A stretch of 64,000 nucleotides of DNA from a virus (IMGVR_UViG_2929701070_000001:32001-96000); one strand, 5' to 3'. Positions 1-64,000 are shown, numbered from the stretch's first letter. Program-made: numbers and translations. The notes: a model not told the origin generated them from the sequence alone.

Positions 1-702
1 GTGACCCGCCGCGCCGAGCAGTGGCGCACCCGCCCGCCCGCCGACGTCGTCCCACCTGTCACCACCACCGGCGGGACCACCCCCGACACCGGCGGAAGCG
101 GAGACACAGGCACCACGCCGCCGTCCGAGCCGCACACTGCCGGCCCGGACAGCGGCGAACGGTGGACGTCCAGCACTGTCCACGACGACGACTTCTACGT
201 TGCCGGCGGCGCCCGCGGCACGCACGACGGCATGCACAGCGGATGGACGCGCGACGCACCCACCGCACCGAGCAACGCCACGCCCCGCGACCCAATCCGG
301 GTAGACGCCACCGTCGGCGACCTGATCCGCCCCACCCGCAACCAGCCGACCGCCGCACCCGCGGCGATCACCGCAGGAGGAACCATGTCCAACGCCATCG
401 CCCAGCAGGCCGTCACCGGCGTCGTGTCCGGCGCCGCCGAGGCCCGCGCCATCCAGGCCGCAATGAACCAGGCCACCGAGGAGTACATCGCCAAGCTGAA
501 CCGGCTGCGCAGCCGGATCTACTCCCTCGGCGAGCAGACTCTCGGCACCGTGCAGATGTCCGGCCGGTCGCAGGTCGTGGCGAACACCGCCGCCGCCGCG
601 GAGGCCGCCGCCGCGGCGACCGCGAACGCCAAGGCGTGCACCGCCGAGGTGGAACCGTTGCTCGGCAACGTCGCCCGCGCCTTCGACCGCATCAACAGCT
701 GA
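1..702 (+). CDS. 3' part of a plasmid-transfer-region protein (TraA-like position); possible in-frame internal start at 385
   Basis: Open frame from the window edge, Pro/Thr-rich linker then Ala-rich helical C-terminus; GGAGG SD before ATG 385; lies just upstream of the FtsK gene. Confidence 0.45.
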   Translation: MTRRAEQWRTRPPADVVPPVTTTGGTTPDTGGSGDTGTTPPSEPHTAGPDSGERWTSSTVHDDDFYVAGGARGTHDGMHSGWTRDAPTAPSNATPRDPIRVDATVGDLIRPTRNQPTAAPAAITAGGTMSNAIAQQAVTGVVSGAAEARAIQAAMNQATEEYIAKLNRLRSRIYSLGEQTLGTVQMSGRSQVVANTAAAAEAAAAATANAKACTAEVEPLLGNVARAFDRINS

Positions 703-716
703 GAAGCGAACCCGAC

Positions 717-890
717 ATGAGTGGGTTCTCATTCGGTGCGGTGTTTGGCGACGGCGGTGTCCGCCGTGGCGACAAAACGCTGCGATGCCCGTGCGGCAAT
801 GAAACCGATTGGCTGCGCATGGTCAGCGACTCGGAGAAGACCGAGGCAATGTGCGGCGAGTGCGGCCAAACCGTCACGGTTCGCGACTAA
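717..890 (+). CDS. Small Zn-ribbon protein
   Basis: MSGFSF...CPCG...CGECG; fills the gap between neighbouring genes. Confidence 0.5.
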   Translation: MSGFSFGAVFGDGGVRRGDKTLRCPCGNETDWLRMVSDSEKTEAMCGECGQTVTVRD

Positions 891-915
891 CAGATCGAAG
901 AAGAAGGAGGACGCC

Positions 916-3354
916 GTGGCAGTGACGACGCACCGGCCGGCGCCGCTGCCCACCAGCGGCCCCGCAGCCAAGCCCGCCCCCACGCCGGTGCCGGTGGGGG
1001 CGGCGAAGATGCAGACCTGGTACATCGACCCGACCGACGACCGGCGCAAGCGCATGCCGTACCCGGTGCCGGTCGACGCCGACGACCACCTGACCGCGCA
1101 CGTGCGGCACCAGTGCTCGAAGATGCGCAACCTCAACGGCGGCGGCAAAGAACGCTGCACCGAGTTCGCGTGGATGCTGCCTGGGGAGGAGCAGTTCTGC
1201 CAGCGGCACGGCGAGAAGCTGACGCCGCCGCCGTCGAAGCGCACCCGCCTTGCCGCTGTGGTGGGGGAGGCGAAGCGGCTGCACAGCGACTCGGCCGCCC
1301 CGTGGGCGCTGCCTGCCCTGGCCGCCGCCGCCGACACCGCCGCGCACCTCGCCCTGGTGTCGCCGACCGGGACGCTGCTGGCCGCGCCCGCCGCCGCCGG
1401 CGTCACCTACCTGCTGCGCAAGCGCACCCTCACCAAGCGTGCGGTGGCACGTAACCGCATCGAGATGGGCCAGCGCACCGGCAAGCGGGTGCGCGCCATC
1501 GCCCGCCAGGCGCGACGCGACGCGGCCGTCGCCGCCGAGACCGGACTGTGGGCCACCGCTCTCACCGCCACCGACCTCGCCACCTGGCCGGGCCGGATCG
1601 TCGCCGCTGCCGGCATGGTCCGCTGGGCCGTCGGCATGCGCGGCTGGTGGGTCGCCGCCGAAGAACGCCGCGCCCAGCCGCCCGCGCCCGCACCTGTGCA
1701 GGTCACCCCAGCCGACGACGTCAAGCCGGTCGACAACCCCGACCCGGTGCGGCTGCGTGCCGTCACCACGTGGACGATGCTCATAGGCTGCGCCGGCGGG
1801 CCGCTCGCCGGCACCGAACTGGTCGACTACCAGCAGATGCCCGCCTGCGAGGTGGGCGCGCACTCCCGCACCCGGCTGCCGAACTGGACGGCGAAGGTCG
1901 TCGCGAAGATCCCCGGCTCCATCAACATGCGCGAGTCCCGCCCCAACCTGCTCGGCCGGATCGCCGCCGCCTACGGCTGCACCTACGCCGACGTGTCGTT
2001 CAACGCCGACGAGTCCGACCTGTCCATCGGCTGGCTGCGGGTACAGCCGGACAACCTGCTCGCCGAAACGAAAATCTGGCCGGGACCGAAGGCCGCGAAC
2101 GACTGGCGGCGCGGCCGGTCCCGCATCGGCCGGTTCGATGACGGCCGCGACATCTGGTACCAGTGGTGGACGAAGCAGGGTGCCGCCCACGACCTGATCT
2201 CCGGGTGCACCGGCTCCGGCAAGTCCGAGCTCGTCGCGCAGCTGCTGCTCGCGTCCCTGCACTCCGACGGTCTCGTGCTCGACTGGGTGGGTGACCCGCA
2301 GGGCGGGCAGTCGTACGGGCAGTTGAAAAACGCCGTCGACTGGTTCGCCCGCGACACCTCCGAGATCAAGCTGATGCTGCTGGCGGCGTTGAAGGAAATG
2401 CTGCGCCGCAACGACGAACTGTCAGCGAACAACATCAAGACGTGGCAGCCCACCCGGGCGATGCCGCTGCTGGTCATCACCCTGGACGAAGTCCAGTCGT
2501 ACATCGATGACCCGATCATCCTGGAACTGGTGGAGAAGCTGGTCGGGATGGGCCGCAAATGCGGCATCAAGATGCGGCTGATTACCCAGATTCCCGCCGC
2601 CTACAACCTGGGCGGCTCCACCTACATCAAGGAGCAGTTGAAGGCTGGTCAGACGCTGATCTTCCGGGCGATGACTGACATCGCCGGCCGGTCCGCTGTC
2701 GACGGCGACTGCCCGGTCGACCCGACCGAGCTGCCGTCGGTCTGGGGTGCGAACACGTGCGCGGCTGGTGAGACCACCGCCGGGCTGATGTTCGTGCAGG
2801 GCGTCAACGGCCGTGACGTGTATGGCCGCGCCGACTTCACCGGCGAGGACATGGGGGTGTGGCTGGTCGACGGGGAAGGCCAGTCGACGCTGACGCCGGG
2901 GGTGTTCGGGCCGGAGGCGCAGCAGGAGTCGGGGCCGCTGTGGGGCGACCGGAAGGAACGGGCCGCGCTGCTGCTCGCCGCGGGTCGCTCCGACGCGGAC
3001 CTGCTGTCCGGCGGCAAGGCCCTCGAACTGCTGGAGGCCGCCGCGGTTACGCAGGTCACCCCGCAGGCGCTACGCGAGCCGGCGCCGCCGTCGCCCGAGG
3101 CGCAGCGCAACGCGCGCGTGTCCCGGGAGGTGGTGCTGGAGGCCGCGACCAAGGCCGCGAACGACCGCGGCCTGGTCACGAAGGACCAACTCATCGCGCA
3201 GCTCGCCGGGATGGCGGAGCAGATGAAAGACGGCACCCGCGACAAGGCCCTCACCGATCTTGTGGCGGACGGGAAGCTGCGCCGGGTCAAGAACGGCCTG
3301 TACGAGGTGCCTGGGTTGGCGGCCACCCTGTTCGACGCGGGAGCGGCCCGGTGA
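916..3354 (+). CDS. traB: FtsK/SpoIIIE-family DNA translocase, actinomycete TraB-like conjugation protein
   Basis: Walker A GCTGSGKS, Walker B LLVITLDE, GRKCGI..ITQ motif, N-terminal hydrophobic segments, C-terminal winged-helix-like region (ALTDLVADGKLRRVKNGLY); SD AAGGAGG before GTG 916. Confidence 0.8.
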   Translation: MAVTTHRPAPLPTSGPAAKPAPTPVPVGAAKMQTWYIDPTDDRRKRMPYPVPVDADDHLTAHVRHQCSKMRNLNGGGKERCTEFAWMLPGEEQFCQRHGEKLTPPPSKRTRLAAVVGEAKRLHSDSAAPWALPALAAAADTAAHLALVSPTGTLLAAPAAAGVTYLLRKRTLTKRAVARNRIEMGQRTGKRVRAIARQARRDAAVAAETGLWATALTATDLATWPGRIVAAAGMVRWAVGMRGWWVAAEERRAQPPAPAPVQVTPADDVKPVDNPDPVRLRAVTTWTMLIGCAGGPLAGTELVDYQQMPACEVGAHSRTRLPNWTAKVVAKIPGSINMRESRPNLLGRIAAAYGCTYADVSFNADESDLSIGWLRVQPDNLLAETKIWPGPKAANDWRRGRSRIGRFDDGRDIWYQWWTKQGAAHDLISGCTGSGKSELVAQLLLASLHSDGLVLDWVGDPQGGQSYGQLKNAVDWFARDTSEIKLMLLAALKEMLRRNDELSANNIKTWQPTRAMPLLVITLDEVQSYIDDPIILELVEKLVGMGRKCGIKMRLITQIPAAYNLGGSTYIKEQLKAGQTLIFRAMTDIAGRSAVDGDCPVDPTELPSVWGANTCAAGETTAGLMFVQGVNGRDVYGRADFTGEDMGVWLVDGEGQSTLTPGVFGPEAQQESGPLWGDRKERAALLLAAGRSDADLLSGGKALELLEAAAVTQVTPQALREPAPPSPEAQRNARVSREVVLEAATKAANDRGLVTKDQLIAQLAGMAEQMKDGTRDKALTDLVADGKLRRVKNGLYEVPGLAATLFDAGAAR

Positions 3355-4028
3355 GCGCGCCCACCCGCCCGCGGGTGCCGCGCCCCCGCCGGCCCGCGGG
3401 GGAGCGGCGGTGGAGTGTCGTGTACGGCATCCCCACCCTGCCCGTCGACCGGGACGGCCGCATTATCCCGGGCGCCCCGCCGGTGGTCGGCTACATCGGC
3501 CAGTCCGTGCAAACAGTCAAGCAGCGCGAGGACCAGCACCGCGCCGACCAGCCGTTCGGGGACACGATCTGCGGCGGCTCGTGGGTGATCGAGGAGGGCC
3601 TGTGGACGCAGGCCGAGTTGGACGCGCGGGAGCGGCACTACATCCGTCACGGGGCGGTGCTGGTGCCCGGCCAGCCCGCTCAGCGGCCCGTATACAACTA
3701 CGAGCACAACCTCGACAACCCGCACCGGATCGAGGTGTGGCGGGCCAGGCAGCACCGGCAGGTTCGCGAGCCGGGCTGGCAGCCCGCCAGCGGGCGCGTG
3801 GACGTTCAGGCGACCGGCGGCGTGGGCTGGGCGGGCCGCGGCTGGTGGCTGGCCCGTCAGCCGGCCGCGTGGTGGCTGCTGCTGGCCGTGGTGGCGGTCG
3901 CCTGGGTGGGGTCGCTGCCGCAGGCGACGTGGTGGGACGGCGCCGTGTACGTGGCCTGCGCCGCCTGCACGATCGCAGGGCTGCGGATGCCCGGCACGCG
4001 GCGCCGCAGGCGGGGGAGACGACGGTGA
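3351..4028 (+). CDS. GIY-YIG nuclease-like protein with C-terminal transmembrane segments
   Basis: VVYGI...GYIGQS...R..QH...E..YI...YN motif order; two hydrophobic helices and an Arg-rich tail; GTGA overlap with traB stop. Confidence 0.6.
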   Translation: MSAPTRPRVPRPRRPAGERRWSVVYGIPTLPVDRDGRIIPGAPPVVGYIGQSVQTVKQREDQHRADQPFGDTICGGSWVIEEGLWTQAELDARERHYIRHGAVLVPGQPAQRPVYNYEHNLDNPHRIEVWRARQHRQVREPGWQPASGRVDVQATGGVGWAGRGWWLARQPAAWWLLLAVVAVAWVGSLPQATWWDGAVYVACAACTIAGLRMPGTRRRRRGRRR

Positions 4029-4291
4029 CCGTGTGGCGGTGGGAAGCCACCGACCCGCACGGCACAGTGCAGATCGCCGACACCCTGTCGGACCCGTTCG
4101 CGACCACCGCCGAGCAGGCCGCCGAGACCGGGATGGCCCGGCTCATGATCCGCGCCGCCCCCTCCTACCGCCGGCTGCGCGGATGGCGGGTACGTGCGTG
4201 GGCGGACGGGCTGGGGGAGGCGTCGGTGTGCGCCGACGACTGGCTGCGCGCCGACCAGGAAAGCCGAGGGCTGGCGAACAGCCGCCCGTGA
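4025..4291 (+). CDS. Hypothetical protein
   Basis: GTGA-coupled to the upstream gene; GC3-rich codons. Confidence 0.45.
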   Translation: MTVWRWEATDPHGTVQIADTLSDPFATTAEQAAETGMARLMIRAAPSYRRLRGWRVRAWADGLGEASVCADDWLRADQESRGLANSRP

Positions 4292-4313
4292 CATCACATC
4301 GAGAGGAGACAGG

Positions 4314-4508
4314 ATGACCGTGAACATCGCATCCGACGGGGACCGGGCGGCCGTGCAGGTCGGTTATGTGGGCGGCAGCAGTGAGCGCCGTGAGCGTGCC
4401 GAGGTGCCGCCGGAGCCCGGCGACGTGCAGGTGGAGAACATCCGCGAGGGCAACGCTCGTGTCGGCATGCAGGCTGACGTGATCGTGGGGGACCTGCGTA
4501 TCGGTTAG
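4314..4508 (+). CDS. Hypothetical small protein
   Basis: SD GAGGAG before ATG; MTVNIASDGD...VIVGDLRIG. Confidence 0.5.
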   Translation: MTVNIASDGDRAAVQVGYVGGSSERRERAEVPPEPGDVQVENIREGNARVGMQADVIVGDLRIG

Positions 4509-4701
4509 CCTCCCGCTTGTGGAGGTTGAGCATCCGCTGCGGCCCGGGGTGACGGTCATCGTGACACGTCACCTCGGGCCGTACCGTGTGGCGCTGCGCG
4601 GCGAGATGAGCCTCGCCGAGGCGGCGCAGCGGTCAGCCGTTCTGGACCGGCTCGCGGCCGGGGTTGAGGACGAGTCGTTCCCGGATGCCAACCCACCATC
4701 C

Positions 4702-4730
4702 TTGTGCTTCCTAAAATAGGAAGCTATGGT
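4702..4730 (+). promoter_or_regulatory. Sigma70-type promoter with an operator palindrome in the spacer
   Basis: TTGTGC(4702-4707)-N17-TATGGT(4725-4730); perfect inverted repeat GCTTCCTA-AAA-TAGGAAGC at 4706-4724. Confidence 0.75.
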
Positions 4731-4782
4731 GTGGGTGTCAGGTCAGGGGAACAGCCCCAGATCCCACCGGAAGGAACCGGCC

Positions 4783-5088
4783 ATGACCAAGTTTGTTGCT
4801 GCCCTCGCCAACGCCTCCGACGTTGTCTCCGGCGACTACTGCGACGTCAGCGTCATCGAAAGTGAAATCGTCAGCTACCGGGAGGGCCGCGACGGCAACG
4901 ACGTCCCCGAGTACGGCCTGACCGACAAGTTGGCAATGGATGCGGTGGACACCAACGTCCGCACCGACGGCGACATCAAGGCCGCCCTCGCCGACGCCGA
5001 CCGCGTTCTTCGCGATAACGGATGGAACCGCAGCGGCGACTGGGAGCCCAGCCAGAACGCCTACTACGCCGAGGTCGAGCGCGCCTAG
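4783..5088 (+). CDS. Small acidic protein, candidate anti-CRISPR/anti-defence protein
   Basis: 101 aa, D/E-rich, SD GAAGGA; first gene after the operator-bearing promoter and directly upstream of an Aca2-like HTH. Confidence 0.55.
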   Translation: MTKFVAALANASDVVSGDYCDVSVIESEIVSYREGRDGNDVPEYGLTDKLAMDAVDTNVRTDGDIKAALADADRVLRDNGWNRSGDWEPSQNAYYAEVERA

Positions 5089-5159
5089 TTTCCACCTCCC
5101 CCCTGACGGCGCGGCCCCGACCACCCCGGGGTCCGCGCCGCACCTCTTGGAGTCGCACC

Positions 5160-5588
5160 GTGACCACCTACACCGACCCGCCCAACATGCCCGAGGACGA
5201 ACGCATGACCGACGCCGAGTTCCGGGTCGTCCGCGAATACCTCGGCCTCACCGGCGACTGGCTCGCCGGGCACCTCGGGGTGTCCGCCCGAACCGTTCGC
5301 CATTGGGAGCAGGGCAAGTACCCGATCCCCGACGGGGTGCGCCTCGCCATCGAAAGCCTGGAAGCTGAGACCACCGCTTTCGTTGGGGCCGTGGTCGAGA
5401 ACCTGCTCGCCAGCAACGACACAGACCTGGCGGTGGTCACCTACCGCAGCGACGCCGACTACCGGGCGGCGCACCCGCAGCTTGACTGGCCGGCGTCGTG
5501 GCACCGCGCGGTCATCGCACGCGTAGCCCAGGAGGTGTTGGGGCTCGCAATCGTCTACGCGTCCAGCACGGCGGGGGATCCGTCATGA
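5160..5588 (+). CDS. aca2: Aca2/YdiL (DUF1870)-like HTH regulator
   Basis: MTDAEFRVVREYLGLT..LAGHLGVSARTVRHWEQGKYPIPDGV plus C-terminal VTYRSDADYRAAHP..W..VIAR follow the Aca2 pattern. Confidence 0.7.
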   Translation: MTTYTDPPNMPEDERMTDAEFRVVREYLGLTGDWLAGHLGVSARTVRHWEQGKYPIPDGVRLAIESLEAETTAFVGAVVENLLASNDTDLAVVTYRSDADYRAAHPQLDWPASWHRAVIARVAQEVLGLAIVYASSTAGDPS

Positions 5589-6016
5589 CCGGCGTGGGCG
5601 ACCAGGGAACCGCCGATCGGATCGCCCACTACCACCACGGGCTCGCCGACTGGCTACCCGACAGATGCGAGCACATCGGCCAAGGTTCGCAGCGGACCGT
5701 GTACGTCGACCACAACACCGGCACCGTCTACAAGATGGGCGACGACGGGGCGAACCGGCAGGAGGTATGTACGCTAGCCGAGCTGCGCGCCCGGGGAGTT
5801 GACCATGCTCCCCGCGCGACCCTTCACGAGGTGACCGTCCCCGACGGGTACGGCGACACGATCGCCTGCACGGTGGTGGCGATGCCCTACCTGCCCGACG
5901 ACGGCAGCGTGCCGCGCCCGTACCCGATCCTGGAAGGTGCGGCGGATTTCAACCCGAACGGCAACGTCCACGCCAACGGCGGGCAGCTCTGGCTGATCGA
6001 CGCTGGCGGTCTGTGA
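5585..6016 (+). CDS. Minimal protein-kinase-like fold protein
   Basis: IGQGSQRTVY (Gly loop), VYK, alphaC Glu (NRQE), hinge MPYL, DFNPNGN catalytic loop, LIDAG; ATGA overlap with upstream gene. Confidence 0.6.
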   Translation: MTGVGDQGTADRIAHYHHGLADWLPDRCEHIGQGSQRTVYVDHNTGTVYKMGDDGANRQEVCTLAELRARGVDHAPRATLHEVTVPDGYGDTIACTVVAMPYLPDDGSVPRPYPILEGAADFNPNGNVHANGGQLWLIDAGGL

Positions 6017-6211
6017 CCTAGACACGCATCCGCTACACGAGCTCCCCAGACACGGTGAAGGCCCGGCGGGCAGGCCGGGCCTTCACTACGTCGCAACGTC
6101 TCCCAATTCTAGCAGCGCACGAACACGCCGAGTACGGTCGATGTGACCGGCTGGCGTTTGGGCAGGAACGGTCGGCACCACAATCCACCCCTCGGGCAGG
6201 AGGGCACCACC

Positions 6212-7414
6212 ATGGCACGCACCGACTACATCGGCCTACGGGTCGCCCGCTGGCGTGACATCGCCGGCCTCACCCAGTTGGAGCTAGCCGACCGCGTCGG
6301 ATACTCCCGCGAGTACATCTCAATGATCGAAAACGGTTCGCGGATCGTCACCAAACGGTCCCTCCTCATCGCACTCGCCACCGCCCTCGGAGTGAGCGTG
6401 AACGACCTCACCGGCCAACCCGACCGGCCCCGATCCCGCGACGAACTCGCCGTCTACTCCGCCGTACCCAACCTGCGCGGCGCCCTCGATGACGAACCCG
6501 ACACCCTCCACCCCCTACACGTCGACCAGCTCACTGCTGGCGTCGACCAGGCGATGCGCGCCCGCATGATGTGCGACTACCCGGCCCTCGCCCGAATCCT
6601 GCCCAGCCTCATCGCCGACACCCGCCGCCTCGCCGACAGCGACAACCCCGCCGGCCTCGCCCTGTTCGTGCGTGCCGCCGTGTGCGCCGCGCTAACCATC
6701 AAACCGTTCGGCTACGTCGACCTGTCCGCCCGGCTGTCCGAACGCGCCGAACTCGCCGCACGCCTACTCGACCGGCCCGTCGAGCTCGCCGCCGCCCGCT
6801 TCGCCGCCGCGCAAACCGCCCTGTCATCCGGGACCTCCGGCGGGCAACGCCGCTCCCTGCACACCGCCGCGACCGCCGCCGCGCAACTCGGCGACAGCGG
6901 CGGCGACGACCACCTCAGCTGGTACGGCATGCTGCACCTGCACGCCGCACTGTCCGCCGCGTCCCTCGGCCGCACCACCGACGTAGCCACCCACCTCGCC
7001 GAAGCGGAGGCAACGGCGACACGCACCACCTCCGACCCGTGGCGCATGGAGTGGAGCCCCGCCAACGTGGCTGTGTGGCGGGTTGGTGTGGCCGTCGAGA
7101 ACGGCGAACCGGAGCGGGCACCCGAGTACGCGCGCCGTGTCGACCGCACCCAGCTGCGCACCGCCAACCGGCTCGCCCGCCTCCACATCGACGCTGGCCG
7201 CGGCCACTACGCGGCAGGGGAGCCCGAGCAGGCGGTGCGCCGATTCCTGGCCGCCGACGAAGTGTCCGGCCCGGAACTGCGGTCCCGCACGACAGTGCGC
7301 GAAATCGTCGCCCAGCTGGTGCGCGACGCCCGCCGCGGCGGCTCCGACGAACTGCGTGACCTCGCCGTGCGCATGGGTGTCGACCCCCTCGACCCCGACC
7401 ACCACCAGGTGTAA
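6212..7414 (+). CDS. XRE-family HTH regulator with helical-repeat C-terminal domain
   Basis: GLTQLELADRVGYSREYISMIENG HTH followed by ~330 aa of Ala-rich helices; SD CAGGAGG. Confidence 0.85.
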   Translation: MARTDYIGLRVARWRDIAGLTQLELADRVGYSREYISMIENGSRIVTKRSLLIALATALGVSVNDLTGQPDRPRSRDELAVYSAVPNLRGALDDEPDTLHPLHVDQLTAGVDQAMRARMMCDYPALARILPSLIADTRRLADSDNPAGLALFVRAAVCAALTIKPFGYVDLSARLSERAELAARLLDRPVELAAARFAAAQTALSSGTSGGQRRSLHTAATAAAQLGDSGGDDHLSWYGMLHLHAALSAASLGRTTDVATHLAEAEATATRTTSDPWRMEWSPANVAVWRVGVAVENGEPERAPEYARRVDRTQLRTANRLARLHIDAGRGHYAAGEPEQAVRRFLAADEVSGPELRSRTTVREIVAQLVRDARRGGSDELRDLAVRMGVDPLDPDHHQV

Positions 7415-7425
7415 CAGCCTGTTAC
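7411..7425. promoter_or_regulatory. Palindrome, probable XRE operator
   Basis: GTAACA-GCC-TGTTAC overlapping the XRE stop codon, upstream of a TAGGGT -10-like box (7448-7453). Confidence 0.4.
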
Positions 7426-7753
7426 GCAACTTGTACCGACATGCTCCTAGGGTCAGGGTAGAGGCGCGGCGGATCGTGGACAGTAGTCGCGGGTCGCCGC
7501 CGCCGACGTGAGTGTGGCGGCTGGCGGACCCCAGCCCCCCAGCCGCCACACCCCCATCCCACCTTGAGGGGGTCGGTGTGGACGACAGGTGGAGGCAGCA
7601 CAACAACCGGACGGTGCGCGTCACCGCCGACCCACCCCCCGCCGACAACAGCAACGACAGGTCCCGACTGGACAACCGGCGTGACTTCGCCGCCGGCGCA
7701 TCCAGGAACCGGATCAGCCGCAACCAGTCCCGCCGCCACCCGCGGGGGCAGCG

Positions 7754-8002
7754 GTGACCGTCGACCTGAACGTGCCGGCCGGCACCCGCCTGCACCTGCT
7801 CGGCGGCGAAATCCACCCCAACCCGACCGGCCGCGACGAACTCGTGTGGACCGTCGCCGTGTTCACACAGGCCGTCGCCGGCATGGTGTGGGTGCGCGGG
7901 CACGTGTGTGGAGGCCCCGAACCCGACTGCGCCGCTGGCTGGTGCTTCGAGGCGCGTGTCGCCGTGCACGCGATCCGCGCGAACCTGGCAGGTGCCCGAT
8001 GA
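7754..8002 (+). CDS. Hypothetical Cys/His-containing protein
   Basis: GHVC..C..C motif; ATGA-coupled to the next gene. Confidence 0.5.
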   Translation: MTVDLNVPAGTRLHLLGGEIHPNPTGRDELVWTVAVFTQAVAGMVWVRGHVCGGPEPDCAAGWCFEARVAVHAIRANLAGAR

Positions 8003-8232
8003 GCGCCCCCACCCGCGCCCAGGTGAACGACTGGTGGCGCATCCTCGCCGAGCATCAGCAACGCGACGGCCGCTGCCCCCGCTGCGGCACCCGCGGCCGA
8101 TGCTGGGAACGGGCGGCGGCGCTGGCCGAGCTGATCGCCCACGACGTGTACCACCTCGGCCCGCCGCTCACCCCCGCCACGTCAACCGGCGGCAACCCGA
8201 CCGCCGGCCAGCCCGAAGGAGAAGTCCCGTGA
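7999..8232 (+). CDS. Small Zn-finger protein
   Basis: H...CPRCG..C motif; translationally coupled on both sides. Confidence 0.5.
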   Translation: MSAPTRAQVNDWWRILAEHQQRDGRCPRCGTRGRCWERAAALAELIAHDVYHLGPPLTPATSTGGNPTAGQPEGEVP

Positions 8233-8456
8233 CGACCGACCAGCGCCCGCTCGGCCAGTGGTTCAAGTCGAGCAAGTCCGGCCCGAACTGCGACAACTGC
8301 GTGGAGGTGCAGTTCCTCGACGGCGGTGTGGTGCAGACCCGCGACAGCAAGAACCCCGGCGGTGCCGTGCACACGTGGCGGCCGGGTGAGTGGGACGCGT
8401 TCATCGCGGGCGCGAAGTCCGGCGAGTTCGACCGTCCGTCCGCCAGCACCATCTGA
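8229..8456 (+). CDS. DUF397 family protein
   Basis: WFKSSKSG...NCVEV...RDSKNP...W.AF..G.K.GEFD signature. Confidence 0.9.
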   Translation: MTTDQRPLGQWFKSSKSGPNCDNCVEVQFLDGGVVQTRDSKNPGGAVHTWRPGEWDAFIAGAKSGEFDRPSASTI

Positions 8457-8471
8457 CATTCCTCCACCCGA

Positions 8472-8507
8472 CAGAACGGCCCCGCCCACGTCGGCGGGGC
8501 CGTTCTG
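8472..8507. terminator. Intrinsic terminator hairpin
   Basis: CAGAACGGCCCCGCC-cacgtc-GGCGGGGCCGTTCTG. Confidence 0.7.
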
Positions 8508-8574
8508 GTGTAGACAGCGCGACACCCCCGCGACAGTGTCCGTAGGCATTGACGTTTGCCGGTACCGTCACCAC

Positions 8575-9045
8575 ATGGTCGCCGCCCGCCACGCCGCCGC
8601 AGTCCTCACCCTCACCGCCGCCGCCACCCTCACCGCCTGCGGCAGCGACAACAGCAACCCACCCGCACCCGCCAGCGCCCCCACCAGCAGCCGCGCCCCC
8701 CAACCCCACCTGGTACGCGGCACCCTCACCATCGGCTTGCCGAACTTCGCGTGGAACCCCGGCGAGGGATGCTGGGGACGCGAAACCCTCGCCGACGTCA
8801 CCGCAGGCACCCGCGTCATCGTCACCGACAACACCGGCGCGACCGTCGGCATAGGTGCCCTCGACGCCGGCTCGGTGATGATGAACCCCGACGACGCCGA
8901 ACGCGCCCAGTCCTGCCAGTTCACGTTCAAAGTCGCCGACGTGCCAGCAGGGAAAGGCTTCTACGGGGTAGAGATCAGCGGCGTGCCCGGCCGCGTGCAG
9001 GTGCCAGAATCCGACCTAGACGACCTGGTGCAGGTGACGGACTAG
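8575..9045 (+). CDS. Lipoprotein
   Basis: Signal peptide with lipobox LTAC-G, Pro-rich linker, beta-rich domain with a Cys pair. Confidence 0.75.
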   Translation: MVAARHAAAVLTLTAAATLTACGSDNSNPPAPASAPTSSRAPQPHLVRGTLTIGLPNFAWNPGEGCWGRETLADVTAGTRVIVTDNTGATVGIGALDAGSVMMNPDDAERAQSCQFTFKVADVPAGKGFYGVEISGVPGRVQVPESDLDDLVQVTD

Positions 9046-9509
9046 GCAGCCCGGCCCCGTCCGGCCCGACGCTCCGCTGGCCCGCCCGGTCACGGCGCAC
9101 CACCTCACGGGCGAGCCGGTCCACGCCGCGCGCCCGCTCCGCCTGCAACGCTTCCTCCTGCGCCGGGGTGCGCCGACGCGCGGCGCTCACCGCCGCGGTG
9201 ATCGCCGACCACCAGATGTCTGCCCGCATGAAAGTCCCCCCGGCAAGCTGCTTCCCGACAATCATTCATGATCGTCGGTGCGGTCGACCGTCGGCCACCG
9301 GTACGACATCGGCCCCCACCAGGCGAAACGGTGGGGGCCGAACGGCCGGCATGCCGGGTACGGTCAGCGGCGGTAGCGCCGGACCGGCTTACCCGACGCC
9401 AACACACCCACCCCGATCGCCGTGGCGAACGCCCACCCGATCAGGTTGGTGCCCGAACACGCCCCGACCGCCAGGAACACCCCCAACGCCACCCACAGCC
9501 GCGCCCCAC

Positions 9510-9920
9510 TCACCGCGCACCACCCGCGGTGCCGGTCTTGCGGGGGCGCCCACCGCCGACACCACGACCGGTCATGCCGCGCCGCCACGCGATCAGCTCG
9601 GCCTCCACATCGGCCAGGGTTTCCCCGTCCGCCCACGGCGCCCAGTACGGCACCGCGGACCCGCTGCGGAACTCCGGCACCTGGCCGGGCGGCAGCCCCA
9701 CGTAGCCCGACGGCGGGCGCAGCGGCCGGTGCGCGTACCGGCCACCCGGACGGGACTTGCGGACAGCGTCGAGCACGGTCGCGGGACTGATGACGGGCGC
9801 GTCGGGGTTGTTCTCCCGGTCAACGGCGGTGAACAGGGCCGCGACGTGCGCGGCGAGCAGGTACCCGCGCCGCGGGTCCGGCAGGGTGCTCGGGTAGGTG
9901 ATCGGCTCTCGGCGTGGCAT
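9510..9920 (-). CDS. Putative DNA-binding regulator at the end of the early array
   Basis: SD CAGGAG; C-terminal PYW...AWRR..GRGVGGGRPRK (AT-hook-like) tail. Confidence 0.5.
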   Translation of the reverse strand: MPRREPITYPSTLPDPRRGYLLAAHVAALFTAVDRENNPDAPVISPATVLDAVRKSRPGGRYAHRPLRPPSGYVGLPPGQVPEFRSGSAVPYWAPWADGETLADVEAELIAWRRGMTGRGVGGGRPRKTGTAGGAR

Positions 9921-9959
9921 CGGTGGTGCTCCTGTCGGCTGGTTGTGGCGGAGGTCAGG

Positions 9960-11957
9960 TTAGGCCGCACGCCGGCGGGCGGCGAGCAGGTCAGCGAACA
10001 CGTCCAGCGGCGCGACCGGGGCCGCCTTCGGCTCGGTGACAACGGCGGGCGGCGGGGCGACATCGGGCGTCGGCTCCGGCTCGGCCGGGTGGGTGCGCTC
10101 GGCGCCGTCGGCGGCGAGTAGCGCGGCATACGCGGCCAGGTACGCGGCGGCTTTCTCCTCGTACGCGCCCGGGTGCCGGTCGGTGAAGTCGGCACCCACG
10201 TAGTCATCCGGGACGCCGCAGACCCGCCGCCTGGCGATGCTCATACGCTGTGTGCGTGCCTTCTGGTTTCGCTTGTTCGTGTCCGCGATGCAGGAGGCGA
10301 CGAGCCTTTCCCACCGCTCGACGGCCGTCGTCTCCGGCTGCACCTCAACGACCGTCTCCGGCTCGGTGACGGGTCCGGGTGCGTTGACCGGCTCGGCTGC
10401 CTCTGCGGCAGGCTCCGGCATGCTTTCCGGCTCGGTGGGGGAGGCCGGCAACTCGGCGCGGTGCACGGCCAGCGGCTGCCACGGCTTGAACTCCCGCCGC
10501 GTGCCGTCGGCCAGGATGACCGCCCACCACCCGATGAACCGCTCCCCGGAGTAGTCGGGCCCGTCGTGGGGGATCACCTCGGCGACCGGGCCGCAGAACC
10601 CGCGCAGCAGCCGTTCGCCCATGCCAGCGAAACCCCGATCCCACCACCCGGCGACGATGTCGCCCGGCTGCACGTCCCGAACGTGCAGCCGCTCCGGCTC
10701 ACCCTCCGGCATCGTCCACGCGGGTTCCACCTCCGGCATGGCCGGCAGGCTGGCCCGGATGTCCGGCACCAACTCCCCGGCGGTCAGCCGGTCGAAGATG
10801 TCCACATAGGCGGCGGCCAACGCTCGGCGGGTGTCGGTGTCGTCGGGGTGCGGCTGGAACGCCTCCACCTCCGACCGCGCGGCGCCCAGGTCCAACCCGT
10901 GGGCGATGCGCTGCGCCCACCGCACGTGCTGCGCCTCACGCCGCGACGCGTCGTCGTGCCCGTCACGGTCGATCCACCGGGCCAAGTCCTCCCAGCGGGC
11001 CACCTTGCGCGCCAGGTCGACGGGCCACGCCTCGCCGTTCGGTGTGTCGAGCTGCATGCCGTCGCGCCGCCGGCCGCCGAGGTCGTCCCACGGCACGGTA
11101 TCCGTCCACGACCACGGCTGACCGTCGGCACCGTTCGGCTGCCCCAGCCCGATCAGCGGCGGCACACTGACGCTCTTACGGTTGACCCGGACTACCGGAT
11201 ACCAGACGCCGCGCACGTTCACCAAGTCACCCTTGCGGAAGTGCTCCGGCCCCCACGGCACGAACTCGCCCGACTCGGCCAACTTCCCCAGCTCTGCCCG
11301 CCAGTGCTCAATTTCCTCGGTCAGCCGTGCCACCTTGCTGGCGGCGCGCTCCCCGTAGTCGCGCTCCAACTTCCGCCGCTCCACCTCCAACCGTTCGATA
11401 CGCCGCATGGTCACCCGGGGATCCTGCCGGTGGGCCAGGTTGTGTCCGACCGCCTCGGCGCGGTGGGACAACTCGCGCGCCTTGTCGGCCGCCTCCCATG
11501 ACTTCTGGGTGTGGGCGTGGATCTTCTCGAACGCCCGCCGGTGCTTCCGCTCGGAGTGGTGCCCGATCTTGATGGGCTCCCCGAAAGGCATGTGGTCGCT
11601 GATCGCGTCGGCGGCGGCCCGCCGCGCCGACGACTCGGCGGCGGCCTTCCCGGCACGCTCGGCGTACCGGTCGGCCCGCCGGTCGGCGCGCTCGGCGCGG
11701 TCGGCTTCCCGCTCGGCAGTGGTGCGGGGGGTGTTGTCGATGTTCACGGTCACGTCGTGTCCGGCGTCGCGCAGTGCGTCGGCGGTGCGGTTGATGCGGG
11801 CGCGGTTGGCGTCCTTGTCGCGGCTCTGCCGGAGGTAGATGCCGACGTGCCGGCTGAAAGCCCAACCGTTGGCCTTGCAGATTTCCCATACGCCGTCACC
11901 CTTGCGAGATCCGGCGAGGGTGGTGCCGTCGGCGTGGGTGTGGGTGATGGTGAGCAC
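9960..11957 (-). CDS. DUF3560-domain multidomain protein
   Basis: ITHTHADGT...ERADR..Y...MPFGEPIKIGHHSERKHRR signature; SH3-like GDLVNVRG..VVRVNRKSV; SD GGGGGA before GTG 11957. Confidence 0.8.
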   Translation of the reverse strand: MLTITHTHADGTTLAGSRKGDGVWEICKANGWAFSRHVGIYLRQSRDKDANRARINRTADALRDAGHDVTVNIDNTPRTTAEREADRAERADRRADRYAERAGKAAAESSARRAAADAISDHMPFGEPIKIGHHSERKHRRAFEKIHAHTQKSWEAADKARELSHRAEAVGHNLAHRQDPRVTMRRIERLEVERRKLERDYGERAASKVARLTEEIEHWRAELGKLAESGEFVPWGPEHFRKGDLVNVRGVWYPVVRVNRKSVSVPPLIGLGQPNGADGQPWSWTDTVPWDDLGGRRRDGMQLDTPNGEAWPVDLARKVARWEDLARWIDRDGHDDASRREAQHVRWAQRIAHGLDLGAARSEVEAFQPHPDDTDTRRALAAAYVDIFDRLTAGELVPDIRASLPAMPEVEPAWTMPEGEPERLHVRDVQPGDIVAGWWDRGFAGMGERLLRGFCGPVAEVIPHDGPDYSGERFIGWWAVILADGTRREFKPWQPLAVHRAELPASPTEPESMPEPAAEAAEPVNAPGPVTEPETVVEVQPETTAVERWERLVASCIADTNKRNQKARTQRMSIARRRVCGVPDDYVGADFTDRHPGAYEEKAAAYLAAYAALLAADGAERTHPAEPEPTPDVAPPPAVVTEPKAAPVAPLDVFADLLAARRRAA

Positions 11958-11994
11958 TATTCCCCCTAGAATCTCTGCCCGTACTCTACGGGCA

Positions 11995-12023
11995 ATGTTA
12001 CGGGATGGGTTGACCTGGCACAA
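11995..12023 (-). promoter_or_regulatory. Early-type promoter of the DUF3560 gene
   Basis: Minus strand TTGTGC-N17-TAACAT, followed by hairpin TGCCCGTA-GAG-TACGGGCA. Confidence 0.6.
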
Positions 12024-12063
12024 CCGGCCAGCCCGACACCGCGCCGGGCTGGCCGACCGTCCA

Positions 12064-12780
12064 CTACCGACGCGCCGCCAGCAGGTCGGCGAACACGCCC
12101 GCCGCCGTCTCGGCCGCCGGCTCCGTCGCCGGCTCGCCCACCTCGCCGGGCTCGGCAAGCCGCCAGTGCGGCGCGGACAGGATCACCGACCCCCGGTCCG
12201 TCTCGGCGATCAGCCCGCCCGGCTGCACCCCGTGCACGGTCGCCGACACCGCGGGCGAGTCGCACACCCACACCTGCCCGACCTCCGGTGCCGGGGTGGT
12301 GTCGGGGCGCATGCTCTCCGGCCCCACGTAGGCGGGCCCGAGGGCGGCCCGGTTCACCGTGTACACCACGTCGCCGTCGGGCGCGTGGGTCACCTCGGCG
12401 ACAACGCCGGCCGACTCGGTGCCCTGCCACCCCCACCGCACACCCACCCGGTCGCCAACCGCGTACGCGTCGGCGGATCCGTACCCGCCCGGCTCGGCCA
12501 GCTCGGCGACCGGCTCCGGCTCGGCGGCGGCCCTGATCAGGTCACGCTCGGCGCGGGCGGCGGCGTCCCGGTTCGGGAACGTCGGCGCCTGCTCGAACGG
12601 GCGCGAATCGCACACGATCCGCCATTTGCGGTCGGGGTAATTGCGGCTGACGCACCCGGACGCGCCGGACGGATACCGGACGTTGGTCACGTACCACCCG
12701 CCGTGACGCCACGGCGAGTAGGTCGGCTCCCAATCGTCGGCGGCGTCGGCGGGGGTGTGGGTGTGGGCGGTGCTGGCCAT
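12064..12780 (-). CDS. Hypothetical multidomain protein ending FADLLAARR
   Basis: SD CAGGAGG; Trp/Arg N-terminal domain plus SH3/KOW-like YAVGDRVGV domain. Confidence 0.7.
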   Translation of the reverse strand: MASTAHTHTPADAADDWEPTYSPWRHGGWYVTNVRYPSGASGCVSRNYPDRKWRIVCDSRPFEQAPTFPNRDAAARAERDLIRAAAEPEPVAELAEPGGYGSADAYAVGDRVGVRWGWQGTESAGVVAEVTHAPDGDVVYTVNRAALGPAYVGPESMRPDTTPAPEVGQVWVCDSPAVSATVHGVQPGGLIAETDRGSVILSAPHWRLAEPGEVGEPATEPAAETAAGVFADLLAARR

Positions 12781-12899
12781 TGGTCGGCCCTCCTGTCTGG
12801 TCGGTTCGGTGGTTGGTTGGTGGTTGTGGTTGGTTCCGGGCGGTTGCCCCGCCGGCCGGTACCCGGTACAGCACCGGCCGCGGGGGTGGCGTCCGGCGC

Positions 12900-14039
12900 C
12901 TACGCGATGCGGGCGGCGGCCAGGTCGGCGAACGGGCTAACCGGTGCGGGCGCGGGCGCCACCTCGGCCAACGGGTTGGCCAGCGTGCACGCCGTCGCCC
13001 CCGGGCCGAGGATGCCGCACGGGTGCACGGCGCACCCCGTCAACACCTCCATGCCGTCCCACACGCCCGGCAGGTACGGGCCGGGACGCTCGCCCCGCAA
13101 CCGCCAGCACCCGCAGCCGAGCCGGTCGACCTGCTCGGCCACGAACCGAGCCACCGTCCGCGCGCCGGTCGTGTCCTCACACCACACCCGCACCCCATCC
13201 CACGCCCGCGGGCGGGTGCCGGCGGCCAGGTCGGCAGGCGTCAACGTCACCTCATGCCGCCCGGCACGTGCCACCGTCACCACATCGGCCGGGTCGAACC
13301 ACACGACCACCTGCGCGGCCGTCCCACCCGCCACCGTCTCCACCTGCTCGACACGCCGCGCGCCGAACTCCCGCCGCACCGCCTCCACCACCTCGGCGGA
13401 CGTCGCCGGCTCCGGCAGCGGCACCCCCGACGCGGAAACACGCCGCACCACCGCGTAACGCTTCCGCTCGGCCGTGGCGTGCGCGGCGTACTGGCACACC
13501 GTGTAGGCGTAGGAGGCGGCAGCGCCGACCGCCTCCGCGTCGGGGTGCGCGTGCTCCCGCCCCACCGCGTGGAAAGCGGCACCGTTCGCGACACCCGCCC
13601 CGCTGCGGTCGACCACGCCGATCACATCCGCGCCGACCTCGGTGCACACCACGATGCCCGCAGCCTGATACGCGGCGTTCTGCGCGGCGCGCAGCGTCTC
13701 ACCGGCCGCCCGTGCGGCGTTCCCGTCGGCCAGCGGCGCCAGCTCCCGCAGAATGCGGGCCATCTCCGCCAGCCCGCACGCGTCCAGCCAGGCGGGCGCG
13801 CACACCCTCGCCAACCAATCGAGCGACGCGAACCCGTACGCGGCGTTCTGCCGGGCGGCCTGCACCGCCGGCCCGGTGACGGTCGCGACCACCTGCACCC
13901 GGCCGCCGACGTGCGCGGCGTGGGCGATGTGGGCGACGCTGCCGCAGGTGCCGACCAGCCGCACACCGTGCGCGGCGTCGGGCATGATGGGCAGCCGCTC
14001 GGCGGGGCGGCTGTCGGTGGTCCTGATGGATGCGTACAT
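12900..14039 (-). CDS. Hypothetical protein ending FADLAAARIA
   Basis: SD CAGGAG before ATG 14039; Ala-rich, Cys cluster near the C-terminus. Confidence 0.65.
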   Translation of the reverse strand: MYASIRTTDSRPAERLPIMPDAAHGVRLVGTCGSVAHIAHAAHVGGRVQVVATVTGPAVQAARQNAAYGFASLDWLARVCAPAWLDACGLAEMARILRELAPLADGNAARAAGETLRAAQNAAYQAAGIVVCTEVGADVIGVVDRSGAGVANGAAFHAVGREHAHPDAEAVGAAASYAYTVCQYAAHATAERKRYAVVRRVSASGVPLPEPATSAEVVEAVRREFGARRVEQVETVAGGTAAQVVVWFDPADVVTVARAGRHEVTLTPADLAAGTRPRAWDGVRVWCEDTTGARTVARFVAEQVDRLGCGCWRLRGERPGPYLPGVWDGMEVLTGCAVHPCGILGPGATACTLANPLAEVAPAPAPVSPFADLAAARIA

Positions 14040-14127
14040 CTTTCGGTCTCCTGTCCGGTCGGTGCGGTTGGTGGTTGTGGTTGGTTGTCCGGGCGGTTGC
14101 CGTGCGGGCGGGCGGCGTCCGGCGCCG

Positions 14128-14538
14128 TCAGCAGGTACAGGCGGGCAGTACGGTTTCCGAGTCGCGCACCGGCTCGGCGAACCGCCGCTCCGGCGCCCCC
14201 GCGCACTCCGGCGGCAGCGTCCACGCGCCCAGGTAGAACCGCAACCGCCGCTCGGCGAACTCCACCCACCCGACCAGGTTTCGCGCCCGCCAATCCGACC
14301 GGACACGCGCGACACGGGCACGCTCCCGGGTGATCTGCTCGAACTCGCTGCGCAGCTGCCAAACGAGGTTGGTTCGGCGGCACTCCGGCCCGGTCTCACC
14401 GTGAAGGCGCATCCGGCAGCAGTACGCCGGCAGTTCGCTTTCGGTGACGGTCGCGGCGGGCAGGTCCCGGGTAGCGGCCTGATAGATGCCGTTGTCGTAC
14501 GGGTGGCCGGGTGTGGGGGTGGTGAGTACGCGTCGCAT
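14128..14538 (-). CDS. Hypothetical protein
   Basis: SD CGGAG before ATG 14538, preceded by an A/C-rich leader. Confidence 0.55.
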   Translation of the reverse strand: MRRVLTTPTPGHPYDNGIYQAATRDLPAATVTESELPAYCCRMRLHGETGPECRRTNLVWQLRSEFEQITRERARVARVRSDWRARNLVGWVEFAERRLRFYLGAWTLPPECAGAPERRFAEPVRDSETVLPACTC

Positions 14539-14662
14539 GGCTGCTGGTCTCCGTTCGGTTGGTCCGGTCTGGTGGTGTGGTTGGTTCGGTTGCTCCGACG
14601 GTCCGGTGCCCCGTGGCCGCCGACCGGACCGGGTAGCCCGGTCGGCGCCAGGCGGGCACCGG

Positions 14663-14920
14663 CTACCGGGCGTCGGCGGGGCACAGGTCGGGGTCGTGTT
14701 CGCCGGCGGGCCATCCGCACACTTCGCACGTCTCGACACCACGTTCGTTAAGTTCGGTTTCGATGGCGACTAGCACGACTACCCAGGCCGCCCCATCGGC
14801 ACCGTGCACACTGCGCGAAAGGCCGCTGCCAAGTTTGTAGTCGCGGATCAGTTGGTCCGTAGATCGAGAGGTCACCATCGTGCGCATGTCGCTGCGTAGA
14901 TGCTGGGCCGTCTTCGCCAT
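14663..14920 (-). CDS. Hypothetical protein with C-terminal CxxC..H..C
   Basis: SD CAGGAGG before ATG 14920. Confidence 0.5.
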   Translation of the reverse strand: MAKTAQHLRSDMRTMVTSRSTDQLIRDYKLGSGLSRSVHGADGAAWVVVLVAIETELNERGVETCEVCGWPAGEHDPDLCPADAR

Positions 14921-15063
14921 TTCCGCCCTCCTGCGTTGTCGGTCATGGTGTCTGCCTCCGGCCGGTGCGGGTGATTCGGTCGGGTGGTTGGGCGAGGTTG
15001 CCCGGTTCCCCGCGGCCACCCGCCGGACCGTCACCGGCTCGGCGGGCACCGTGCGGGAACCGG

Positions 15064-15546
15064 TCAGCCGCTGAACCGGTACGCGCGCCCCTTGTCGATC
15101 AGGTGCGGCGACGCGTGCACGTGCAAACCCTTGGTGAGGGGGTAGTCACGCCACCACCGCGCGTCGGCGTCCCACCCGGCCGCACCCACAATGAACGCGT
15201 AGCCGCAGCCGTGCTCGGCGTACTGCCGTGACTGCCGGTACCGGTCGGCGTCGTGACCGGTCGCCCCGGCCGGAATCGGGCTGGCCGCGTACGCGGCAAC
15301 GATCGTCGCGGTGGTGCGGAACATCCACCCGCCCGCAGGAAACTTGCGCGACTCGCCGTCGGCGACGCCGGGAAACTCCCGCCACCCGTCGCGGGTGATG
15401 TCCCGCATCAGCCGGGCGAACACGTCCGGGATGACGATCACCTCGCGTCCCATGTGGTCGGTGGTCACGGTGACGTCGGCGGCGGTGAGGGTCGGCAGAA
15501 TGACGGCGGTCTGCTCGGTCGGGCGGGTGGCGATCGCGGTGGTCAT
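15064..15546 (-). CDS. Hypothetical protein
   Basis: SD CGGAG, A/C-rich leader, GC3-rich codons. Confidence 0.65.
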   Translation of the reverse strand: MTTAIATRPTEQTAVILPTLTAADVTVTTDHMGREVIVIPDVFARLMRDITRDGWREFPGVADGESRKFPAGGWMFRTTATIVAAYAASPIPAGATGHDADRYRQSRQYAEHGCGYAFIVGAAGWDADARWWRDYPLTKGLHVHASPHLIDKGRAYRFSG

Positions 15547-15646
15547 GGCGTGCACTCCGTTTCGGTCGGTTTGGTTGTGGTGGTGTGGTTGGCCCGGCGG
15601 TTGCCACACGGGCCCCGCGCGCGCCGGCCGCATGGTTGGGGTTGGA

Positions 15647-15955
15647 TCAGCGGCCGGGCGGCGGCCCGTACTTGGGAGACACGCAGAAGTCGGCGATTAC
15701 GTCGGGGGAGCCGACCCGCCGCAGGACCGGCTGCCCCGGGTCGATGCGGTTACCGCACAGCACGCACCACATGTCCCGGGCGGTGGTGGTGGTGTGCTCC
15801 CACCGGTTCCCGTCAATGTCATCGACGACGGTCGGGCATCCCCGCTTGCCGGCACCCTCACAGAACTCGCACCCGCCGGGCTGCCCGCCGCACCACCCGC
15901 ACCACTGCCACCCGGTGCACGGTCCGTGTCCGGTGCACTCGCTCGCGTTGTCCAT
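15647..15955 (-). CDS. Cys-rich Zn-finger protein (DnaJ-like CxxCxGxG repeats)
   Basis: CGWCGG, CEFCEGAG, CVLCG; SD CAGGAGG. Confidence 0.65.
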   Translation of the reverse strand: MDNASECTGHGPCTGWQWCGWCGGQPGGCEFCEGAGKRGCPTVVDDIDGNRWEHTTTTARDMWCVLCGNRIDPGQPVLRRVGSPDVIADFCVSPKYGPPPGR

Positions 15956-16151
15956 GTCGTTCCTCCTGTTCGTTGGTTGGTGTGGTGTGTGGCTGGAATC
16001 CTTGCCGGTGTGTCACGGGCAATGTTACGTGTGCGAGGGGTAAACCGCCACCCCAACGGCGGCCCGCACCCCGGAATTTCTGGCCGAGAGCTCGGCGACC
16101 CGGCCAGGCCGGACGGGCACCGGCCCAACGAACCGGCACCCGCCCCACCGG

Positions 16152-18974
16152 CTACACGCCGGCAGCCACCCCGGCAGGCGTGAAACCGCGCGCCGCCAAC
16201 TGATCGGCCACAATCGCCCACACCTGCGGCAGATCGGAGGCGGCAACACGGTCCGGCGTGACCGTCACCCGCTTAGCCTTACGGTCCGGCACAATCGACA
16301 CCTGCCCCACCTTGACGCCGGCGTCACGCATGAGCTGCGCCACCTGCGGCCGTACCGCCTTGAGAACCGACCACAGCGGCATGCCCGCCGGGTACACCCA
16401 CACCGGCACCGGCACACCGTCCACCGACGCCAGCTCGGCGACCGGACCCGGCGCCGGGGCGGGCGACACCGGCACCGGCATGTCATCCGCCGCCCACCCG
16501 GCCACCACCTCCGCCGCCGTGTCCGGCACAGGCCGCGCCTCCGTGTGCTGCGCCCGCCACTGACCGGCGTTCACCCGCCCGTGGGTGGCAAACCACTCCC
16601 GCAATTCCTCCGACGCATACAGCTCCACCCGCGACGCCGGGCCGGACCACAGCGACCGGGGGTCGATACCGGCAGCCTCCCCGGCCGCCGTGAGCATGTG
16701 CCCCCGACAGTCAGTCTCGGCCTGCTTGAACCACACGCCCACCATGTCGGCGTAGTCGCGTCGCAGGATGGCTGCCCGCGACGGGCGCGGCGTACGGGCG
16801 GCAGCCTCGGCGGCAGCGGCAGCCTCGGCGGCTTCCCGGTCCTGCGCACGGTCGCACGCGTCGGCGATCCCGTAAAGGGTGTCCCCGTCGTCGGGGTCAA
16901 CGTCCGCCATGACGGCCAGCGCCACGGCCAGCGCGTCACTGTCGACCGTGTCCAGACCGGCCCACAGGTCGACCGGCTCGGCGGTGTTGGCGTCGACCAC
17001 GGCAACGGGCAGCGTCGCCCCGGCCTCCGGCGTCGGGTCGGCCTCCGGCTCCGGCTCGGCGGTCAAGTCCACGCGACGCGCGACCGCCACCAACACACCG
17101 CCAACGGTCACGCCGTAATCCGGGTCCGCCTCGGCCTCCGCCTCCGGCTCCGGTTGGGTCGGGGTCGGCTCGGCCTCTACCTGGGCGACCGGCCCGGCGG
17201 CCGTCGGCTCGGTCAGCGCGTCGGCAGTGATGTTGCCCAAACCATCGATCATGCCGAGGTCACCCCAGTTGCGGCGGGCCGCCGCGCGCGTGTCAGCGCA
17301 CGCGAACAGTTGACCCTGTACCGCCTCCGGCTCCGGCTCGGCGACCGACACGGGCGCACGGTCAGCGACACTCGGCGCGTCCACGGGGAACGCCTCCGCC
17401 TCCCCGTCGGTGGTCAGCTGGACGACGTCCGGCACCGCCTCGGCGACGGGCCCGGCCTCCGGCTCCGGCAGTGCGGGCAGTTTGTCGAACACGTCCCACG
17501 GGGCGTGCGCCTTCCCGCAGTAGCACACGAACTGAGGCGACCGGCACACGTTGTCGCCAATCACGGCAAGCCGCACCGTGTAGTCAGGCGCAAACCGGGT
17601 GTACGTGCCGCCGTTGAAAATCCAATGCCCATCCGCCCCGGCGTGTCGGCCGGACCGTTGAACGGTGCCGAGGTGTCCGCCGCCGGTCAGCACCCACACG
17701 CCCGGCCGGATAGCGTCCGGCACAGGCACCCGCGCGGCGACCGGCTCGGCGGGGGTCGGCTCGGCACCCGCCAGCACGTCCGGCGACACGTCGCACGGCT
17801 CGGCCTGGCCGTCCCCTCCCGCGACCGGCTCGGGCTCGGCCATGGGCAGAGCGGCCAGCATGTCCGACCACCCGTACACCGCGCCCGACGCGCCCGTCTC
17901 CCGGTAGCCGGGGGCGACGCGCTGCCCGTCCGCCACGGCCTGCCGCGCGCCGTCCATGTCACCAGCGGCGTACGCGTCCAACGCACGCGCCATGATCTCG
18001 GCAGCCGGGTCAACCGTTTCCGGCTCCGGCGCGGCGTCGGTCGTGGCCGGATCGACGGTGACAGCCTCCGGCTCGGCAATGATCGGCAGATAGTAGGCGT
18101 AAAAGCCACCGAACGCCGGAGACTCCGCACGATCGAACCGGTACGGACGACCGAACGCACGCGACACAAGCGCGGCATCCGGGCGGGCACCCTTGACCGA
18201 CACTCGGCCCGTTTCCAGGCTGTACCGCACCCGCACCCGGTCCGACCCGCGCAGGTTCCCCGCACGGCGCGCGGTCTGCGTCAACGACCGGCACGCACGG
18301 TCAACGTCCACGATCGGCGTGACCGGCTCGGCCACGGTCTCCGGCTCGGCGTCCGGGGTCACCTCGGCCACCGGCTCGGCGTCACGCCGGACGGCGTACC
18401 GGTCAGCGTCACCGTCGACCGGGGTCAAGATGTCTTCCGACACCGACCGGGACCCGTAACCCGGCAGGGTGAGCCGGTAGTTACGGAGCGCGTACTCACC
18501 ACCGGGGTACGCGTCACACACAGCCTCCACCGTCGCCGTGAGGTATTCGGCGTAACCGGACGTGACTCGCACCTCGGTACCGACCGGGTACGCCGTACGG
18601 AAGTTGACCCCCGTCGGGCACGTGACGCACACCGCCACGGGCTGACCGTCCGCACCGTCGGTGATCTCGGCCTTCCCGTACATGTTCACGCCGCATCGGG
18701 CGCACATGACACGGTGAAAGTCGATCTCTTCCCGTAGTGCGGTGACAGCCTCGGCGCGGACAACGTCGGCAGGCTTGCTGCGGGCGGAAAGTTTCGCGTT
18801 CACGGTTACCCGCTTCCCGCAGTATCCCCATTCGGTGCCATCGGACAGCTTGATCAGGGTGAATGACAACTTGCCGTAGAACTTGCTACCGAGGTGCGAC
18901 ACGTTGCGCACGCTGGTCACCCGGAACTCTTCACCCCGTACGGTCACGTGGTCGCCCATGCTCTGCGGTGCCAT
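16152..18974 (-). CDS. Large modular (polyvalent-type) protein with EPEP linkers
   Basis: 940 aa; several small domains (Zn ribbons, SH3-like) separated by acidic Pro-rich linkers; SD GGAGGT. Confidence 0.75.
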   Translation of the reverse strand: MAPQSMGDHVTVRGEEFRVTSVRNVSHLGSKFYGKLSFTLIKLSDGTEWGYCGKRVTVNAKLSARSKPADVVRAEAVTALREEIDFHRVMCARCGVNMYGKAEITDGADGQPVAVCVTCPTGVNFRTAYPVGTEVRVTSGYAEYLTATVEAVCDAYPGGEYALRNYRLTLPGYGSRSVSEDILTPVDGDADRYAVRRDAEPVAEVTPDAEPETVAEPVTPIVDVDRACRSLTQTARRAGNLRGSDRVRVRYSLETGRVSVKGARPDAALVSRAFGRPYRFDRAESPAFGGFYAYYLPIIAEPEAVTVDPATTDAAPEPETVDPAAEIMARALDAYAAGDMDGARQAVADGQRVAPGYRETGASGAVYGWSDMLAALPMAEPEPVAGGDGQAEPCDVSPDVLAGAEPTPAEPVAARVPVPDAIRPGVWVLTGGGHLGTVQRSGRHAGADGHWIFNGGTYTRFAPDYTVRLAVIGDNVCRSPQFVCYCGKAHAPWDVFDKLPALPEPEAGPVAEAVPDVVQLTTDGEAEAFPVDAPSVADRAPVSVAEPEPEAVQGQLFACADTRAAARRNWGDLGMIDGLGNITADALTEPTAAGPVAQVEAEPTPTQPEPEAEAEADPDYGVTVGGVLVAVARRVDLTAEPEPEADPTPEAGATLPVAVVDANTAEPVDLWAGLDTVDSDALAVALAVMADVDPDDGDTLYGIADACDRAQDREAAEAAAAAEAAARTPRPSRAAILRRDYADMVGVWFKQAETDCRGHMLTAAGEAAGIDPRSLWSGPASRVELYASEELREWFATHGRVNAGQWRAQHTEARPVPDTAAEVVAGWAADDMPVPVSPAPAPGPVAELASVDGVPVPVWVYPAGMPLWSVLKAVRPQVAQLMRDAGVKVGQVSIVPDRKAKRVTVTPDRVAASDLPQVWAIVADQLAARGFTPAGVAAGV

Positions 18975-19089
18975 GATCCTGCTACCTCCGGTCGGTTGGT
19001 GCGGTCGGTTGGTTGGTGTGGTTGGTTGCTCCGAGGATTGCCACGCATGCCCGACCCCCGTCGGGCACCATGGGTGACCTCGGAACGGG

Positions 19090-19365
19090 TCACACGGTGT
19101 GGGGCCGCTCGGCGAGTAGTGCGTTAACCCGGTCGGTTACAGCGTTCACCAGCCGCCATCCGGCGGGATCGGACGGGTCTTCCGGAAGGTCGGTCCCCCA
19201 CGGCACCTCCTGCACGTACTCGTTCGCGTCCACGTAGTCATGCAGGTCGGTGAACGTGCGAACGGTGGCGGGCACCTCCCCGTTCTTTATGCTGGCCAGG
19301 ATGTCGGCGTAAACGGCCTGCGCGACGCCTTCAACGTCGTACGTGTTGGGATCGATCGTGACCAT
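19090..19365 (-). CDS. Small acidic hypothetical protein
   Basis: SD GGAGGT; MVTIDPNTY...TFTDLHDYVDANEY. Confidence 0.65.
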   Translation of the reverse strand: MVTIDPNTYDVEGVAQAVYADILASIKNGEVPATVRTFTDLHDYVDANEYVQEVPWGTDLPEDPSDPAGWRLVNAVTDRVNALLAERPHTV

Positions 19366-19397
19366 GGCGGTTACCTCCGGTCGGTTCGTTCGGTTGG

Positions 19398-19622
19398 TCA
19401 GTGAATCTCGGTCACGGTTGCGCCGTGCTGCGCGCACGCTGCGAGCAGATCGGTCACACGCTCGGCAGACATACCGGTAGCGGTGACCGTGTGAGTCATT
19501 CCCTCCACCCACCGGATATCGGCACCCACCTCCGCCATGGCGGTGAAGGCGTCCCCGATCGGGTTGGGGTCCTCGGCGTAGTAGGGACGCTCGGCGTGTT
19601 CGGCGATCCTCCACGTGCGCAT
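19398..19622 (-). CDS. Small hypothetical protein
   Basis: SD GGAGGT before ATG 19622. Confidence 0.55.
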   Translation of the reverse strand: MRTWRIAEHAERPYYAEDPNPIGDAFTAMAEVGADIRWVEGMTHTVTATGMSAERVTDLLAACAQHGATVTEIH

Positions 19623-19663
19623 GTCGGTTACCTCCGGTCGACTGGTTGGGTTGGTTGGTTCGG

Positions 19664-19927
19664 TCAGCAGCAACCGACGTGCCACCCGTGCGGCAGGCTG
19701 ATCGGCGCACCCCCGATGACGGGCGACGGGGCGGACCGCAGGATGTCCATGCCGTTGCCGAACCGCTCGCCGCAGTTCGTGCAGGTCTCGCCCGACGTAG
19801 CCACGCTGTGAACGTAGCCACCCGTAACGCACGGGCAGGCAACCGTGCCGATGTCGCCGCAGTGGTCACACCCGTTGCTGCCGCACGCGTCGCAGATGAA
19901 CCGCTGCTCACACTGTCCGTTCGCCAT
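19664..19927 (-). CDS. Cys-rich Zn-finger protein, first gene of the early array
   Basis: CDACG, CDHCG, CPC, CTNCG; SD GGGGAG. Confidence 0.6.
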   Translation of the reverse strand: MANGQCEQRFICDACGSNGCDHCGDIGTVACPCVTGGYVHSVATSGETCTNCGERFGNGMDILRSAPSPVIGGAPISLPHGWHVGCC

Positions 19928-19972
19928 GCCCGCTCCCCAGATCGTGGCCCGTCGGTGACGGGCGAGGATTGG

Positions 19973-20017
19973 ACGCTAGCACGTCACCCATGACGTCCAC
20001 AACCCGTCACCCATGAC
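19973..20017 (-). promoter_or_regulatory. Promoter with two operator repeats
   Basis: Minus strand TTGTGG-N18-TAGCGT; CGTCACCCATGAC at 19982-19994 and 20005-20017 (first copy within palindrome ACGTCA-CCCA-TGACGT). Confidence 0.6.
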
Positions 20018-20277
20018 ATCTCCGCTCGCCCCTGCCGTGCAGCTCGGCACCCTGCCCACGCACACGCACACGCGACGCGCGCCACGCACACCGCTCGGCG
20101 CACCCGCCCTACACCCACGGGCGGGCACCCCCCGCCCCCCGCCGGCACGCCGCCCGGGACGTTCGGGGCTTAACGCTGTGTACGGGTCTGGGACTTCTCA
20201 ATCGCCGCCTGCTGCTCGCCGCGGTCTTCCTAAGTTGCTGCCAGTTCCTCCTAAGTTGGGAGGACGCGCGGGCGCAT

Positions 20278-20317
20278 GAAGACGCCCCGCCGGCTGCTGC
20301 TTCGGCGGGGCGTCTTC
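20278..20317. terminator. Terminator hairpin for the minus-strand gene block
   Basis: 15-bp perfect stem GAAGACGCCCCGCCG/CGGCGGGGCGTCTTC. Confidence 0.7.
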
Positions 20318-20328
20318 GGTGTCAGGTG

Positions 20329-22745
20329 CTACCGGTATCGGGGGAGCGACCAGGCCAGGAACCACGATGCCGGCCAGGAGGCGATCCACGCGCACGGCCA
20401 GAACGGGTCGGCGTACTGGGTGCCGGGTTCGGTGGCCTCGCTGGTCTGCCAGTAGGTGAGCAGCAGGAGGAACGCGACCGCCCAGATGATCGCGCAGCAG
20501 CAGGCGACGCGGCTCATTGCGCTGGCCAGTACCAGGTGATGAGGCCCCCGCCGGCCGGCTGTGCCCGGTGAAGGTCAATGGTGCTGGTGATCAGGCCGCG
20601 GTGCAGCTCGTGCTCGATGCGGCCGACGCGTGGGGCCACCATCCGCACCGGCACCCCGTCGCTGCCGACGGCGTGGCCGACGATGGTGTGCACGGTCTCG
20701 TTGTCGTACCAGCCCTCCAGGTGGAACTCCCACACGATGAGCAGCTGCGGGACGCGGACCGTTGAGCGGGTGAGCAGGTCCCCGGTGGGGTCGAAGGATG
20801 GCTCGGTCAGCCGCACCTTGCCCTTGCCGGCCCACGCGTACTCCTCGGGCAGCGGCGTGACGGTGTCGGTGGGGACGGGTGCGCCGACCCGGGCGGCGTA
20901 GATGTCGAGGAGGATGCCGGGCGGCTCGAACCGGCCGCCGCACGGGTAGCCGTCGGGCTGGGGCATCCGGCATTCGGCGCCGAACTTGCTGGGCGACCAG
21001 GTGAAGCGACCGCACCGCCCGCACTGTTGGGAGGGGGCGTTGTCGCGCAGGTGCGCGGGCCACGTCGACTGGTCGGTCACTGGTTCGCTCCGTTCAGCCG
21101 GACGACGCCCTGCACGCCGCACAGGTCGCAGGACCGCTCGTCGGGGTTGTTGTCGGGGGTGACGGCGACGCACGTGACGCCGAAGAGTTCCCCGCAGCTG
21201 CACTCGACGGCTGTGCCTCGGAGGTGTGTGTGGTGTGAGCTGTGCGGGTCACGGGCCGTCTGATCGGCTTGTTCGGTGGCAGCCCGTTGGCGTGCCCGCT
21301 GCGCCATGCCTTCCACCCAGGCGTTGTCACTCACCGGGTCATCTCCTCAACGTCGTGCAGGGGGATTAGCCACATCTGGCATGCGGACGGTTGTCCACCG
21401 ACGCGCCGTGCGGTCGCCTTGGCCCAGTTGACCTGGAAGTGCTCTGTGTCGGCCTCGGTGTGCGCCTTCTCGTAGTCGGCGTCACCGTAGTACCAGAGCC
21501 GGCAGCCGCGGCCGTCTTCGCGGAAGCGGATGCCTTCGCGGTCCTCGAATGTGAATGACCAGCCCATGGCCTTCGGTGCCCCGGCGTGGTCGATGTTGTC
21601 CGCGAGGAACCGCAGCCTGCGGGCGAGCCGCTGTCGCAGGGTCACTGGGTTCGGTCCTCTCCGGCTGGTTCGGGCGGTGCCCACCGGCAGTCGTATGGCG
21701 TGCATCCGTGGTGCCCTTCGATGTCGCAGGTGCGCGGCAGCACGACCACCCGTGCCACGTCCTCGAACATGCAGCGGCTGACCGGGAACGGCACCCGGTC
21801 GTCGTCGGCTGTGCCCGGCCCGTGCACGATCCCGCCGGATGCGTACCGGGGCTCGATCTCGCTGTGCTCCGGCTGCTCTACGGTCATGCGTCCTCCAGGA
21901 TGCGGCGGAGGATCCGGTGGCCCTGGTCCACCAGTTCCTCGGGGGTGGGTGGGGTGGCGGCGTGCTCGTGGTCGGCGGGTGGCCAGCCCGACGGCACGTA
22001 CCGCAAGGGGGTACCGCCGAGCGCGCAAATCGCCACCGTGTCGGTCGGTTCGGCGCCACACCACCAGCAGCGCAGCCCATTCACGCTGGCACCCCACGCC
22101 CGGCTCGCGTGCATGTGGGGCAGATTCCGACGGATGCCCGCCACCCGTCTGGGCTGTTCGGCGGCTGCATGGGGTCCGGCACGCTCGACGGCTTCCCGTT
22201 GATGTCGCGCCACTCGTGCCCGCCGAATGGCTGCCCGCACAGCGGGCATGGCAGCCAGAAGAACCCGGCTTGGCGTGCCCACCAGCGGTGCATGGCCCGG
22301 AAACGGTAGGGGACGAGCAGGCGCGGCCACTCCAGCAGTGCGGGGTAGGAGCGGGCGGACCGTCCGGGGCGCAGCCGGAGCCGGATTTCGTGGCGGCTCA
22401 TAGCTGTGGTCCGGGCGTTGACGGGGGCGCGGTCCGCCGGGTTTGAGCTATCAGGTCTACATGCCTGCGGCGGCGTTCCATCGCTTCTTGGGTCAGCCGC
22501 TGCGTCTGGTCGATGCGGCGCATGGCCTCGGACTCGTCGGCGGTGCCGTACAGAACGGTGCGGATCACCCGGACGCGGGTGTCCTCGGGGATGCCTTCGT
22601 TGTCTAGCGCCAGGTCGAGCAGTTCGAGCATGCGCTGCGCCCACTGCATCTGCCAGTGGTACTGCGGGTCGTTCAGCCGCGCCTCACGGGCGTTGGGCAT
22701 CCGCTGGAGGTAGCGGTCGAGCTCGTCACGTACGCGACTGGTCAC
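20329..22745 (-). other. Chain of ~8 translationally coupled small hypothetical genes (20329-20517, 20514-21080, 21077-21334, 21331-21645, 21642-21887, 21884-22084, 22081-22401, 22398-22745)
   Basis: Each start overlaps the previous stop by 4 nt; many CxxC motifs. Confidence 0.65.
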
Positions 22746-23143
22746 GGCCGCCGCCACCTCTCCTGGTAGCCGGGCTTATCGTCGTACGGCAGGGCCATGG
22801 CGCTAAGGATCATCTCCGTGACCGGATCCACGTACCGTTCGACGGCGAACTCCGGCGGACCCGCACTGGAGTCGTGGATGACGCATCGCTGGGAGCGGGC
22901 GCAGGGACACGGGGTGAGGTCGAGCGCGGCGAGGATGCGCCGCTTGGCGTCCAGCTCGGCGAGGCGCTGCTGGCACATCTTCTCCACGTTCGGCCAGTCG
23001 TGCCAGCCGGGGATCTCCTTGCCGAGCAGCCTCGGTTCTTTCAAGGTCAGGACTGTCTGCTGCGCCCAGTAGAGCAGCGTACGGGTGCTCGCCTCGGCGG
23101 CGGTGATCTGCTCGTGGAGCCAGGTTGTCAGGTTGTCGGGCAC
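22742..23143 (-). CDS. DUF6221-like protein
   Basis: L..WL..QI...LAELDAKRRIL...MALPYDDKPGYQERWR. Confidence 0.7.
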   Translation of the reverse strand: MPDNLTTWLHEQITAAEASTRTLLYWAQQTVLTLKEPRLLGKEIPGWHDWPNVEKMCQQRLAELDAKRRILAALDLTPCPCARSQRCVIHDSSAGPPEFAVERYVDPVTEMILSAMALPYDDKPGYQERWRRP

Positions 23144-23496
23144 GGCCGCCACACCTCCCGGTATCCGGGCTGGTCGGCGTACGCCTCCGCCCGCATGCGT
23201 ACCGCCGTCTCCCACGTGTCACGCCGCGCGTCCCAGGCGGGGCCGACGCGTAGAGGGTCGCGGAACAGCAGCCGTTCGTATTCGGCGAGAATCCGCCGGT
23301 CGGCCGCTACCTCCCTAAGCGTCAGCTCCGGGCTGTGCGCCTGCATGTGGTCTGCGACTGCGTCTAGGTCGGATGAGCGGTTGGCGACTTGGTCGGTGAG
23401 TGCCTGCCATTCTCCGGGCCATTCGGCAGCAGCAGCGCGTGCCACCCGCTCGCGGGTATTGAGTACGTGGTGGAGCCAGGGGATGAGTTCGTCCAC
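23128..23496 (-). CDS. DUF6221-like protein (tandem paralogue)
   Basis: DELIPWL...HSPE.TLREVAADRRIL...AYADQPGYREVWRP. Confidence 0.7.
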   Translation of the reverse strand: MDELIPWLHHVLNTRERVARAAAAEWPGEWQALTDQVANRSSDLDAVADHMQAHSPELTLREVAADRRILAEYERLLFRDPLRVGPAWDARRDTWETAVRMRAEAYADQPGYREVWRPCPTT

Positions 23497-23697
23497 CCGC
23501 CCACTATCGCACCTCACGCGCCGGGTGTGACGCGCCGCAGCACGTCGCATGTTGCGTGTTGATCAGCGATGTGTCATCCTTCGCGCAGGGGATCAGTGTC
23601 CCTACGCAACGTCGAGCCTCACACCCGCCACGGTGTGGGGCTTTCGTCGTATCCGGGACCGTGCATCACCACCAGATCGCGCCCGCCACACGTCGGG

Positions 23698-23769
23698 GCA
23701 CTCCCTGCCGCCGGGACGGCAGGTGACTCCGCTGGACTGCTGCCCGTTCAAGTCGGGCCGGGTGCACCA
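23698..23769 (+). tRNA. Degenerate tRNA-like element (anticodon position CCG, Arg-like) with encoded CCA
   Basis: 72 nt; acceptor GCACTC/GGGTGC + ACCA, D stem GCCG/CGGC, perfect T arm GCCCG-TTCAAGT-CGGGC; anticodon stem only 3 bp. Confidence 0.45.
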
Positions 23770-23816
23770 CCTGATCGATAACTGAACCCGCGAGCGGATC
23801 CGAGGAGGTGTGATCG

Positions 23817-24065
23817 GTGAACCGCGACGTCTATCTGTCTCGGGCGGAAGCCGCCACTGTCGCCGGCGTGAAGCCGCGGACGCTGGAGGGCTGGCGCAAC
23901 CGAGGCTGGTCCACCCCCGCCGGCGAGCACCGGGAGTTGACGACCCGGCCGGGCCCGCGCGGGCATCTGCGCTACAAGCTCGGTGACGTCCTCGACGCTG
24001 CCCGCGACACGGCCCAGAATCCGAAAAACCCGGGCCGTGAAGCCCAGGTGCTGGTGCTGGCCTGA
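23817..24065 (+). CDS. MerR-like HTH protein, probable late-gene regulator
   Basis: LSRAEAATVAGVKPRTLEGWRNRG...YKLGDVL; SD GAGGAGG. Confidence 0.7.
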   Translation: MNRDVYLSRAEAATVAGVKPRTLEGWRNRGWSTPAGEHRELTTRPGPRGHLRYKLGDVLDAARDTAQNPKNPGREAQVLVLA

Positions 24066-24376
24066 TGTCCGGGGGATGGGCTGGCAGCACGAGAAAGTCC
24101 ACGCTGCCGGCGAACTGGTACACCGAGATCCGCGCCGCCGTCATCGAACGGGACAAGGGCAAATGCCGGTGGCCGAGACCGAACGGCCGCGGCATCTGCG
24201 GGCACCTGGGCAATCAGGTCGACCACAAAGATGACCCGCTCGATCACCGCCTGAGCAATCTCCAGCTGCTGTGCGAGCGGCACCACAACTTGAAGTCGTC
24301 CAGGCAGGGCAACGAGGCGCGGGCCAAGCTGGTGTCGAACCGTCGGCCGAAGCCACCCCACCCCGGACTGCTGTAG
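24065..24376 (+). CDS. HNH endonuclease (packaging-associated type)
   Basis: RDKGKC...VDHK...HRLSNLQLLCERHHNLKS...HPGL. Confidence 0.85.
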   Translation: MSGGWAGSTRKSTLPANWYTEIRAAVIERDKGKCRWPRPNGRGICGHLGNQVDHKDDPLDHRLSNLQLLCERHHNLKSSRQGNEARAKLVSNRRPKPPHPGLL

Positions 24377-24385
24377 CTGCCGGGG

Positions 24386-24631
24386 GTGGTGCTCGTGGCG
24401 CGAAAGCCTCGACGGCGGAAGGTGTGGCTGCACCGCGGGCTTGCCAGCATGTGGGTGCTCCTCGCCATCCCGGGCACCCTGTGGTGGGCGCAGAGCATCC
24501 TGTTCGTGATCCTGGTCAGCCTGTACGCCAACTTCGCGAGCGAACTCGCCGCCGCAGAGGCCAGCGACGACCGCGATGTGTTGGAGCGGCTGGACCGGAT
24601 CGAGAAGCTGCTCGCTGAGCGGGCAAAGTAG
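24386..24631 (+). CDS. Small membrane protein
   Basis: Two hydrophobic helices then a coiled-coil tail. Confidence 0.6.
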   Translation: MVLVARKPRRRKVWLHRGLASMWVLLAIPGTLWWAQSILFVILVSLYANFASELAAAEASDDRDVLERLDRIEKLLAERAK

Positions 24632-24727
24632 TCGACTGATTGCACTCACCGTGACGGCGCATCGATAACCGTTAGCCCGTCTCCGGGATTTCGCCGACAT
24701 CCCGTCACAGACAGTGAGGTGAGTGCG

Positions 24728-25303
24728 GTGACGACGATCGTGGCGTGCGGCGACGGCAGCACCGTGTGGATGGCCGCCGACTCGGCCACCAACGTGTACG
24801 AACGGCCGATCATCGGCGGGGTACGGAAGCTTCTGCGTCTGCGGGCCGGCGCTGGCTACCAGGTGCTGCTGGGCGTCGCCGGTGCTGGCGGCCTCCCGGG
24901 CTGCCTCGCCGCCAACTTGAAGATCGATGCGGTGCCGCTGCCCGGTGAAGACGTGCACGCGTGGGCGCACGCCATCGCCTGCGCGATCACCGAGATCGCC
25001 GACGACGCCGGCCTGATGGAAGACGGCGCGCTCGACGGAAGTGTGCTGCTCGGCTGGGGCGGCCGTCTGTGGACGGTAAGCCAGTCGTGTGCCTGCGCGC
25101 ACCCGGACGGTCGGGCCGCGATCGGCTCCGGCGAAGGCCCCGCGATCGGCGCTCTCGACGTGCTCCTAGACCAGGGCACCGAACCGGCCGTCGCGGTCAC
25201 GCGGGCCGCCCAGGTCGGCATCACCCGCGACCGCTACTCCGGCGGACCCGTGCAGGTTGAGCGATTGGCGGGCCCTGACGAACCTGATGAGGGTGACCGG
25301 TGA
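24728..25303 (+). CDS. Ntn-hydrolase, HslV/proteasome-beta-like peptidase
   Basis: N-terminal TTIVA, MAADS, GVAG, AIGSG..AIGAL, D.YSGG. Confidence 0.75.
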   Translation: MTTIVACGDGSTVWMAADSATNVYERPIIGGVRKLLRLRAGAGYQVLLGVAGAGGLPGCLAANLKIDAVPLPGEDVHAWAHAIACAITEIADDAGLMEDGALDGSVLLGWGGRLWTVSQSCACAHPDGRAAIGSGEGPAIGALDVLLDQGTEPAVAVTRAAQVGITRDRYSGGPVQVERLAGPDEPDEGDR

Positions 25304-25464
25304 GCGAGCAGCCGTACAACAACGGCGGGTGCCTTCCACCGCCGCAGCCGATCCGCATGCGCCTGCACCCCGACGAATGCGTGGTCCGATTCGAGGATGA
25401 CCGGGCGGTGTGCGTGCGCGCCGACCACCAGGACCGCACCTGCTCCCGCCGCCCCACCGACTGA
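25300..25464 (+). CDS. 54-aa protein (not in the ORF track)
   Basis: GTGA-coupled; MSEQPYNNGGCLPP...LHPDECVV...C...H...C. Confidence 0.5.
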   Translation: MSEQPYNNGGCLPPPQPIRMRLHPDECVVRFEDDRAVCVRADHQDRTCSRRPTD

Positions 25465-25625
25465 CTGTCTGGTTCCTCGCGCGGCCGGCGTGCTGCGACA
25501 CCCGAGCCCATACGGAGGCTGTGACCTTCGTGTGCTGCGGGAAACCGAGGATGTGCCCTCGGCGGTGACCCGACCCACCCCGGGATGGGACGGCGCCGCA
25601 CCGGCCGCGCGAGCAACCAGACAGT
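25464..25625 (+). ncRNA. Candidate structured RNA (162 nt)
   Basis: Terminal stems of 11 bp + 13 bp separated by one C/C mismatch; internal hairpin CCGAGG/CCTCGG. Confidence 0.4.
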
Positions 25626-25708
25626 AGAGACAACGGTCGTGACATGAGCTATCCGATAGCCATCCGGCATGCCACAGCGCATGCCATGGCCGTTGCCATC
25701 CGCGACAG

Positions 25709-26023
25709 GTGGTGACCACGCTGACCTCGCCCACCCCCAGCCGCAGGCCCTGCACCATCCTCGTCGCGCTCAACGAAGCCGACGCCACCTGGTGGCAGTT
25801 CGTCACCGACCCCGACCACGTGTACCTCACCCAACGCCCCGCCCCACAGGACACCGGGTTGCAGCCGACAGCCGTGCACATCACCCCCGACGCCCGCCGC
25901 GGCGACCACTACCGGCCCGTCATGGACCTCGTGCACCGGCAGCTCGCCGCCATGCGCCCCCACCAGCGACCGCCCATCAACCGGCTGGACGAGCATCCGG
26001 GGCGAGGGGAGAAGCCGCAGTGA
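25709..26023 (+). CDS. Hypothetical protein
   Basis: Similar to the C-terminal half of the next gene (LVALNE.DA..W; V.ITP.A..G..Y..M..VHR.L). Confidence 0.6.
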   Translation: MVTTLTSPTPSRRPCTILVALNEADATWWQFVTDPDHVYLTQRPAPQDTGLQPTAVHITPDARRGDHYRPVMDLVHRQLAAMRPHQRPPINRLDEHPGRGEKPQ

Positions 26024-26529
26024 GCCGCACACCCAGCCCCGCCGACCAGCGCTGCAACCTCAACCCGGATGTGGTGGACGCCCTCGCCGACCAGTTGCAC
26101 ACCCTCAACTGCACTCCACTTATCGGCGCCGCCGCAAAGTTCACCCCGCAGCATCGCGACAACGACCTCGCGCAGGCACGGTTCCTGCTCCAAGGACTCC
26201 GCGGCACCGGCTGGGAACTCACCCGCGCACCCAAGCCGGACGGAGAGCAGCCCCATCGCTGCGCTCTCTTGGTGGCGCTGAACGAGGACGACGCCAAGTA
26301 CTGGCGGCACGCAGGCGGCACCCGACGGGCGGCCCTCACCCACGGCAACAGCCCACTCCGCAGCGTTGAAGGACTCAGGGTGACCGATGTGTACATCACC
26401 CCACGCGCCGCCGAAGGCGAACGGTACGAACGGATCATGGGCACGGTGCACCGGAGCCTGCGGCTGATGAACGTCGACCCGAGCACCGCCATCAACTACC
26501 TGCACGAGCAGCCGGAAGGCGGGCAGTAG
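26020..26529 (+). CDS. Hypothetical protein
   Basis: GTGA-coupled; shares a domain with the upstream gene. Confidence 0.6.
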   Translation: MSRTPSPADQRCNLNPDVVDALADQLHTLNCTPLIGAAAKFTPQHRDNDLAQARFLLQGLRGTGWELTRAPKPDGEQPHRCALLVALNEDDAKYWRHAGGTRRAALTHGNSPLRSVEGLRVTDVYITPRAAEGERYERIMGTVHRSLRLMNVDPSTAINYLHEQPEGGQ

Positions 26530-26531
26530 CG

Positions 26532-26885
26532 GTGGCAGTCGAAGACGGCAAGAGGTACAGCCCACTCGACCGCGACAGCGTTCACGCCGACATGGCCGAC
26601 GACCCCATCACCACCCGCCGCAACCTCGACCGGCAGCCCGCTGTAGCCGCCGCCCACGACGGGTGCGCCGACTGCGCGACACTTCTGCCACCGCAGGCAC
26701 CCAACCGAGTCGGGAAGATCCAGCTCACCCTCCAAGAAGTATCCGACACGTTCGGCCTTCCGGCCGGCGCGCGAGCACTGCGCATGTACGTGCAGGACGA
26801 CCCGCACGCCCTCGTCGTCGTCGTGGAATCCGACGACCTGCCGCCCGTCCCCGACGGCGCTGGCACCCCGTATCTGAACCGCTGA
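26532..26885 (+). CDS. Hypothetical protein
   Basis: Operon position; GC3-rich codons. Confidence 0.5.
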   Translation: MAVEDGKRYSPLDRDSVHADMADDPITTRRNLDRQPAVAAAHDGCADCATLLPPQAPNRVGKIQLTLQEVSDTFGLPAGARALRMYVQDDPHALVVVVESDDLPPVPDGAGTPYLNR

Positions 26886-26957
26886 GCATCCCCGCTCACG
26901 GGCGGCCATCCCGGCATGGGGCGCTGCTCGTCTTCCCGACATGGGAGTTGACTCGTC

Positions 26958-27473
26958 ATGGCTGGACGCGGCCCCGCGCCGAAGGACCCGAGCAAGCGGG
27001 CACGACGCAACAGTGACCCCGTGCCCACCACCGTCATCGACTTCACCAAGGGTGAGCAGCCGGAACTGCCGGCGGACTACCCGTGGCCGGAGCAGACCCG
27101 CGCCTGGTGGCGGATGTGGGCAGAGTCTCCGCAGGCCGAGCATTTCATGCAAACCGACTGGGACTTCCTGCTCGACACTGCGATGGTGCACGCCGAGCTG
27201 TGGGCCGGAAACATCGGCGCTGCGGCTGAGCTGCGGCTGCGGGTGGCGAAGTTCGGCGCGACGCCGGAGGACCGGGCGAGGTTGCGGATTCAGTTCGCCG
27301 AGGCGGACGAGCGGGACGGCGCGCGGCCGGCGGGCAGCACCGCGAAGGAGCGGTACGGGAACCTGCGGCCGGTGGCCAGCGGCGAGGGCGGCGGCGCGAC
27401 GGTAGTGCCGATCAAGTCGGCCCCGGCGAGGAAGGCGGCGGCACCTCGGCGGCGCACCCAGGCGGACAAGTAA
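26958..27473 (+). CDS. terS: Terminase small subunit
   Basis: MAGRGPAPK...W.ESPQA..F..TDW.FL.DTA...AELRLRVAKFGATPEDRARLR actinophage signature. Confidence 0.9.
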   Translation: MAGRGPAPKDPSKRARRNSDPVPTTVIDFTKGEQPELPADYPWPEQTRAWWRMWAESPQAEHFMQTDWDFLLDTAMVHAELWAGNIGAAAELRLRVAKFGATPEDRARLRIQFAEADERDGARPAGSTAKERYGNLRPVASGEGGGATVVPIKSAPARKAAAPRRRTQADK

Positions 27474-27587
27474 TCACGGCAACGAGCTGCGGGAACGCTC
27501 GCTTCGTCTCCACATGAGACAATAAAAACGTAAGCCCCGGCGGGTGCTGGTAACACCCCCGGGAGTGGCCGACTGGTTGGAGTCGAC

Positions 27588-28451
27588 ATGGCCGAGCATA
27601 CCTGCGCACACTGCGCCGGTCCCATCACCACCCGCACGAGCAAGGCGACCTTTTGCTCCGTCAACTGCCGTCAGGCGGCAGGTCGACGCCGGAGGGGCGA
27701 GGTCGTTGGGGCAGCCGGCAACTGCCCGGGATGCGGAGCCTCGCTCGCCGGGCGTTACCAGGGAACGAAGCACTGCTCGATTGCCTGCGCGAGGGCGGTT
27801 CAGCGGAATCCTGGAGTTCTGCTTCCGATGCTCCTGCCGATCCGTTGCCGTAGGTGCAGGGTGGAGTTGCCCGATCAGCGGGGCATCCGGGGCAAGAAGC
27901 GGCTGTGCAGCGACGACTGCCGACGGCAGAAGAAGAACGCCGTACGCCGCGCCGAACGCTTCACCATCCAATGCGTTGTCTGCCACGCATCTGTGGAGAC
28001 GGCGGACGGACAACAGCGGTACTGCTCGGTTGACTGCCGTAGGATCCGCCGCCGACACCCCCGTGACGCGAGGGTGTGCGGCCCATGTGGCTCGCCGTTC
28101 TGGCCGAACACGTCCCAGCAGATTTACTGCGGCCGGGTGTGCCGCAGGCGCGGTCATTACCTGGCGAACAAGGACCGCTATCTCTCCGACGTTCGGCTTC
28201 GCAAGGCCCGCGTTCGGGGTGTGACGACGGAGTACTTCACCAGCCTGGAAATCTACGAGCGGGACGGCTGGATCTGCGGCATCTGCCACCAGCACGTTGA
28301 TCCAAAGCTGGAGTTCCCGCACCCGTGGAGCAAGAGCCTCGATCACCGCATCCCCGTCTCCAAGGGCGGGCCACACTCCCGCGAGAACACTCAGATAGCT
28401 CACCTCCTCTGCAACCTCCGAAAGAGCGACAAGTTGCTGGAGGCCGTTTGA
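27588..28451 (+). CDS. Free-standing HNH homing endonuclease with multiple C4 Zn-finger repeats
   Basis: Five CxxC...CSxxC-type repeats; ERDGWICGIC...SLDHRIP.SKGG.H..ENTQIAHLLCNLRK. Confidence 0.85.
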   Translation: MAEHTCAHCAGPITTRTSKATFCSVNCRQAAGRRRRGEVVGAAGNCPGCGASLAGRYQGTKHCSIACARAVQRNPGVLLPMLLPIRCRRCRVELPDQRGIRGKKRLCSDDCRRQKKNAVRRAERFTIQCVVCHASVETADGQQRYCSVDCRRIRRRHPRDARVCGPCGSPFWPNTSQQIYCGRVCRRRGHYLANKDRYLSDVRLRKARVRGVTTEYFTSLEIYERDGWICGICHQHVDPKLEFPHPWSKSLDHRIPVSKGGPHSRENTQIAHLLCNLRKSDKLLEAV

Positions 28452-28469
28452 CGAGAGGACGGTGAGGTC

Positions 28470-30171
28470 ATGCCATGGAAGCCGAGTTACCCGGGGGAAG
28501 TCCCCACTCTCGGCTGGCTTTGACCTCGTCCTCGACTGGATCTCCGAGTATTTGGCGGCACCAGATCGGGCTGAGTATGAGCCCTTTGTGCCGTATTCGG
28601 AACAAGCCGAATTTCTACTGGCTTTCTATGAAATCAACCCGAGAACGGGAAAGCGTCGGCGTCGGCGGGGCGTGATCAGCCGGCCGCGTGGGTGGGGCAA
28701 GTCTCCGCTGTTGGGGGCGATCGCGCTCGCCGAGGCGTTGGGGCCGGTGGTGCCCGACGGATGGACAGCCGATGGAGAACCGGTCGGCCGTCCTTGGAGT
28801 GACATCCGCACGCCGCGGGTGGGCATCCTCGCTGTGTCGGAGGCGCAGACCGACAACACGTGGGCGCCGATGCTGGAGATGTGCGACGGCCCGCTCATGG
28901 CCGAGTACCCGGGCTTGGAACCGCTCGACACGATGGTGAACCTGCCCCGAGGGAAGATCGAAAAGGTCACCTCGTCGGCCCGTTCCGTCAAGGGCAAGCC
29001 GTTCAATTTTGCGGTGATGGACCAGACCGAGGAGTGGGTGCCGTCTAACGGCGGCCTTAACCTGTTCGAGAAGGTCAAGAACAACACGGCGAAGACCGGC
29101 GGTTCGTTCATTGAGTCGCCGAACGCGTTCATCCCCGGCGAGGGGTCGGTTGCCGAGCAGTCGGCGTCGTTCTGGGCGGCCATCAAGGAGGGCCGGGCCC
29201 GTGATGACGGCCTGTACTACGACCACCGTGAGGCGCCGGCCACCACGGACCTGACTGATCGGGAGTCGCTGATTGCTGGCCTGCGGCTGGCGTATGGGGA
29301 TTCGTCGGCGCACCCGGACGGGTGTGTGCTGCACGATCCGCCGTGCCCGCCGGGTCACACGGACCTGGACCATCTGGTTGCCACGATTTGGGATCCCACC
29401 TCGGATGAGCAGGTGTCCCGGTCGGACTTCCTCAACCAGGTCACCCACGCCTCCGACTCGTGGCTGTCGCAGCCGGAGTGGAAGGGCTGCTTCGACGGCA
29501 CGAAGGTGGTCGCCGACAAGGAGACCATCACCCTCGGCTTCGACGGCTCCCGGTCTCGCGCGAATGGGCGCACCACGGACGCGACCGCGTTGATCGCGTG
29601 TCGGGTAGAGGACGGGCACATTTTCGAGCCCCTGGACAAGTCCGTGTGGGAGCAGCCAGCGAAGATGCCGATCGGCCCCGACGGCAAGCCGACGGTGTGG
29701 CAGGTGCCGGTCCACGAGGTTGTGGCCGCCGTGCACGAGTGCTTCCGCCGATACAACGTGGTCGGGTTCTTCGCCGACCCGGCCAAGTGGGAGACGTGGA
29801 TCGCGGACTGGGAGGCCAAGTACGGCGCCCGGTTGAAGGTGAAGGCCACCCGTGACCACCCGATCGAGTGGTGGATGACGGGCGGCCGGTCGCGGCAGAT
29901 TGTGCAGGCGTTGGAGGAGTTCCACAACGCTGTGGTCACCCGGGAGTTGACCCACGACGGCTCGTACGCCCTGACACGTCATGTACTTCATGCTCGCCGC
30001 CGGTACAAGGCGGGCTCGGGGATGCAGATAGCGAAATCCCACCCAGACAGTGCCGACAAGATCGATGCCGCGGTTGCGGCCGTGCTCGCCTGGCAGGCGC
30101 GGATGGCGGCCGTGGCCGCCGGTGTGGAGACGAAGCAGCGGCGACCGTACCGGGTGAAGCGGCTCCGATAG
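28470..30171 (+). CDS. terL: Terminase large subunit; the N-terminal 17 codons are in a different frame (recoding or frameshift at 28518-28527)
   Basis: ATG 28470 gives MPWKPSYPGEVPTLGWL-stop; +1 frame continues LVLDWISEYLAAPD; Walker A RPRGWGKS, nuclease LGFDGS..DATAL, KIDAAVA. Confidence 0.9.
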
Positions 30172-30206
30172 GCAAATCGCCGACGGCTACCAGGAAGGGG
30201 GTGGCC

Positions 30207-31736
30207 GTGGCGATCAACATCGAGGTGCCCCGCAGCCCCGGCTGGTGGATGGCGCGGCTGTTCAAGAAGCTGCACGACCGGCAGCGCGTTGACCGGCTGG
30301 AGTTGCTGCACAACTACCTGCACGGTAAGCCTCGGTTGCCGCAGGGCGCGGAGAACGTGCGGGAGATGTTCGCGCAGTTCCAGCGCAAGGCGTGCGTGAA
30401 CGTGCCCGCGGTGGTGGTGGGGTCGGTGTCGGATCGGCTTCGTCCGGTCGGTTTCAAAACGGCAGTTGACCAGGACGTTTCCGGTGACCAGCAGGCGTCG
30501 GACGTGTGGGAACGGACCGGCCTGAACATCATCGCCGCGGACGTGCACGACATGATGCTGAACCTCGGTGAGGCGTACGTGATTGTGGGTCCGGTCGATG
30601 ACGACACGGGGGCGCCGGTCATCACGGCTGAGGATCCGCGGTTCATGGTGGCGGAGGCTGACCCGGCGAAGCCGCAGAAGCTGCTGGCGGCGTTGAAGGT
30701 GCTGCACGACGACATTGACGGCGTGCACCGGGCGTACCTGTATCTGCCGGGCCGGGTGTATGTGGCGTTCACTCCGTCGAAGGTGGCGCAGGCGAGGCCC
30801 CGGTTTTCGTCGGCGTCGTGGTCGTGGGATGCGAGCAAGGGCGGCGAGGACGGCCAGAAGCTCACGCACGACCGGATGCCGGTGGTGCGGTTCCTGAACA
30901 AGGACGGTGCCGGCGAGTACGAGCACCACCTGGACCTGATCGACCGGATCAACCACAACATCCTCCAGCGGCTCGTGATCGCCAGCGGACAGGCATTCCG
31001 GCAAATGGCCGTGTCGGGGCTGCCGGACGAGGACGCAGACGGCAACGAGATCGACTGGTCCGACTCGTTCGTGATGATGCCGGGCGCCATGTGGCAGTTG
31101 CCGCCGGAAGCGGAGATGTGGGAGTCGCAGGTCACCGACCTGCGACCGATCATCGAAGCGTCCCGTGACGACTTCCGTCAGGTCTCCATGGCCACCGGCA
31201 CCCCCATGTACATGATGGTGCCGGACGGGCAGAACCAGTCGGCGACCGGCGCGGGCCTGTACCGGGAGCAGTTGGTGTTCCGGGCGAGGGACCGCCGGGA
31301 ACGGGCGACCGGCCGGTGGGCTGAGGTGATGTCGCTGGCGTTCGAGGAACTGGGTGACACCAAGCGCGCGGACGTGGCGACCTTGCGAACGCAGTGGGCG
31401 CCGGTGGAGCAGTTGTCGCTGGCGGAGAAGGCCGACGCGGCGGCGAAGGCGCAGAACGACATGCCGCGCCGGTCCCGGCTGATCGAAATTTGGGGCTGCA
31501 CCCCGGATCAGGCTGACCGGATGATGTCGGAGTGGCAGGACGAGCAGGTGTTCGCCATGCAGCTCGCGGCGATGCAGGCCGCCCAGAATCAGCTCCAGGC
31601 GGGTGGGCAGCCGCCGATTCGGGCTATCGCGTCCACGCCGGCGCAGCCGCAGGTGCCGCCGGCTGAGGATCCGCTGGCCGGGCTTGACCTCAACCAGATC
31701 GCGAGCACGGATCCGGTGACGACGGCGGTGAACTGA
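30207..31736 (+). CDS. Portal protein
   Basis: Position after terL; ~510 aa; LIDRIN...FRQ, SLAEKADAA motifs of SPP1-type actinophage portals. Confidence 0.85.
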   Translation: MAINIEVPRSPGWWMARLFKKLHDRQRVDRLELLHNYLHGKPRLPQGAENVREMFAQFQRKACVNVPAVVVGSVSDRLRPVGFKTAVDQDVSGDQQASDVWERTGLNIIAADVHDMMLNLGEAYVIVGPVDDDTGAPVITAEDPRFMVAEADPAKPQKLLAALKVLHDDIDGVHRAYLYLPGRVYVAFTPSKVAQARPRFSSASWSWDASKGGEDGQKLTHDRMPVVRFLNKDGAGEYEHHLDLIDRINHNILQRLVIASGQAFRQMAVSGLPDEDADGNEIDWSDSFVMMPGAMWQLPPEAEMWESQVTDLRPIIEASRDDFRQVSMATGTPMYMMVPDGQNQSATGAGLYREQLVFRARDRRERATGRWAEVMSLAFEELGDTKRADVATLRTQWAPVEQLSLAEKADAAAKAQNDMPRRSRLIEIWGCTPDQADRMMSEWQDEQVFAMQLAAMQAAQNQLQAGGQPPIRAIASTPAQPQVPPAEDPLAGLDLNQIASTDPVTTAVN

Positions 31737-31737
31737 C

Positions 31738-32979
31738 GTGCCGACCGACGATGGGAAGCTCACCGCCTCCGAGGCCGCCGCCATGTATGCGCTGGTGCAG
31801 GCGCAGGCCGCGTTGCGGCAGCAGATCACCCAGATGGCTGTGGCGGCGGCGACGTTGCCGTGGACGACGTTCTCGGGCTGGTTCTCGTCGGCGGAGATCG
31901 GTCAGCTTGTGGCGAGTGTGTTGCGGATCGTGCAGCCGCTGCAACGGCAGGCCGCGCAGGTCACCGACGCGTTCCTGGCCCGGCAGATGTCCATCACACT
32001 CGGCCGGCGCGTGGAGCCGGTCGGGGTGATCGACGTGACCCGGCTGCGGCGGGCCCTGCCCGAGCCGGGCGACGCCCGGGAAAACCCGACCGCCGGGTCG
32101 ATCGACCTGGCCGATGTGGGGGAGGGCCGCGACCAGTCGTGGTTCACCGGCAACTTCATCCCCCGCGACACCCCCGAGATCGTGGACTACAGCCTGCCCG
32201 AGGACGGCCGCGGGTGGATGAACCCGATGGTCGTGTACGGGCGGCCGGCGGACACCTACCGCTATCTCGTCAGCGAGCAGGACGTCGCGCCGGCCGTCGC
32301 GGTGCAGCGGGCGGTGCTGCGGGCGCAGCAGATCGCCGAGATGGACGTCGCCCTCGCCATCCGGGAGCAGTCCCGCAAGGCTGTTGTGCTGAACCGGGCG
32401 GCGACTGGGTTCCGGCGGATTCTGCACCCCGAGCTGTCGCAGTCGGGTTTGTCGTGCGGCTTGTGCGTGGTGGCCGCGGACAGGATCTACACCAAGGGTG
32501 AGCTGTTGCCGCTGCATCCGGGCTGCAACTGTGAGGTCGCGCCGATCGTCAACGGCGTCGACCCCGGTTTGACGCTCAACGACGCTGACCTGTCCCGCCT
32601 GTACGAGGCGGCGGGCGGCACCACGTCGGGCCGGAAGCTCCAAAACCGGGTGCGGGTGTCAATCACCGAGCACGGCGAGCTGGGTCCGATCCTGGTCCGC
32701 TCGAACCATCACTTCCGTGACCCGTCCGAGGTTGCGCGGAGCAAGGCCGAGCAGTCGGAGTCGACGCGCAGGCGCCGCTCCGACCAGGCCGCCGCCCGCC
32801 GCGTCCGCACGGTCATCGACAGCAGCGACCCGGCGGAGTTCATGCGCAGGCGTATCGCCGCGTTGGAGGAATCGATCGCCGCGATGGAACGTCTCCAGGC
32901 GGCCGGTGAGGACTTCGCCGATCAGATCATGCAGCGGCGCATCGACGTTGAGCGGCTGCGTAACACAGTGCAGCTGTAG
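31738..32979 (+). CDS. Minor head/MuF-like protein
   Basis: GFRRILHPE...CGLCVVAADRIY...PLHPGCNC. Confidence 0.75.
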   Translation: MPTDDGKLTASEAAAMYALVQAQAALRQQITQMAVAAATLPWTTFSGWFSSAEIGQLVASVLRIVQPLQRQAAQVTDAFLARQMSITLGRRVEPVGVIDVTRLRRALPEPGDARENPTAGSIDLADVGEGRDQSWFTGNFIPRDTPEIVDYSLPEDGRGWMNPMVVYGRPADTYRYLVSEQDVAPAVAVQRAVLRAQQIAEMDVALAIREQSRKAVVLNRAATGFRRILHPELSQSGLSCGLCVVAADRIYTKGELLPLHPGCNCEVAPIVNGVDPGLTLNDADLSRLYEAAGGTTSGRKLQNRVRVSITEHGELGPILVRSNHHFRDPSEVARSKAEQSESTRRRRSDQAAARRVRTVIDSSDPAEFMRRRIAALEESIAAMERLQAAGEDFADQIMQRRIDVERLRNTVQL

Positions 32980-33074
32980 CTGCCCCTGAACGGGGGCCGG
33001 TTAGGTGAGCGGGGATGCCACCTGGTCGGCCCCTTCAAGCATCCCCAAGCATCCCCAGTTGTTGGAGCCCACCC

Positions 33075-34920
33075 ATGTCACTTGTTGAGCACGCCAAGCG
33101 TGAACTGGAGTTGTGCGGCCAGTTCGCGGAAGACCCGGCGTACGCGCAGTCCCTTGTCGCGGCGGTGGCGGCGTTCGCCTCGTACGGCCACTCCGGCGGG
33201 TCCGCTGGCATCGCCATTCACCAGCTCACCACGCTGCTCCAATACGGCAACCTTGCGCCGTTGACGGACGCCCCGGACGAGTGGATGCACGTGACCGACG
33301 CCGATGGCGGCCTGTGGCAGAACCGCCGCAACTCGGAGGCGTTCTCCACCGACGGCGGCAAAACCTACTACCTGCTCAGCGAGCGGACCGGCGACAAGAA
33401 GGTCATGCACCGGTCGAAGCCGGCGAAGGCGGGTGCGTGATGGCCCGTATCCAGATCCTCCAGTTGCCGCCGTACGGACCTGACGGTGAGCAGCCGTTCG
33501 CGCTGATCGTGGACCAGTGCGAGATGGCCTTCCCGATCCGCCAACTCACTGGCTCGGATCCGAGCGAGGCGCAGCCGTTCGAGGTGCGATCGTCCAGTCT
33601 GGTGGCCGTGCCGCCGGTCGATGTCACCGAGGGCGAATCGGAGCAGGACCGCTGGCAGCGGTTCGCCGAGCAGATCGGTGCCCGTGGCGCGTTCGTCACC
33701 CCGGAGCGTGTCGACATCGCGGACGAGGAGCCCAGCGACGACATGCTGATCCAGTTCGACCACGCTGCGCTGCTCGACACGGTCAGCACCGCCGTGCGGG
33801 CGCACTTGGAGTCGACGGAGGCGTCGGACGCGTTCCGCGCGGACATGGAGCGGCGTGCCGCGGCAGCAAGGGTCGACGGCTGATGCACGCCTTCTCGGTC
33901 GACTACCGCAAGCGTGATGGTGCCGCCAGTTCGGGCGGCCGGGTGTCGCGTGGCTTCTGGCTGAACGGCATCCCGCGTCCGCTGATCCTGTGCCGCATGT
34001 TCGGCCACCGTCCCGTGGTGGATGGCACCACAGGGTTCCGCGATGGGGACCTCGGTTCGCGGTGGGTGGTGTGTGACCGCTGCGGTGTGCGCCCCGACCC
34101 GCAGAGCAGCCTTGACCCGGTCCGGTGGAACATTGGCGACCGGTACGGCGGCCCGTGGCAGAGCTCGCCGTCCGGCAAGGTGAAGCGCGATGCGGTGCTG
34201 ACCCCGCAGATGCTTCCGGGACCGTGGCCGGTAAAGCCGACCGGCAAGCTCGGCGGTCAGATCGTGCTCGGCACCCGCGACCTCACGACTGGCGTCACGC
34301 TCAAGGTCGGCAACAAGGGCTCCGAGCACACTCTCGCCGCCAGCTTCCACGTGCCGTGGATTGGGGCGCTGTACCTGCACACCGAGCGGTTCGGTGCAGG
34401 TGTGGTGCGGCGGCTCAACCCGGTTGGCTACGACTCGCGGGTTGTTGAGTTGCGGGCGCACGACGGACACCTGTTCTGGCGGCTGTGGGCTAGGCGGGAC
34501 CACTGGTCCCGTAGCGATCCGTGGTGGATGCACGGGTCGGTGCAGATCGACCCCCGCACGATGCTGCTCGGGCCGAAGCGGTACGTGTACACCAACCACG
34601 GGTCGAAGGTCACCGAGACAGTGCGAATGCCGCACGGCGACAGCCACCAGGTGCAGTTGCAGTTGCAACGTTGCGCGTTCGGCCGCAAGCGGGGCCGGAA
34701 GAAGCTGTCGTGGTCGGTGGACTGGGAGGCCCCGAGCGGGATCCCGACCAAGCCGACCGACCGGGGCCGCGTTTACGGCTCCGGGGTGCCGGTGACCGAC
34801 GCGTCGGTTGCGGCCGGCACCTGGCAGTTTGAGGCCGCCGTCCGCATCGCCGAGCGGATGACCGAGCAGCGCACCCGCAACGACTGGCGGCCGGAGAGAA
34901 CGGCGACGGCACGTTCATGA
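33075..34920 (+). other. Three coupled hypothetical genes inserted in the head module (33075-33440, 33440-33883, 33883-34920)
   Basis: TGATG stop/start overlaps; no recognisable structural motifs. Confidence 0.6.
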
Positions 34921-34958
34921 CCGACAGGTTCGGTACGTAACTCGAAAGGTGGTGCGGC

Positions 34959-35237
34959 ATGGCCGGATCTCCACAGCATGTGACCTTGGCTGCCGGCACC
35001 GTCACCACGCTGACGTTCGATGAGGACTTCGCGCAGGTGGAGGTGCTGAACGTGGATGGTGCTGCCGCCGTCTACTTCCGCGCCGACGGGTTGAATCCGA
35101 CTGTGGGTGGTGTCGGCTCACACGTGATCCCAGCCGTGATCGGTGGTCTGATCGTGCCGCCCAAAACCACCGGGAACACTGTCGTCAAGCTCATCTCGGC
35201 GGGGACGCCGCAGGTGTCGGTGAGGGGGCTGCCGTGA
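34959..35237 (+). CDS. Small beta-rich virion-type protein
   Basis: Gly/Val/Thr-rich; coupled to the next gene. Confidence 0.55.
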   Translation: MAGSPQHVTLAAGTVTTLTFDEDFAQVEVLNVDGAAAVYFRADGLNPTVGGVGSHVIPAVIGGLIVPPKTTGNTVVKLISAGTPQVSVRGLP

Positions 35238-35725
35238 CCCGCACCGTGTACGGTCCGCCATCTGGTGGTGGGGGCATTGAACCGCACGCCGCGACGCATC
35301 AGCCGGGCGGCAGCGACCCGATGGTCGCCGACGCCGCCGCTGGTATCGCGAGCCTGAGGTCTCTCGGCACTGGCGCCACGCAGGCGGCGGCGGGTAACGA
35401 CGTGCGCCTGTCGGACGCGCGCCCGCCGACGGCGCACACGCACACGGCCGCCCAGATTTCCGACTCGACCGTGATCGGCCGGTCGGTGCTGACTGCGGCG
35501 GATGCTGCGGCGGCGCGAACCGCGATCGGTGCTGGCACGTCCAACCTGGTGTTGGGTGCGACCGGCACCACTGCGGCGGCCGGCAACCACACCCACGCTG
35601 GTCTGCTGACCGGGTCGGCGACGGCGGTCAACAACAGCACCGCCACCGATGTGCCCGGCCTGGTGGCTGACTTCAACAACCTGCTCGCCGCGCTTCGGGC
35701 GCGGGGAATCATCACCGGCGCGTAG
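35234..35725 (+). CDS. Head-fibre-like protein
   Basis: HTH repeats, GNDVRLSDAR, C-terminal LVADFNNLLAALRARGII. Confidence 0.65.
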   Translation: MTRTVYGPPSGGGGIEPHAATHQPGGSDPMVADAAAGIASLRSLGTGATQAAAGNDVRLSDARPPTAHTHTAAQISDSTVIGRSVLTAADAAAARTAIGAGTSNLVLGATGTTAAAGNHTHAGLLTGSATAVNNSTATDVPGLVADFNNLLAALRARGIITGA

Positions 35726-35745
35726 CCCGGTACCGCGCACCACAC

Positions 35746-35770
35746 GCCCGCCCACTGTGGCGGGTTTTTT
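35746..35770 (+). terminator. Intrinsic terminator
   Basis: CCCGCC(C)ACTGTGGCGGG hairpin followed by TTTTTT. Confidence 0.65.
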
Positions 35771-35813
35771 CATGCCCGACACGGGCGCCACCTACCCGAC
35801 ATGGGAGTCCGCA

Positions 35814-36614
35814 GTGACCGCACCGACCGAGCCGACGACTGCCCCGGCGGTCCCGGCGCAGCCCGCCCAGACCACCCCGCCCGCCCAGCCGCCGGCCGCG
35901 CCGCCGGTGCCCAGCCCCTCGCAGGTGTTCCCGCCCCAGCAGCCCGCCGCGCAGCTGGCCACCCCGGCGCAGCCAGCCCTCGGTAACGGGGAGCACGGCT
36001 ACCCGGAGAACACGCCGCTGGCGCAGATGAACGCCGACCAGCGTGAGGCGTACTGGCGCCATCAGGCACGCAAGCACGAGAACACCGTCAAGGCACGCGC
36101 CGACTACGACGACCTCAAGGCCAAGGCCGCCGAGTTCGACAAGCTCCAGGCCGCGAACCAGACGGAGATGCAGCGGGCCGTCGCCGAAGCCGAACAGCGC
36201 GCCCGCACCGACGCCCTTACCCAGGCCGGCGCGAAGATCGCCGAAACGGCCCTGCGGACCAGCCTCAAGCTGGCGAAGGGCATGGACGACGCAGAGATCG
36301 ACCGCATCGTCGGCCCCCTGAACTGCAACTACTTCCTCAGCGGCGACGGGCTCAGCGTGGACACCGACAAGGTGACCACCTACCTGAACACCGTCGCCGC
36401 GCCCGCGCCGGCTGCCCCGGCGCCCGCCCCGGCCGCTGCGGCGGCCATCCCGCCCGCCGCCGCGCAGCCCGCCACGGGAGCCGTCCGGCAGGTGCCCGAC
36501 ATGGGCCAGGGCAACCGCACCGCAACACCCTCCGGTGGCCTCGCGGCCGGCGCGGAACGCGCCAAGGCGTACCTCGCCAAGCAGCAGGGCTCCAAGCCCG
36601 TCATCACCAGGTAG
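35814..36614 (+). CDS. Capsid scaffolding protein
   Basis: Pro-rich N-terminus, GYPENTP..M...AYWRHQARKHE, coiled coil, C-terminal DMGQG. Confidence 0.85.
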   Translation: MTAPTEPTTAPAVPAQPAQTTPPAQPPAAPPVPSPSQVFPPQQPAAQLATPAQPALGNGEHGYPENTPLAQMNADQREAYWRHQARKHENTVKARADYDDLKAKAAEFDKLQAANQTEMQRAVAEAEQRARTDALTQAGAKIAETALRTSLKLAKGMDDAEIDRIVGPLNCNYFLSGDGLSVDTDKVTTYLNTVAAPAPAAPAPAPAAAAAIPPAAAQPATGAVRQVPDMGQGNRTATPSGGLAAGAERAKAYLAKQQGSKPVITR

Positions 36615-36665
36615 CAGAAGCCGCCTCGGCACCGGGCGCATCGCTGATCTCAAAGGAGTAACCAC

Positions 36666-37070
36666 ATGGACCTCACCGTCCGCACCGTGGGCTACCAGAC
36701 CGAGGACCACTCGTGGCTCGGCTCCGCTCACGGCACCGAGGCGACCGACAAGATCGTCCTCGACCTGTCCCTGTTCACCGCTGGCACCCACTACCCGAAC
36801 GGGTTCATCCCGTCGGGCATGACGGTCGCGAAGGTCACCACGGCCGGCGCGAACCAGGGCATGTACGGCCCGTACAACAACGCGCTGACCAACGGCCAGG
36901 AAGTTCTGGCCGGGCACCTGTACACCAACGTCGCCGTGAACACCGGTTCCACGCGCGCCGCCGGTGCCCTCCTCAACCACGGGAAGGTCCGCGAGGCCAA
37001 CCTGCCCGCCAACCACGGTCTCGACGCCGCCGGCAAGACGGACGTCGCCGGCCGGATCCAGTACAAGTAA
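36666..37070 (+). CDS. Head decoration protein
   Basis: SWLGSAHGT, YPNGFIPSG, YGPY; lies between scaffold and capsid genes. Confidence 0.8.
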   Translation: MDLTVRTVGYQTEDHSWLGSAHGTEATDKIVLDLSLFTAGTHYPNGFIPSGMTVAKVTTAGANQGMYGPYNNALTNGQEVLAGHLYTNVAVNTGSTRAAGALLNHGKVREANLPANHGLDAAGKTDVAGRIQYK

Positions 37071-37085
37071 GGAGACGGCTGACCG

Positions 37086-38120
37086 ATGGCACTCAACTTC
37101 GACCTCGTGGACCCGGCCGAACTGACCGGGTTCGTGCGGACCCTGCCGGGGCCCGCCACCTACACCCTCAACCAGTTCTTGAACGACGACAACATCGGCG
37201 ACATCGACGCCGAGTTCGACACGCTCATCGAGACCAACCGGGCCGCCCGGTTCCGCGCATGGGACTCGGAAACCGATGTGGGCAAGCGAAACCGGCTTGA
37301 GCGCAAGCGCGTCTCGCTCCCGCCCCTCGGCCAGAAGCTCGTCGTCGGCGAGGAGGCCCGGCTGCGGCTGGAGATGGCTCGCGCCGGCGGTGACAACTCC
37401 AACGGCATGATCCGGGCGATCTACAACGACGCGGTGACCAACACCAACGCGGTCCTCGCCCGCATGGAACTGGCCCGCGGCCAGGTGCTCACCACCGGCA
37501 AGATGGACCTCACTCAGGACGGTCTGGCCGGCATCCAGGCCGACTATGGCGTGGATCCGTCGCACTTCCCGGTCGCCACCACGGTGTGGACGGACTACGT
37601 CGACTCGGACCCGCTGGAGGACATGCGGACCTGGGCGGACCTGTACACCCTCGACTCGGGTGAGCCGCCGGCGTACGCGCTGACGTCCCGCACCGCCGTC
37701 GGGCACATGCTGCGCAACAACAAGGTGCGCGGGCTGGCCGCCGCGAACGGCGTCACCCCGTCGATGATCTCACGCCAGCAGCTCAACCAGCTGCTGGAGT
37801 CGTTCGACCTGCCGATGCTGGTGGAGTACAACACCCTCATCGACGTGGACGGCACCTCCACCCGGCCGATCCCCAACGACAAGATGGTGTTCCTGCCGGC
37901 CAACCCGCGCAGCCTGGGCCGCACCATGTGGGGCATCACCGCGGAGGCGCTGGAGCTGGTTGGCCTGGACAACCCGGCGATCACCTTCGAGGAGGCCCCC
38001 GGCCTGGTCGGTGTGGTGACTCGCGAGGGGGATCCCGTGAGGACCTGGACCAAGGTCACCGGTGTGGGTATGCCCGTCATCGAGGACCCCCGCAAGCTGC
38101 TCACCGCCGAACTGTTCTGA
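37086..38120 (+). CDS. Major capsid protein (lambda gpE-like family)
   Basis: 344 aa; ARFRAWDSET, LPPLGQKL, ARMELARGQVLTTGK, WG.TAE, W.K...GMPV. Confidence 0.9.
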   Translation: MALNFDLVDPAELTGFVRTLPGPATYTLNQFLNDDNIGDIDAEFDTLIETNRAARFRAWDSETDVGKRNRLERKRVSLPPLGQKLVVGEEARLRLEMARAGGDNSNGMIRAIYNDAVTNTNAVLARMELARGQVLTTGKMDLTQDGLAGIQADYGVDPSHFPVATTVWTDYVDSDPLEDMRTWADLYTLDSGEPPAYALTSRTAVGHMLRNNKVRGLAAANGVTPSMISRQQLNQLLESFDLPMLVEYNTLIDVDGTSTRPIPNDKMVFLPANPRSLGRTMWGITAEALELVGLDNPAITFEEAPGLVGVVTREGDPVRTWTKVTGVGMPVIEDPRKLLTAELF

Positions 38121-38134
38121 GAGGGGACCTGATC

Positions 38135-38497
38135 GTGGGACGGGAACTCAAGCGGTCCGTGATCATCGGGGAGGTCGTGTACCGGCCCGGTGACACCCCC
38201 ACGGACGAGCACGCCAAGATGATCACCAACCCGCGGGCGTGGGGCGAGGAGGACACCGACGCCACGCAGGCGGCCGTGTCTCCGGGCCCCACCCCGACCG
38301 GGACGACCGCTGGCATCGGCGGTGACCCCACCCCCGGTGACGCGGTGCCGGCGCCGCCGCGGTCCGGGCCGGGATCCGGTGAGGACAAGTGGCGGGCGTG
38401 GGCCGCCAGCCACCCCGAGCTGGAGGTGGAGCCGGACGCGAAGAAGGCGGACATCATCGCCGCCGCCGAGGACGCCGGGCTGCTCGACAAGCAGTAG
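38135..38497 (+). CDS. Small head-associated protein with Lsr2/HeH-like C-terminus
   Basis: ITNPRAW; PPRSGPGSG..KW.AWA...KKADII. Confidence 0.6.
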   Translation: MGRELKRSVIIGEVVYRPGDTPTDEHAKMITNPRAWGEEDTDATQAAVSPGPTPTGTTAGIGGDPTPGDAVPAPPRSGPGSGEDKWRAWAASHPELEVEPDAKKADIIAAAEDAGLLDKQ

Positions 38498-38570
38498 GTC
38501 CACACATGCCGGTGCCCGCCGACCACAACCGGTCGGTGGGCACTGGCCGGCGCCAACCGGGAGGTGATCC

Positions 38571-39029
38571 ATGGCCGAACCTTTCGCGACCCCCGAACAG
38601 GTCGCGGCGGTGTTCCGGCCGCTGACCGCAGCGGAGGCAGCGATCGTCGCGGCGCGGCTTGCTGCGGCGTCGCGGATGCTGCGGGGCCGGTTTCCCGACC
38701 TCGACGCGCGGATCGCCGCAGGCACCCTCGACCCCGATCTGGCGGCGGACGCCGCCGTGGCGATGGTGCTGCGGGTCATCCGCAAACCCGGTGCCCTCGC
38801 CGGCGTCGGAAACCTCAAGGCGGAAGCGACCGGCCCGTTCCGGCGCGACTACTACCCGGACGAGGACGGCGACCTGGACCTCGTCGTCACCGACGCGGAG
38901 GTGGCGCTGCTCACCCCACCGCAGATCCGTGCTCGCCGGCCGGCGGGCACGATCCGCGTGCAGGCCGGGCTCGCCCCAGCACCGCCGTACCAGCGGCGGG
39001 TGGGGGAGAACCATGTTCGCTTCTGGTGA
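38571..39029 (+). CDS. Head-to-tail adaptor
   Basis: FAT.E.V...RPLT..E...DLDARI...MVLRV.R.P. Confidence 0.8.
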   Translation: MAEPFATPEQVAAVFRPLTAAEAAIVAARLAAASRMLRGRFPDLDARIAAGTLDPDLAADAAVAMVLRVIRKPGALAGVGNLKAEATGPFRRDYYPDEDGDLDLVVTDAEVALLTPPQIRARRPAGTIRVQAGLAPAPPYQRRVGENHVRFW

Positions 39030-39342
39030 CACCGAAACCGTCGAGTGGCTGCGCCCGCCCGAAAAGGACCGGTGGGGTGACCCGATCCCCGGCACCGGGC
39101 AGCCGCTGTCGATCCCCGGATGCCTGTTCGCGCCCGGACCCACCGCCGAAAACCTGAACGGCGCCAACCAGACCGAAGCCGACGGAACCCTCTACATCCC
39201 GCCCGACGCCCCGATCAACCCGGCGGACATCACCTCCGCCGGCCAGTTCCGGGTCCGCGGCGACGTGTACGAGGTCATCGGCAAACCGCGGGTGTGGGGT
39301 AACGCCGGTGTGGAGATCGTGCTGCGGATGGTCACCGGCTGA
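39013..39342 (+). CDS. Head-to-tail stopper
   Basis: DRWGDP...GC.FAP...VRG.VYEV.G.P..W...L..VTG. Confidence 0.8.
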   Translation: MFASGDTETVEWLRPPEKDRWGDPIPGTGQPLSIPGCLFAPGPTAENLNGANQTEADGTLYIPPDAPINPADITSAGQFRVRGDVYEVIGKPRVWGNAGVEIVLRMVTG

Positions 39343-39356
39343 CCCGACAAGGGGAG

Positions 39357-39776
39357 GTGACGGTTGTGGCTCGACGCGTCACGCTGCTCAAGTTCAAGCT
39401 GAACAAATCGAGAACAGGCATCAAGGGTCTCGCCGTGGACCCGAGGCTCCAAGCCGCCTGCCGGGACATCGCAGAAACCAGGGCCCGCCCGTACGCGATG
39501 GCCGCCTCACCCGAAGAGTCCGGCTCCTACGCCGCATCGTTCCAGGTGGAGGACATCAAGGTCCACGGCATACCCAAGCGGTGGCCGATGACCCACGCAG
39601 GTGCGGCACTGGTCAACCGCGACAGCGGCGCCACCGCCATCGAAGTCGGCTCGGCGCGGCGCACCCAGTCCGGTGAAATTGTCGCCACCCCCGCCAACTG
39701 GGTGCTGCGCAGAACCCTCGAACATCTGGACGCGCTCAGCGGCCGACGACGTCGACAGCAGAGAGACATCCAGTGA
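39357..39776 (+). CDS. Neck protein (HK97 gp10-like)
   Basis: SP..SG.YA.SF, AIEVG, VLRR.L; position in the neck module. Confidence 0.65.
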   Translation: MTVVARRVTLLKFKLNKSRTGIKGLAVDPRLQAACRDIAETRARPYAMAASPEESGSYAASFQVEDIKVHGIPKRWPMTHAGAALVNRDSGATAIEVGSARRTQSGEIVATPANWVLRRTLEHLDALSGRRRRQQRDIQ

Positions 39777-40180
39777 CCGGCCCGTGGTGGCGGTTCCCCG
39801 ACATGGAGGAAACCCTGGCGGTACTCCTCGAACCGCTGGCCGGCGGTGAACTGCACACCGGCACCGAAACACCCGCCGACCTCGACAAAAGGCTGCCGTT
39901 CATCCGTGTGGTTCGCCCGCCCGGCGGGTTCAGCGACCAGCACACCGAATACGTCACCGTCAACATCGACGTGTTCCACAGCAACTACCGGTCGGGCGCG
40001 AAACCGCTCGCCGAGCGGGTCCGCCAGTTCCTGACCACGCAGAAGCACCGGCTCGGCCCCGCCGTGATCGACACAATCGTGTGCACGTCCGGGCCGGGGG
40101 AGATGCCGTGGGCGCCCGGCATCCGCCGTGTCGGCGCCACCTACCAGACCGTGGCTCGCCGCTACCGGGCCGACACCTGA
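39773..40180 (+). CDS. Tail terminator protein
   Basis: FPDME, LPFIRVVR.PG, V.IDVF; upstream of the tail tube gene. Confidence 0.75.
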   Translation: MTGPWWRFPDMEETLAVLLEPLAGGELHTGTETPADLDKRLPFIRVVRPPGGFSDQHTEYVTVNIDVFHSNYRSGAKPLAERVRQFLTTQKHRLGPAVIDTIVCTSGPGEMPWAPGIRRVGATYQTVARRYRADT

Positions 40181-40203
40181 GCCAAGCCCACCCACCCTCA
40201 CCC

Positions 40204-40226
40204 GCCCCGCATGTCGGGGCTTTTTT
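40204..40226 (+). terminator. Intrinsic terminator
   Basis: GCCCCG-CATGT-CGGGGC followed by TTTTTT. Confidence 0.7.
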
Positions 40227-40256
40227 CATGCCTCGGCACAGAAAGGGCACCCTGCC

Positions 40257-40916
40257 ATGCCGTACTCCGTTCTGCGGGACAAGAAGAACCAGCTGATCCG
40301 CAAGGCCCGGGACCTGTCGGTGTTCATCGCGCCCGAGTCTGCCGACCCGATCACGGCGCTGACCACGGGCGCGACGGCCGACCTGGCGACTCTGCCGACC
40401 GGCTACGGCGACATCGGCTTCACCTCTACCGACGGTGTCGGCGTCACCCGGGAGACCGAGTCGTCGCAGGTCCGCTCGTTCGGGTCGACGGAGCCGACCC
40501 GTGAGGACGTCACCAACGACACCGTCACCCTGAGCGTCACCGCGCAGGAGACGAAGCTGCTGACGATCGGCCTGTACACCGGGGTCGACACCACCAACCT
40601 CAAGGCGGCGTTCACCACCGGCGAGCTCAGCATCGAGAAGCCGAACTTGCCGAACCCCCGCTACTACCGGCTGCTCGCCCTCGCTGTCGATGAGAGCAGC
40701 GACGGCGAAATCTACATCGCGCAGGTGATGCCCCGCGCCCGCATCACCGAGTTCGGCGAGCAGACCTTCGGTGAGGGCGACGACCCGATCTCCTACCCGC
40801 TGACCTTCACGGCCTTCCGCGACAGCGCCCTCGGCTACAGCCACCGCTGGATCTTCGGTGGGCCGGGCTGGCTCGCCCTTCTGGCCGACATGGAGATCAC
40901 GCAGGCCACCAGCTGA
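40257..40916 (+). CDS. Major tail (tube) protein
   Basis: LIRKA, LP.GY.DIG..S.DG, EPTREDV, D...GYSH.WIFGGPGW. Confidence 0.85.
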   Translation: MPYSVLRDKKNQLIRKARDLSVFIAPESADPITALTTGATADLATLPTGYGDIGFTSTDGVGVTRETESSQVRSFGSTEPTREDVTNDTVTLSVTAQETKLLTIGLYTGVDTTNLKAAFTTGELSIEKPNLPNPRYYRLLALAVDESSDGEIYIAQVMPRARITEFGEQTFGEGDDPISYPLTFTAFRDSALGYSHRWIFGGPGWLALLADMEITQATS

Positions 40917-41023
40917 CGCCGCTGGCGTCTCTTGAACGGCCGGGGCGGCGCCTTTGGGTGGGCTCGCCGCCCCGGCTCAACCTTCCCAGCTCACCCGCAC
41001 CGCCCGCGTGAAGGAGCACACCG

Positions 41024-41221
41024 ATGGCCGTCAGCGAGCCGATCGCCACGTTCACCCGTAACCACCCGACCACCGGCAGGAAGCAGGAGCGAGTCGCGTA
41101 CACGCCTGACGAGGTCGTCAACCTGCGTGCCGACGGCTGGGTCGAGAAGACCACCCGCGGCAGCTCGGGTGGCACCGGCTCGTCCGGCAGCCGCTCGTCC
41201 AGCAGCACCAGCAACTCGTAA
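41024..41221 (+). CDS. Small hypothetical protein
   Basis: SD GAAGGAG; V.LRADGW.E then a Ser/Gly tail. Confidence 0.5.
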   Translation: MAVSEPIATFTRNHPTTGRKQERVAYTPDEVVNLRADGWVEKTTRGSSGGTGSSGSRSSSSTSNS

Positions 41222-41251
41222 CCCACGCCACCAGACAAGGAGCCCACCCGC

Positions 41252-42072
41252 ATGAGCACCACCACACGTGCTGCCCGTGGCAGCAAGGCCGCCTCCCGTG
41301 CTGCGGAGAAGCCATCGACCAACCCGGCGACCGAGGACGTGTCGCTGGACCTGGACAGCCTGGAGCGTGAGGATCCCCAGGACCCGTTCACGTTCCGGCT
41401 CAAGGGGCACACGTACACGATCGCCGACCCGAAGGAACTGGACTGGCAGAAACAGCTGCGAGCCTTCGGTGACCCGGTCTACTTCCTGCGGCACGCCATG
41501 TCCGCCGAGGACGTGGAGAAGTTCTTCAACACCGAGCTTCCCGGATGGAAGATGGAAGCGGTAATGAAGGCGTACTGGAAGCACTTCGGGTTGCCCGACC
41601 TGGGGGAACTCGCCGGCTCGCCCACCTGATCTCCAGGTACGGGCGGGCCATCGAGCGTGACCTGCAACGCATCTACCACCTTGACCTGGGCACCGAGTGG
41701 CGTGCCCGCAGGTGGCGGAAGCTACTCAACCTGATCGACGGGCTGCCCCGCGACTCCGCGTTCGTGGAAGCCCTCACGTCCGACGAGCAGTGGGCACGGT
41801 CGGTGCTGGACAACCCGCCGCCGGAGAACCAGCCGGCCCGTCGCATGTCGGAGTGGTCGCCGCAGCTGGAAATGCTCACGAACCTGTACGACGCGGTGCG
41901 GGAGAACACGCGTGCGGTGATCGCGTCGGCGGGCGGAAAGCCGGGGAAGGTGCTTCCGGCGCCGCGGCCGGTGACCGCGTTGGAGCGTGCCCGGCGGGCG
42001 CGGCGGTGGGAGAAGCACCGGTCGGTGGTGGCGCGGGTGTTGCCGCATCGGGCCGAGCACAACCCTGCGTAG
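41252..42072 (+). CDS. Tail assembly chaperones G/GT with programmed -1 frameshift
   Basis: ORF 41252-41629; slippery G-GGG-GAA at 41602-41608 shifts into the -1 frame ending at 42072; directly upstream of tape measure. Confidence 0.85.
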
Positions 42073-42117
42073 GCGTTCGCGCGCCACACCAGCCAGCACT
42101 GATGATCGGGGGTTGGT

Positions 42118-45100
42118 GTGGCGCAGCGGGTCGGGTACGAGGCGGGCACCGCGTGGTTGCAGGTCCTTCCTTCATTCGAGGACATCGATGCGGAGATTAA
42201 GAAGGGTCTCCGTAAGGCCGTCGATGAGCTGAACAAGGGCTTGTCCGACGCCCTGCCCGACGGTGTGAAGGCCAGCGCGAAGGCCACCGAGCGGGCCGCC
42301 GCGCAGGTCGGCGAGTCTGCCGGTGAGGTGGCGGGGGAGAAGGCTGGGGAGAAGTTCGCCGGCCATTTCGCCGACACGCTGAACCGGCGGCTGCGCAACG
42401 CGTTCCGGGCGCTGCCCGAGGTGATCATCGACGCGGATTCGTCGGAGTTCGACAGGGCTGTGGCGAAGGTCCGCAAGGACATCGAGACGCTGCGCGGCAA
42501 GAAGATCGGCGTCGACATCACCCCGGCGCAGGCCATCGATGAGTCGCGGGGCTTGTCGGATCGGCTGCGGGGTTTGCGTGCCCAGGCGCCGGCTGATGAC
42601 CGTCTGCGGGTGGATCTGTCGCAGGCCGCCGACGAGGTCGACGCGTGGGTGGCGGTTGCCCGCGCGGGCGGCGAGGAGTTGGCGCGGGAGGCGAAGCGGG
42701 CCGCCGACGAGTGGAACCGCATTCACCAGGCGGCGTTGGATGAGAACCTGCGGCGGGAGCGGAAGGCCGTTGAGGAACGTAACCGGCTGCACGCCCACGC
42801 CCTTGACGAGGATCTGCGCCGCTCGTACCTGATCGTGCAGGAGCAGGCCCGCATCCACCAGCAGGCCATCGATGAAGACCAGCGCCGCGACTGGCAGGCG
42901 GGTGTGGCCCGCCGCAAGCTGCACGAGCAGGCGCTGGAGGAGGATCTGCGCCGCGACTGGCAGGCGCAGCAGGCGTTCGGGAAGCTGCACGAGCAGGCGA
43001 TCCGGGAGAACGGCCTGCGGGAAGTCAAGGCCCGCCGGGAGCTCACGAAGCTGCACGAGCAGGCCATCGCCGAGGACTACCAGCGGCAGCGCAAGGCCGT
43101 GCAGGACGCTGCCCGCCTTGCCGAGCAGGAGTTCGGCCGCACGTTCGCCGGGAAGATCCAGGCGGACCTGACCCGGGCGTTGCAGGCGCTGCCGGACATC
43201 GGTACCCGCCCTGCGCGGGATGCCGCCGAGCAGATGGTCAAGGAGATCCGCGGCCGGCTGGAGACGCTGCGGGGGCAGCGGCTCGGTATCGACGTGGACG
43301 CCGGCAGGGCGCTGGCGGAGATCGCCCAGTTGCAGGCGCAGCTGGTGAAGCTGGCGAACACCAGCCCCGACGTTGAGGTGAGGGCGGAGACCACGGCGGC
43401 GGCTGCCCGCCTGGCGGCGGTGGAACGCATCGCTGACCGGCTCGACGGACGCAACCTCAACATCGAGATCAACGCGGACGCATCCGCTGTCGACAGCATC
43501 GGCAGGGCCGCAAACTTTAGCCTGTCGCGGCTGGAGTCGCTGACGTTCGTCGGCCTGTCGCTGGGCACCACCCTCATTCCGGCGGCCGGCGCGGTCGCCT
43601 CCGCGATCGGGTTCATCGGTACTGCCGCCGTATCGTCGGCGGCTGGTATCGGTGTGCTCGCGCTCGGCTTCTCCGGCATCGGCGAGGCGGTGAAGGCCCT
43701 CAACGGCTACCAGCAGGACGCACAGAAGTCCGCCATCGCTGTCGCCGCGGCGCAGGACCGTGTCACCTCGGCGACGGAGGCGGTGACGTCGGCGAACATG
43801 TCGCTGGCGAACACCCGCGCGTCGGCGGCGTCGGCCGCGCGGCGGGCGGCGCAGCAGGTCGCCGACGCCGAGCGTGGCGTCGCGGACGCCCGACGTGCCG
43901 CCGCGGAGGCGGTGCGGTCCGCTGCCGGCCGGGTGATGGACGCCGAGCGGGACCTTGCCCGCGCCAGCGTGGACGCCCGGGAGGCACGGGAGGGGTTGAC
44001 GCGCGCCTACCGGGACGCCGTCGATGCTCTCGCCGACCTCAACTCGTCGGTGAAACGCAACGCCCTCGACCAGCGGCAGGCCACCCTCGACCTCAAGGAG
44101 GCGCGGGAGGAACTGAACCGGACGCTGACGAACCCGCGGGCGACCCGCGAGGAACGTGAGCAGGCGCAGATCACCTACGAGCGTCGTCTCCAGCAGATCG
44201 AAGACCTCAAGCGTGAGGGCAAGAACCTTGCCGTGCAGCAGGCCGACGCCAACAAGAAGGGTGTGCAGGGTTCCGACCAGGTAGTGGCGGCGCGCCGGCG
44301 TGTCGCGGACGCGGACCAGCGGGTCGCGGACGCGCAGTCCCGGCTGGCGGATGCGCAGCAGGCGGTGGTGCGGGCGCAGGTCGACGGCGCCCGCCGGGTC
44401 GCCGACGCGCAGCGGCGGGTGTCGGATGCGCACGCGGCGCAGGCCGACCAGCAGCGGCAGTCGGCGTTCCAGATCGCCCAGGCGCAGCAGGGTGTGGTGG
44501 CGGCGCAGCGGCAGCTTCGGCAGGCGTACGACAAGACTGGTGTGGCCGGCGGCGCCGCCTTGGAGAAGCTGAACGAGGCGATGGCGAATCTGACCCCGAC
44601 GGGTCGGCGCTTCGCCAGGTTCATCTTCGGGTTGAAGGACGAGTTCGACGGGCTGCGGGCCACCGCAGCGGACAACCTGCTGCCTGGGGTGCAGTCCTCC
44701 ATCGAGGATCTTCTGCCGCTTCTGCCCGGCTTCCGCGACTACGTGGGGCGGGTCGCGTTCGCGATCGGCGGCATGTTCCAGGAGACCTCCCGGTTCCTGC
44801 GGGTCGATCCGACGTGGCGGAAGTTCTTCGGCCACGTTGACGGGGAGACCGTGCCGACGCTGGAGCGGCTGTACCGCATCGGCCGGAACACGGCGACGGG
44901 GCTGCTCGGCCTGTACATGGCGTTTACCGGCTTCAACGGTGACGTCGGTGGCGGGCTGGAACGGCTGACCGAGAACTTCGCCCGGTGGTCGGCGGACCTG
45001 GAGAACAACCAGGGCTTCCAGAAGATGCTCGGCTACATCCGGGAGAACGGCCCGGCGGTCGTGGACCTGCTCGGCGAGATGGTCGTGTTCGTGGCCCGGT

Positions 45101-47355
45101 TCGTGCAGGCCGCCGCGCCGATCGGTGCGTTCCTGGTGGGCATGTTCGAGAACCTTTTCTCGGTCATCAACTCGTTCCCGATGCCGGTGCTGCAAGGCAT
45201 CGTCCTGTCCCTGGCGTTGATCGCGGCGGGCATCCTCGCCGTGAACACCGCTTCCCGTATCGCCGCGCTCACCACCGGCACGTGGTCACGGCTGTCCGGG
45301 GTCATCGACACGGTGGGCGGGGCCATGGACCGGGCGCGGGACAGGTCGGAGCGGTTCGGCCGCGGCATGTCCCGGGCCAGGTCCGCGGGGCTGACCATGC
45401 GGGACGGGCTCGCGTCGGTGGGCACGTTCCTCGCCGGTCCGTGGGGTGTCGCTCTCGGCGGCGCTGCCTTGGCTGTTGGCTACTTCGCGCAGAAGTCCGC
45501 CGAGCAGAAGCAGAAGGTCACGGACCTGGCGGACGCGTTGAAGCTGCTCGGAGACGCCTACAAGCAGACCCGCAGCGTGTCGTCGTCGGCGGTTCGGGAT
45601 GTGGTCGCCCAGTCCGAAGAACTCCAGAAGCTGATCAACGACTCCAAGTTGTATGGGCTGGCGGTGGAGGACATCGCCCGCGCGGCTGCCGGGGAGCGGG
45701 CTGCGCAGAGTGCAGTGATTTCGGCGCTTGAGGCGAAGAAAGAGGCGTTGCGTCAGGCAACCACAGCGCAGATCGAGAACGGTGCTGAGGCGTCTTTCGC
45801 GGTGCACGAGCTCGATCAGCAAGAGGCGGCCATCAACACCCTCATCGCCGCGTTGGAGAAGCAGTTCGGTCGAACCAACATGGCCACCAACGCGCAGAAG
45901 GCGCTCGATCAGGCGCAGCGTTCCTCGGTGGCCGCTGCCACACCGGCGCAGATCGCGCAGGAGAAGGTCGGCGAGGCCATGAAGGTGCTCGCCGACCGCA
46001 CGGCGACGGCCGCGGACAAGGCCAATGCGTTGAAGATGGCGCAGGACGCCTTGTCGGGGGCGGCTAAGTCGCAGGTGGAGGCGGAGGAAGCCTATGAGGC
46101 GGCCGTCGACAACGTGGCCGGGGCGTTGACGAAGAAGAACAACAGCCTCAACAAGGGCACGGCGGCGGGGCGTGCGAACCGGGACGCGGTGCAGGCTCTG
46201 CTGGAGTCGTCGGTGGAGATGTACAACGCCGACATCGCCGCCGGTAAGAGTGTGGAGGAAGCGACCCGGCTGCATGAGTTGCGGGTCAAGGCGCTGCGGG
46301 ATGAAGCTGCGAAGGTCGGCGCGAACACGGTCGAAACCGAGAAGCTGATCGCGACGTACGGGAAGATCCCCACGGACATCGAGACGCTGCTCAAGCTGAC
46401 CGGCAACGTGGAGGTCGACAAGCAGCTCGCCCACATGGCGATCCAGCAGAAGGCGTTGGACAAGAACATCTCGTACGCGGAGTCGAAGCGGCTGTACGAG
46501 AAGGACAAGCGCCTCGCCATGATGGCCTCCGGTGGCCTGGTGCACGGTCCGGGCACCTCCACCTCGGATTCCATCCCGGCGATGCTGTCGCGCCGGGAGT
46601 TCGTGGAGCCAGCGGCCACAGTCGACTACTACGGCGTCCCGTTTTTCGAGGCGTTGCGCCGTAGGCGCATCCCGAAGGAGGCGCTGCCGGGGTTCAAGCG
46701 CGGCGGCTTGGTGGACTGGCCGTTCAACGTCAACGTTGCTGACACGTACATCCCCAAAGCTGACGTGGTGCCAGCGCGGACCGCTGGTGGGATCGGCTCG
46801 GCGGACATGATGAAGATCCTCCGCCGGGTGTTCCCAGGTTTGGCGTTGCTGTCCGGCTATCGGCCGGGCTCGCGCACCAACTCAGGGTCGCTGTCCTATC
46901 ACGGGCGCATCGCGAAGGACGGCGACAAGGGCCGGGCAGTGGACGTGCCGCCGCGCATGGACGTGTTCAACTGGCTGACCCGGAACTACCCGGACAGCCG
47001 GGAGATCATCTACACGCCGGCGGGTGGGCGGCAGGTGTGGAATGGCCGCCCCCACGTTTTCCAGGACCCGTTCGTGCGTCGCACGCACTACAACCACGTG
47101 CACTGGGCGTACGACGAGGGCGGCTACCTGCCGCCCGGGGTGTCCACGGTGTTCAACGGCACAGGCAAGCCGGAGCCGGTGTTCACCGACGGGCAGTGGG
47201 CTGATCTCAGCGCGTTGGTTCGCAACAACCACGCCGAGCCCCGCGGCGGCGAAACACACCACTGGCATTTCAAAGAGGCGGCGTTGGATCACGGCCGGTT
47301 GCAGGCGTGGGCCGACCGCCGTGACGCGCTCGCCAGGGCGGGCCGCAGGTCGTAA
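42118..47355 (+). CDS. Tape measure protein with C-terminal M15-like peptidoglycan peptidase domain
   Basis: 1745 aa, helical; AG.AW.QV.P N-terminus; SYH...GRAVD...EIIY...HYNHVH. Confidence 0.9.
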   Translation: MAQRVGYEAGTAWLQVLPSFEDIDAEIKKGLRKAVDELNKGLSDALPDGVKASAKATERAAAQVGESAGEVAGEKAGEKFAGHFADTLNRRLRNAFRALPEVIIDADSSEFDRAVAKVRKDIETLRGKKIGVDITPAQAIDESRGLSDRLRGLRAQAPADDRLRVDLSQAADEVDAWVAVARAGGEELAREAKRAADEWNRIHQAALDENLRRERKAVEERNRLHAHALDEDLRRSYLIVQEQARIHQQAIDEDQRRDWQAGVARRKLHEQALEEDLRRDWQAQQAFGKLHEQAIRENGLREVKARRELTKLHEQAIAEDYQRQRKAVQDAARLAEQEFGRTFAGKIQADLTRALQALPDIGTRPARDAAEQMVKEIRGRLETLRGQRLGIDVDAGRALAEIAQLQAQLVKLANTSPDVEVRAETTAAAARLAAVERIADRLDGRNLNIEINADASAVDSIGRAANFSLSRLESLTFVGLSLGTTLIPAAGAVASAIGFIGTAAVSSAAGIGVLALGFSGIGEAVKALNGYQQDAQKSAIAVAAAQDRVTSATEAVTSANMSLANTRASAASAARRAAQQVADAERGVADARRAAAEAVRSAAGRVMDAERDLARASVDAREAREGLTRAYRDAVDALADLNSSVKRNALDQRQATLDLKEAREELNRTLTNPRATREEREQAQITYERRLQQIEDLKREGKNLAVQQADANKKGVQGSDQVVAARRRVADADQRVADAQSRLADAQQAVVRAQVDGARRVADAQRRVSDAHAAQADQQRQSAFQIAQAQQGVVAAQRQLRQAYDKTGVAGGAALEKLNEAMANLTPTGRRFARFIFGLKDEFDGLRATAADNLLPGVQSSIEDLLPLLPGFRDYVGRVAFAIGGMFQETSRFLRVDPTWRKFFGHVDGETVPTLERLYRIGRNTATGLLGLYMAFTGFNGDVGGGLERLTENFARWSADLENNQGFQKMLGYIRENGPAVVDLLGEMVVFVARFVQAAAPIGAFLVGMFENLFSVINSFPMPVLQGIVLSLALIAAGILAVNTASRIAALTTGTWSRLSGVIDTVGGAMDRARDRSERFGRGMSRARSAGLTMRDGLASVGTFLAGPWGVALGGAALAVGYFAQKSAEQKQKVTDLADALKLLGDAYKQTRSVSSSAVRDVVAQSEELQKLINDSKLYGLAVEDIARAAAGERAAQSAVISALEAKKEALRQATTAQIENGAEASFAVHELDQQEAAINTLIAALEKQFGRTNMATNAQKALDQAQRSSVAAATPAQIAQEKVGEAMKVLADRTATAADKANALKMAQDALSGAAKSQVEAEEAYEAAVDNVAGALTKKNNSLNKGTAAGRANRDAVQALLESSVEMYNADIAAGKSVEEATRLHELRVKALRDEAAKVGANTVETEKLIATYGKIPTDIETLLKLTGNVEVDKQLAHMAIQQKALDKNISYAESKRLYEKDKRLAMMASGGLVHGPGTSTSDSIPAMLSRREFVEPAATVDYYGVPFFEALRRRRIPKEALPGFKRGGLVDWPFNVNVADTYIPKADVVPARTAGGIGSADMMKILRRVFPGLALLSGYRPGSRTNSGSLSYHGRIAKDGDKGRAVDVPPRMDVFNWLTRNYPDSREIIYTPAGGRQVWNGRPHVFQDPFVRRTHYNHVHWAYDEGGYLPPGVSTVFNGTGKPEPVFTDGQWADLSALVRNNHAEPRGGETHHWHFKEAALDHGRLQAWADRRDALARAGRRS

Positions 47356-47383
47356 ACCGAATAAGGGCTGATGGGGGTGGGGC

Positions 47384-48346
47384 ATGCCGCTCGCAGTTGG
47401 TGTTCTCACCCCCACCACCCCGACACCCACCCCCACCGACCCGGGTCCGATCGTCCCCACCGTCCCCGAGGTGGGGACGATGCGGGCCACGTGGACCGAC
47501 CCCGACGGTGGTGTGTGGGAGTTGACCGGCCCGCACGAGCTGCACGGCTGGCTGACCACGCAGGGCATCGGCGGGTGGGGGGCGACACCCCGCACGTTCG
47601 TGGTCGACCCGCTGGCTCGTGGTGGGGTGTCGGTGCGGCACATCCGCACCGAGCCGCGGCGCATCACGTGGCCGCTGAACGTGTACGGCAGCACCTATCT
47701 GGAGTTCATGACCCGGTACCGGGGTTTGATGCGGGCGTTCATGTTGACCGCGCAGACCGGGCGGCCCGGGGTGCTCACCGTGTACTTGCCCGACGGGTCG
47801 GGCCGCAGCATCGAAGCGTTCTGTGAGGAAGGCTGGGCGGGTCAGCCGGGCGAGAACCACACGTTCGCGAACCCGGTGTTGACGCTGCTGTGCCCGGACG
47901 GGTATTGGCGTGACATCCAGCCGCGGGTGGTGACCCGCCAGTACCAGGAGAACACCGGCCCGTTCTTGGCCCCCTACATGCGGGTGTCGTCGGGGCAGGT
48001 GCTCGGTGACACCACCATCACCAACCCGGGTGACGTGCCCGGCTGGCCGCTGTGGACGATCACCGGTCCGGCGACGTCAGTGACCGCCACCAACAACACC
48101 ACCGGTGCCGCGTTCACCCTCACGTTCACTCTCGCCGTCGGCGAGCAGGTCACCATCGACACCTCCAGCCACCGGCCCACCGTGCGCGGCCCCGCCGGGC
48201 AGAACCTGGTGGGTGCCTTGAACTGGCCGGGCGCTGACCTGTGGGCGTTGGCGCCGGGCGTCAACAACGTCAACTTCTCGGTCGACGGCGCCGACGCCGG
48301 CACCACCATCGAGATGCGCTACCACCCCCGATACGAGGCCGCATAG
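47384..48346 (+). CDS. Distal tail (Dit-like) protein
   Basis: Follows tape measure; C.D.YW, NPGDV.GWP.W.I.GP, L.PG.N. Confidence 0.8.
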   Translation: MPLAVGVLTPTTPTPTPTDPGPIVPTVPEVGTMRATWTDPDGGVWELTGPHELHGWLTTQGIGGWGATPRTFVVDPLARGGVSVRHIRTEPRRITWPLNVYGSTYLEFMTRYRGLMRAFMLTAQTGRPGVLTVYLPDGSGRSIEAFCEEGWAGQPGENHTFANPVLTLLCPDGYWRDIQPRVVTRQYQENTGPFLAPYMRVSSGQVLGDTTITNPGDVPGWPLWTITGPATSVTATNNTTGAAFTLTFTLAVGEQVTIDTSSHRPTVRGPAGQNLVGALNWPGADLWALAPGVNNVNFSVDGADAGTTIEMRYHPRYEAA

Positions 48347-48349
48347 CCG

Positions 48350-49573
48350 ATGACCAGCCCCAACGAACTACCGGCCGGCATTGCCCGGCACCTCACCGAC
48401 ACCGACATCGCCCTCCTCATCACCGACCGGAACCTCAACGTCGTCGGCGACGTGATCCGCTGCTGGAGAACCGTCGACTGCACGCTGCGACACAACGAGG
48501 TCGGATCCGGCCAGTTCACCGCACCCGGCTACCCGTGGATCCGTAGCCAGGTTGACGCCGGCAACCGGGTGGTGGTGGTCCGCGCCGGCGACATTTTCAT
48601 GTCCGGGCCGATCGAAGGCTCCCAGGTGGAGCAGTCCGACGACGGCGAGAACTCCGGCGTCGGCGTGTTGACGGTCAACTTCTCCGACGACCTGTCGCGC
48701 ATCGCGGACCGGCTCGTCTACCCCGACCCGACACAAACCCCGGAAGGGCAGATGGTGGACGCGTGGACGTTCACCGGAGTCGGTGAGCAGGTGCTGCGCA
48801 CCTTGGTCGACGTAAACGCCGGCCCGAACGCCCGTACTGAGCGGCGGGTGCCGCAACTGATCCTCGCCAACCCCAACAGTCCGCTGGTGGGGTCGTCGGT
48901 GACGGTGTCGTCGCGGCTGGAACCTCTCGCTGAGGTACTGCGCCGTGTCGCCTTGTCCGCGGGTGGGCTCGGGTTCCGCACCCGCCAGGACCCAAACCAG
49001 AACAAGATCCTGTTCGAGGTGTTTCAGCCCCGCGACCTGTCCGGCACTGTCCGGTTCGGGTTCGGGTTGCAGAACCTGCGGTACCTGAACGTGGCCCGGC
49101 AGGCACCCACCGCCTCCACGGTCATCGTCGGCGGGCAAGGCGACGGCGGCGACCGGATGCTCACGTCCCGCACCAACACGTCAGCGGAATCGTCGTGGGG
49201 GCGGGTCGAGACGTACGTGCCGCGGCCCGGCTCCGACCCCGTCGCCGAACTGCATGAGGCCGCCGACCATGCCCTCGCCGACGGCGCCGAAACGGTCCGG
49301 TTACAGACGTCGGCGTGGGACACCCCCGACCAGCGGTACCCCGACCACTACCGGCTCGGTGACCGCGTGTCCGTGCAGGTCGGCCCCGCCGAGGAAGTGT
49401 CCGACCTGGTGCGGCTCGTGCACCTCCAAGCGTGGGACACCGCCGGCGAGCTCGTCTCCGCGATGGTCGGCACCCAAGACGCGTCCAGCGACCCTGCGTG
49501 GCTGCGGCAGATGCGCGGCATCGACCGCCGCCTCGCCTACCTGGAACGCACCGCCGTTCCCTCGACCGGCTGA
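48350..49573 (+). CDS. Minor tail protein (siphovirus Gp37/Tal-like hub)
   Basis: R.N.VGSG, LGFR, VGGQG.G..R, WGR.E.Y, DY.LGD.V. Confidence 0.8.
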   Translation: MTSPNELPAGIARHLTDTDIALLITDRNLNVVGDVIRCWRTVDCTLRHNEVGSGQFTAPGYPWIRSQVDAGNRVVVVRAGDIFMSGPIEGSQVEQSDDGENSGVGVLTVNFSDDLSRIADRLVYPDPTQTPEGQMVDAWTFTGVGEQVLRTLVDVNAGPNARTERRVPQLILANPNSPLVGSSVTVSSRLEPLAEVLRRVALSAGGLGFRTRQDPNQNKILFEVFQPRDLSGTVRFGFGLQNLRYLNVARQAPTASTVIVGGQGDGGDRMLTSRTNTSAESSWGRVETYVPRPGSDPVAELHEAADHALADGAETVRLQTSAWDTPDQRYPDHYRLGDRVSVQVGPAEEVSDLVRLVHLQAWDTAGELVSAMVGTQDASSDPAWLRQMRGIDRRLAYLERTAVPSTG

Positions 49574-49583
49574 GAGGACCACC

Positions 49584-50504
49584 GTGGCATCCGACTCCTA
49601 CCCCCGCCCCGGCAACAACTCCGGGATCGTCACCGAGCTGATGTACGAGCGGCTGGCGTCCCTCGAAGCAGCCGACGGGGTGCTCGGCCACCCGGGGGAC
49701 ACGGCGCCGGTGTACGCCGACGGGGTGGGCACCCGCACCGTGCGGGTGCGGGCGAACCGGCGCGCCCGCGTGCGCGGGTTCATGTACGACAGCGGCCCGG
49801 AAGACGTCAACGTCCAGCTGCCGGCGAACACGTCCGGCACCACCCGCGTCGACCTGATCGTGGCGCGGCTGGACCGTGCCACGTGGCGGGTGCAGGAAAC
49901 CTACATTCAGGGCACCCCGGGGCAGGGCGCCCCGGCGCCGGTCCGGCAGGTCACCAGCGGGGTGTACGACCTGCCGCTGGCGAAGGTGACCGTCGCCCAC
50001 AACGCCACGGCCCTCGCCCCGGGCACCGTCGCGGTGGCCTGCTGGTACGTCGGCACCGACGGGCAGATCCGCTGCACCCCCGACACCCGGCCGCCGCACG
50101 AGGCAGGCCGGGTGGTGTGGGACACCGTCAACGGCTACCTCGTGTCGACGGGTGGGCGCTGGCTACTCGGCGTGGAGGACTCCGGCCTGACGGCGCTGGC
50201 CATGCTCAACAACTTCGCGGCCAACGAGAACCACGTGCAGCGGCGTAACGGGTGGGCGTTCGCTGACCTGACCTTCCGGCGTCCGACCGCCGGAATGAAC
50301 GGCGGCACCGCCTACACGATCGCCCGGCTGCCCGACGGGTTCCGCCCGCCCTTCACCTACCAGACCAACGCGCAGTGCCCGTCGGCGCAGGTCACGGTCA
50401 CTGTCGCGGTCCGCGAAGACGGATACATCAACGTCAACCCCGGCGCGGACATCCCAGCGAACCGGGCGGTCGTCCTCGACGCCCTCAACCACCCCGTCGC
50501 CTAG
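49584..50504 (+). CDS. Minor tail/baseplate protein
   Basis: R.DL.V.RLD, QGTPG.GAP, YDLPLA.V; C-terminal LP.GFRP domain. Confidence 0.75.
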   Translation: MASDSYPRPGNNSGIVTELMYERLASLEAADGVLGHPGDTAPVYADGVGTRTVRVRANRRARVRGFMYDSGPEDVNVQLPANTSGTTRVDLIVARLDRATWRVQETYIQGTPGQGAPAPVRQVTSGVYDLPLAKVTVAHNATALAPGTVAVACWYVGTDGQIRCTPDTRPPHEAGRVVWDTVNGYLVSTGGRWLLGVEDSGLTALAMLNNFAANENHVQRRNGWAFADLTFRRPTAGMNGGTAYTIARLPDGFRPPFTYQTNAQCPSAQVTVTVAVREDGYINVNPGADIPANRAVVLDALNHPVA

Positions 50505-50523
50505 ACAAGAGGAGTTGCCCACT

Positions 50524-51225
50524 GTGGCGCGCTACATGTTCGGCGGCGGTATCGCCGACTACACCATGATTCTCGGCGACACCGTCACTGTCGGCGGATT
50601 CACCGGTCACCCGGTGGTGGCGGTCGGCGGGCAGCCGGTCACCTTCTGGACGGCCGAGGAAGGCGGCTCGCAGCACACCGACCTGCTCGACACCGAGGCG
50701 CAGCCGGTCTCGACTGTCCTGTCGGAGGACGGGACGGGTATCCGCGCGGTGGGGCAGATCCCCCGGTTCAGCGGTCCCGACGGGATAACCACCATGTGGG
50801 CGCAGGCCGGTGACGGCCCTCGCGCTCTGATGGTGACCACCGACGCGGCGGACGCGACCGGCGACATCGGCACGATCCTGCCGCCGCTGTCGGTGTCCGG
50901 GCCGGTGACCACCGGTGTCGGAGTGCACCGCCTGTACAACGACACCACCGCCACCCTGCTCATCGCCGGGGTCCGTGCCTCGGTGGGCACCGCCCCAACC
51001 GGCGGTTCCGTGATCGTGGACGTCAACCGCAACGGCACCACCATCTTCGCCGCCCAGTCGGAACGGCCCACCATCCCCGCCGGCGGCAACACCACCGGCA
51101 AGGTCGTGCCCGCCGACGTGACCACGCTCGTACCCGGCGACTACCTGACGGTGGACGTGGACCCCGACGGCGGCGGCACCGGCGCGGCCAATCTGGTGGT
51201 GCAGATCCTCGTCACGAAGGGCTGA
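50524..51225 (+). CDS. Minor tail protein
   Basis: FW.AE.GG...TDLL, G.IP.F.GPD, TAPTG..V.VDV..NGT.IF. Confidence 0.7.
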   Translation: MARYMFGGGIADYTMILGDTVTVGGFTGHPVVAVGGQPVTFWTAEEGGSQHTDLLDTEAQPVSTVLSEDGTGIRAVGQIPRFSGPDGITTMWAQAGDGPRALMVTTDAADATGDIGTILPPLSVSGPVTTGVGVHRLYNDTTATLLIAGVRASVGTAPTGGSVIVDVNRNGTTIFAAQSERPTIPAGGNTTGKVVPADVTTLVPGDYLTVDVDPDGGGTGAANLVVQILVTKG

Positions 51226-51230
51226 CCCGG

Positions 51231-53192
51231 GTGACGACGCTGACGAACAGCTTCGAGACGGGGCTTCCCAACGGCACCACGGTCACCGCCGCGAACTCGG
51301 GCAACGGCTCGGCCGGCGCACCTTTCGATACGGTGACCATCGACTCGCCCAACACGATGGTGTACTCGACGGCCAGCCCGGCTCACGGTGCTCTCGGCGC
51401 GCGGATCACCATCGGCGCGTCCGCCGCCAACTTCTGCTACTGCGAATGGTCGACGTCGCTGCTCGCCGTCCAGAGCGGTTCCACCATCTACACCCGCATC
51501 GGGTTTTCCTACCCCACTGTGCCACCGAACTTCGGGGAGTTCGCCCTTCTGCGTGGCCTGCTCGCAACGAACCAGCGGTGGCGGGTGTCGCTGACCAACA
51601 CGGCGAAGATCGCCGTGTTCGGCCAGAGTTCCACGACGATCGCCACATCCGCTACCACCTTGGCTGCGGCCACCCACTACCGTGTTGAGGCTGCGGCGGC
51701 TGCGCATGTCTCCGCTGGCGCCATTGAGGTGCGGATCTACCTGGGGGATTCCCAGACGCCCGTGGAAACGCTGGGCCCGTTCACAGGGCAGGCCATGGGT
51801 GGCCCGATCGACCGGGTCAGGTTCGGGGTTGGCCTGTCGGCGTTCCCGTCGGTGGCCACGCAACTGGACATCGATGACGTGGGTGCGTCCACGACCACGT
51901 GGTTGGGGCCGGCGGTGGCGCTTCCGTCGGTGACGCACGCCTGGGTGGGTGCGGTCGCTCACAACTCGGCGACGGTCTCGTACGGCACCACCAACACGAC
52001 GTCGGCGCGGCTGGTCGTGTCCACCTCCGCGGACCTGTCGTCGCCGGTGTACTCGCCGGCCGCCGCCCCGAACAGCAACGGGTTCGTCAAGCTCATCCGC
52101 GGCGGACTCGACCCTGACACTGCCTACTTCTATGGCGTGGAGGCGGACGGGACGCTGCTCGCCGACGGCCGCGGCTCGTTCCGCACCGACCCGGCACCCG
52201 GGTCGCGGGCGTCGTTCAGTGTCGCCTTCGGCAGCTGCCAGCAGACCAACTCGAACGCGGAAACGTTCCAAGCCATCGCCGGGCGGGTCGGCCCGTACGG
52301 CAAGGCCCGCCGGATGTTGCACGAGGGTGACCTGCATTACCGCGATTTCGGTGCGGGCACGACCGCGGCGGACGTCGCCAACCAGTTCAAGTCGTCGCTG
52401 GCCACCCCCAACATGCGCATGCTGCTCGCCAACGTTCCCACCACGTACGTGTGGGACAACCACGACTGGGGTGGGCCGGACTCTCATGCTGCGGCACCGG
52501 CCGGACCGGTGACGGCCGACGTGTACCGGCAGGTGGTGCCGCACTACCCCCTGGCGACCGCCGGGAACACGGCGATCCACCAGTCGTTCGTGATCGGCCG
52601 GGTCCGGTTCGTCATCCTGGACACCCGTTCGCAGCGGTCCCCGCGCACGGACGCCGAATCGTCGGCGAAGACGCTGCTCGGCGCGGAGCAGAAGCAGTGG
52701 TTCAAGAACCAACTTCTGCTGCCCGAACCATTCAAGGTTGTGGTGTCGGGCATCTACTGGCGGCGCGACAGCGTCAGCGGCGACCGGTGGGGCTCCTACC
52801 AGACCGAGTGGGCGGAGATCCGCGACTGGGTGGCCGCGAACACCTCCGCGATCGGCGGCGTGCTCGTCATCTCCGGTGACCGGCACGCTCTGTACGCCGA
52901 CAACGGCACCGGCGGCGGGGCCGGCGGCACCTACTGGCCGAACGTTGGTGGCGCCCCGCTCGACCAGGGCAGCACCGAGTCTTTCGAGACGTGGACGCAC
53001 GGCTACTACGCGGGCACCCCCGGAACCAACCTCAAGGCGTTCGGGTGGCTCGACGTTGACGACGCCGGCACCAGCATCACCGTCACCTACTCCGGGATCA
53101 CCGCCCTCGACGGGCAGACCCGGGTGTCCATGACCGTCACCGCGCAGGCCGCCGCCGACTTGGCTGCCGCCCGGTGGGGCATTCACCTCTGA
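51231..53192 (+). CDS. Tail-region protein with beta-sandwich N-terminus and PhoD-family metallophosphatase domain
   Basis: FGSC, GDLHY.D, WDNHD, LDTRS.R, TLLG.EQ..W, ISGDRH; no signal peptide. Confidence 0.8.
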   Translation: MTTLTNSFETGLPNGTTVTAANSGNGSAGAPFDTVTIDSPNTMVYSTASPAHGALGARITIGASAANFCYCEWSTSLLAVQSGSTIYTRIGFSYPTVPPNFGEFALLRGLLATNQRWRVSLTNTAKIAVFGQSSTTIATSATTLAAATHYRVEAAAAAHVSAGAIEVRIYLGDSQTPVETLGPFTGQAMGGPIDRVRFGVGLSAFPSVATQLDIDDVGASTTTWLGPAVALPSVTHAWVGAVAHNSATVSYGTTNTTSARLVVSTSADLSSPVYSPAAAPNSNGFVKLIRGGLDPDTAYFYGVEADGTLLADGRGSFRTDPAPGSRASFSVAFGSCQQTNSNAETFQAIAGRVGPYGKARRMLHEGDLHYRDFGAGTTAADVANQFKSSLATPNMRMLLANVPTTYVWDNHDWGGPDSHAAAPAGPVTADVYRQVVPHYPLATAGNTAIHQSFVIGRVRFVILDTRSQRSPRTDAESSAKTLLGAEQKQWFKNQLLLPEPFKVVVSGIYWRRDSVSGDRWGSYQTEWAEIRDWVAANTSAIGGVLVISGDRHALYADNGTGGGAGGTYWPNVGGAPLDQGSTESFETWTHGYYAGTPGTNLKAFGWLDVDDAGTSITVTYSGITALDGQTRVSMTVTAQAAADLAAARWGIHL

Positions 53193-53236
53193 GAGGGGCC
53201 GCGTTGCCTCTGTCCATTGGCGTGCAAGGAGCACCC

Positions 53237-53509
53237 GTGACCGTTCGTCTTGAGTTCGACCAGGCCACGTACGGCCCGGACGAGCCGATCAACTTCCATG
53301 TCGTCGTGGAGGGAGAACCCACGTCCGTGACCCGCGATGAGGTGTTCACCGGCACCGTCACCCTCCCCGGTCAGCCGCCGCAGGAGGTGTCGGGTGCGGC
53401 CCAGGTGGTGGAGACGACCGCCTACGGAACCTTCACCAACGACCACTACACGGTGGTTCAGGACCCGGCGGACCCGTCGCGGTACACCGCCACCCCGAAC
53501 GGGGGGTGA
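53237..53509 (+). CDS. Small beta-rich protein
   Basis: SD AAGGAG; FD..TY.P.E.I motif. Confidence 0.55.
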   Translation: MTVRLEFDQATYGPDEPINFHVVVEGEPTSVTRDEVFTGTVTLPGQPPQEVSGAAQVVETTAYGTFTNDHYTVVQDPADPSRYTATPNGG

Positions 53510-53513
53510 CCCG

Positions 53514-54443
53514 GTGACGCGCGCACCCGAGAACCTGCTGACTGTCCGACGGCTGCTGCTCGACCACCTCAACATCGATGAGACGCGTGCCCGCACCGCC
53601 GACCTGGAACCCGCCGAGGTCGGCATCGTGGGCGACTCCGCCCACCGGGGCGGCTACCACTGCGGCTCCAACCGGGTGCTCACCCGCGACTACTCGGTGG
53701 TGGAGTCCCCGCGTGACAAGGCGGGTCTGACCCTGGACGCGTCGGCGTTGGACGTCGGCCTCTTCGAGGTGCGTTCCGGCGGTCGCACCCACAACCTGCA
53801 CACGTTCTCCTCCTGGTGTGTGGCGCAGTGCGTCGCGAACACACCCGACTCCCGCGACATCAGGGAAATCATCTACAGCCCCGACGGTAGGACCGTGAAG
53901 CGGTGGGACCGGCTCCGTAAGCGCAGCAGCGGGGACAGCTCCCACCTGTGGCACACCCACTTCTCGTTCTTCCGCGACTCGATCAAGGCGGGCCGCGACC
54001 AGACGCCGCTGTTCCGCCGCTACCTGACCACCATCGGACTCCTGGAGGACGACGACATGAGCGCACGGGCCGAAAGCCAGATCCACAGCATGTACACCGG
54101 CATGTTCTTCGGCGGCTCCAGCATGGGCCGCAACGTCGACCCCGACGGAGCCGGCACCCGCCCCGCCGACAATAGCCTGGTGGTGAAGCTGGACTACACC
54201 ATGCTGATGCTCGACCTCATCGCCTCCCGCACCGGCATCCCCGCCGCCGAGATCGAGCGGGTACGGGCCGCCGCCCGCGAAGGCGCCGCCGGAGCCGCCG
54301 ACCAGCTCGTGGCCGTCATCGGCGACGCGGTCCGTGACCGCGCCGGCCTGTCCGACGACGACGTCGACCGGGTCAAGCAGGCTGTCCGGGACCTGTTCGC
54401 CACCGGCATCGCCCCCGACAGCACGACGGGCGCCGCCAGCTGA
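53514..54443 (+). CDS. Endolysin (Zn peptidase, M15-like)
   Basis: GIVGD.AH.GGYH, DYS..ESPRD, ASALD, REIIYS.DG, SH.WHTH.S; position after tail genes. Confidence 0.75.
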   Translation: MTRAPENLLTVRRLLLDHLNIDETRARTADLEPAEVGIVGDSAHRGGYHCGSNRVLTRDYSVVESPRDKAGLTLDASALDVGLFEVRSGGRTHNLHTFSSWCVAQCVANTPDSRDIREIIYSPDGRTVKRWDRLRKRSSGDSSHLWHTHFSFFRDSIKAGRDQTPLFRRYLTTIGLLEDDDMSARAESQIHSMYTGMFFGGSSMGRNVDPDGAGTRPADNSLVVKLDYTMLMLDLIASRTGIPAAEIERVRAAAREGAAGAADQLVAVIGDAVRDRAGLSDDDVDRVKQAVRDLFATGIAPDSTTGAAS

Positions 54444-54460
54444 CCGGCACTCCTCCTCTG

Positions 54461-54904
54461 ATGGTCACCATTCCCTTCGCCCGCCTACCGTCCGCGCCGA
54501 GCATCCCGTGGCGCACCGTCGTGGTGCTGGTCCTCGCGAAAGCGTCATGGGACTCGGTGGGGCTCCTCGCCGGCGACATCGCCTACGCCGGACCGTCCTA
54601 CGACGTGCTGCGCGCCTTCCCACCTGCCGGTGGGATGCGGACGCACGGTGCCGTTCTCACCGCGCTCACCGTCGCGGCGATCCTGTCCGCCTACCACAGC
54701 ACGCGCACCGGCGAGGAACGCTGGCTGCGATGGTGCCTCGCCGGCTACGCCGTCTGGTACATGGGATGGACGGTCGGACTGGCGTCAGCATGGCTGTACC
54801 ACGGCCACGTCCTGTCGTGGGGTGCCCCCGCATCGGTGCTCGTGGTCGCCGTACTCGCCTTGGTGGCTGCGCGGGCCACACCGAAACAGATCGGGGGTGC
54901 ATGA
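54461..54904 (+). CDS. Four-TM membrane protein of the lysis cassette
   Basis: Four hydrophobic segments. Confidence 0.6.
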   Translation: MVTIPFARLPSAPSIPWRTVVVLVLAKASWDSVGLLAGDIAYAGPSYDVLRAFPPAGGMRTHGAVLTALTVAAILSAYHSTRTGEERWLRWCLAGYAVWYMGWTVGLASAWLYHGHVLSWGAPASVLVVAVLALVAARATPKQIGGA

Positions 54905-55249
54905 GTGTGGTCGCCAGCAGCTGGGGCTCTGCTGATCGCCGCCGACGCCGCCGCCGGTGGGGGACCACCGGTCGAACTGCTGTGGGTCGGTCAGGCGGTC
55001 ACGCTCGTGGGAATGCTCGCCACCGGGTGGGCGGCACTGAAAACGAAGCGGGTCGACGCGGACGAGTCCCGCCGGGCCCGTTTCGACGCCCGCGTCGACA
55101 AGGAACTCGATGACGCGCTGGCCGCTGTTGAGGTGCTGCGCGACAAGCTCGATAAGGAACACGCACTGCGCCTGCGGTACCAAGGCTGGCTGATCCGGGC
55201 CGGCATTGACCCGGACACCGGGAGGCCGTTCGATGAAGCACAGCCGTAA
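54905..55249 (+). CDS. Membrane-anchored coiled-coil lysis-cassette protein
   Basis: TM segment then coiled coil ending L..AGIDP. Confidence 0.55.
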   Translation: MWSPAAGALLIAADAAAGGGPPVELLWVGQAVTLVGMLATGWAALKTKRVDADESRRARFDARVDKELDDALAAVEVLRDKLDKEHALRLRYQGWLIRAGIDPDTGRPFDEAQP

Positions 55250-55844
55250 CCGATCTCCTCTCTCCCCGGTCCTCGCCGACGAGCCGCTGGTGGTCGAGGG
55301 CCTGACCCGGCGGCTGCGGATCGTGCTCCTGGCGGTGATCATCACGTTCGGGATGACGAACGTGGCGAGCTACGTCATTGGGCAGGCGGTCAGGGCGGAG
55401 GCTGACCGGGACACACGCCACCGGGTGGAGGCGTTGGAACGGCAGCTCAGCCAAGAGTTGGAGCAGCGTGGGGCGGTGCGCGACGCGGAGATCGCCGAGC
55501 AGGAAGCCGCGTTGGCTCAACTGCGGCGCGACCTGTGCGTGGCGCTGGATCGGGCGCAGCCTCGGGATGCCGCGGTTCTGGCAGCGCGGAAACGGTACGG
55601 CTGCACGGCCGACCCGAGACCGGCGGCGTTGGGGCCGTCGGCGAGGCCGGGCACCGCACCACCGGCGAGGCCGGGCGGCGGTGGACCCGAACCGGCCGAA
55701 CCGGGTGACCCGCCGCAGGGACCACAGGGCCCGTCGGGTCCTCCCGGACCGCCGGGACCACCGCCGGCTACTCGACCCCCGTCACCTCCGCCGCCAATGG
55801 ACGACGGGCTGCTGTGTCTACCTATCGTCGGTTGTCTCCTGTGA
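55233..55844 (+). CDS. Membrane-anchored coiled-coil protein with short collagen-like repeat
   Basis: TM segment, coiled coil, GPQGPSGPPGPPGPP. Confidence 0.6.
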   Translation: MKHSRNRSPLSPVLADEPLVVEGLTRRLRIVLLAVIITFGMTNVASYVIGQAVRAEADRDTRHRVEALERQLSQELEQRGAVRDAEIAEQEAALAQLRRDLCVALDRAQPRDAAVLAARKRYGCTADPRPAALGPSARPGTAPPARPGGGGPEPAEPGDPPQGPQGPSGPPGPPGPPPATRPPSPPPPMDDGLLCLPIVGCLL

Positions 55845-56168
55845 CGTGGTGTCACGCCACCAGGAGCCACCCCGGCGCACCCACCCGTCACCGACAGGTT
55901 GACCGGCCGCATCGTAGGCGGCGGGCACTTCCACCCACTCGCCGACGGCGGTAAGTTCGGCGGCCACGTCGCGGGCGCGCTGCTCGTCACGGTAGGCGCG
56001 GCACCCGACGGTGACGTCCGTGTGTTCAACCATCCACCGCCCGTCGGCGAGCAGACCGATGGTGACGTGCCGGCTCGCCCAGTGGGTGGTGTGGCCGTAC
56101 TGCCAGCGTTGGATGCGCCGCACATGGTGCAGCAGCCACGGCTCGATCCGCTCCCCGTCGTCGCCCAC
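55818..56168 (-). CDS. Hypothetical protein (antisense to the lysis cassette)
   Basis: Trp-rich 116-aa ORF filling the gap before the holin. Confidence 0.45.
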   Translation of the reverse strand: MGDDGERIEPWLLHHVRRIQRWQYGHTTHWASRHVTIGLLADGRWMVEHTDVTVGCRAYRDEQRARDVAAELTAVGEWVEVPAAYDAAGQPVGDGWVRRGGSWWRDTTSQETTDDR

Positions 56169-56265
56169 GCGCTGACCGTAGCGCGTTCAGGGTTCCTTGC
56201 ATTCGCCCGACCGCAATTCAAGCTTCGGGCAGTTTCCTTGCATCCCAAGATCCCAAGGAGGGGTC

Positions 56266-56640
56266 ATGTCTGACGTTCCCGCCCTGCCCGTGTACGGTTT
56301 CGCCCCCAACCTCGGGGGACTGCTGTCGCTGGCCATCACCGTGCTCCTGCCGATCCTCGTCGGTCTGGTCACCCGCCGCTCCACCAGCGCCTCCGCGAAG
56401 GCCGTGCTGCTGCTCCTGCTGTCCGCCGTCAACGCCGTGCTGTCCGCGTGGCTCCAGGCGGAGAACACCGCCGCGGTGTTCGAGTGGATCCCGGTGGTGT
56501 ACTCCACGGCCATCAACTTCGGCATCGCCGTCGCGGTGCACTTCGGCCTGTTCAAGCCGACCGGTGCCGCGTCGGCCGCGCAGGGCAGCCTGGTGAAGGA
56601 CAAGGTGCTCGACGGCAGCGCCGTCGAACGCCACGCCTGA
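56266..56640 (+). CDS. Holin
   Basis: SD AAGGAGG; V.LP.LVGLVT..S...KAVLL...HFGL.KPTG, three TM segments. Confidence 0.8.
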   Translation: MSDVPALPVYGFAPNLGGLLSLAITVLLPILVGLVTRRSTSASAKAVLLLLLSAVNAVLSAWLQAENTAAVFEWIPVVYSTAINFGIAVAVHFGLFKPTGAASAAQGSLVKDKVLDGSAVERHA

Positions 56641-56696
56641 CACGCCGCCCCGCAGGCTGGCGTCGTTTCTCGCTCCCCAGCGGCGACGCCACACGT

Positions 56697-56741
56697 CCGC
56701 CCCACCTCCCGCGCCTCGCGCCGGGGGTGGGGCGGACTTTT
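56697..56741 (+). terminator. Late-operon terminator
   Basis: CCGCCCCACC...GGTGGGGCGG followed by ACTTTT. Confidence 0.6.
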
Positions 56742-56768
56742 CGCGTCTGCCACACGTCATGTGTGATG

Positions 56769-56777
56769 TGCTAGTGT
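56769..56777 (+). promoter_or_regulatory. Extended -10 promoter of the Y RNA/Ro60 locus
   Basis: TG-C-TAGTGT, ending 7 nt before the 5' end of the first Y RNA. Confidence 0.55.
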
Positions 56778-56784
56778 CCGAAGC

Positions 56785-56856
56785 GCCTCCGGTGCGAAGG
56801 CGACGGGTACTTCTCTCGTAAAGGACACCCCCGTCGCCGGCCCTGATCTCGGAGGC
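56785..56856 (+). ncRNA. Y RNA 1 (minimal, no tRNA-like module)
   Basis: Terminal stem GCCTCCG/CGGAGGC, Ro-binding-type GGTGCGAAGG...TGATCTC, inner stem GGCGACGGG/CCCGTCGCC, TACTTC motif. Confidence 0.75.
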
Positions 56857-56872
56857 CACAACTAAACAGCAC

Positions 56873-57005
56873 CTCCCCGGTGCGCAGGCAGCGGTTACTT
56901 CTAAACCCATGTGTCGCAGGTTCAAGTCCTGCCGCCAGCTCAGCTGGCGTAGCTCAGATGGCAGAGCAATGGCCCAACACCGCAGCCGACTTTGATCTCG
57001 GGGAG
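56873..57005 (+). ncRNA. yrlA: Y RNA 2, YrlA-type tRNA mimic
   Basis: CTCCCCG/CGGGGAG stem; GGTGCGCAGG...TTGATCTC; permuted tRNA: T arm GCAGG-TTCAAGT-CCTGC, closed acceptor CGCCAGC-TCA-GCTGGCG, D arm GCTC-AGATGGCA-GAGC. Confidence 0.88.
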
Positions 57006-57020
57006 TACAACTTCTGGTGT

Positions 57021-57154
57021 TGCCCGGTGCGCAGGACGCGGTTACTTCCTCTCGCAAAAGGTGAGACGCGGGTTCAAATCCCGTCGCCGACCTCGGTCGG
57101 TGTGGACGAGTGGCCTAAGTCGCATTGTTACCGCATCCGACTTGATCTCGGGCA
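57021..57154 (+). ncRNA. yrlA: Y RNA 3, YrlA-type tRNA mimic
   Basis: TGCCCG/CGGGCA stem; same Ro motif; T arm GCGGG-TTCAAAT-CCCGT, closed acceptor CGCCGAC-CTCG-GTCGGTG, D arm GAC-GAGTGGCCTAA-GTC. Confidence 0.85.
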
Positions 57155-57199
57155 TCACACCTGAACGCGACTCCCCTCCTCACGGAAGGGAGTTTCTTC

Positions 57200-58804
57200 A
57201 TGTCCAAGTTCAACTCCACCGCCACCCGACCGTCAGGCGTCTCGCCGATCGTCGCCGACACGCGGCCGACCGGCACCACCCACGAGGGCGGCCCCGGCTA
57301 CGCCCGTGACGCCAAGTCCGAACTGTTTCTGCTGGCTGTCACCAACATGGTCGGCGAGAAGACCTTCTACGAATCCGCCGAGGCGCGTGACGAGCGGTTC
57401 GAGCGGCTGGTCCGCCAGGTCGCCGTCGCTGACCCGGCCTGGACCGCCCGGTTCCTGCCCTGGCTGCGCAACGGCGCGAACCTGCGCTCCGCGTCGCTGG
57501 TCGGCGCGTTGGAGGCCGCGAAGGGGATGCTCACTGCGAGCATCCCCGGCTCCCGCGCCGTCGTCGCGTCCGTGCTCCAGCGCGCCGACGAGCCCGGTGA
57601 GGCCCTGGCCTACTGGACCAGCCGCTACGGCCGGGCGATCCCGAAGCCGGTGAAGCGGGGCATCGCCGACGCGCTGCTGCGCCTGTACACGGAGCGTTCG
57701 CTGCTCAAGTACGACACCGCCAGCCATGGCTTCCGGTTCGGTGACGTGATCGATCTCGTGCACCCGGTCGCCGACGCCCGGTGGCGCGGTGCCCTGTTCG
57801 CGGAGGCGTTGAACCGACGGCACAACCGCGGGTGGGCGGTCGACGCGGATCTGCTTCCGACGCTGGCGTACAACGCGACCCTCCGCGAGTTCGCCGCTGA
57901 GGACCCGTCGCGCCTGCTCGACGCGGGCAAGCTCCAACGGGCCGGCATGACCTGGGAGGACGTGCTGTCCCTCGCCGGGTCAAAGGTCGACAAGGCGAGG
58001 TTGTGGGAGGCACTGATCCCGTCGATGGGCTACATGGCGCTGCTGCGCAACCTGCGTAACTTCGACCAAGCCGGCGTGTCCGACGAGGTGGCGCAGACCG
58101 TGGCGGCGCGGCTGGCCGACCCGCAGCAGGTCGTGAGGTCGCGGCAGATGCCGATGCGGTTCCTGTCGGCGTACCGGGCGGCGCCGTCGCTTCGCTGGTC
58201 GTACCCGCTGGAGCAGGCCCTGGGCTACGCGCTGGGCAACATTCCGTCCCTGCCCGGTCGGACGCTGGTCATGGTGGACACGTCGGGCAGCATGAACGCC
58301 GGCTTCTCCAAGGATGGCACCCTCATGCGGTGGGACGCTGCGGTCATCTTCGGGGTGGCGCTCGCCCAGCGCTGCGACACCGCGGACGTCGTGTCGTTCT
58401 CCGGCCGGATGTGGGGCGACCCGACGGGCGTCGCGACGAAGGTGTTCCCGACGCAGGACGGTGAGTCGCTGCTGCGCTCAATCGAGCGGTGGAAGACCGG
58501 CGGCTGGTTCATCGGCGGGGGCACCGACACTGCGGCGGCGTTGAGCAAGCACTTCGCCGGTCACGACCGGGTGGTCGTGCTGACCGACGAGCAGGCCACC
58601 GTGGGCGGCAACGTGTCCCGGTCGGTGCCGGATCAGGTGCCGATGTACACGTGGAACTTGGCGGGCTACCAGCACGGCCACGCCCCGTCAGGGTCGCGTA
58701 ACCGGCACACGTTCGGGGGGCTCTCCGACGCCGCGTTCCGCATGATCCCGCTCATCGAGGCGGGCCGCAACGCCGACTGGGACGCCATCTTCGGCCCGTT
58801 CTGA
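57200..58804 (+). CDS. rsr: Ro60/Rsr orthologue (TROVE + vWA RNA-binding protein)
   Basis: THEGG.GY, FYE, QRADEPGE, LLKYD, GYMALLRNLRNF, MIDAS VDTSGSM, GGTDT, VLTDEQ, GG.SD..F. Confidence 0.93.
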   Translation: MSKFNSTATRPSGVSPIVADTRPTGTTHEGGPGYARDAKSELFLLAVTNMVGEKTFYESAEARDERFERLVRQVAVADPAWTARFLPWLRNGANLRSASLVGALEAAKGMLTASIPGSRAVVASVLQRADEPGEALAYWTSRYGRAIPKPVKRGIADALLRLYTERSLLKYDTASHGFRFGDVIDLVHPVADARWRGALFAEALNRRHNRGWAVDADLLPTLAYNATLREFAAEDPSRLLDAGKLQRAGMTWEDVLSLAGSKVDKARLWEALIPSMGYMALLRNLRNFDQAGVSDEVAQTVAARLADPQQVVRSRQMPMRFLSAYRAAPSLRWSYPLEQALGYALGNIPSLPGRTLVMVDTSGSMNAGFSKDGTLMRWDAAVIFGVALAQRCDTADVVSFSGRMWGDPTGVATKVFPTQDGESLLRSIERWKTGGWFIGGGTDTAAALSKHFAGHDRVVVLTDEQATVGGNVSRSVPDQVPMYTWNLAGYQHGHAPSGSRNRHTFGGLSDAAFRMIPLIEAGRNADWDAIFGPF

Positions 58805-58816
58805 CCGACCGCACAC

Positions 58817-58862
58817 GACGCGCCGGCTGCCATCCCTTCCACGGGGTGGCAGCCGGCGCGTC
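58817..58862. terminator. Bidirectional terminator between convergent genes
   Basis: 20-bp stem GACGCGCCGGCTGCCATCCC/GGGGTGGCAGCCGGCGCGTC. Confidence 0.75.
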
Positions 58863-58872
58863 TTCGTTCGTT

Positions 58873-59820
58873 CTACCGCCGCAACAGTTCGGCGACCTGC
58901 TCGGGGCTGCGGGCATCCCGCTGCTCGCCTGCCTGCCCGGCGACGAGTTCCGCCACCTCCGTCTCGCTGTACATCTGCCCACAGTTGCCGCACTCGGCGT
59001 ACTCCTCGCCGCCCTCACGGGCCAGCCGCGACACCTCCCGGCACTTGCCGCAGGCGACACCGATCCACCGACGCGGTGCCGGGTCGGTGTCGCCGACGGC
59101 GCCGCGCAGCCAGCCCCGCAACTCCCACAGTTCCGCTGCGGTGGCCGCAATGCTGGGATGCCGGTCGCAGGCGTCTTGGATGCGTGTTCCGGGCGTGTCG
59201 TCGGTGGAGCCGGCGCGGATCCACGCCACCAGTTCGGGGACGGTGGCGACGGGCAGATGCTGGTCGGGCCACAGGGTGTCCCGCCAGTCCCTGACGATTT
59301 CGTAGAGGCGGGAGGCGACGGACAGGTGGCCGATCTGGTCGCCGGGCCACTGCCGGGCAACGTCGGTGGGGTTGGGTACGCGGGCGGGTGCGGTCAGGTC
59401 GACGGTGTCTAGGTTGATCGGCACGGATCGTTGTCGGCTGCCGGACACGTGTGGCTGGTTGGTGCGGCCGGGGATGGCGCCGACGCCTCCGATGGGGGCG
59501 AGCGGGTCAGCCCAGCGGGTTTCGCGTCTGCCCTGCTGGTCGAGCACCTGGTAGCGGCGTCGGTCGGCTTCCACGGGTTCCGGGTTCAGTAGCCGCTCGT
59601 GCAGCCCGTACAGGTCGCGGATCATCAGGTCGAACCGCTGTCGGCAGCCTTCACACACCGGCGGGTGTTCCGGCTGCCGGGCAGCGAGGTTGGGTCGGAA
59701 AACGTCGCAGAGGTCGCAGAGGGTTCGGCCGCAGCCGGCCGACCCGCATCCGCCGGGTGTGGTGCAGGCAGCGTCTAAGCCGCCGGTGTGGCAGCCGCAG
59801 TTCGTGGGGCAGGCCGGCAT
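58873..59820 (-). CDS. Zn-finger protein of the type often found before late operons of actinobacterial prophages
   Basis: N-terminal Cys cluster, VSGSR...P.NL..VDL, C-terminal CGKC...CGNCG. Confidence 0.6.
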   Translation of the reverse strand: MPACPTNCGCHTGGLDAACTTPGGCGSAGCGRTLCDLCDVFRPNLAARQPEHPPVCEGCRQRFDLMIRDLYGLHERLLNPEPVEADRRRYQVLDQQGRRETRWADPLAPIGGVGAIPGRTNQPHVSGSRQRSVPINLDTVDLTAPARVPNPTDVARQWPGDQIGHLSVASRLYEIVRDWRDTLWPDQHLPVATVPELVAWIRAGSTDDTPGTRIQDACDRHPSIAATAAELWELRGWLRGAVGDTDPAPRRWIGVACGKCREVSRLAREGGEEYAECGNCGQMYSETEVAELVAGQAGEQRDARSPEQVAELLRR

Positions 59821-59928
59821 GGTGGTCGTTCTCCGTTCACGGTGGGTACGCTGACGGGGAACTTCGCGGGGGTCGCGAGGGGGCACGGTAGGCGGCGGTC
59901 GGATGGGCAGTCCGACCGCCGCCGTCGT

Positions 59929-60999
59929 CTATCTGCGCCGACGGCGCCGGCCGTCGAGCCGGTCCTTCGGCGGGCCGGTGTTGCGCCGCTTCTTCGCTTC
60001 GATCGCCCGCAACATCGGGTCGTCCAGCGGCTCATCCCGTTCCGGTGCGGCGGGGCAGCGAGCGAAGTCGACTCCCTCCCGCAGCCCGTGCTCGGCCAGG
60101 ATGGCGGCCTCGCGGCCGTTCACCAGCGGGCGGAAGCCGAGCCGCACGAACTGCGCTTGCACGGCGGCCGACACGCCGAACCGGCGCGGCTGGCTGACCT
60201 GCATCGCCATTATCTGCTCGACCATGTCTCGCTGCCAGGCGGACAACTGCCCGCCCCACTGCCGCAAGAACTGCTCTGCCGCTTCGGCTACAGGCCGGAG
60301 GCTTTCCCGCGACGCCCGGACGACAGCGGCGAGGCTGCCCGCTGACACGTCCACAGCATGCACCGGCTGGTTGTGGAAGGCGCGGCGCGCTCGGGTGATG
60401 GCCGGACGGTACCCTGCCAGTTCGGCCATCAGTTCGTCGCTGGACGGGCGAACAACCACCACGGCCTGGCCGTGCGAGAGCGCAGCGGCCATCACGTCGG
60501 CCCACGGGTCTTCGGTCTCATCGATGTATCCCACGTCGGACCAGCCCGCCCACGGGTCGTAACCCTTCGCTGGGTCGGTCAGTTCCTGCTCCAGCCGCTG
60601 CCACGCCTCACGCACACGCCCGACCAGTTCGTCCGTGATCGGGTCCTGCCGGCCGCCTACGTTCGGGAGGTCGACGCCGACGAAGCGGTGGCCGTCGTCC
60701 AGCCGCAGATGCCACACCGCCGGGTCTGACGCCCGCTCGTACACCTGCGCGTTGAAGCGGCCCGTGTAGCCGTGCGTTTCCGACCCGAGCGGGATCAGGT
60801 CGGTGTCATCAGAGGCCGTCACCAAGTCGGGCCGCCACCGCATCGGCGTGGACAGCCAACCAGTGTCGCGTTCGTCGGTGTCGTTTGAGATGTGGGTGGG
60901 TTCGCAGTCCGACCCGCAGTACGCCGACCCTTCCCGCGGTTCGGCGCCGCACGGGCATAGCCCGTCGATCGCCCGGTCGATCTGGTCGAGAAGACTCAT
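59929..60999 (-). CDS. Hypothetical protein
   Basis: N-terminal CPCG...YC..DC; C-terminal AIEAK..RNTGP. Confidence 0.6.
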   Translation of the reverse strand: MSLLDQIDRAIDGLCPCGAEPREGSAYCGSDCEPTHISNDTDERDTGWLSTPMRWRPDLVTASDDTDLIPLGSETHGYTGRFNAQVYERASDPAVWHLRLDDGHRFVGVDLPNVGGRQDPITDELVGRVREAWQRLEQELTDPAKGYDPWAGWSDVGYIDETEDPWADVMAAALSHGQAVVVVRPSSDELMAELAGYRPAITRARRAFHNQPVHAVDVSAGSLAAVVRASRESLRPVAEAAEQFLRQWGGQLSAWQRDMVEQIMAMQVSQPRRFGVSAAVQAQFVRLGFRPLVNGREAAILAEHGLREGVDFARCPAAPERDEPLDDPMLRAIEAKKRRNTGPPKDRLDGRRRRRR

Positions 61000-61271
61000 G
61001 CCTGCCCTCCGTGTGGTGACACCGCGTACATGATGCCTGATGATCCCTCATCTATGAGGTGTTCGGGTTGGTTTGCCGCGTCGAACAGGTCCGGCCCGTC
61101 CTGCGCCGCGGCGGCGGGCTGGGCGATGCGCGGTTGCCGGGGTGGGATGAGTCCGCGCCGCCGCGCGCACTTCTCCCCAAACCCTGGCCCGTACACCCGC
61201 CCTGTCGGGACCGGCCGGTGGCAGCAGGAGCATTGGCGGGGGAGTGCGCCCGGCAGCAGCGGCTCCGTCAT
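60996..61271 (-). CDS. DUF6011-like Zn-finger protein
   Basis: C..C.RP...GFG.KCARR; GPDLFD. Confidence 0.55.
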   Translation of the reverse strand: MTEPLLPGALPRQCSCCHRPVPTGRVYGPGFGEKCARRRGLIPPRQPRIAQPAAAAQDGPDLFDAANQPEHLIDEGSSGIMYAVSPHGGQA

Positions 61272-61283
61272 TGCGTCCATCCG

Positions 61284-63252
61284 TCAAACCGGTGCGGTCG
61301 CCCAGGGGCCAACGGCGCGGTAGACGACCTCACCGCCGAGTTCCGCTGCACGCTGCCGCGCACCGGCTTCGGTGAAGCTGCCGCCGTCCACGAACCCGTC
61401 TGGGTAGCGCACCGACCACTGGTGGGCGATGACCGGGGCGAGTCCTTGTCCGCGCTCGACAAGGGTGTTCAGTACGTCGCGTGCCTGGACCTCGTATGCC
61501 CGACGCGTCTCGGGCAGCATGTCCAGCCAGCGGGCGTGCATCGGTGGCGTGCGCAGGTGTGCGTGATTGGCTACGAGACGACGTTGTTCAGCGTCGAACA
61601 GGGCGCGGGCGGCCATCTCCACGTCGGCGTCGGTGTAGGCGGGTTGAGTCACGACGTCTCCTCAGCATTGGTCTGCGGGCTGGTTCGCGGTTTCACATCG
61701 CAGCCGTTGCGGCAGGTGCGTCCGTCGATCACCCAGCAGTGCGGGTTGAAGCAGCCAGGGCAGTCCTGCGGGGTGCAGATCCACGGCTGCTGCGACGGGC
61801 AGGCGGTGGCGGGTATGGCTGGCGCGGTGAGTGGGGTCGCTTGGTGCCGCTCACCGCGCACGACTGCGGTCGCCGGGCGTACGGTCACGAACCTTTGGGC
61901 ATGCCACTGGTTGTGCAGGTCGGCGATGTGCTCCGCGATTTCCTGCGACCACACCATGTCGGCGGCCATCGGCCCCCCGTTGAGCGGCCCTTGCCCGTTG
62001 GGGGAGACAGCCCAGCCGCCGATCTCGTCGTTGGGCACGGCCGTCCACCGGGCGGTCAGGATGTCGCTGGATCGGTCAGCCACGGTCGGCCTCCTCAATG
62101 GGGGTGGGCGCGGTGGACAGGAACAGTCGGTAATGCGTCGCGGACATGCCACCCGGCAGGTGAGACGGAACGGGCACGATCAGCCCGGCGCCGTGGTGCT
62201 CCCGCATCACCTGAACGTCGGGGAACAGGTCGAGCACGTGGTCGGCGATGCGGTATGCCCATTCCTGCGGGCCCGTGCCGCAGCCACATTCGGCGTCATG
62301 CACCCGCGTAGCGATCAGGTCCCGCACCTGCCGTCGGGCGGCTTCGCTGGCGCTGGTCACCGGCCTGCCTCGCTCCGCGCCCGGTCGTACGCCGCGGTGA
62401 GGCACTGCTGGTCGTCGCACAGCCGCGCCCCGACGATCCCGTCGTCGGTGGTGGCTGGTTTCCCGCACACCGCGCACACCCGCTGGTTGGTGTTCGTGCA
62501 GCCGGCGGCGGTGCAGCGGGCCACGTCGCCGTCCCACTCGACGGTGACGACGGGCCGCCCGTCCTCACCCTTGCGGTCGCTGTGTCCAGGCGTCGGGCAC
62601 GCCCAGAACTTGACTCGGATCGAGCCGAGCGCTTCCAGGGCGGCGTCGATGGCGCGCACATCGTCGGCGCCGGTCGACTCTCCCGCCCGCTCCCACGGGG
62701 TGGTGTGCTGGTGTCGGCGTACGAGCTCGGCGGAGCCGCGCCAGCCGGGATCCTCGGCGCGCTTCTGCTCGTGCCACGCAATCCGGGCCAGCGCCCGCTC
62801 GCGGCCGGTGGGAACATCGGGCTCCTGCACGACGACGCTGTCCCGGAGCACCCGGGAAGCCCACTGCTCGACGGTGTCAGTGCCAGTCGGCAGCATGAGG
62901 CCGGCGTGGGCGATGGCGTCCACAGCGAGGAACGCGTACCTCTCGGCTTCCTGCACCGGCACGCCCGCCCACATGATGGCTTGCCGGGCGGCGGCAACAG
63001 CGTTGACACGGTTCCAGTCGATCGGGTCGGTGTCAGCGGCGGCCGGCTCGGTCACGGCTTCACCTCGGCGGTCGGGCGGTCGCCGGCCATCGCAAGGCCG
63101 AGTTGGAGCGTGTCGTGGAGTGTCTGTGCGCGGTGCGGGTCCTGCGGCGCCATCACGGTCAGGGCTGCTTCCACGCCCTTGAAGTCGCCGGCCGCGAGGG
63201 CGGCGCGGAAGATTCGTTCGCAGGTGTCGGGGTCAAACGGGTTGGTGGTCAC
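61284..63252 (-). other. Coupled hypothetical genes (61284-61652, 61649-62083, 62076-62360, 62357-63055, 63052-63252)
   Basis: Overlapping start/stop codons; several CxxC motifs. Confidence 0.6.
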
Positions 63253-63877
63253 GGCGCGGCTCCTCGGGTGTGGTTGAGTGGTTGGTCTTCTTGCCGAGCA
63301 GGTACGCGAGCCGGTCGCGGCTCGGCATGGTCGTGGTCCGCGCTTCCGGGTTGATGAGGATGATGGACATCCGCCGGCGGTGCGCCTTCTGCACGGCGGA
63401 GAATGTGCCGCCGTCACGCTTCGACGGCTGCCACACCGCCACGCACGCGTCAGCAGCCGGCAGGTTTCTCGCGGGGTCACCAGCGAGCATCCCGTCGTTG
63501 CGCTTGTGCAGCAGCACCGTCGCCAGCCGCCGACGGTCACTGTCCGCCGCCTCGTTCAGGTCGCCGTACACGACCTCGCCGGCGGCCATCCCCACCAGAG
63601 TCACCCATTCGGCTTGGGCGGCTTGCGGCCACCTGTCGGGCTGCTGCGGGTAAGGGATGTGCGCGATGAACGGCACGTCGATGCGGTGCAGGCTCCGCGC
63701 CCACCACTGGTCGGGGCCTAGCGCCATCCCCGTGTAGCCGCGTCCCATGGCGTGCTCGTCACGCAGCTTCACGGCGACCCGGTCAAGTTCGCCGCGCACC
63801 CACTCGTGTGTTTCCTTCCGCATGTGCTGGGGGCGGTGGCCGGTCACCATCACCGTCTCCCACACCGGCGCCGTCAC
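63233..63877 (-). CDS. SLOG-family (YspA/DUF1273-like) protein
   Basis: TGHRP, TGMALG.DQW.A, IPY..Q..RW, RN..ML, GGT...V..A. Confidence 0.8.
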   Translation of the reverse strand: MTAPVWETVMVTGHRPQHMRKETHEWVRGELDRVAVKLRDEHAMGRGYTGMALGPDQWWARSLHRIDVPFIAHIPYPQQPDRWPQAAQAEWVTLVGMAAGEVVYGDLNEAADSDRRRLATVLLHKRNDGMLAGDPARNLPAADACVAVWQPSKRDGGTFSAVQKAHRRRMSIILINPEARTTTMPSRDRLAYLLGKKTNHSTTPEEPRRDHQPV

Positions 63878-64000
63878 GACGCACCCCCACTGATGACAGC
63901 GAACCGAGGCCGGGGCGTGACGGCGGTCGGCACCTCAGCGAGCGGCACGTCAGGCGACACAAAGAGACGAAGGTTCGGCCGCTCCCACGCCTCTACCTCC

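Follow-up and report, generated by a model that had tools for sequence, protein, structure and literature searches.

Three adjacent and otherwise unrelated proteins of an actinomycete prophage end in a common peptide, FADL[L/A]AAR. Alignment with homologues places these tails as a local variant of a wider family, D-P-[W/F]-[A/G]-[D/P]-L-L-[A/R]-A, which occurs in a rare prophage lineage in Micromonospora-group genomes. The best explanation, to which we give an even chance, is that the tail is a docking peptide for a clamp-centred hub, either the phage beta sliding clamp or the g23-family scaffold that is fused to a clamp in relatives. The relevant features of the window (the whole 64,000-nucleotide stretch analysed) are as follows:

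9960..11957, minus strand: g17, a 665-aa DUF3560 protein, called from its ORF and GC3; ends PLDVFADLLAARRRAA
9960-10001, minus strand: tail of g17, VFADLLAARRRAA, of a tail family also present in orthologues
12064..12780, minus strand: g18, a 238-aa protein, called from its ORF and GC3; ends AAGVFADLLAARR
12064-12096, minus strand: tail of g18, VFADLLAARR
12900..14039, minus strand: g19, a 379-aa orphan protein, called from its ORF and GC3; ends VSPFADLAAARIA
12900-12935, minus strand: tail of g19, PFADLAAARIA
16152..18974, minus strand: g23, a 940-aa modular protein, clamp-less member of a scaffold family that occurs joined to a beta sliding clamp in relatives
60478..60510, minus strand: internal copy of the family consensus, DPWADVMAAAL, at residue 164 of g75, a 356-aa protein (gene 59929-60999) of the replication-side operon

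The initial annotation proposed that three neighbouring proteins share a C-terminal tag and no other likeness, and both parts of this proposal are borne out. Gene calls and a genome-wide ORF scan agree on the tag: among 7,652 coding-like ORFs of the 7.07-Mb genome, FADL[L/A]AAR matches three times, always at the C-terminus of g17, g18 or g19 and one to four residues before the stop. Pairwise BLAST yields E 0.014 for g17 and g18, over 28 residues including the tail, and E 0.15 for g17 and g19. The flexible linkers described earlier are also evident, with Pro, Ala, Glu, Thr, Val and Gly making up 0.69-0.78 of the 45 residues preceding each tail. The codons of the three tails do differ synonymously, and the view that selection acts on the peptide rather than the DNA is upheld by orthologues, which differ in the linker and either keep the same tail family or lose the tail. 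Neighbouring genes have six of seven tail residues in common in 34 of 43,670 pairs, against 18 of 45,000 random pairs, and the neighbouring-pair scan contains a single triple with shared tails besides g17-g18-g19, namely three ~600-aa neighbouring genes at C4:101039-106537 that are presumed paralogues. Chance is excluded as the source of the shared tails. Across 275 genomes of the genus, only the present one has more than one match to the DNA pattern of FADL[LA]AAR; among the 29 other loci read (six further matches without a locus being left out), 27 are internal or in non-coding frames and two represent the C-terminus of one unrelated protein family. The exact-motif search that had been suggested as a check would yield next to nothing, because the exact wording of the tail is element-specific.

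The three proteins differ in how much can be said of their folded parts. g17 belongs to Pfam PF12083 (E 1e-26), and in its AlphaFold2 model residues 1-500 are folded, residues 504-654 form a linker with pLDDT <50 and residues 655-664 a short helix. g18 is modelled with a small, widespread N-terminal domain (residues ~12-90, pLDDT >90), a middle part of poor model quality and, at 223-237, a solitary low-confidence helix that contains the tail; a fold search with g18 gave no match (best Z 4.2). Its 333 homologues mostly consist of the N-domain alone, without a tail, and the two closest end GVLADLLAARR and GVFADLLAARR. g19 could be assigned to neither a Pfam nor a PHROG family; the ESM Atlas yielded no usable look-alike, and tblastn gave no match among sequenced phages. 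With pLDDT <50 ahead of the tail in both models, the tails of g17 and g18 are modelled as accessible, lone short helices beyond low-confidence linkers. The internal motif of g75, which received no family assignment in family searches, was found by a proteome scan and by a DNA-pattern match at G000:C3:99851 (G000 being the present genome), and is presumably functional.

In relatives, the tail is modular. It is present in 18 of 36 DUF3560 orthologues and missing from the other 18, grading from VFADLLAAR through PWADLLAAR to PDPWGPxIRA. Of 33 tails collected, 31 align on the aromatic residue, and position 1 is W or F in all 31, never Q. Of the 96 genes called in 93 kb of one related prophage (G021), nine encode tagged proteins, including two methyltransferases, DpdA, a SprT/YgjP peptidase and a DUF3560 protein; six of the seven DNA-pattern matches in that genome, in a search that also matches the g75 copy, fall inside the tailed element. 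A second relative (G625) encodes four. Between them, the tagged proteins of these two elements include DNA methyltransferases, DpdA and a SprT-like peptidase, each tagged protein carrying one or two recognizable domains, and relatives also have untagged DNA-modifying enzymes (a C5 methyltransferase, Mom and a PAPS-reductase-like protein). The motif is real, selected at the peptide level, modular, and swapped or lost among orthologues. The residues that follow Leu-Leu differ by element, being AAR in G000, RxL in G021 and [A/E][E/D]L in G625, and this element-specific flavour suggests co-evolution with a variable receptor.

The position of the conserved core within these tails bears on whether they are C-terminal degrons that time the destruction of early proteins by ClpXP or by the HslV-like peptidase of the phage (24719-25303). 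Such a peptidase gene of the HslV family is indeed present in the prophage, and two of the tails end AA and IA. However, the core stops 4-14 residues short of a C-terminus that varies over the 31 tails (RR, AA, IA, GV, MV, NS and others), which makes an ssrA-like signal, with its requirement for the extreme C-terminus and a free carboxylate, unlikely. In addition, the motif lies ~30 residues from the end in one DUF3560 orthologue and is internal in g75. A degron is consequently a very improbable reading.

The tails track a phage-encoded clamp. Both occur together in all three tailed elements and the clamp in none of 17 tail-less elements (those with orthologous DUF3560, methyltransferase or DpdA genes, the clamp being sought within 60 kb), a contrast that is not independent evidence and cannot separate clamp from capsid, because the three tailed elements form one phage lineage that also has a common head module. 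In the present genome, a second DnaN with all three Pfam clamp domains is encoded ~6.5 kb past the right end of the window (G000:C3:88764-89906) and is 78% identical to the host DnaN. In G021 and G625, the gene for a clamp-plus-extension protein heads the operon of tagged genes. The segments TDRYRL, GANYPPxRSLFP and LxMPIR, which we take to form the clamp cleft from the corresponding E. coli residues, are kept in the phage clamps of all three elements and are nearly invariant. This constancy, together with the closeness of the G000 phage clamp to the host DnaN, counts against the clamp as the variable receptor that the element-specific flavours of the tail suggest.

Gene fusion ties the scaffold family of g23 to clamps. 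A phmmer search with g23 returned 542 matches among 1.84 billion representatives. Beta-clamp domains occupy residues 249-634 of P0159 (1049 aa) and 267-635 of P0158 (1270 aa), with g23-like modules on both sides, and the parts added to the clamp in the G021 and G625 fusions connect with the g23 family at E 1e-4 to 1e-6. g23 is accordingly a candidate hub or hub adaptor by homology.

The shared head module keeps a second reading in contention, namely that the tail binds the procapsid interior, scaffold, portal or a MuF-like protein, so that tagged anti-defence proteins enter the capsid and are delivered together with the DNA. The Dar proteins of phage P1 are packaged and injected in this manner, and encapsulin cargo-loading peptides and phage capsid-targeting sequences are likewise short conserved terminal peptides past flexible linkers on unrelated cargo, a format that the present tails resemble. 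The three tailed elements have one siphovirus head module (the major capsid protein is 66% identical in G625 and 59% in G021), which is why capsid loading retains some probability; moreover, a stretch of g23 (residues 677-806) matches the C-terminal portion of the PHROG 'head morphogenesis' and MuF-like families, and the MuF/protease-like head protein (31738-32979) has FADQIMQRR near its end. This last sequence is not kept in the G625 homologue, however, and the motif is absent from scaffold, portal and capsid proteins. Unlike in encapsulin-type loading, the shell gene lies outside the tagged operon, no head protein has the motif and the tails track the clamp/scaffold gene; the tagged genes sit in a clamp/scaffold-headed operon on the strand opposite to the head genes and not among the late genes. 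Furthermore, DpdA and methyltransferases work in the producing cell, on DNA that is being replicated, and do not have to be injected, and the C-termini of distant DUF3560 proteins look like canonical clamp motifs. On balance, capsid loading is unlikely, if the most serious competitor to docking on a clamp-centred hub.

The kinds of domain tagged in relatives, namely methyltransferases and a SprT-like peptidase, also recall polyvalent proteins, for which packaging has been predicted and which combine two to 15 conflict-related domains in one giant polypeptide (Iyer et al. 2017; PMC5512222). The repertoire is the same as described there, comprising DNA methyltransferases, SprT/zincin-like peptidases and other anti-defence modules, and the G021 methyltransferase matches PHROG families with profiles 2,789-3,925 positions long. 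That paper contains no occurrence of either clamp or DUF3560. Unlike in polyvalent proteins, the modules here are separate tagged proteins of one or two domains each; with a common tail on separate proteins, any assembly would therefore be non-covalent.

Export is a further possibility raised by the gene neighbourhood. The TraB-like FtsK/SpoIIIE ATPase (916-3354) could recognize the tail as a transfer signal, with tagged proteins crossing to the recipient together with DNA. A TraB-like gene is close to the tagged operon in both G000 and G021, and C-terminal signals are recognized by the FtsK-family ATPases of type VII secretion. The two TraB proteins share only 25-28% identity, however, and TraB-type pumps are not known to translocate proteins. 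The only TraB-like matches in G625 are weak (E 4.6e-7 and 8e-4) and on contigs other than that of the tailed prophage, and because this contig is without a TraB-like gene, export through TraB is unlikely; we regard it as the least credible of the readings. The address label suggested in the initial annotation stands as a shared, peptide-selected label, with docking on a hub as its best-fitting form given the clamp co-occurrence and the clamp-fused g23 family, while its degron and TraB-export forms are improbable.

Docking on a clamp has close parallels. In phages T4 and RB69, the gp45 clamp clients gp43, gp55 and gp33 dock by their C-terminal tails. The present elements similarly combine the phage's own clamp with several unrelated phage proteins that have a matching C-terminal tail, though here the candidate clients are accessory or DNA-modifying proteins, not a polymerase or transcription factors, and relatives have their clamp joined to a large scaffold protein. 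Bacterial beta-clamp-binding motifs (QL[S/D]LF and longer variants) are likewise short flexible-terminus peptides that link many unrelated proteins to one ring-shaped hub, among them polymerases, repair enzymes and phage regulators such as Mu MuC and Mor. The published consensus is QL[S/D]LF and Qx[D/E][L/M]F (PMC12867686; PMC9690074), and the T4 clamp-client parallel is mentioned in the former (PMC12867686). Tag positions 2-5 (A-D-L-L or G-P-L-L) fit both consensus forms as well as the host C-terminal tails of the present genome, namely ELTLF on NucS, QLSLL and QAGLF, with W or F at position 1 instead of Gln. Like the motifs of clamp clients, the tail follows a flexible stretch near the terminus (0.69-0.78 Pro, Ala, Glu and related residues, and pLDDT <50), and a clamp with an intact cleft is co-encoded with the tails. 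The tail differs from the bacterial motifs in its Trp/Phe at position 1, the Pro that usually precedes it, the three to four further conserved residues that follow and its element-specific wording. Lacking Gln at position 1, with a conserved stretch of ~10 residues and a helical form in the models where known motifs are extended when bound, it is not a canonical clamp-binding motif. None of 5,677 genes in the present genome ends in Q-h-x-[LM]-x-F, and two distant DUF3560 homologues from independent lineages, of 73 with a complete C-terminus, end QLALTF or QLAMTF past a Pro/Gln/Ala-rich linker.

Alternatively, the tails may dock on another conserved host hub, such as a reader of the DDPW[A/G] element in SSB tails, RNA polymerase, or a chaperone or unfoldase adaptor. 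Host and phage SSB both contain DDPWASAAPAP in their disordered tails, sharing the initial D-P-W-[A/G] of the family consensus, and one metagenomic tail has eight Asp preceding PWGPLL, reminiscent of acidic SSB tips; the invariance of the clamp cleft across tag flavours also favours this alternative. However, 13 of the 17 tail-less elements have an SSB gene, and none was found in the vicinity of the tails of G021 or G625, so SSB does not track the tails. A proteome scan revealed no other host protein with the motif in a flexible C-terminal tail, the remaining terminal matches being in folded domains such as ThyX, and a literature search for the DDPW element found no paper containing it. A host receptor would also leave unexplained why the tails are confined to elements with their own clamp or scaffold, and we consider such a hub quite unlikely.

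In the preferred reading, the flexible linker and terminal motif would tether the otherwise unrelated accessory proteins of this prophage lineage to one common hub, the accessory proteins of relatives being DNA methyltransferases, DpdA, a SprT-like peptidase and DUF3560 proteins. The hub would most likely be the phage's own beta sliding clamp, or the g23-family scaffold fused to a clamp in relatives, and the tail would bind one or the other. With either hub, the enzymes would ride the phage DNA as a non-covalent 'toolbelt', and their tethering would presumably serve DNA modification or anti-defence; the DNA-acting tagged clients (methyltransferases, DpdA, SprT-like peptidase) are known from relatives only, not from g17-g19. 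It is conceivable, though somewhat doubtful, that this temperate actinophage lineage thereby assembles a non-covalent 'polyvalent protein' on DNA, consisting of a hub, in which the clamp is fused to or partnered with a large modular scaffold of the g23 family, and swappable DNA-modifying or anti-defence enzymes attached via an element-specific tail. If so, each phage would have its own tag dialect, and modules could come, go or be swapped through the addition or removal of a 10-residue tail.

The 940-aa g23 was itself credited with a weaker tag, IVADQLAARG, and this part of the proposal is not borne out. The share of flexible residues before it is 0.49, and in alignments it falls on a conserved helix in the family's C-terminal domain, where g23-family homologues have, for example, VWAVVASVMGAHGF and VWAVVAEVAARHGL; without a linker and aligned with this helix, IVADQLAARG is therefore a feature of the domain.

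The three proteins that share a C-terminal tail are encoded by adjacent genes (g17-g19) at the promoter-distal end of a minus-strand operon. The window is part of a prophage, has a GC content of 70% and is laid out as follows:

916-3354 (+), TraB-like FtsK/SpoIIIE gene, at the left end with regulators
23346 down to 9510 (-), minus-strand operon
9960-11957 (-), g17, 665 aa, DUF3560 protein, ending VFADLLAARRRAA
12064-12780 (-), g18, 238 aa, ending VFADLLAARR
12900-14039 (-), g19, 379 aa, ending PFADLAAARIA
26958-54904 (+), siphovirus head, tail and lysis module, complete
right end of the window, start only of a replication-side operon

The likeness of the three tails is more than chance. As the initial annotation had described, three adjacent and otherwise unrelated proteins carry a common tag: when the entire 7.07-Mb assembly (G000, the genome holding the prophage) is scanned in six frames, three of 7,652 coding-like ORFs have FADL[LA]AAR, namely g17, g18 and g19, each 1-4 residues from the stop, and BLAST among the three proteins detects no similarity besides the tail. 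Each tail is preceded by a Pro-, Ala- and Glu-rich stretch, and the motif codons do differ at synonymous sites, as had likewise been claimed. Genome-wide, the tails of neighbouring genes have six of seven identities in 34 of 43,670 pairs, compared with 18 of 45,000 random pairs; judging from tail sequences and gene sizes, most of the other matching neighbour pairs look like full-length paralogues, and one case looks like polyketide-synthase-type docking ends. The initial annotation had also proposed searching actinophage and plasmid proteomes for the motif near C-termini. The genus-wide FADLxAAR DNA matches that were read lie for the most part within other proteins, or else at the C-terminus of a single unrelated family; no other genome among the 275 of the genus has more than one match to the DNA pattern.

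The tails belong to a wider family that moves independently of the proteins bearing it. G021, a relative from the same genus, encodes a homologue of the g18 N-terminal domain, and nine neighbouring proteins in this genome share another tail, PDPWGPx[L/I]Rx[L/M] (two DNA or SAM methyltransferases, a DpdA-DUF6884 protein, an SprT/YgjP-like metallopeptidase, a DUF3560 orthologue and four others without known function). In G021, a DNA pattern for this tail matches at seven sites genome-wide, six of them inside the tailed element. The DUF3560 orthologues of G000 and G021 are 41% identical over ~500 residues, beyond which the linkers are unrelated and the tails different. When 5.8 billion proteins were searched with the C-terminal part of g17, 36 matched, the query among them; 18 of these have tails, and the remaining 18 end directly after the conserved domain. 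The tails form a continuum that runs through VFADLLAARRRAA, NVFADLLAARQRAA, NPWADLLAARNAA, DPWADLLAARNAA, DDPWALVLKAAGVER, DPWVPVLIETG..., PDVWAPVLDLIEAGR, PDPWGPFIRAMQTTAA and VSGWAELLETVGGAR. Similarly, the closest two g18 homologues have the ends GVLADLLAARR and GVFADLLAARR, and most of its 333 homologues consist of the N-domain only, without a tail. Because orthologues differ in their tails or lack them, the tail is a portable module gained, swapped or lost independently of the protein body. Aligned on the aromatic residue, 31 of 33 collected tails yield the consensus D(-2) P(-1) [W/F](0) [A/G] [P/D] L L [A/R] A [L/R], and the conserved core of these 31 stops 4-14 residues short of the C-terminus; it is unlikely that the tails act as a C-terminal degron.

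Pfam DUF3560 is present in just two of the 275 genomes of the genus, and a search for related loci with a DUF3560 alignment yielded G021 as the sole relative in the genome collection and none in IMG/VR. Searching sequenced phages with g17, g18 and g19 (tblastn) gave no match, and a protein search with the consensus tail alone matched only the query itself. A scan of IMG/VR DNA for PWADLLA gave 23 matches, none convincing as a tag; two lie 2 residues before a stop, with short spurious-looking frames upstream of the motif.

In the predicted structure of g18, residues 12-90 are confident and pLDDT is under 50 elsewhere, with the tail as a lone helix (223-237). The g17 model is confident over residues 1-500, below 50 over 504-654 and ends in a short helix at the tail (655-664, pLDDT ~50). 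A fold search with g18 gave no solved-fold match (best Z 4.2), Foldseek with g17 none at E <= 1e-3, and g19 had no usable match in the ESM Atlas. As the tails lie behind low-confidence linkers, the models suggest that they act as recognition elements exposed on flexible tethers.

A candidate partner emerges from the 940-aa protein g23 (16152-18974, -) encoded nearby. A phmmer search of 1.84 billion representatives gave 542 matches, and two of the best four contain full beta sliding clamp (DnaN) domains: P0159 (1,049 aa) at residues 249-634 and P0158 (1,270 aa) at 267-635. Both clamps are flanked by g23-like modules (P0159 1-236 resembles g23 1-226, E 1e-48; P0158 752-863 resembles g23 411-519, E 1e-29), and P0157 and P0160 are without a clamp, as is g23. 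In G021, a 1,002-aa protein (h4) encoded directly upstream of the first tagged genes has a complete clamp as its first ~440 residues, and part of its extension (659-728) resembles P0159 685-749 (E 1e-4) and P0160 447-500 (E 1e-6). Compared directly, the G021 extension and g23 match weakly (hhalign probability 26%, E 7e-4, 47 columns), so that this link is convincing only through the intermediates P0158-P0160. When the extension was searched in 401 genomes of the family, only G625, another relative with a tailed prophage, matched; residues 626-769 of its clamp fusion resemble g23 263-414 (E 3e-4). As clamps are fused to g23-like modules in relatives, g23 is a clamp-less form of a clamp-borne scaffold. 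The weaker tag that the initial annotation saw in g23, IVADQLAARG, is instead part of a helix in the conserved C-terminal domain of the g23 family and is rejected as a docking tail. A domain at g23 residues ~700-820 (...SEELREWF..HGR.T..EW...) accounts for most of the 150 matches listed out of the 542, and is terminal in many proteins of very unequal length, among them PHROG families with head-morphogenesis or MuF-like annotations.

G000 itself has a second clamp gene besides the host dnaN (G000:C3:88764-89906), ~6.5 kb past the right end of the window, in the prophage replication module and adjoining ThyX, dCTP deaminase, SSB and DnaB; a phage DNA polymerase was not found among the proteins that were scanned. 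DUF3560 orthologues occur in 24 other genomes among the 401 of the family, and the comparison took in 60 kb around each of 18 elements in 16 of these; the eight not included (G306, G334, G384, G395, G433, G536, G571 and G609) have partial matches or short contigs. Tails are found in only one of the 18 elements, that of G625, on four proteins (an h5-like protein, a methyltransferase, DpdA and the DUF3560 protein), and a clamp likewise only there, as a 989-aa clamp-plus-extension protein heading the operon. The 17 tail-less elements all have DUF3560 orthologues and mostly methyltransferase or DpdA genes, none of them tailed, and none has a clamp within 60 kb. SSB does not track the tails, since its gene is present in 13 of these 17. 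G000, G021 and G625 represent one phage lineage with a common head module (the major capsid proteins of G625 and G021 are 66% and 59% identical to that of G000), so the contrast between tailed and tail-less elements cannot separate clamp from capsid. This leaves a small but appreciable probability that the tails load proteins into the capsid, a role that would make them the first short cargo tag of any siphovirus. The initial annotation had suggested an export or transfer signal, and one read by TraB is unlikely; a TraB-like counterpart exists in G021 (h40), but the G625 prophage contig has none. We give about an even chance to the tails being docking peptides that gather accessory proteins on a clamp-centred hub, which would be either the phage clamp itself or a g23-type scaffold of the kind fused to the clamp in relatives. 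The existence, modularity and phyletic distribution of the tails and the fusion link are observed; binding, its site and its purpose are inferred.

The tails partly resemble known clamp-binding motifs. Excerpts of the published accounts give the clamp-motif consensus as QL[S/D]LF, with variation tolerated, and the family consensus as Qx[D/E][L/M]F, and list QHDLF and QPDLF in MuC of phage Mu and DLF only in Mor (PMC12867686, PMC9690074). The A-D-L-L of the tag fits positions 2-5, whereas only Trp or Phe occurs at position 1, and conservation extends further than in a canonical motif. Ends of clamp-motif type occur in four of the 5,677 called genes of G000 (NucS, ...ELTLF; others, ...QLSLL, ...QAGLF and ...ELVMF), and no gene of this genome ends in Q-h-x-[LM]-x-F. 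Among 80 metagenomic DUF3560 loci, 73 homologues have a complete C-terminus and three of these have PW-type tails; two from two other lineages end QLALTF and QLAMTF after Pro/Gln/Ala-rich linkers (L208:5262-6359 and L236:308-2380). By sequence, these hexapeptides look like canonical clamp-binding motifs and lend independent support to the clamp reading. In an Arthrobacter phage with a related clamp, the helicase-methylase beside the clamp gene ends ...PSLFDLEDLPDAS.

The phage clamp of G000 shares 78% identity with the host DnaN, and the cleft-forming segments are kept in all phage clamps compared. Among the closest solved relatives are the griselimycin-clamp entries 5ah2 and 5agu, which we take to be griselimycin complexes. 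Most lineage-specific substitutions of the phage clamp lie in domain I, away from the cleft: of 59 at positions invariant in 12 host DnaNs, 33 fall within residues 3-93, and at 21 the clamp fusion of G021 or G625 has the same residue. The domain I substitutions could reflect a phage-specific surface or a host-phage recombinant. The wording after Leu-Leu differs by element (AAR, RxL or [A/E][E/D]L), with which conservation of the cleft fits poorly, and the docking site may instead be the scaffold or a different surface of the clamp. There is a slight probability that the tails dock on another host hub.

Searches of a paper library on DUF3560, clamp-binding motifs, DDPW with SSB, polyvalent proteins and phage or prophage clamps turned up no description of these tails. 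Relative to published clamp motifs, the novelty would be a non-canonical, element-specific motif on temperate actinophage proteins, paired with a clamp-scaffold fusion family. Docking on a clamp-centred hub would let a phage tie enzymes of DNA modification and counter-defence to its replicating genome with no need for protein fusion, and would supply a sequence rule by which orphan genes could be recognised as additional parts of the machine. For g18, g19 and the DUF3560 protein, which have no known function, the tail would be the sole handle. It would also widen the vocabulary of clamp- or hub-binding peptides in Actinobacteria, whose clamp cleft is an antibiotic target.

Several tail-like sequences occur elsewhere. 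DDPWASAAPAP, with a D-P-W-[A/G] start like that of the tail family, lies in the disordered tails of the phage SSB (G000:C3:90615-91097) and the host SSB (G000:C7:155996-156523); as excerpted, a paper on ClpX and SSB is confined to the last 10-19 residues of SSB (PMC7847540). The TraB-like protein has LFDAGAAR at its end, and AADLAAAR lies close to the C-terminus of a tail-region protein (51231-53192, +); both lack a linker and the aromatic-plus-Leu-Leu core, and the second is judged to be chance. The tail-region protein, whose C-terminus reads ...AQAAADLAAARWGIHL, carries a PhoD-like phosphatase domain. SDVFADLVGQ at the N-terminus of a host protein was rejected as a tag and read as what we take to be a clamp-loader-type AAA+ motif. 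A MuF/protease-like head protein (31738-32979, +) has FADQIMQRR 15 residues from its end, which is not kept in the G625 homologue. A small protein starting MTIRFRS...ETAPWADLLAAATANA, on four viral contigs of IMG/VR (L174, L175, L183 and L193), has the consensus core near its N-terminus.

The TraB-like protein has 812 aa and a winged-helix-like C-terminal region, and shares its element with the complete siphovirus structural module. Two adjacent DUF6221 genes head the minus-strand operon (22742-23346, -), one full-length and the other corresponding to the C-terminal half. An HslV-family peptidase homologue (PHROG 1040; 24719-25303, +) is encoded upstream of the terminase genes, and an anti-Thoeris Tad3 homologue (Pfam PF25185, E 3e-37; 33075-33440, +) inside the head-gene module. 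The gene for a 534-aa Ro60/TROVE-plus-VWA protein (57200-58804, +) follows the lysis end of the structural module and precedes the replication-side operon.
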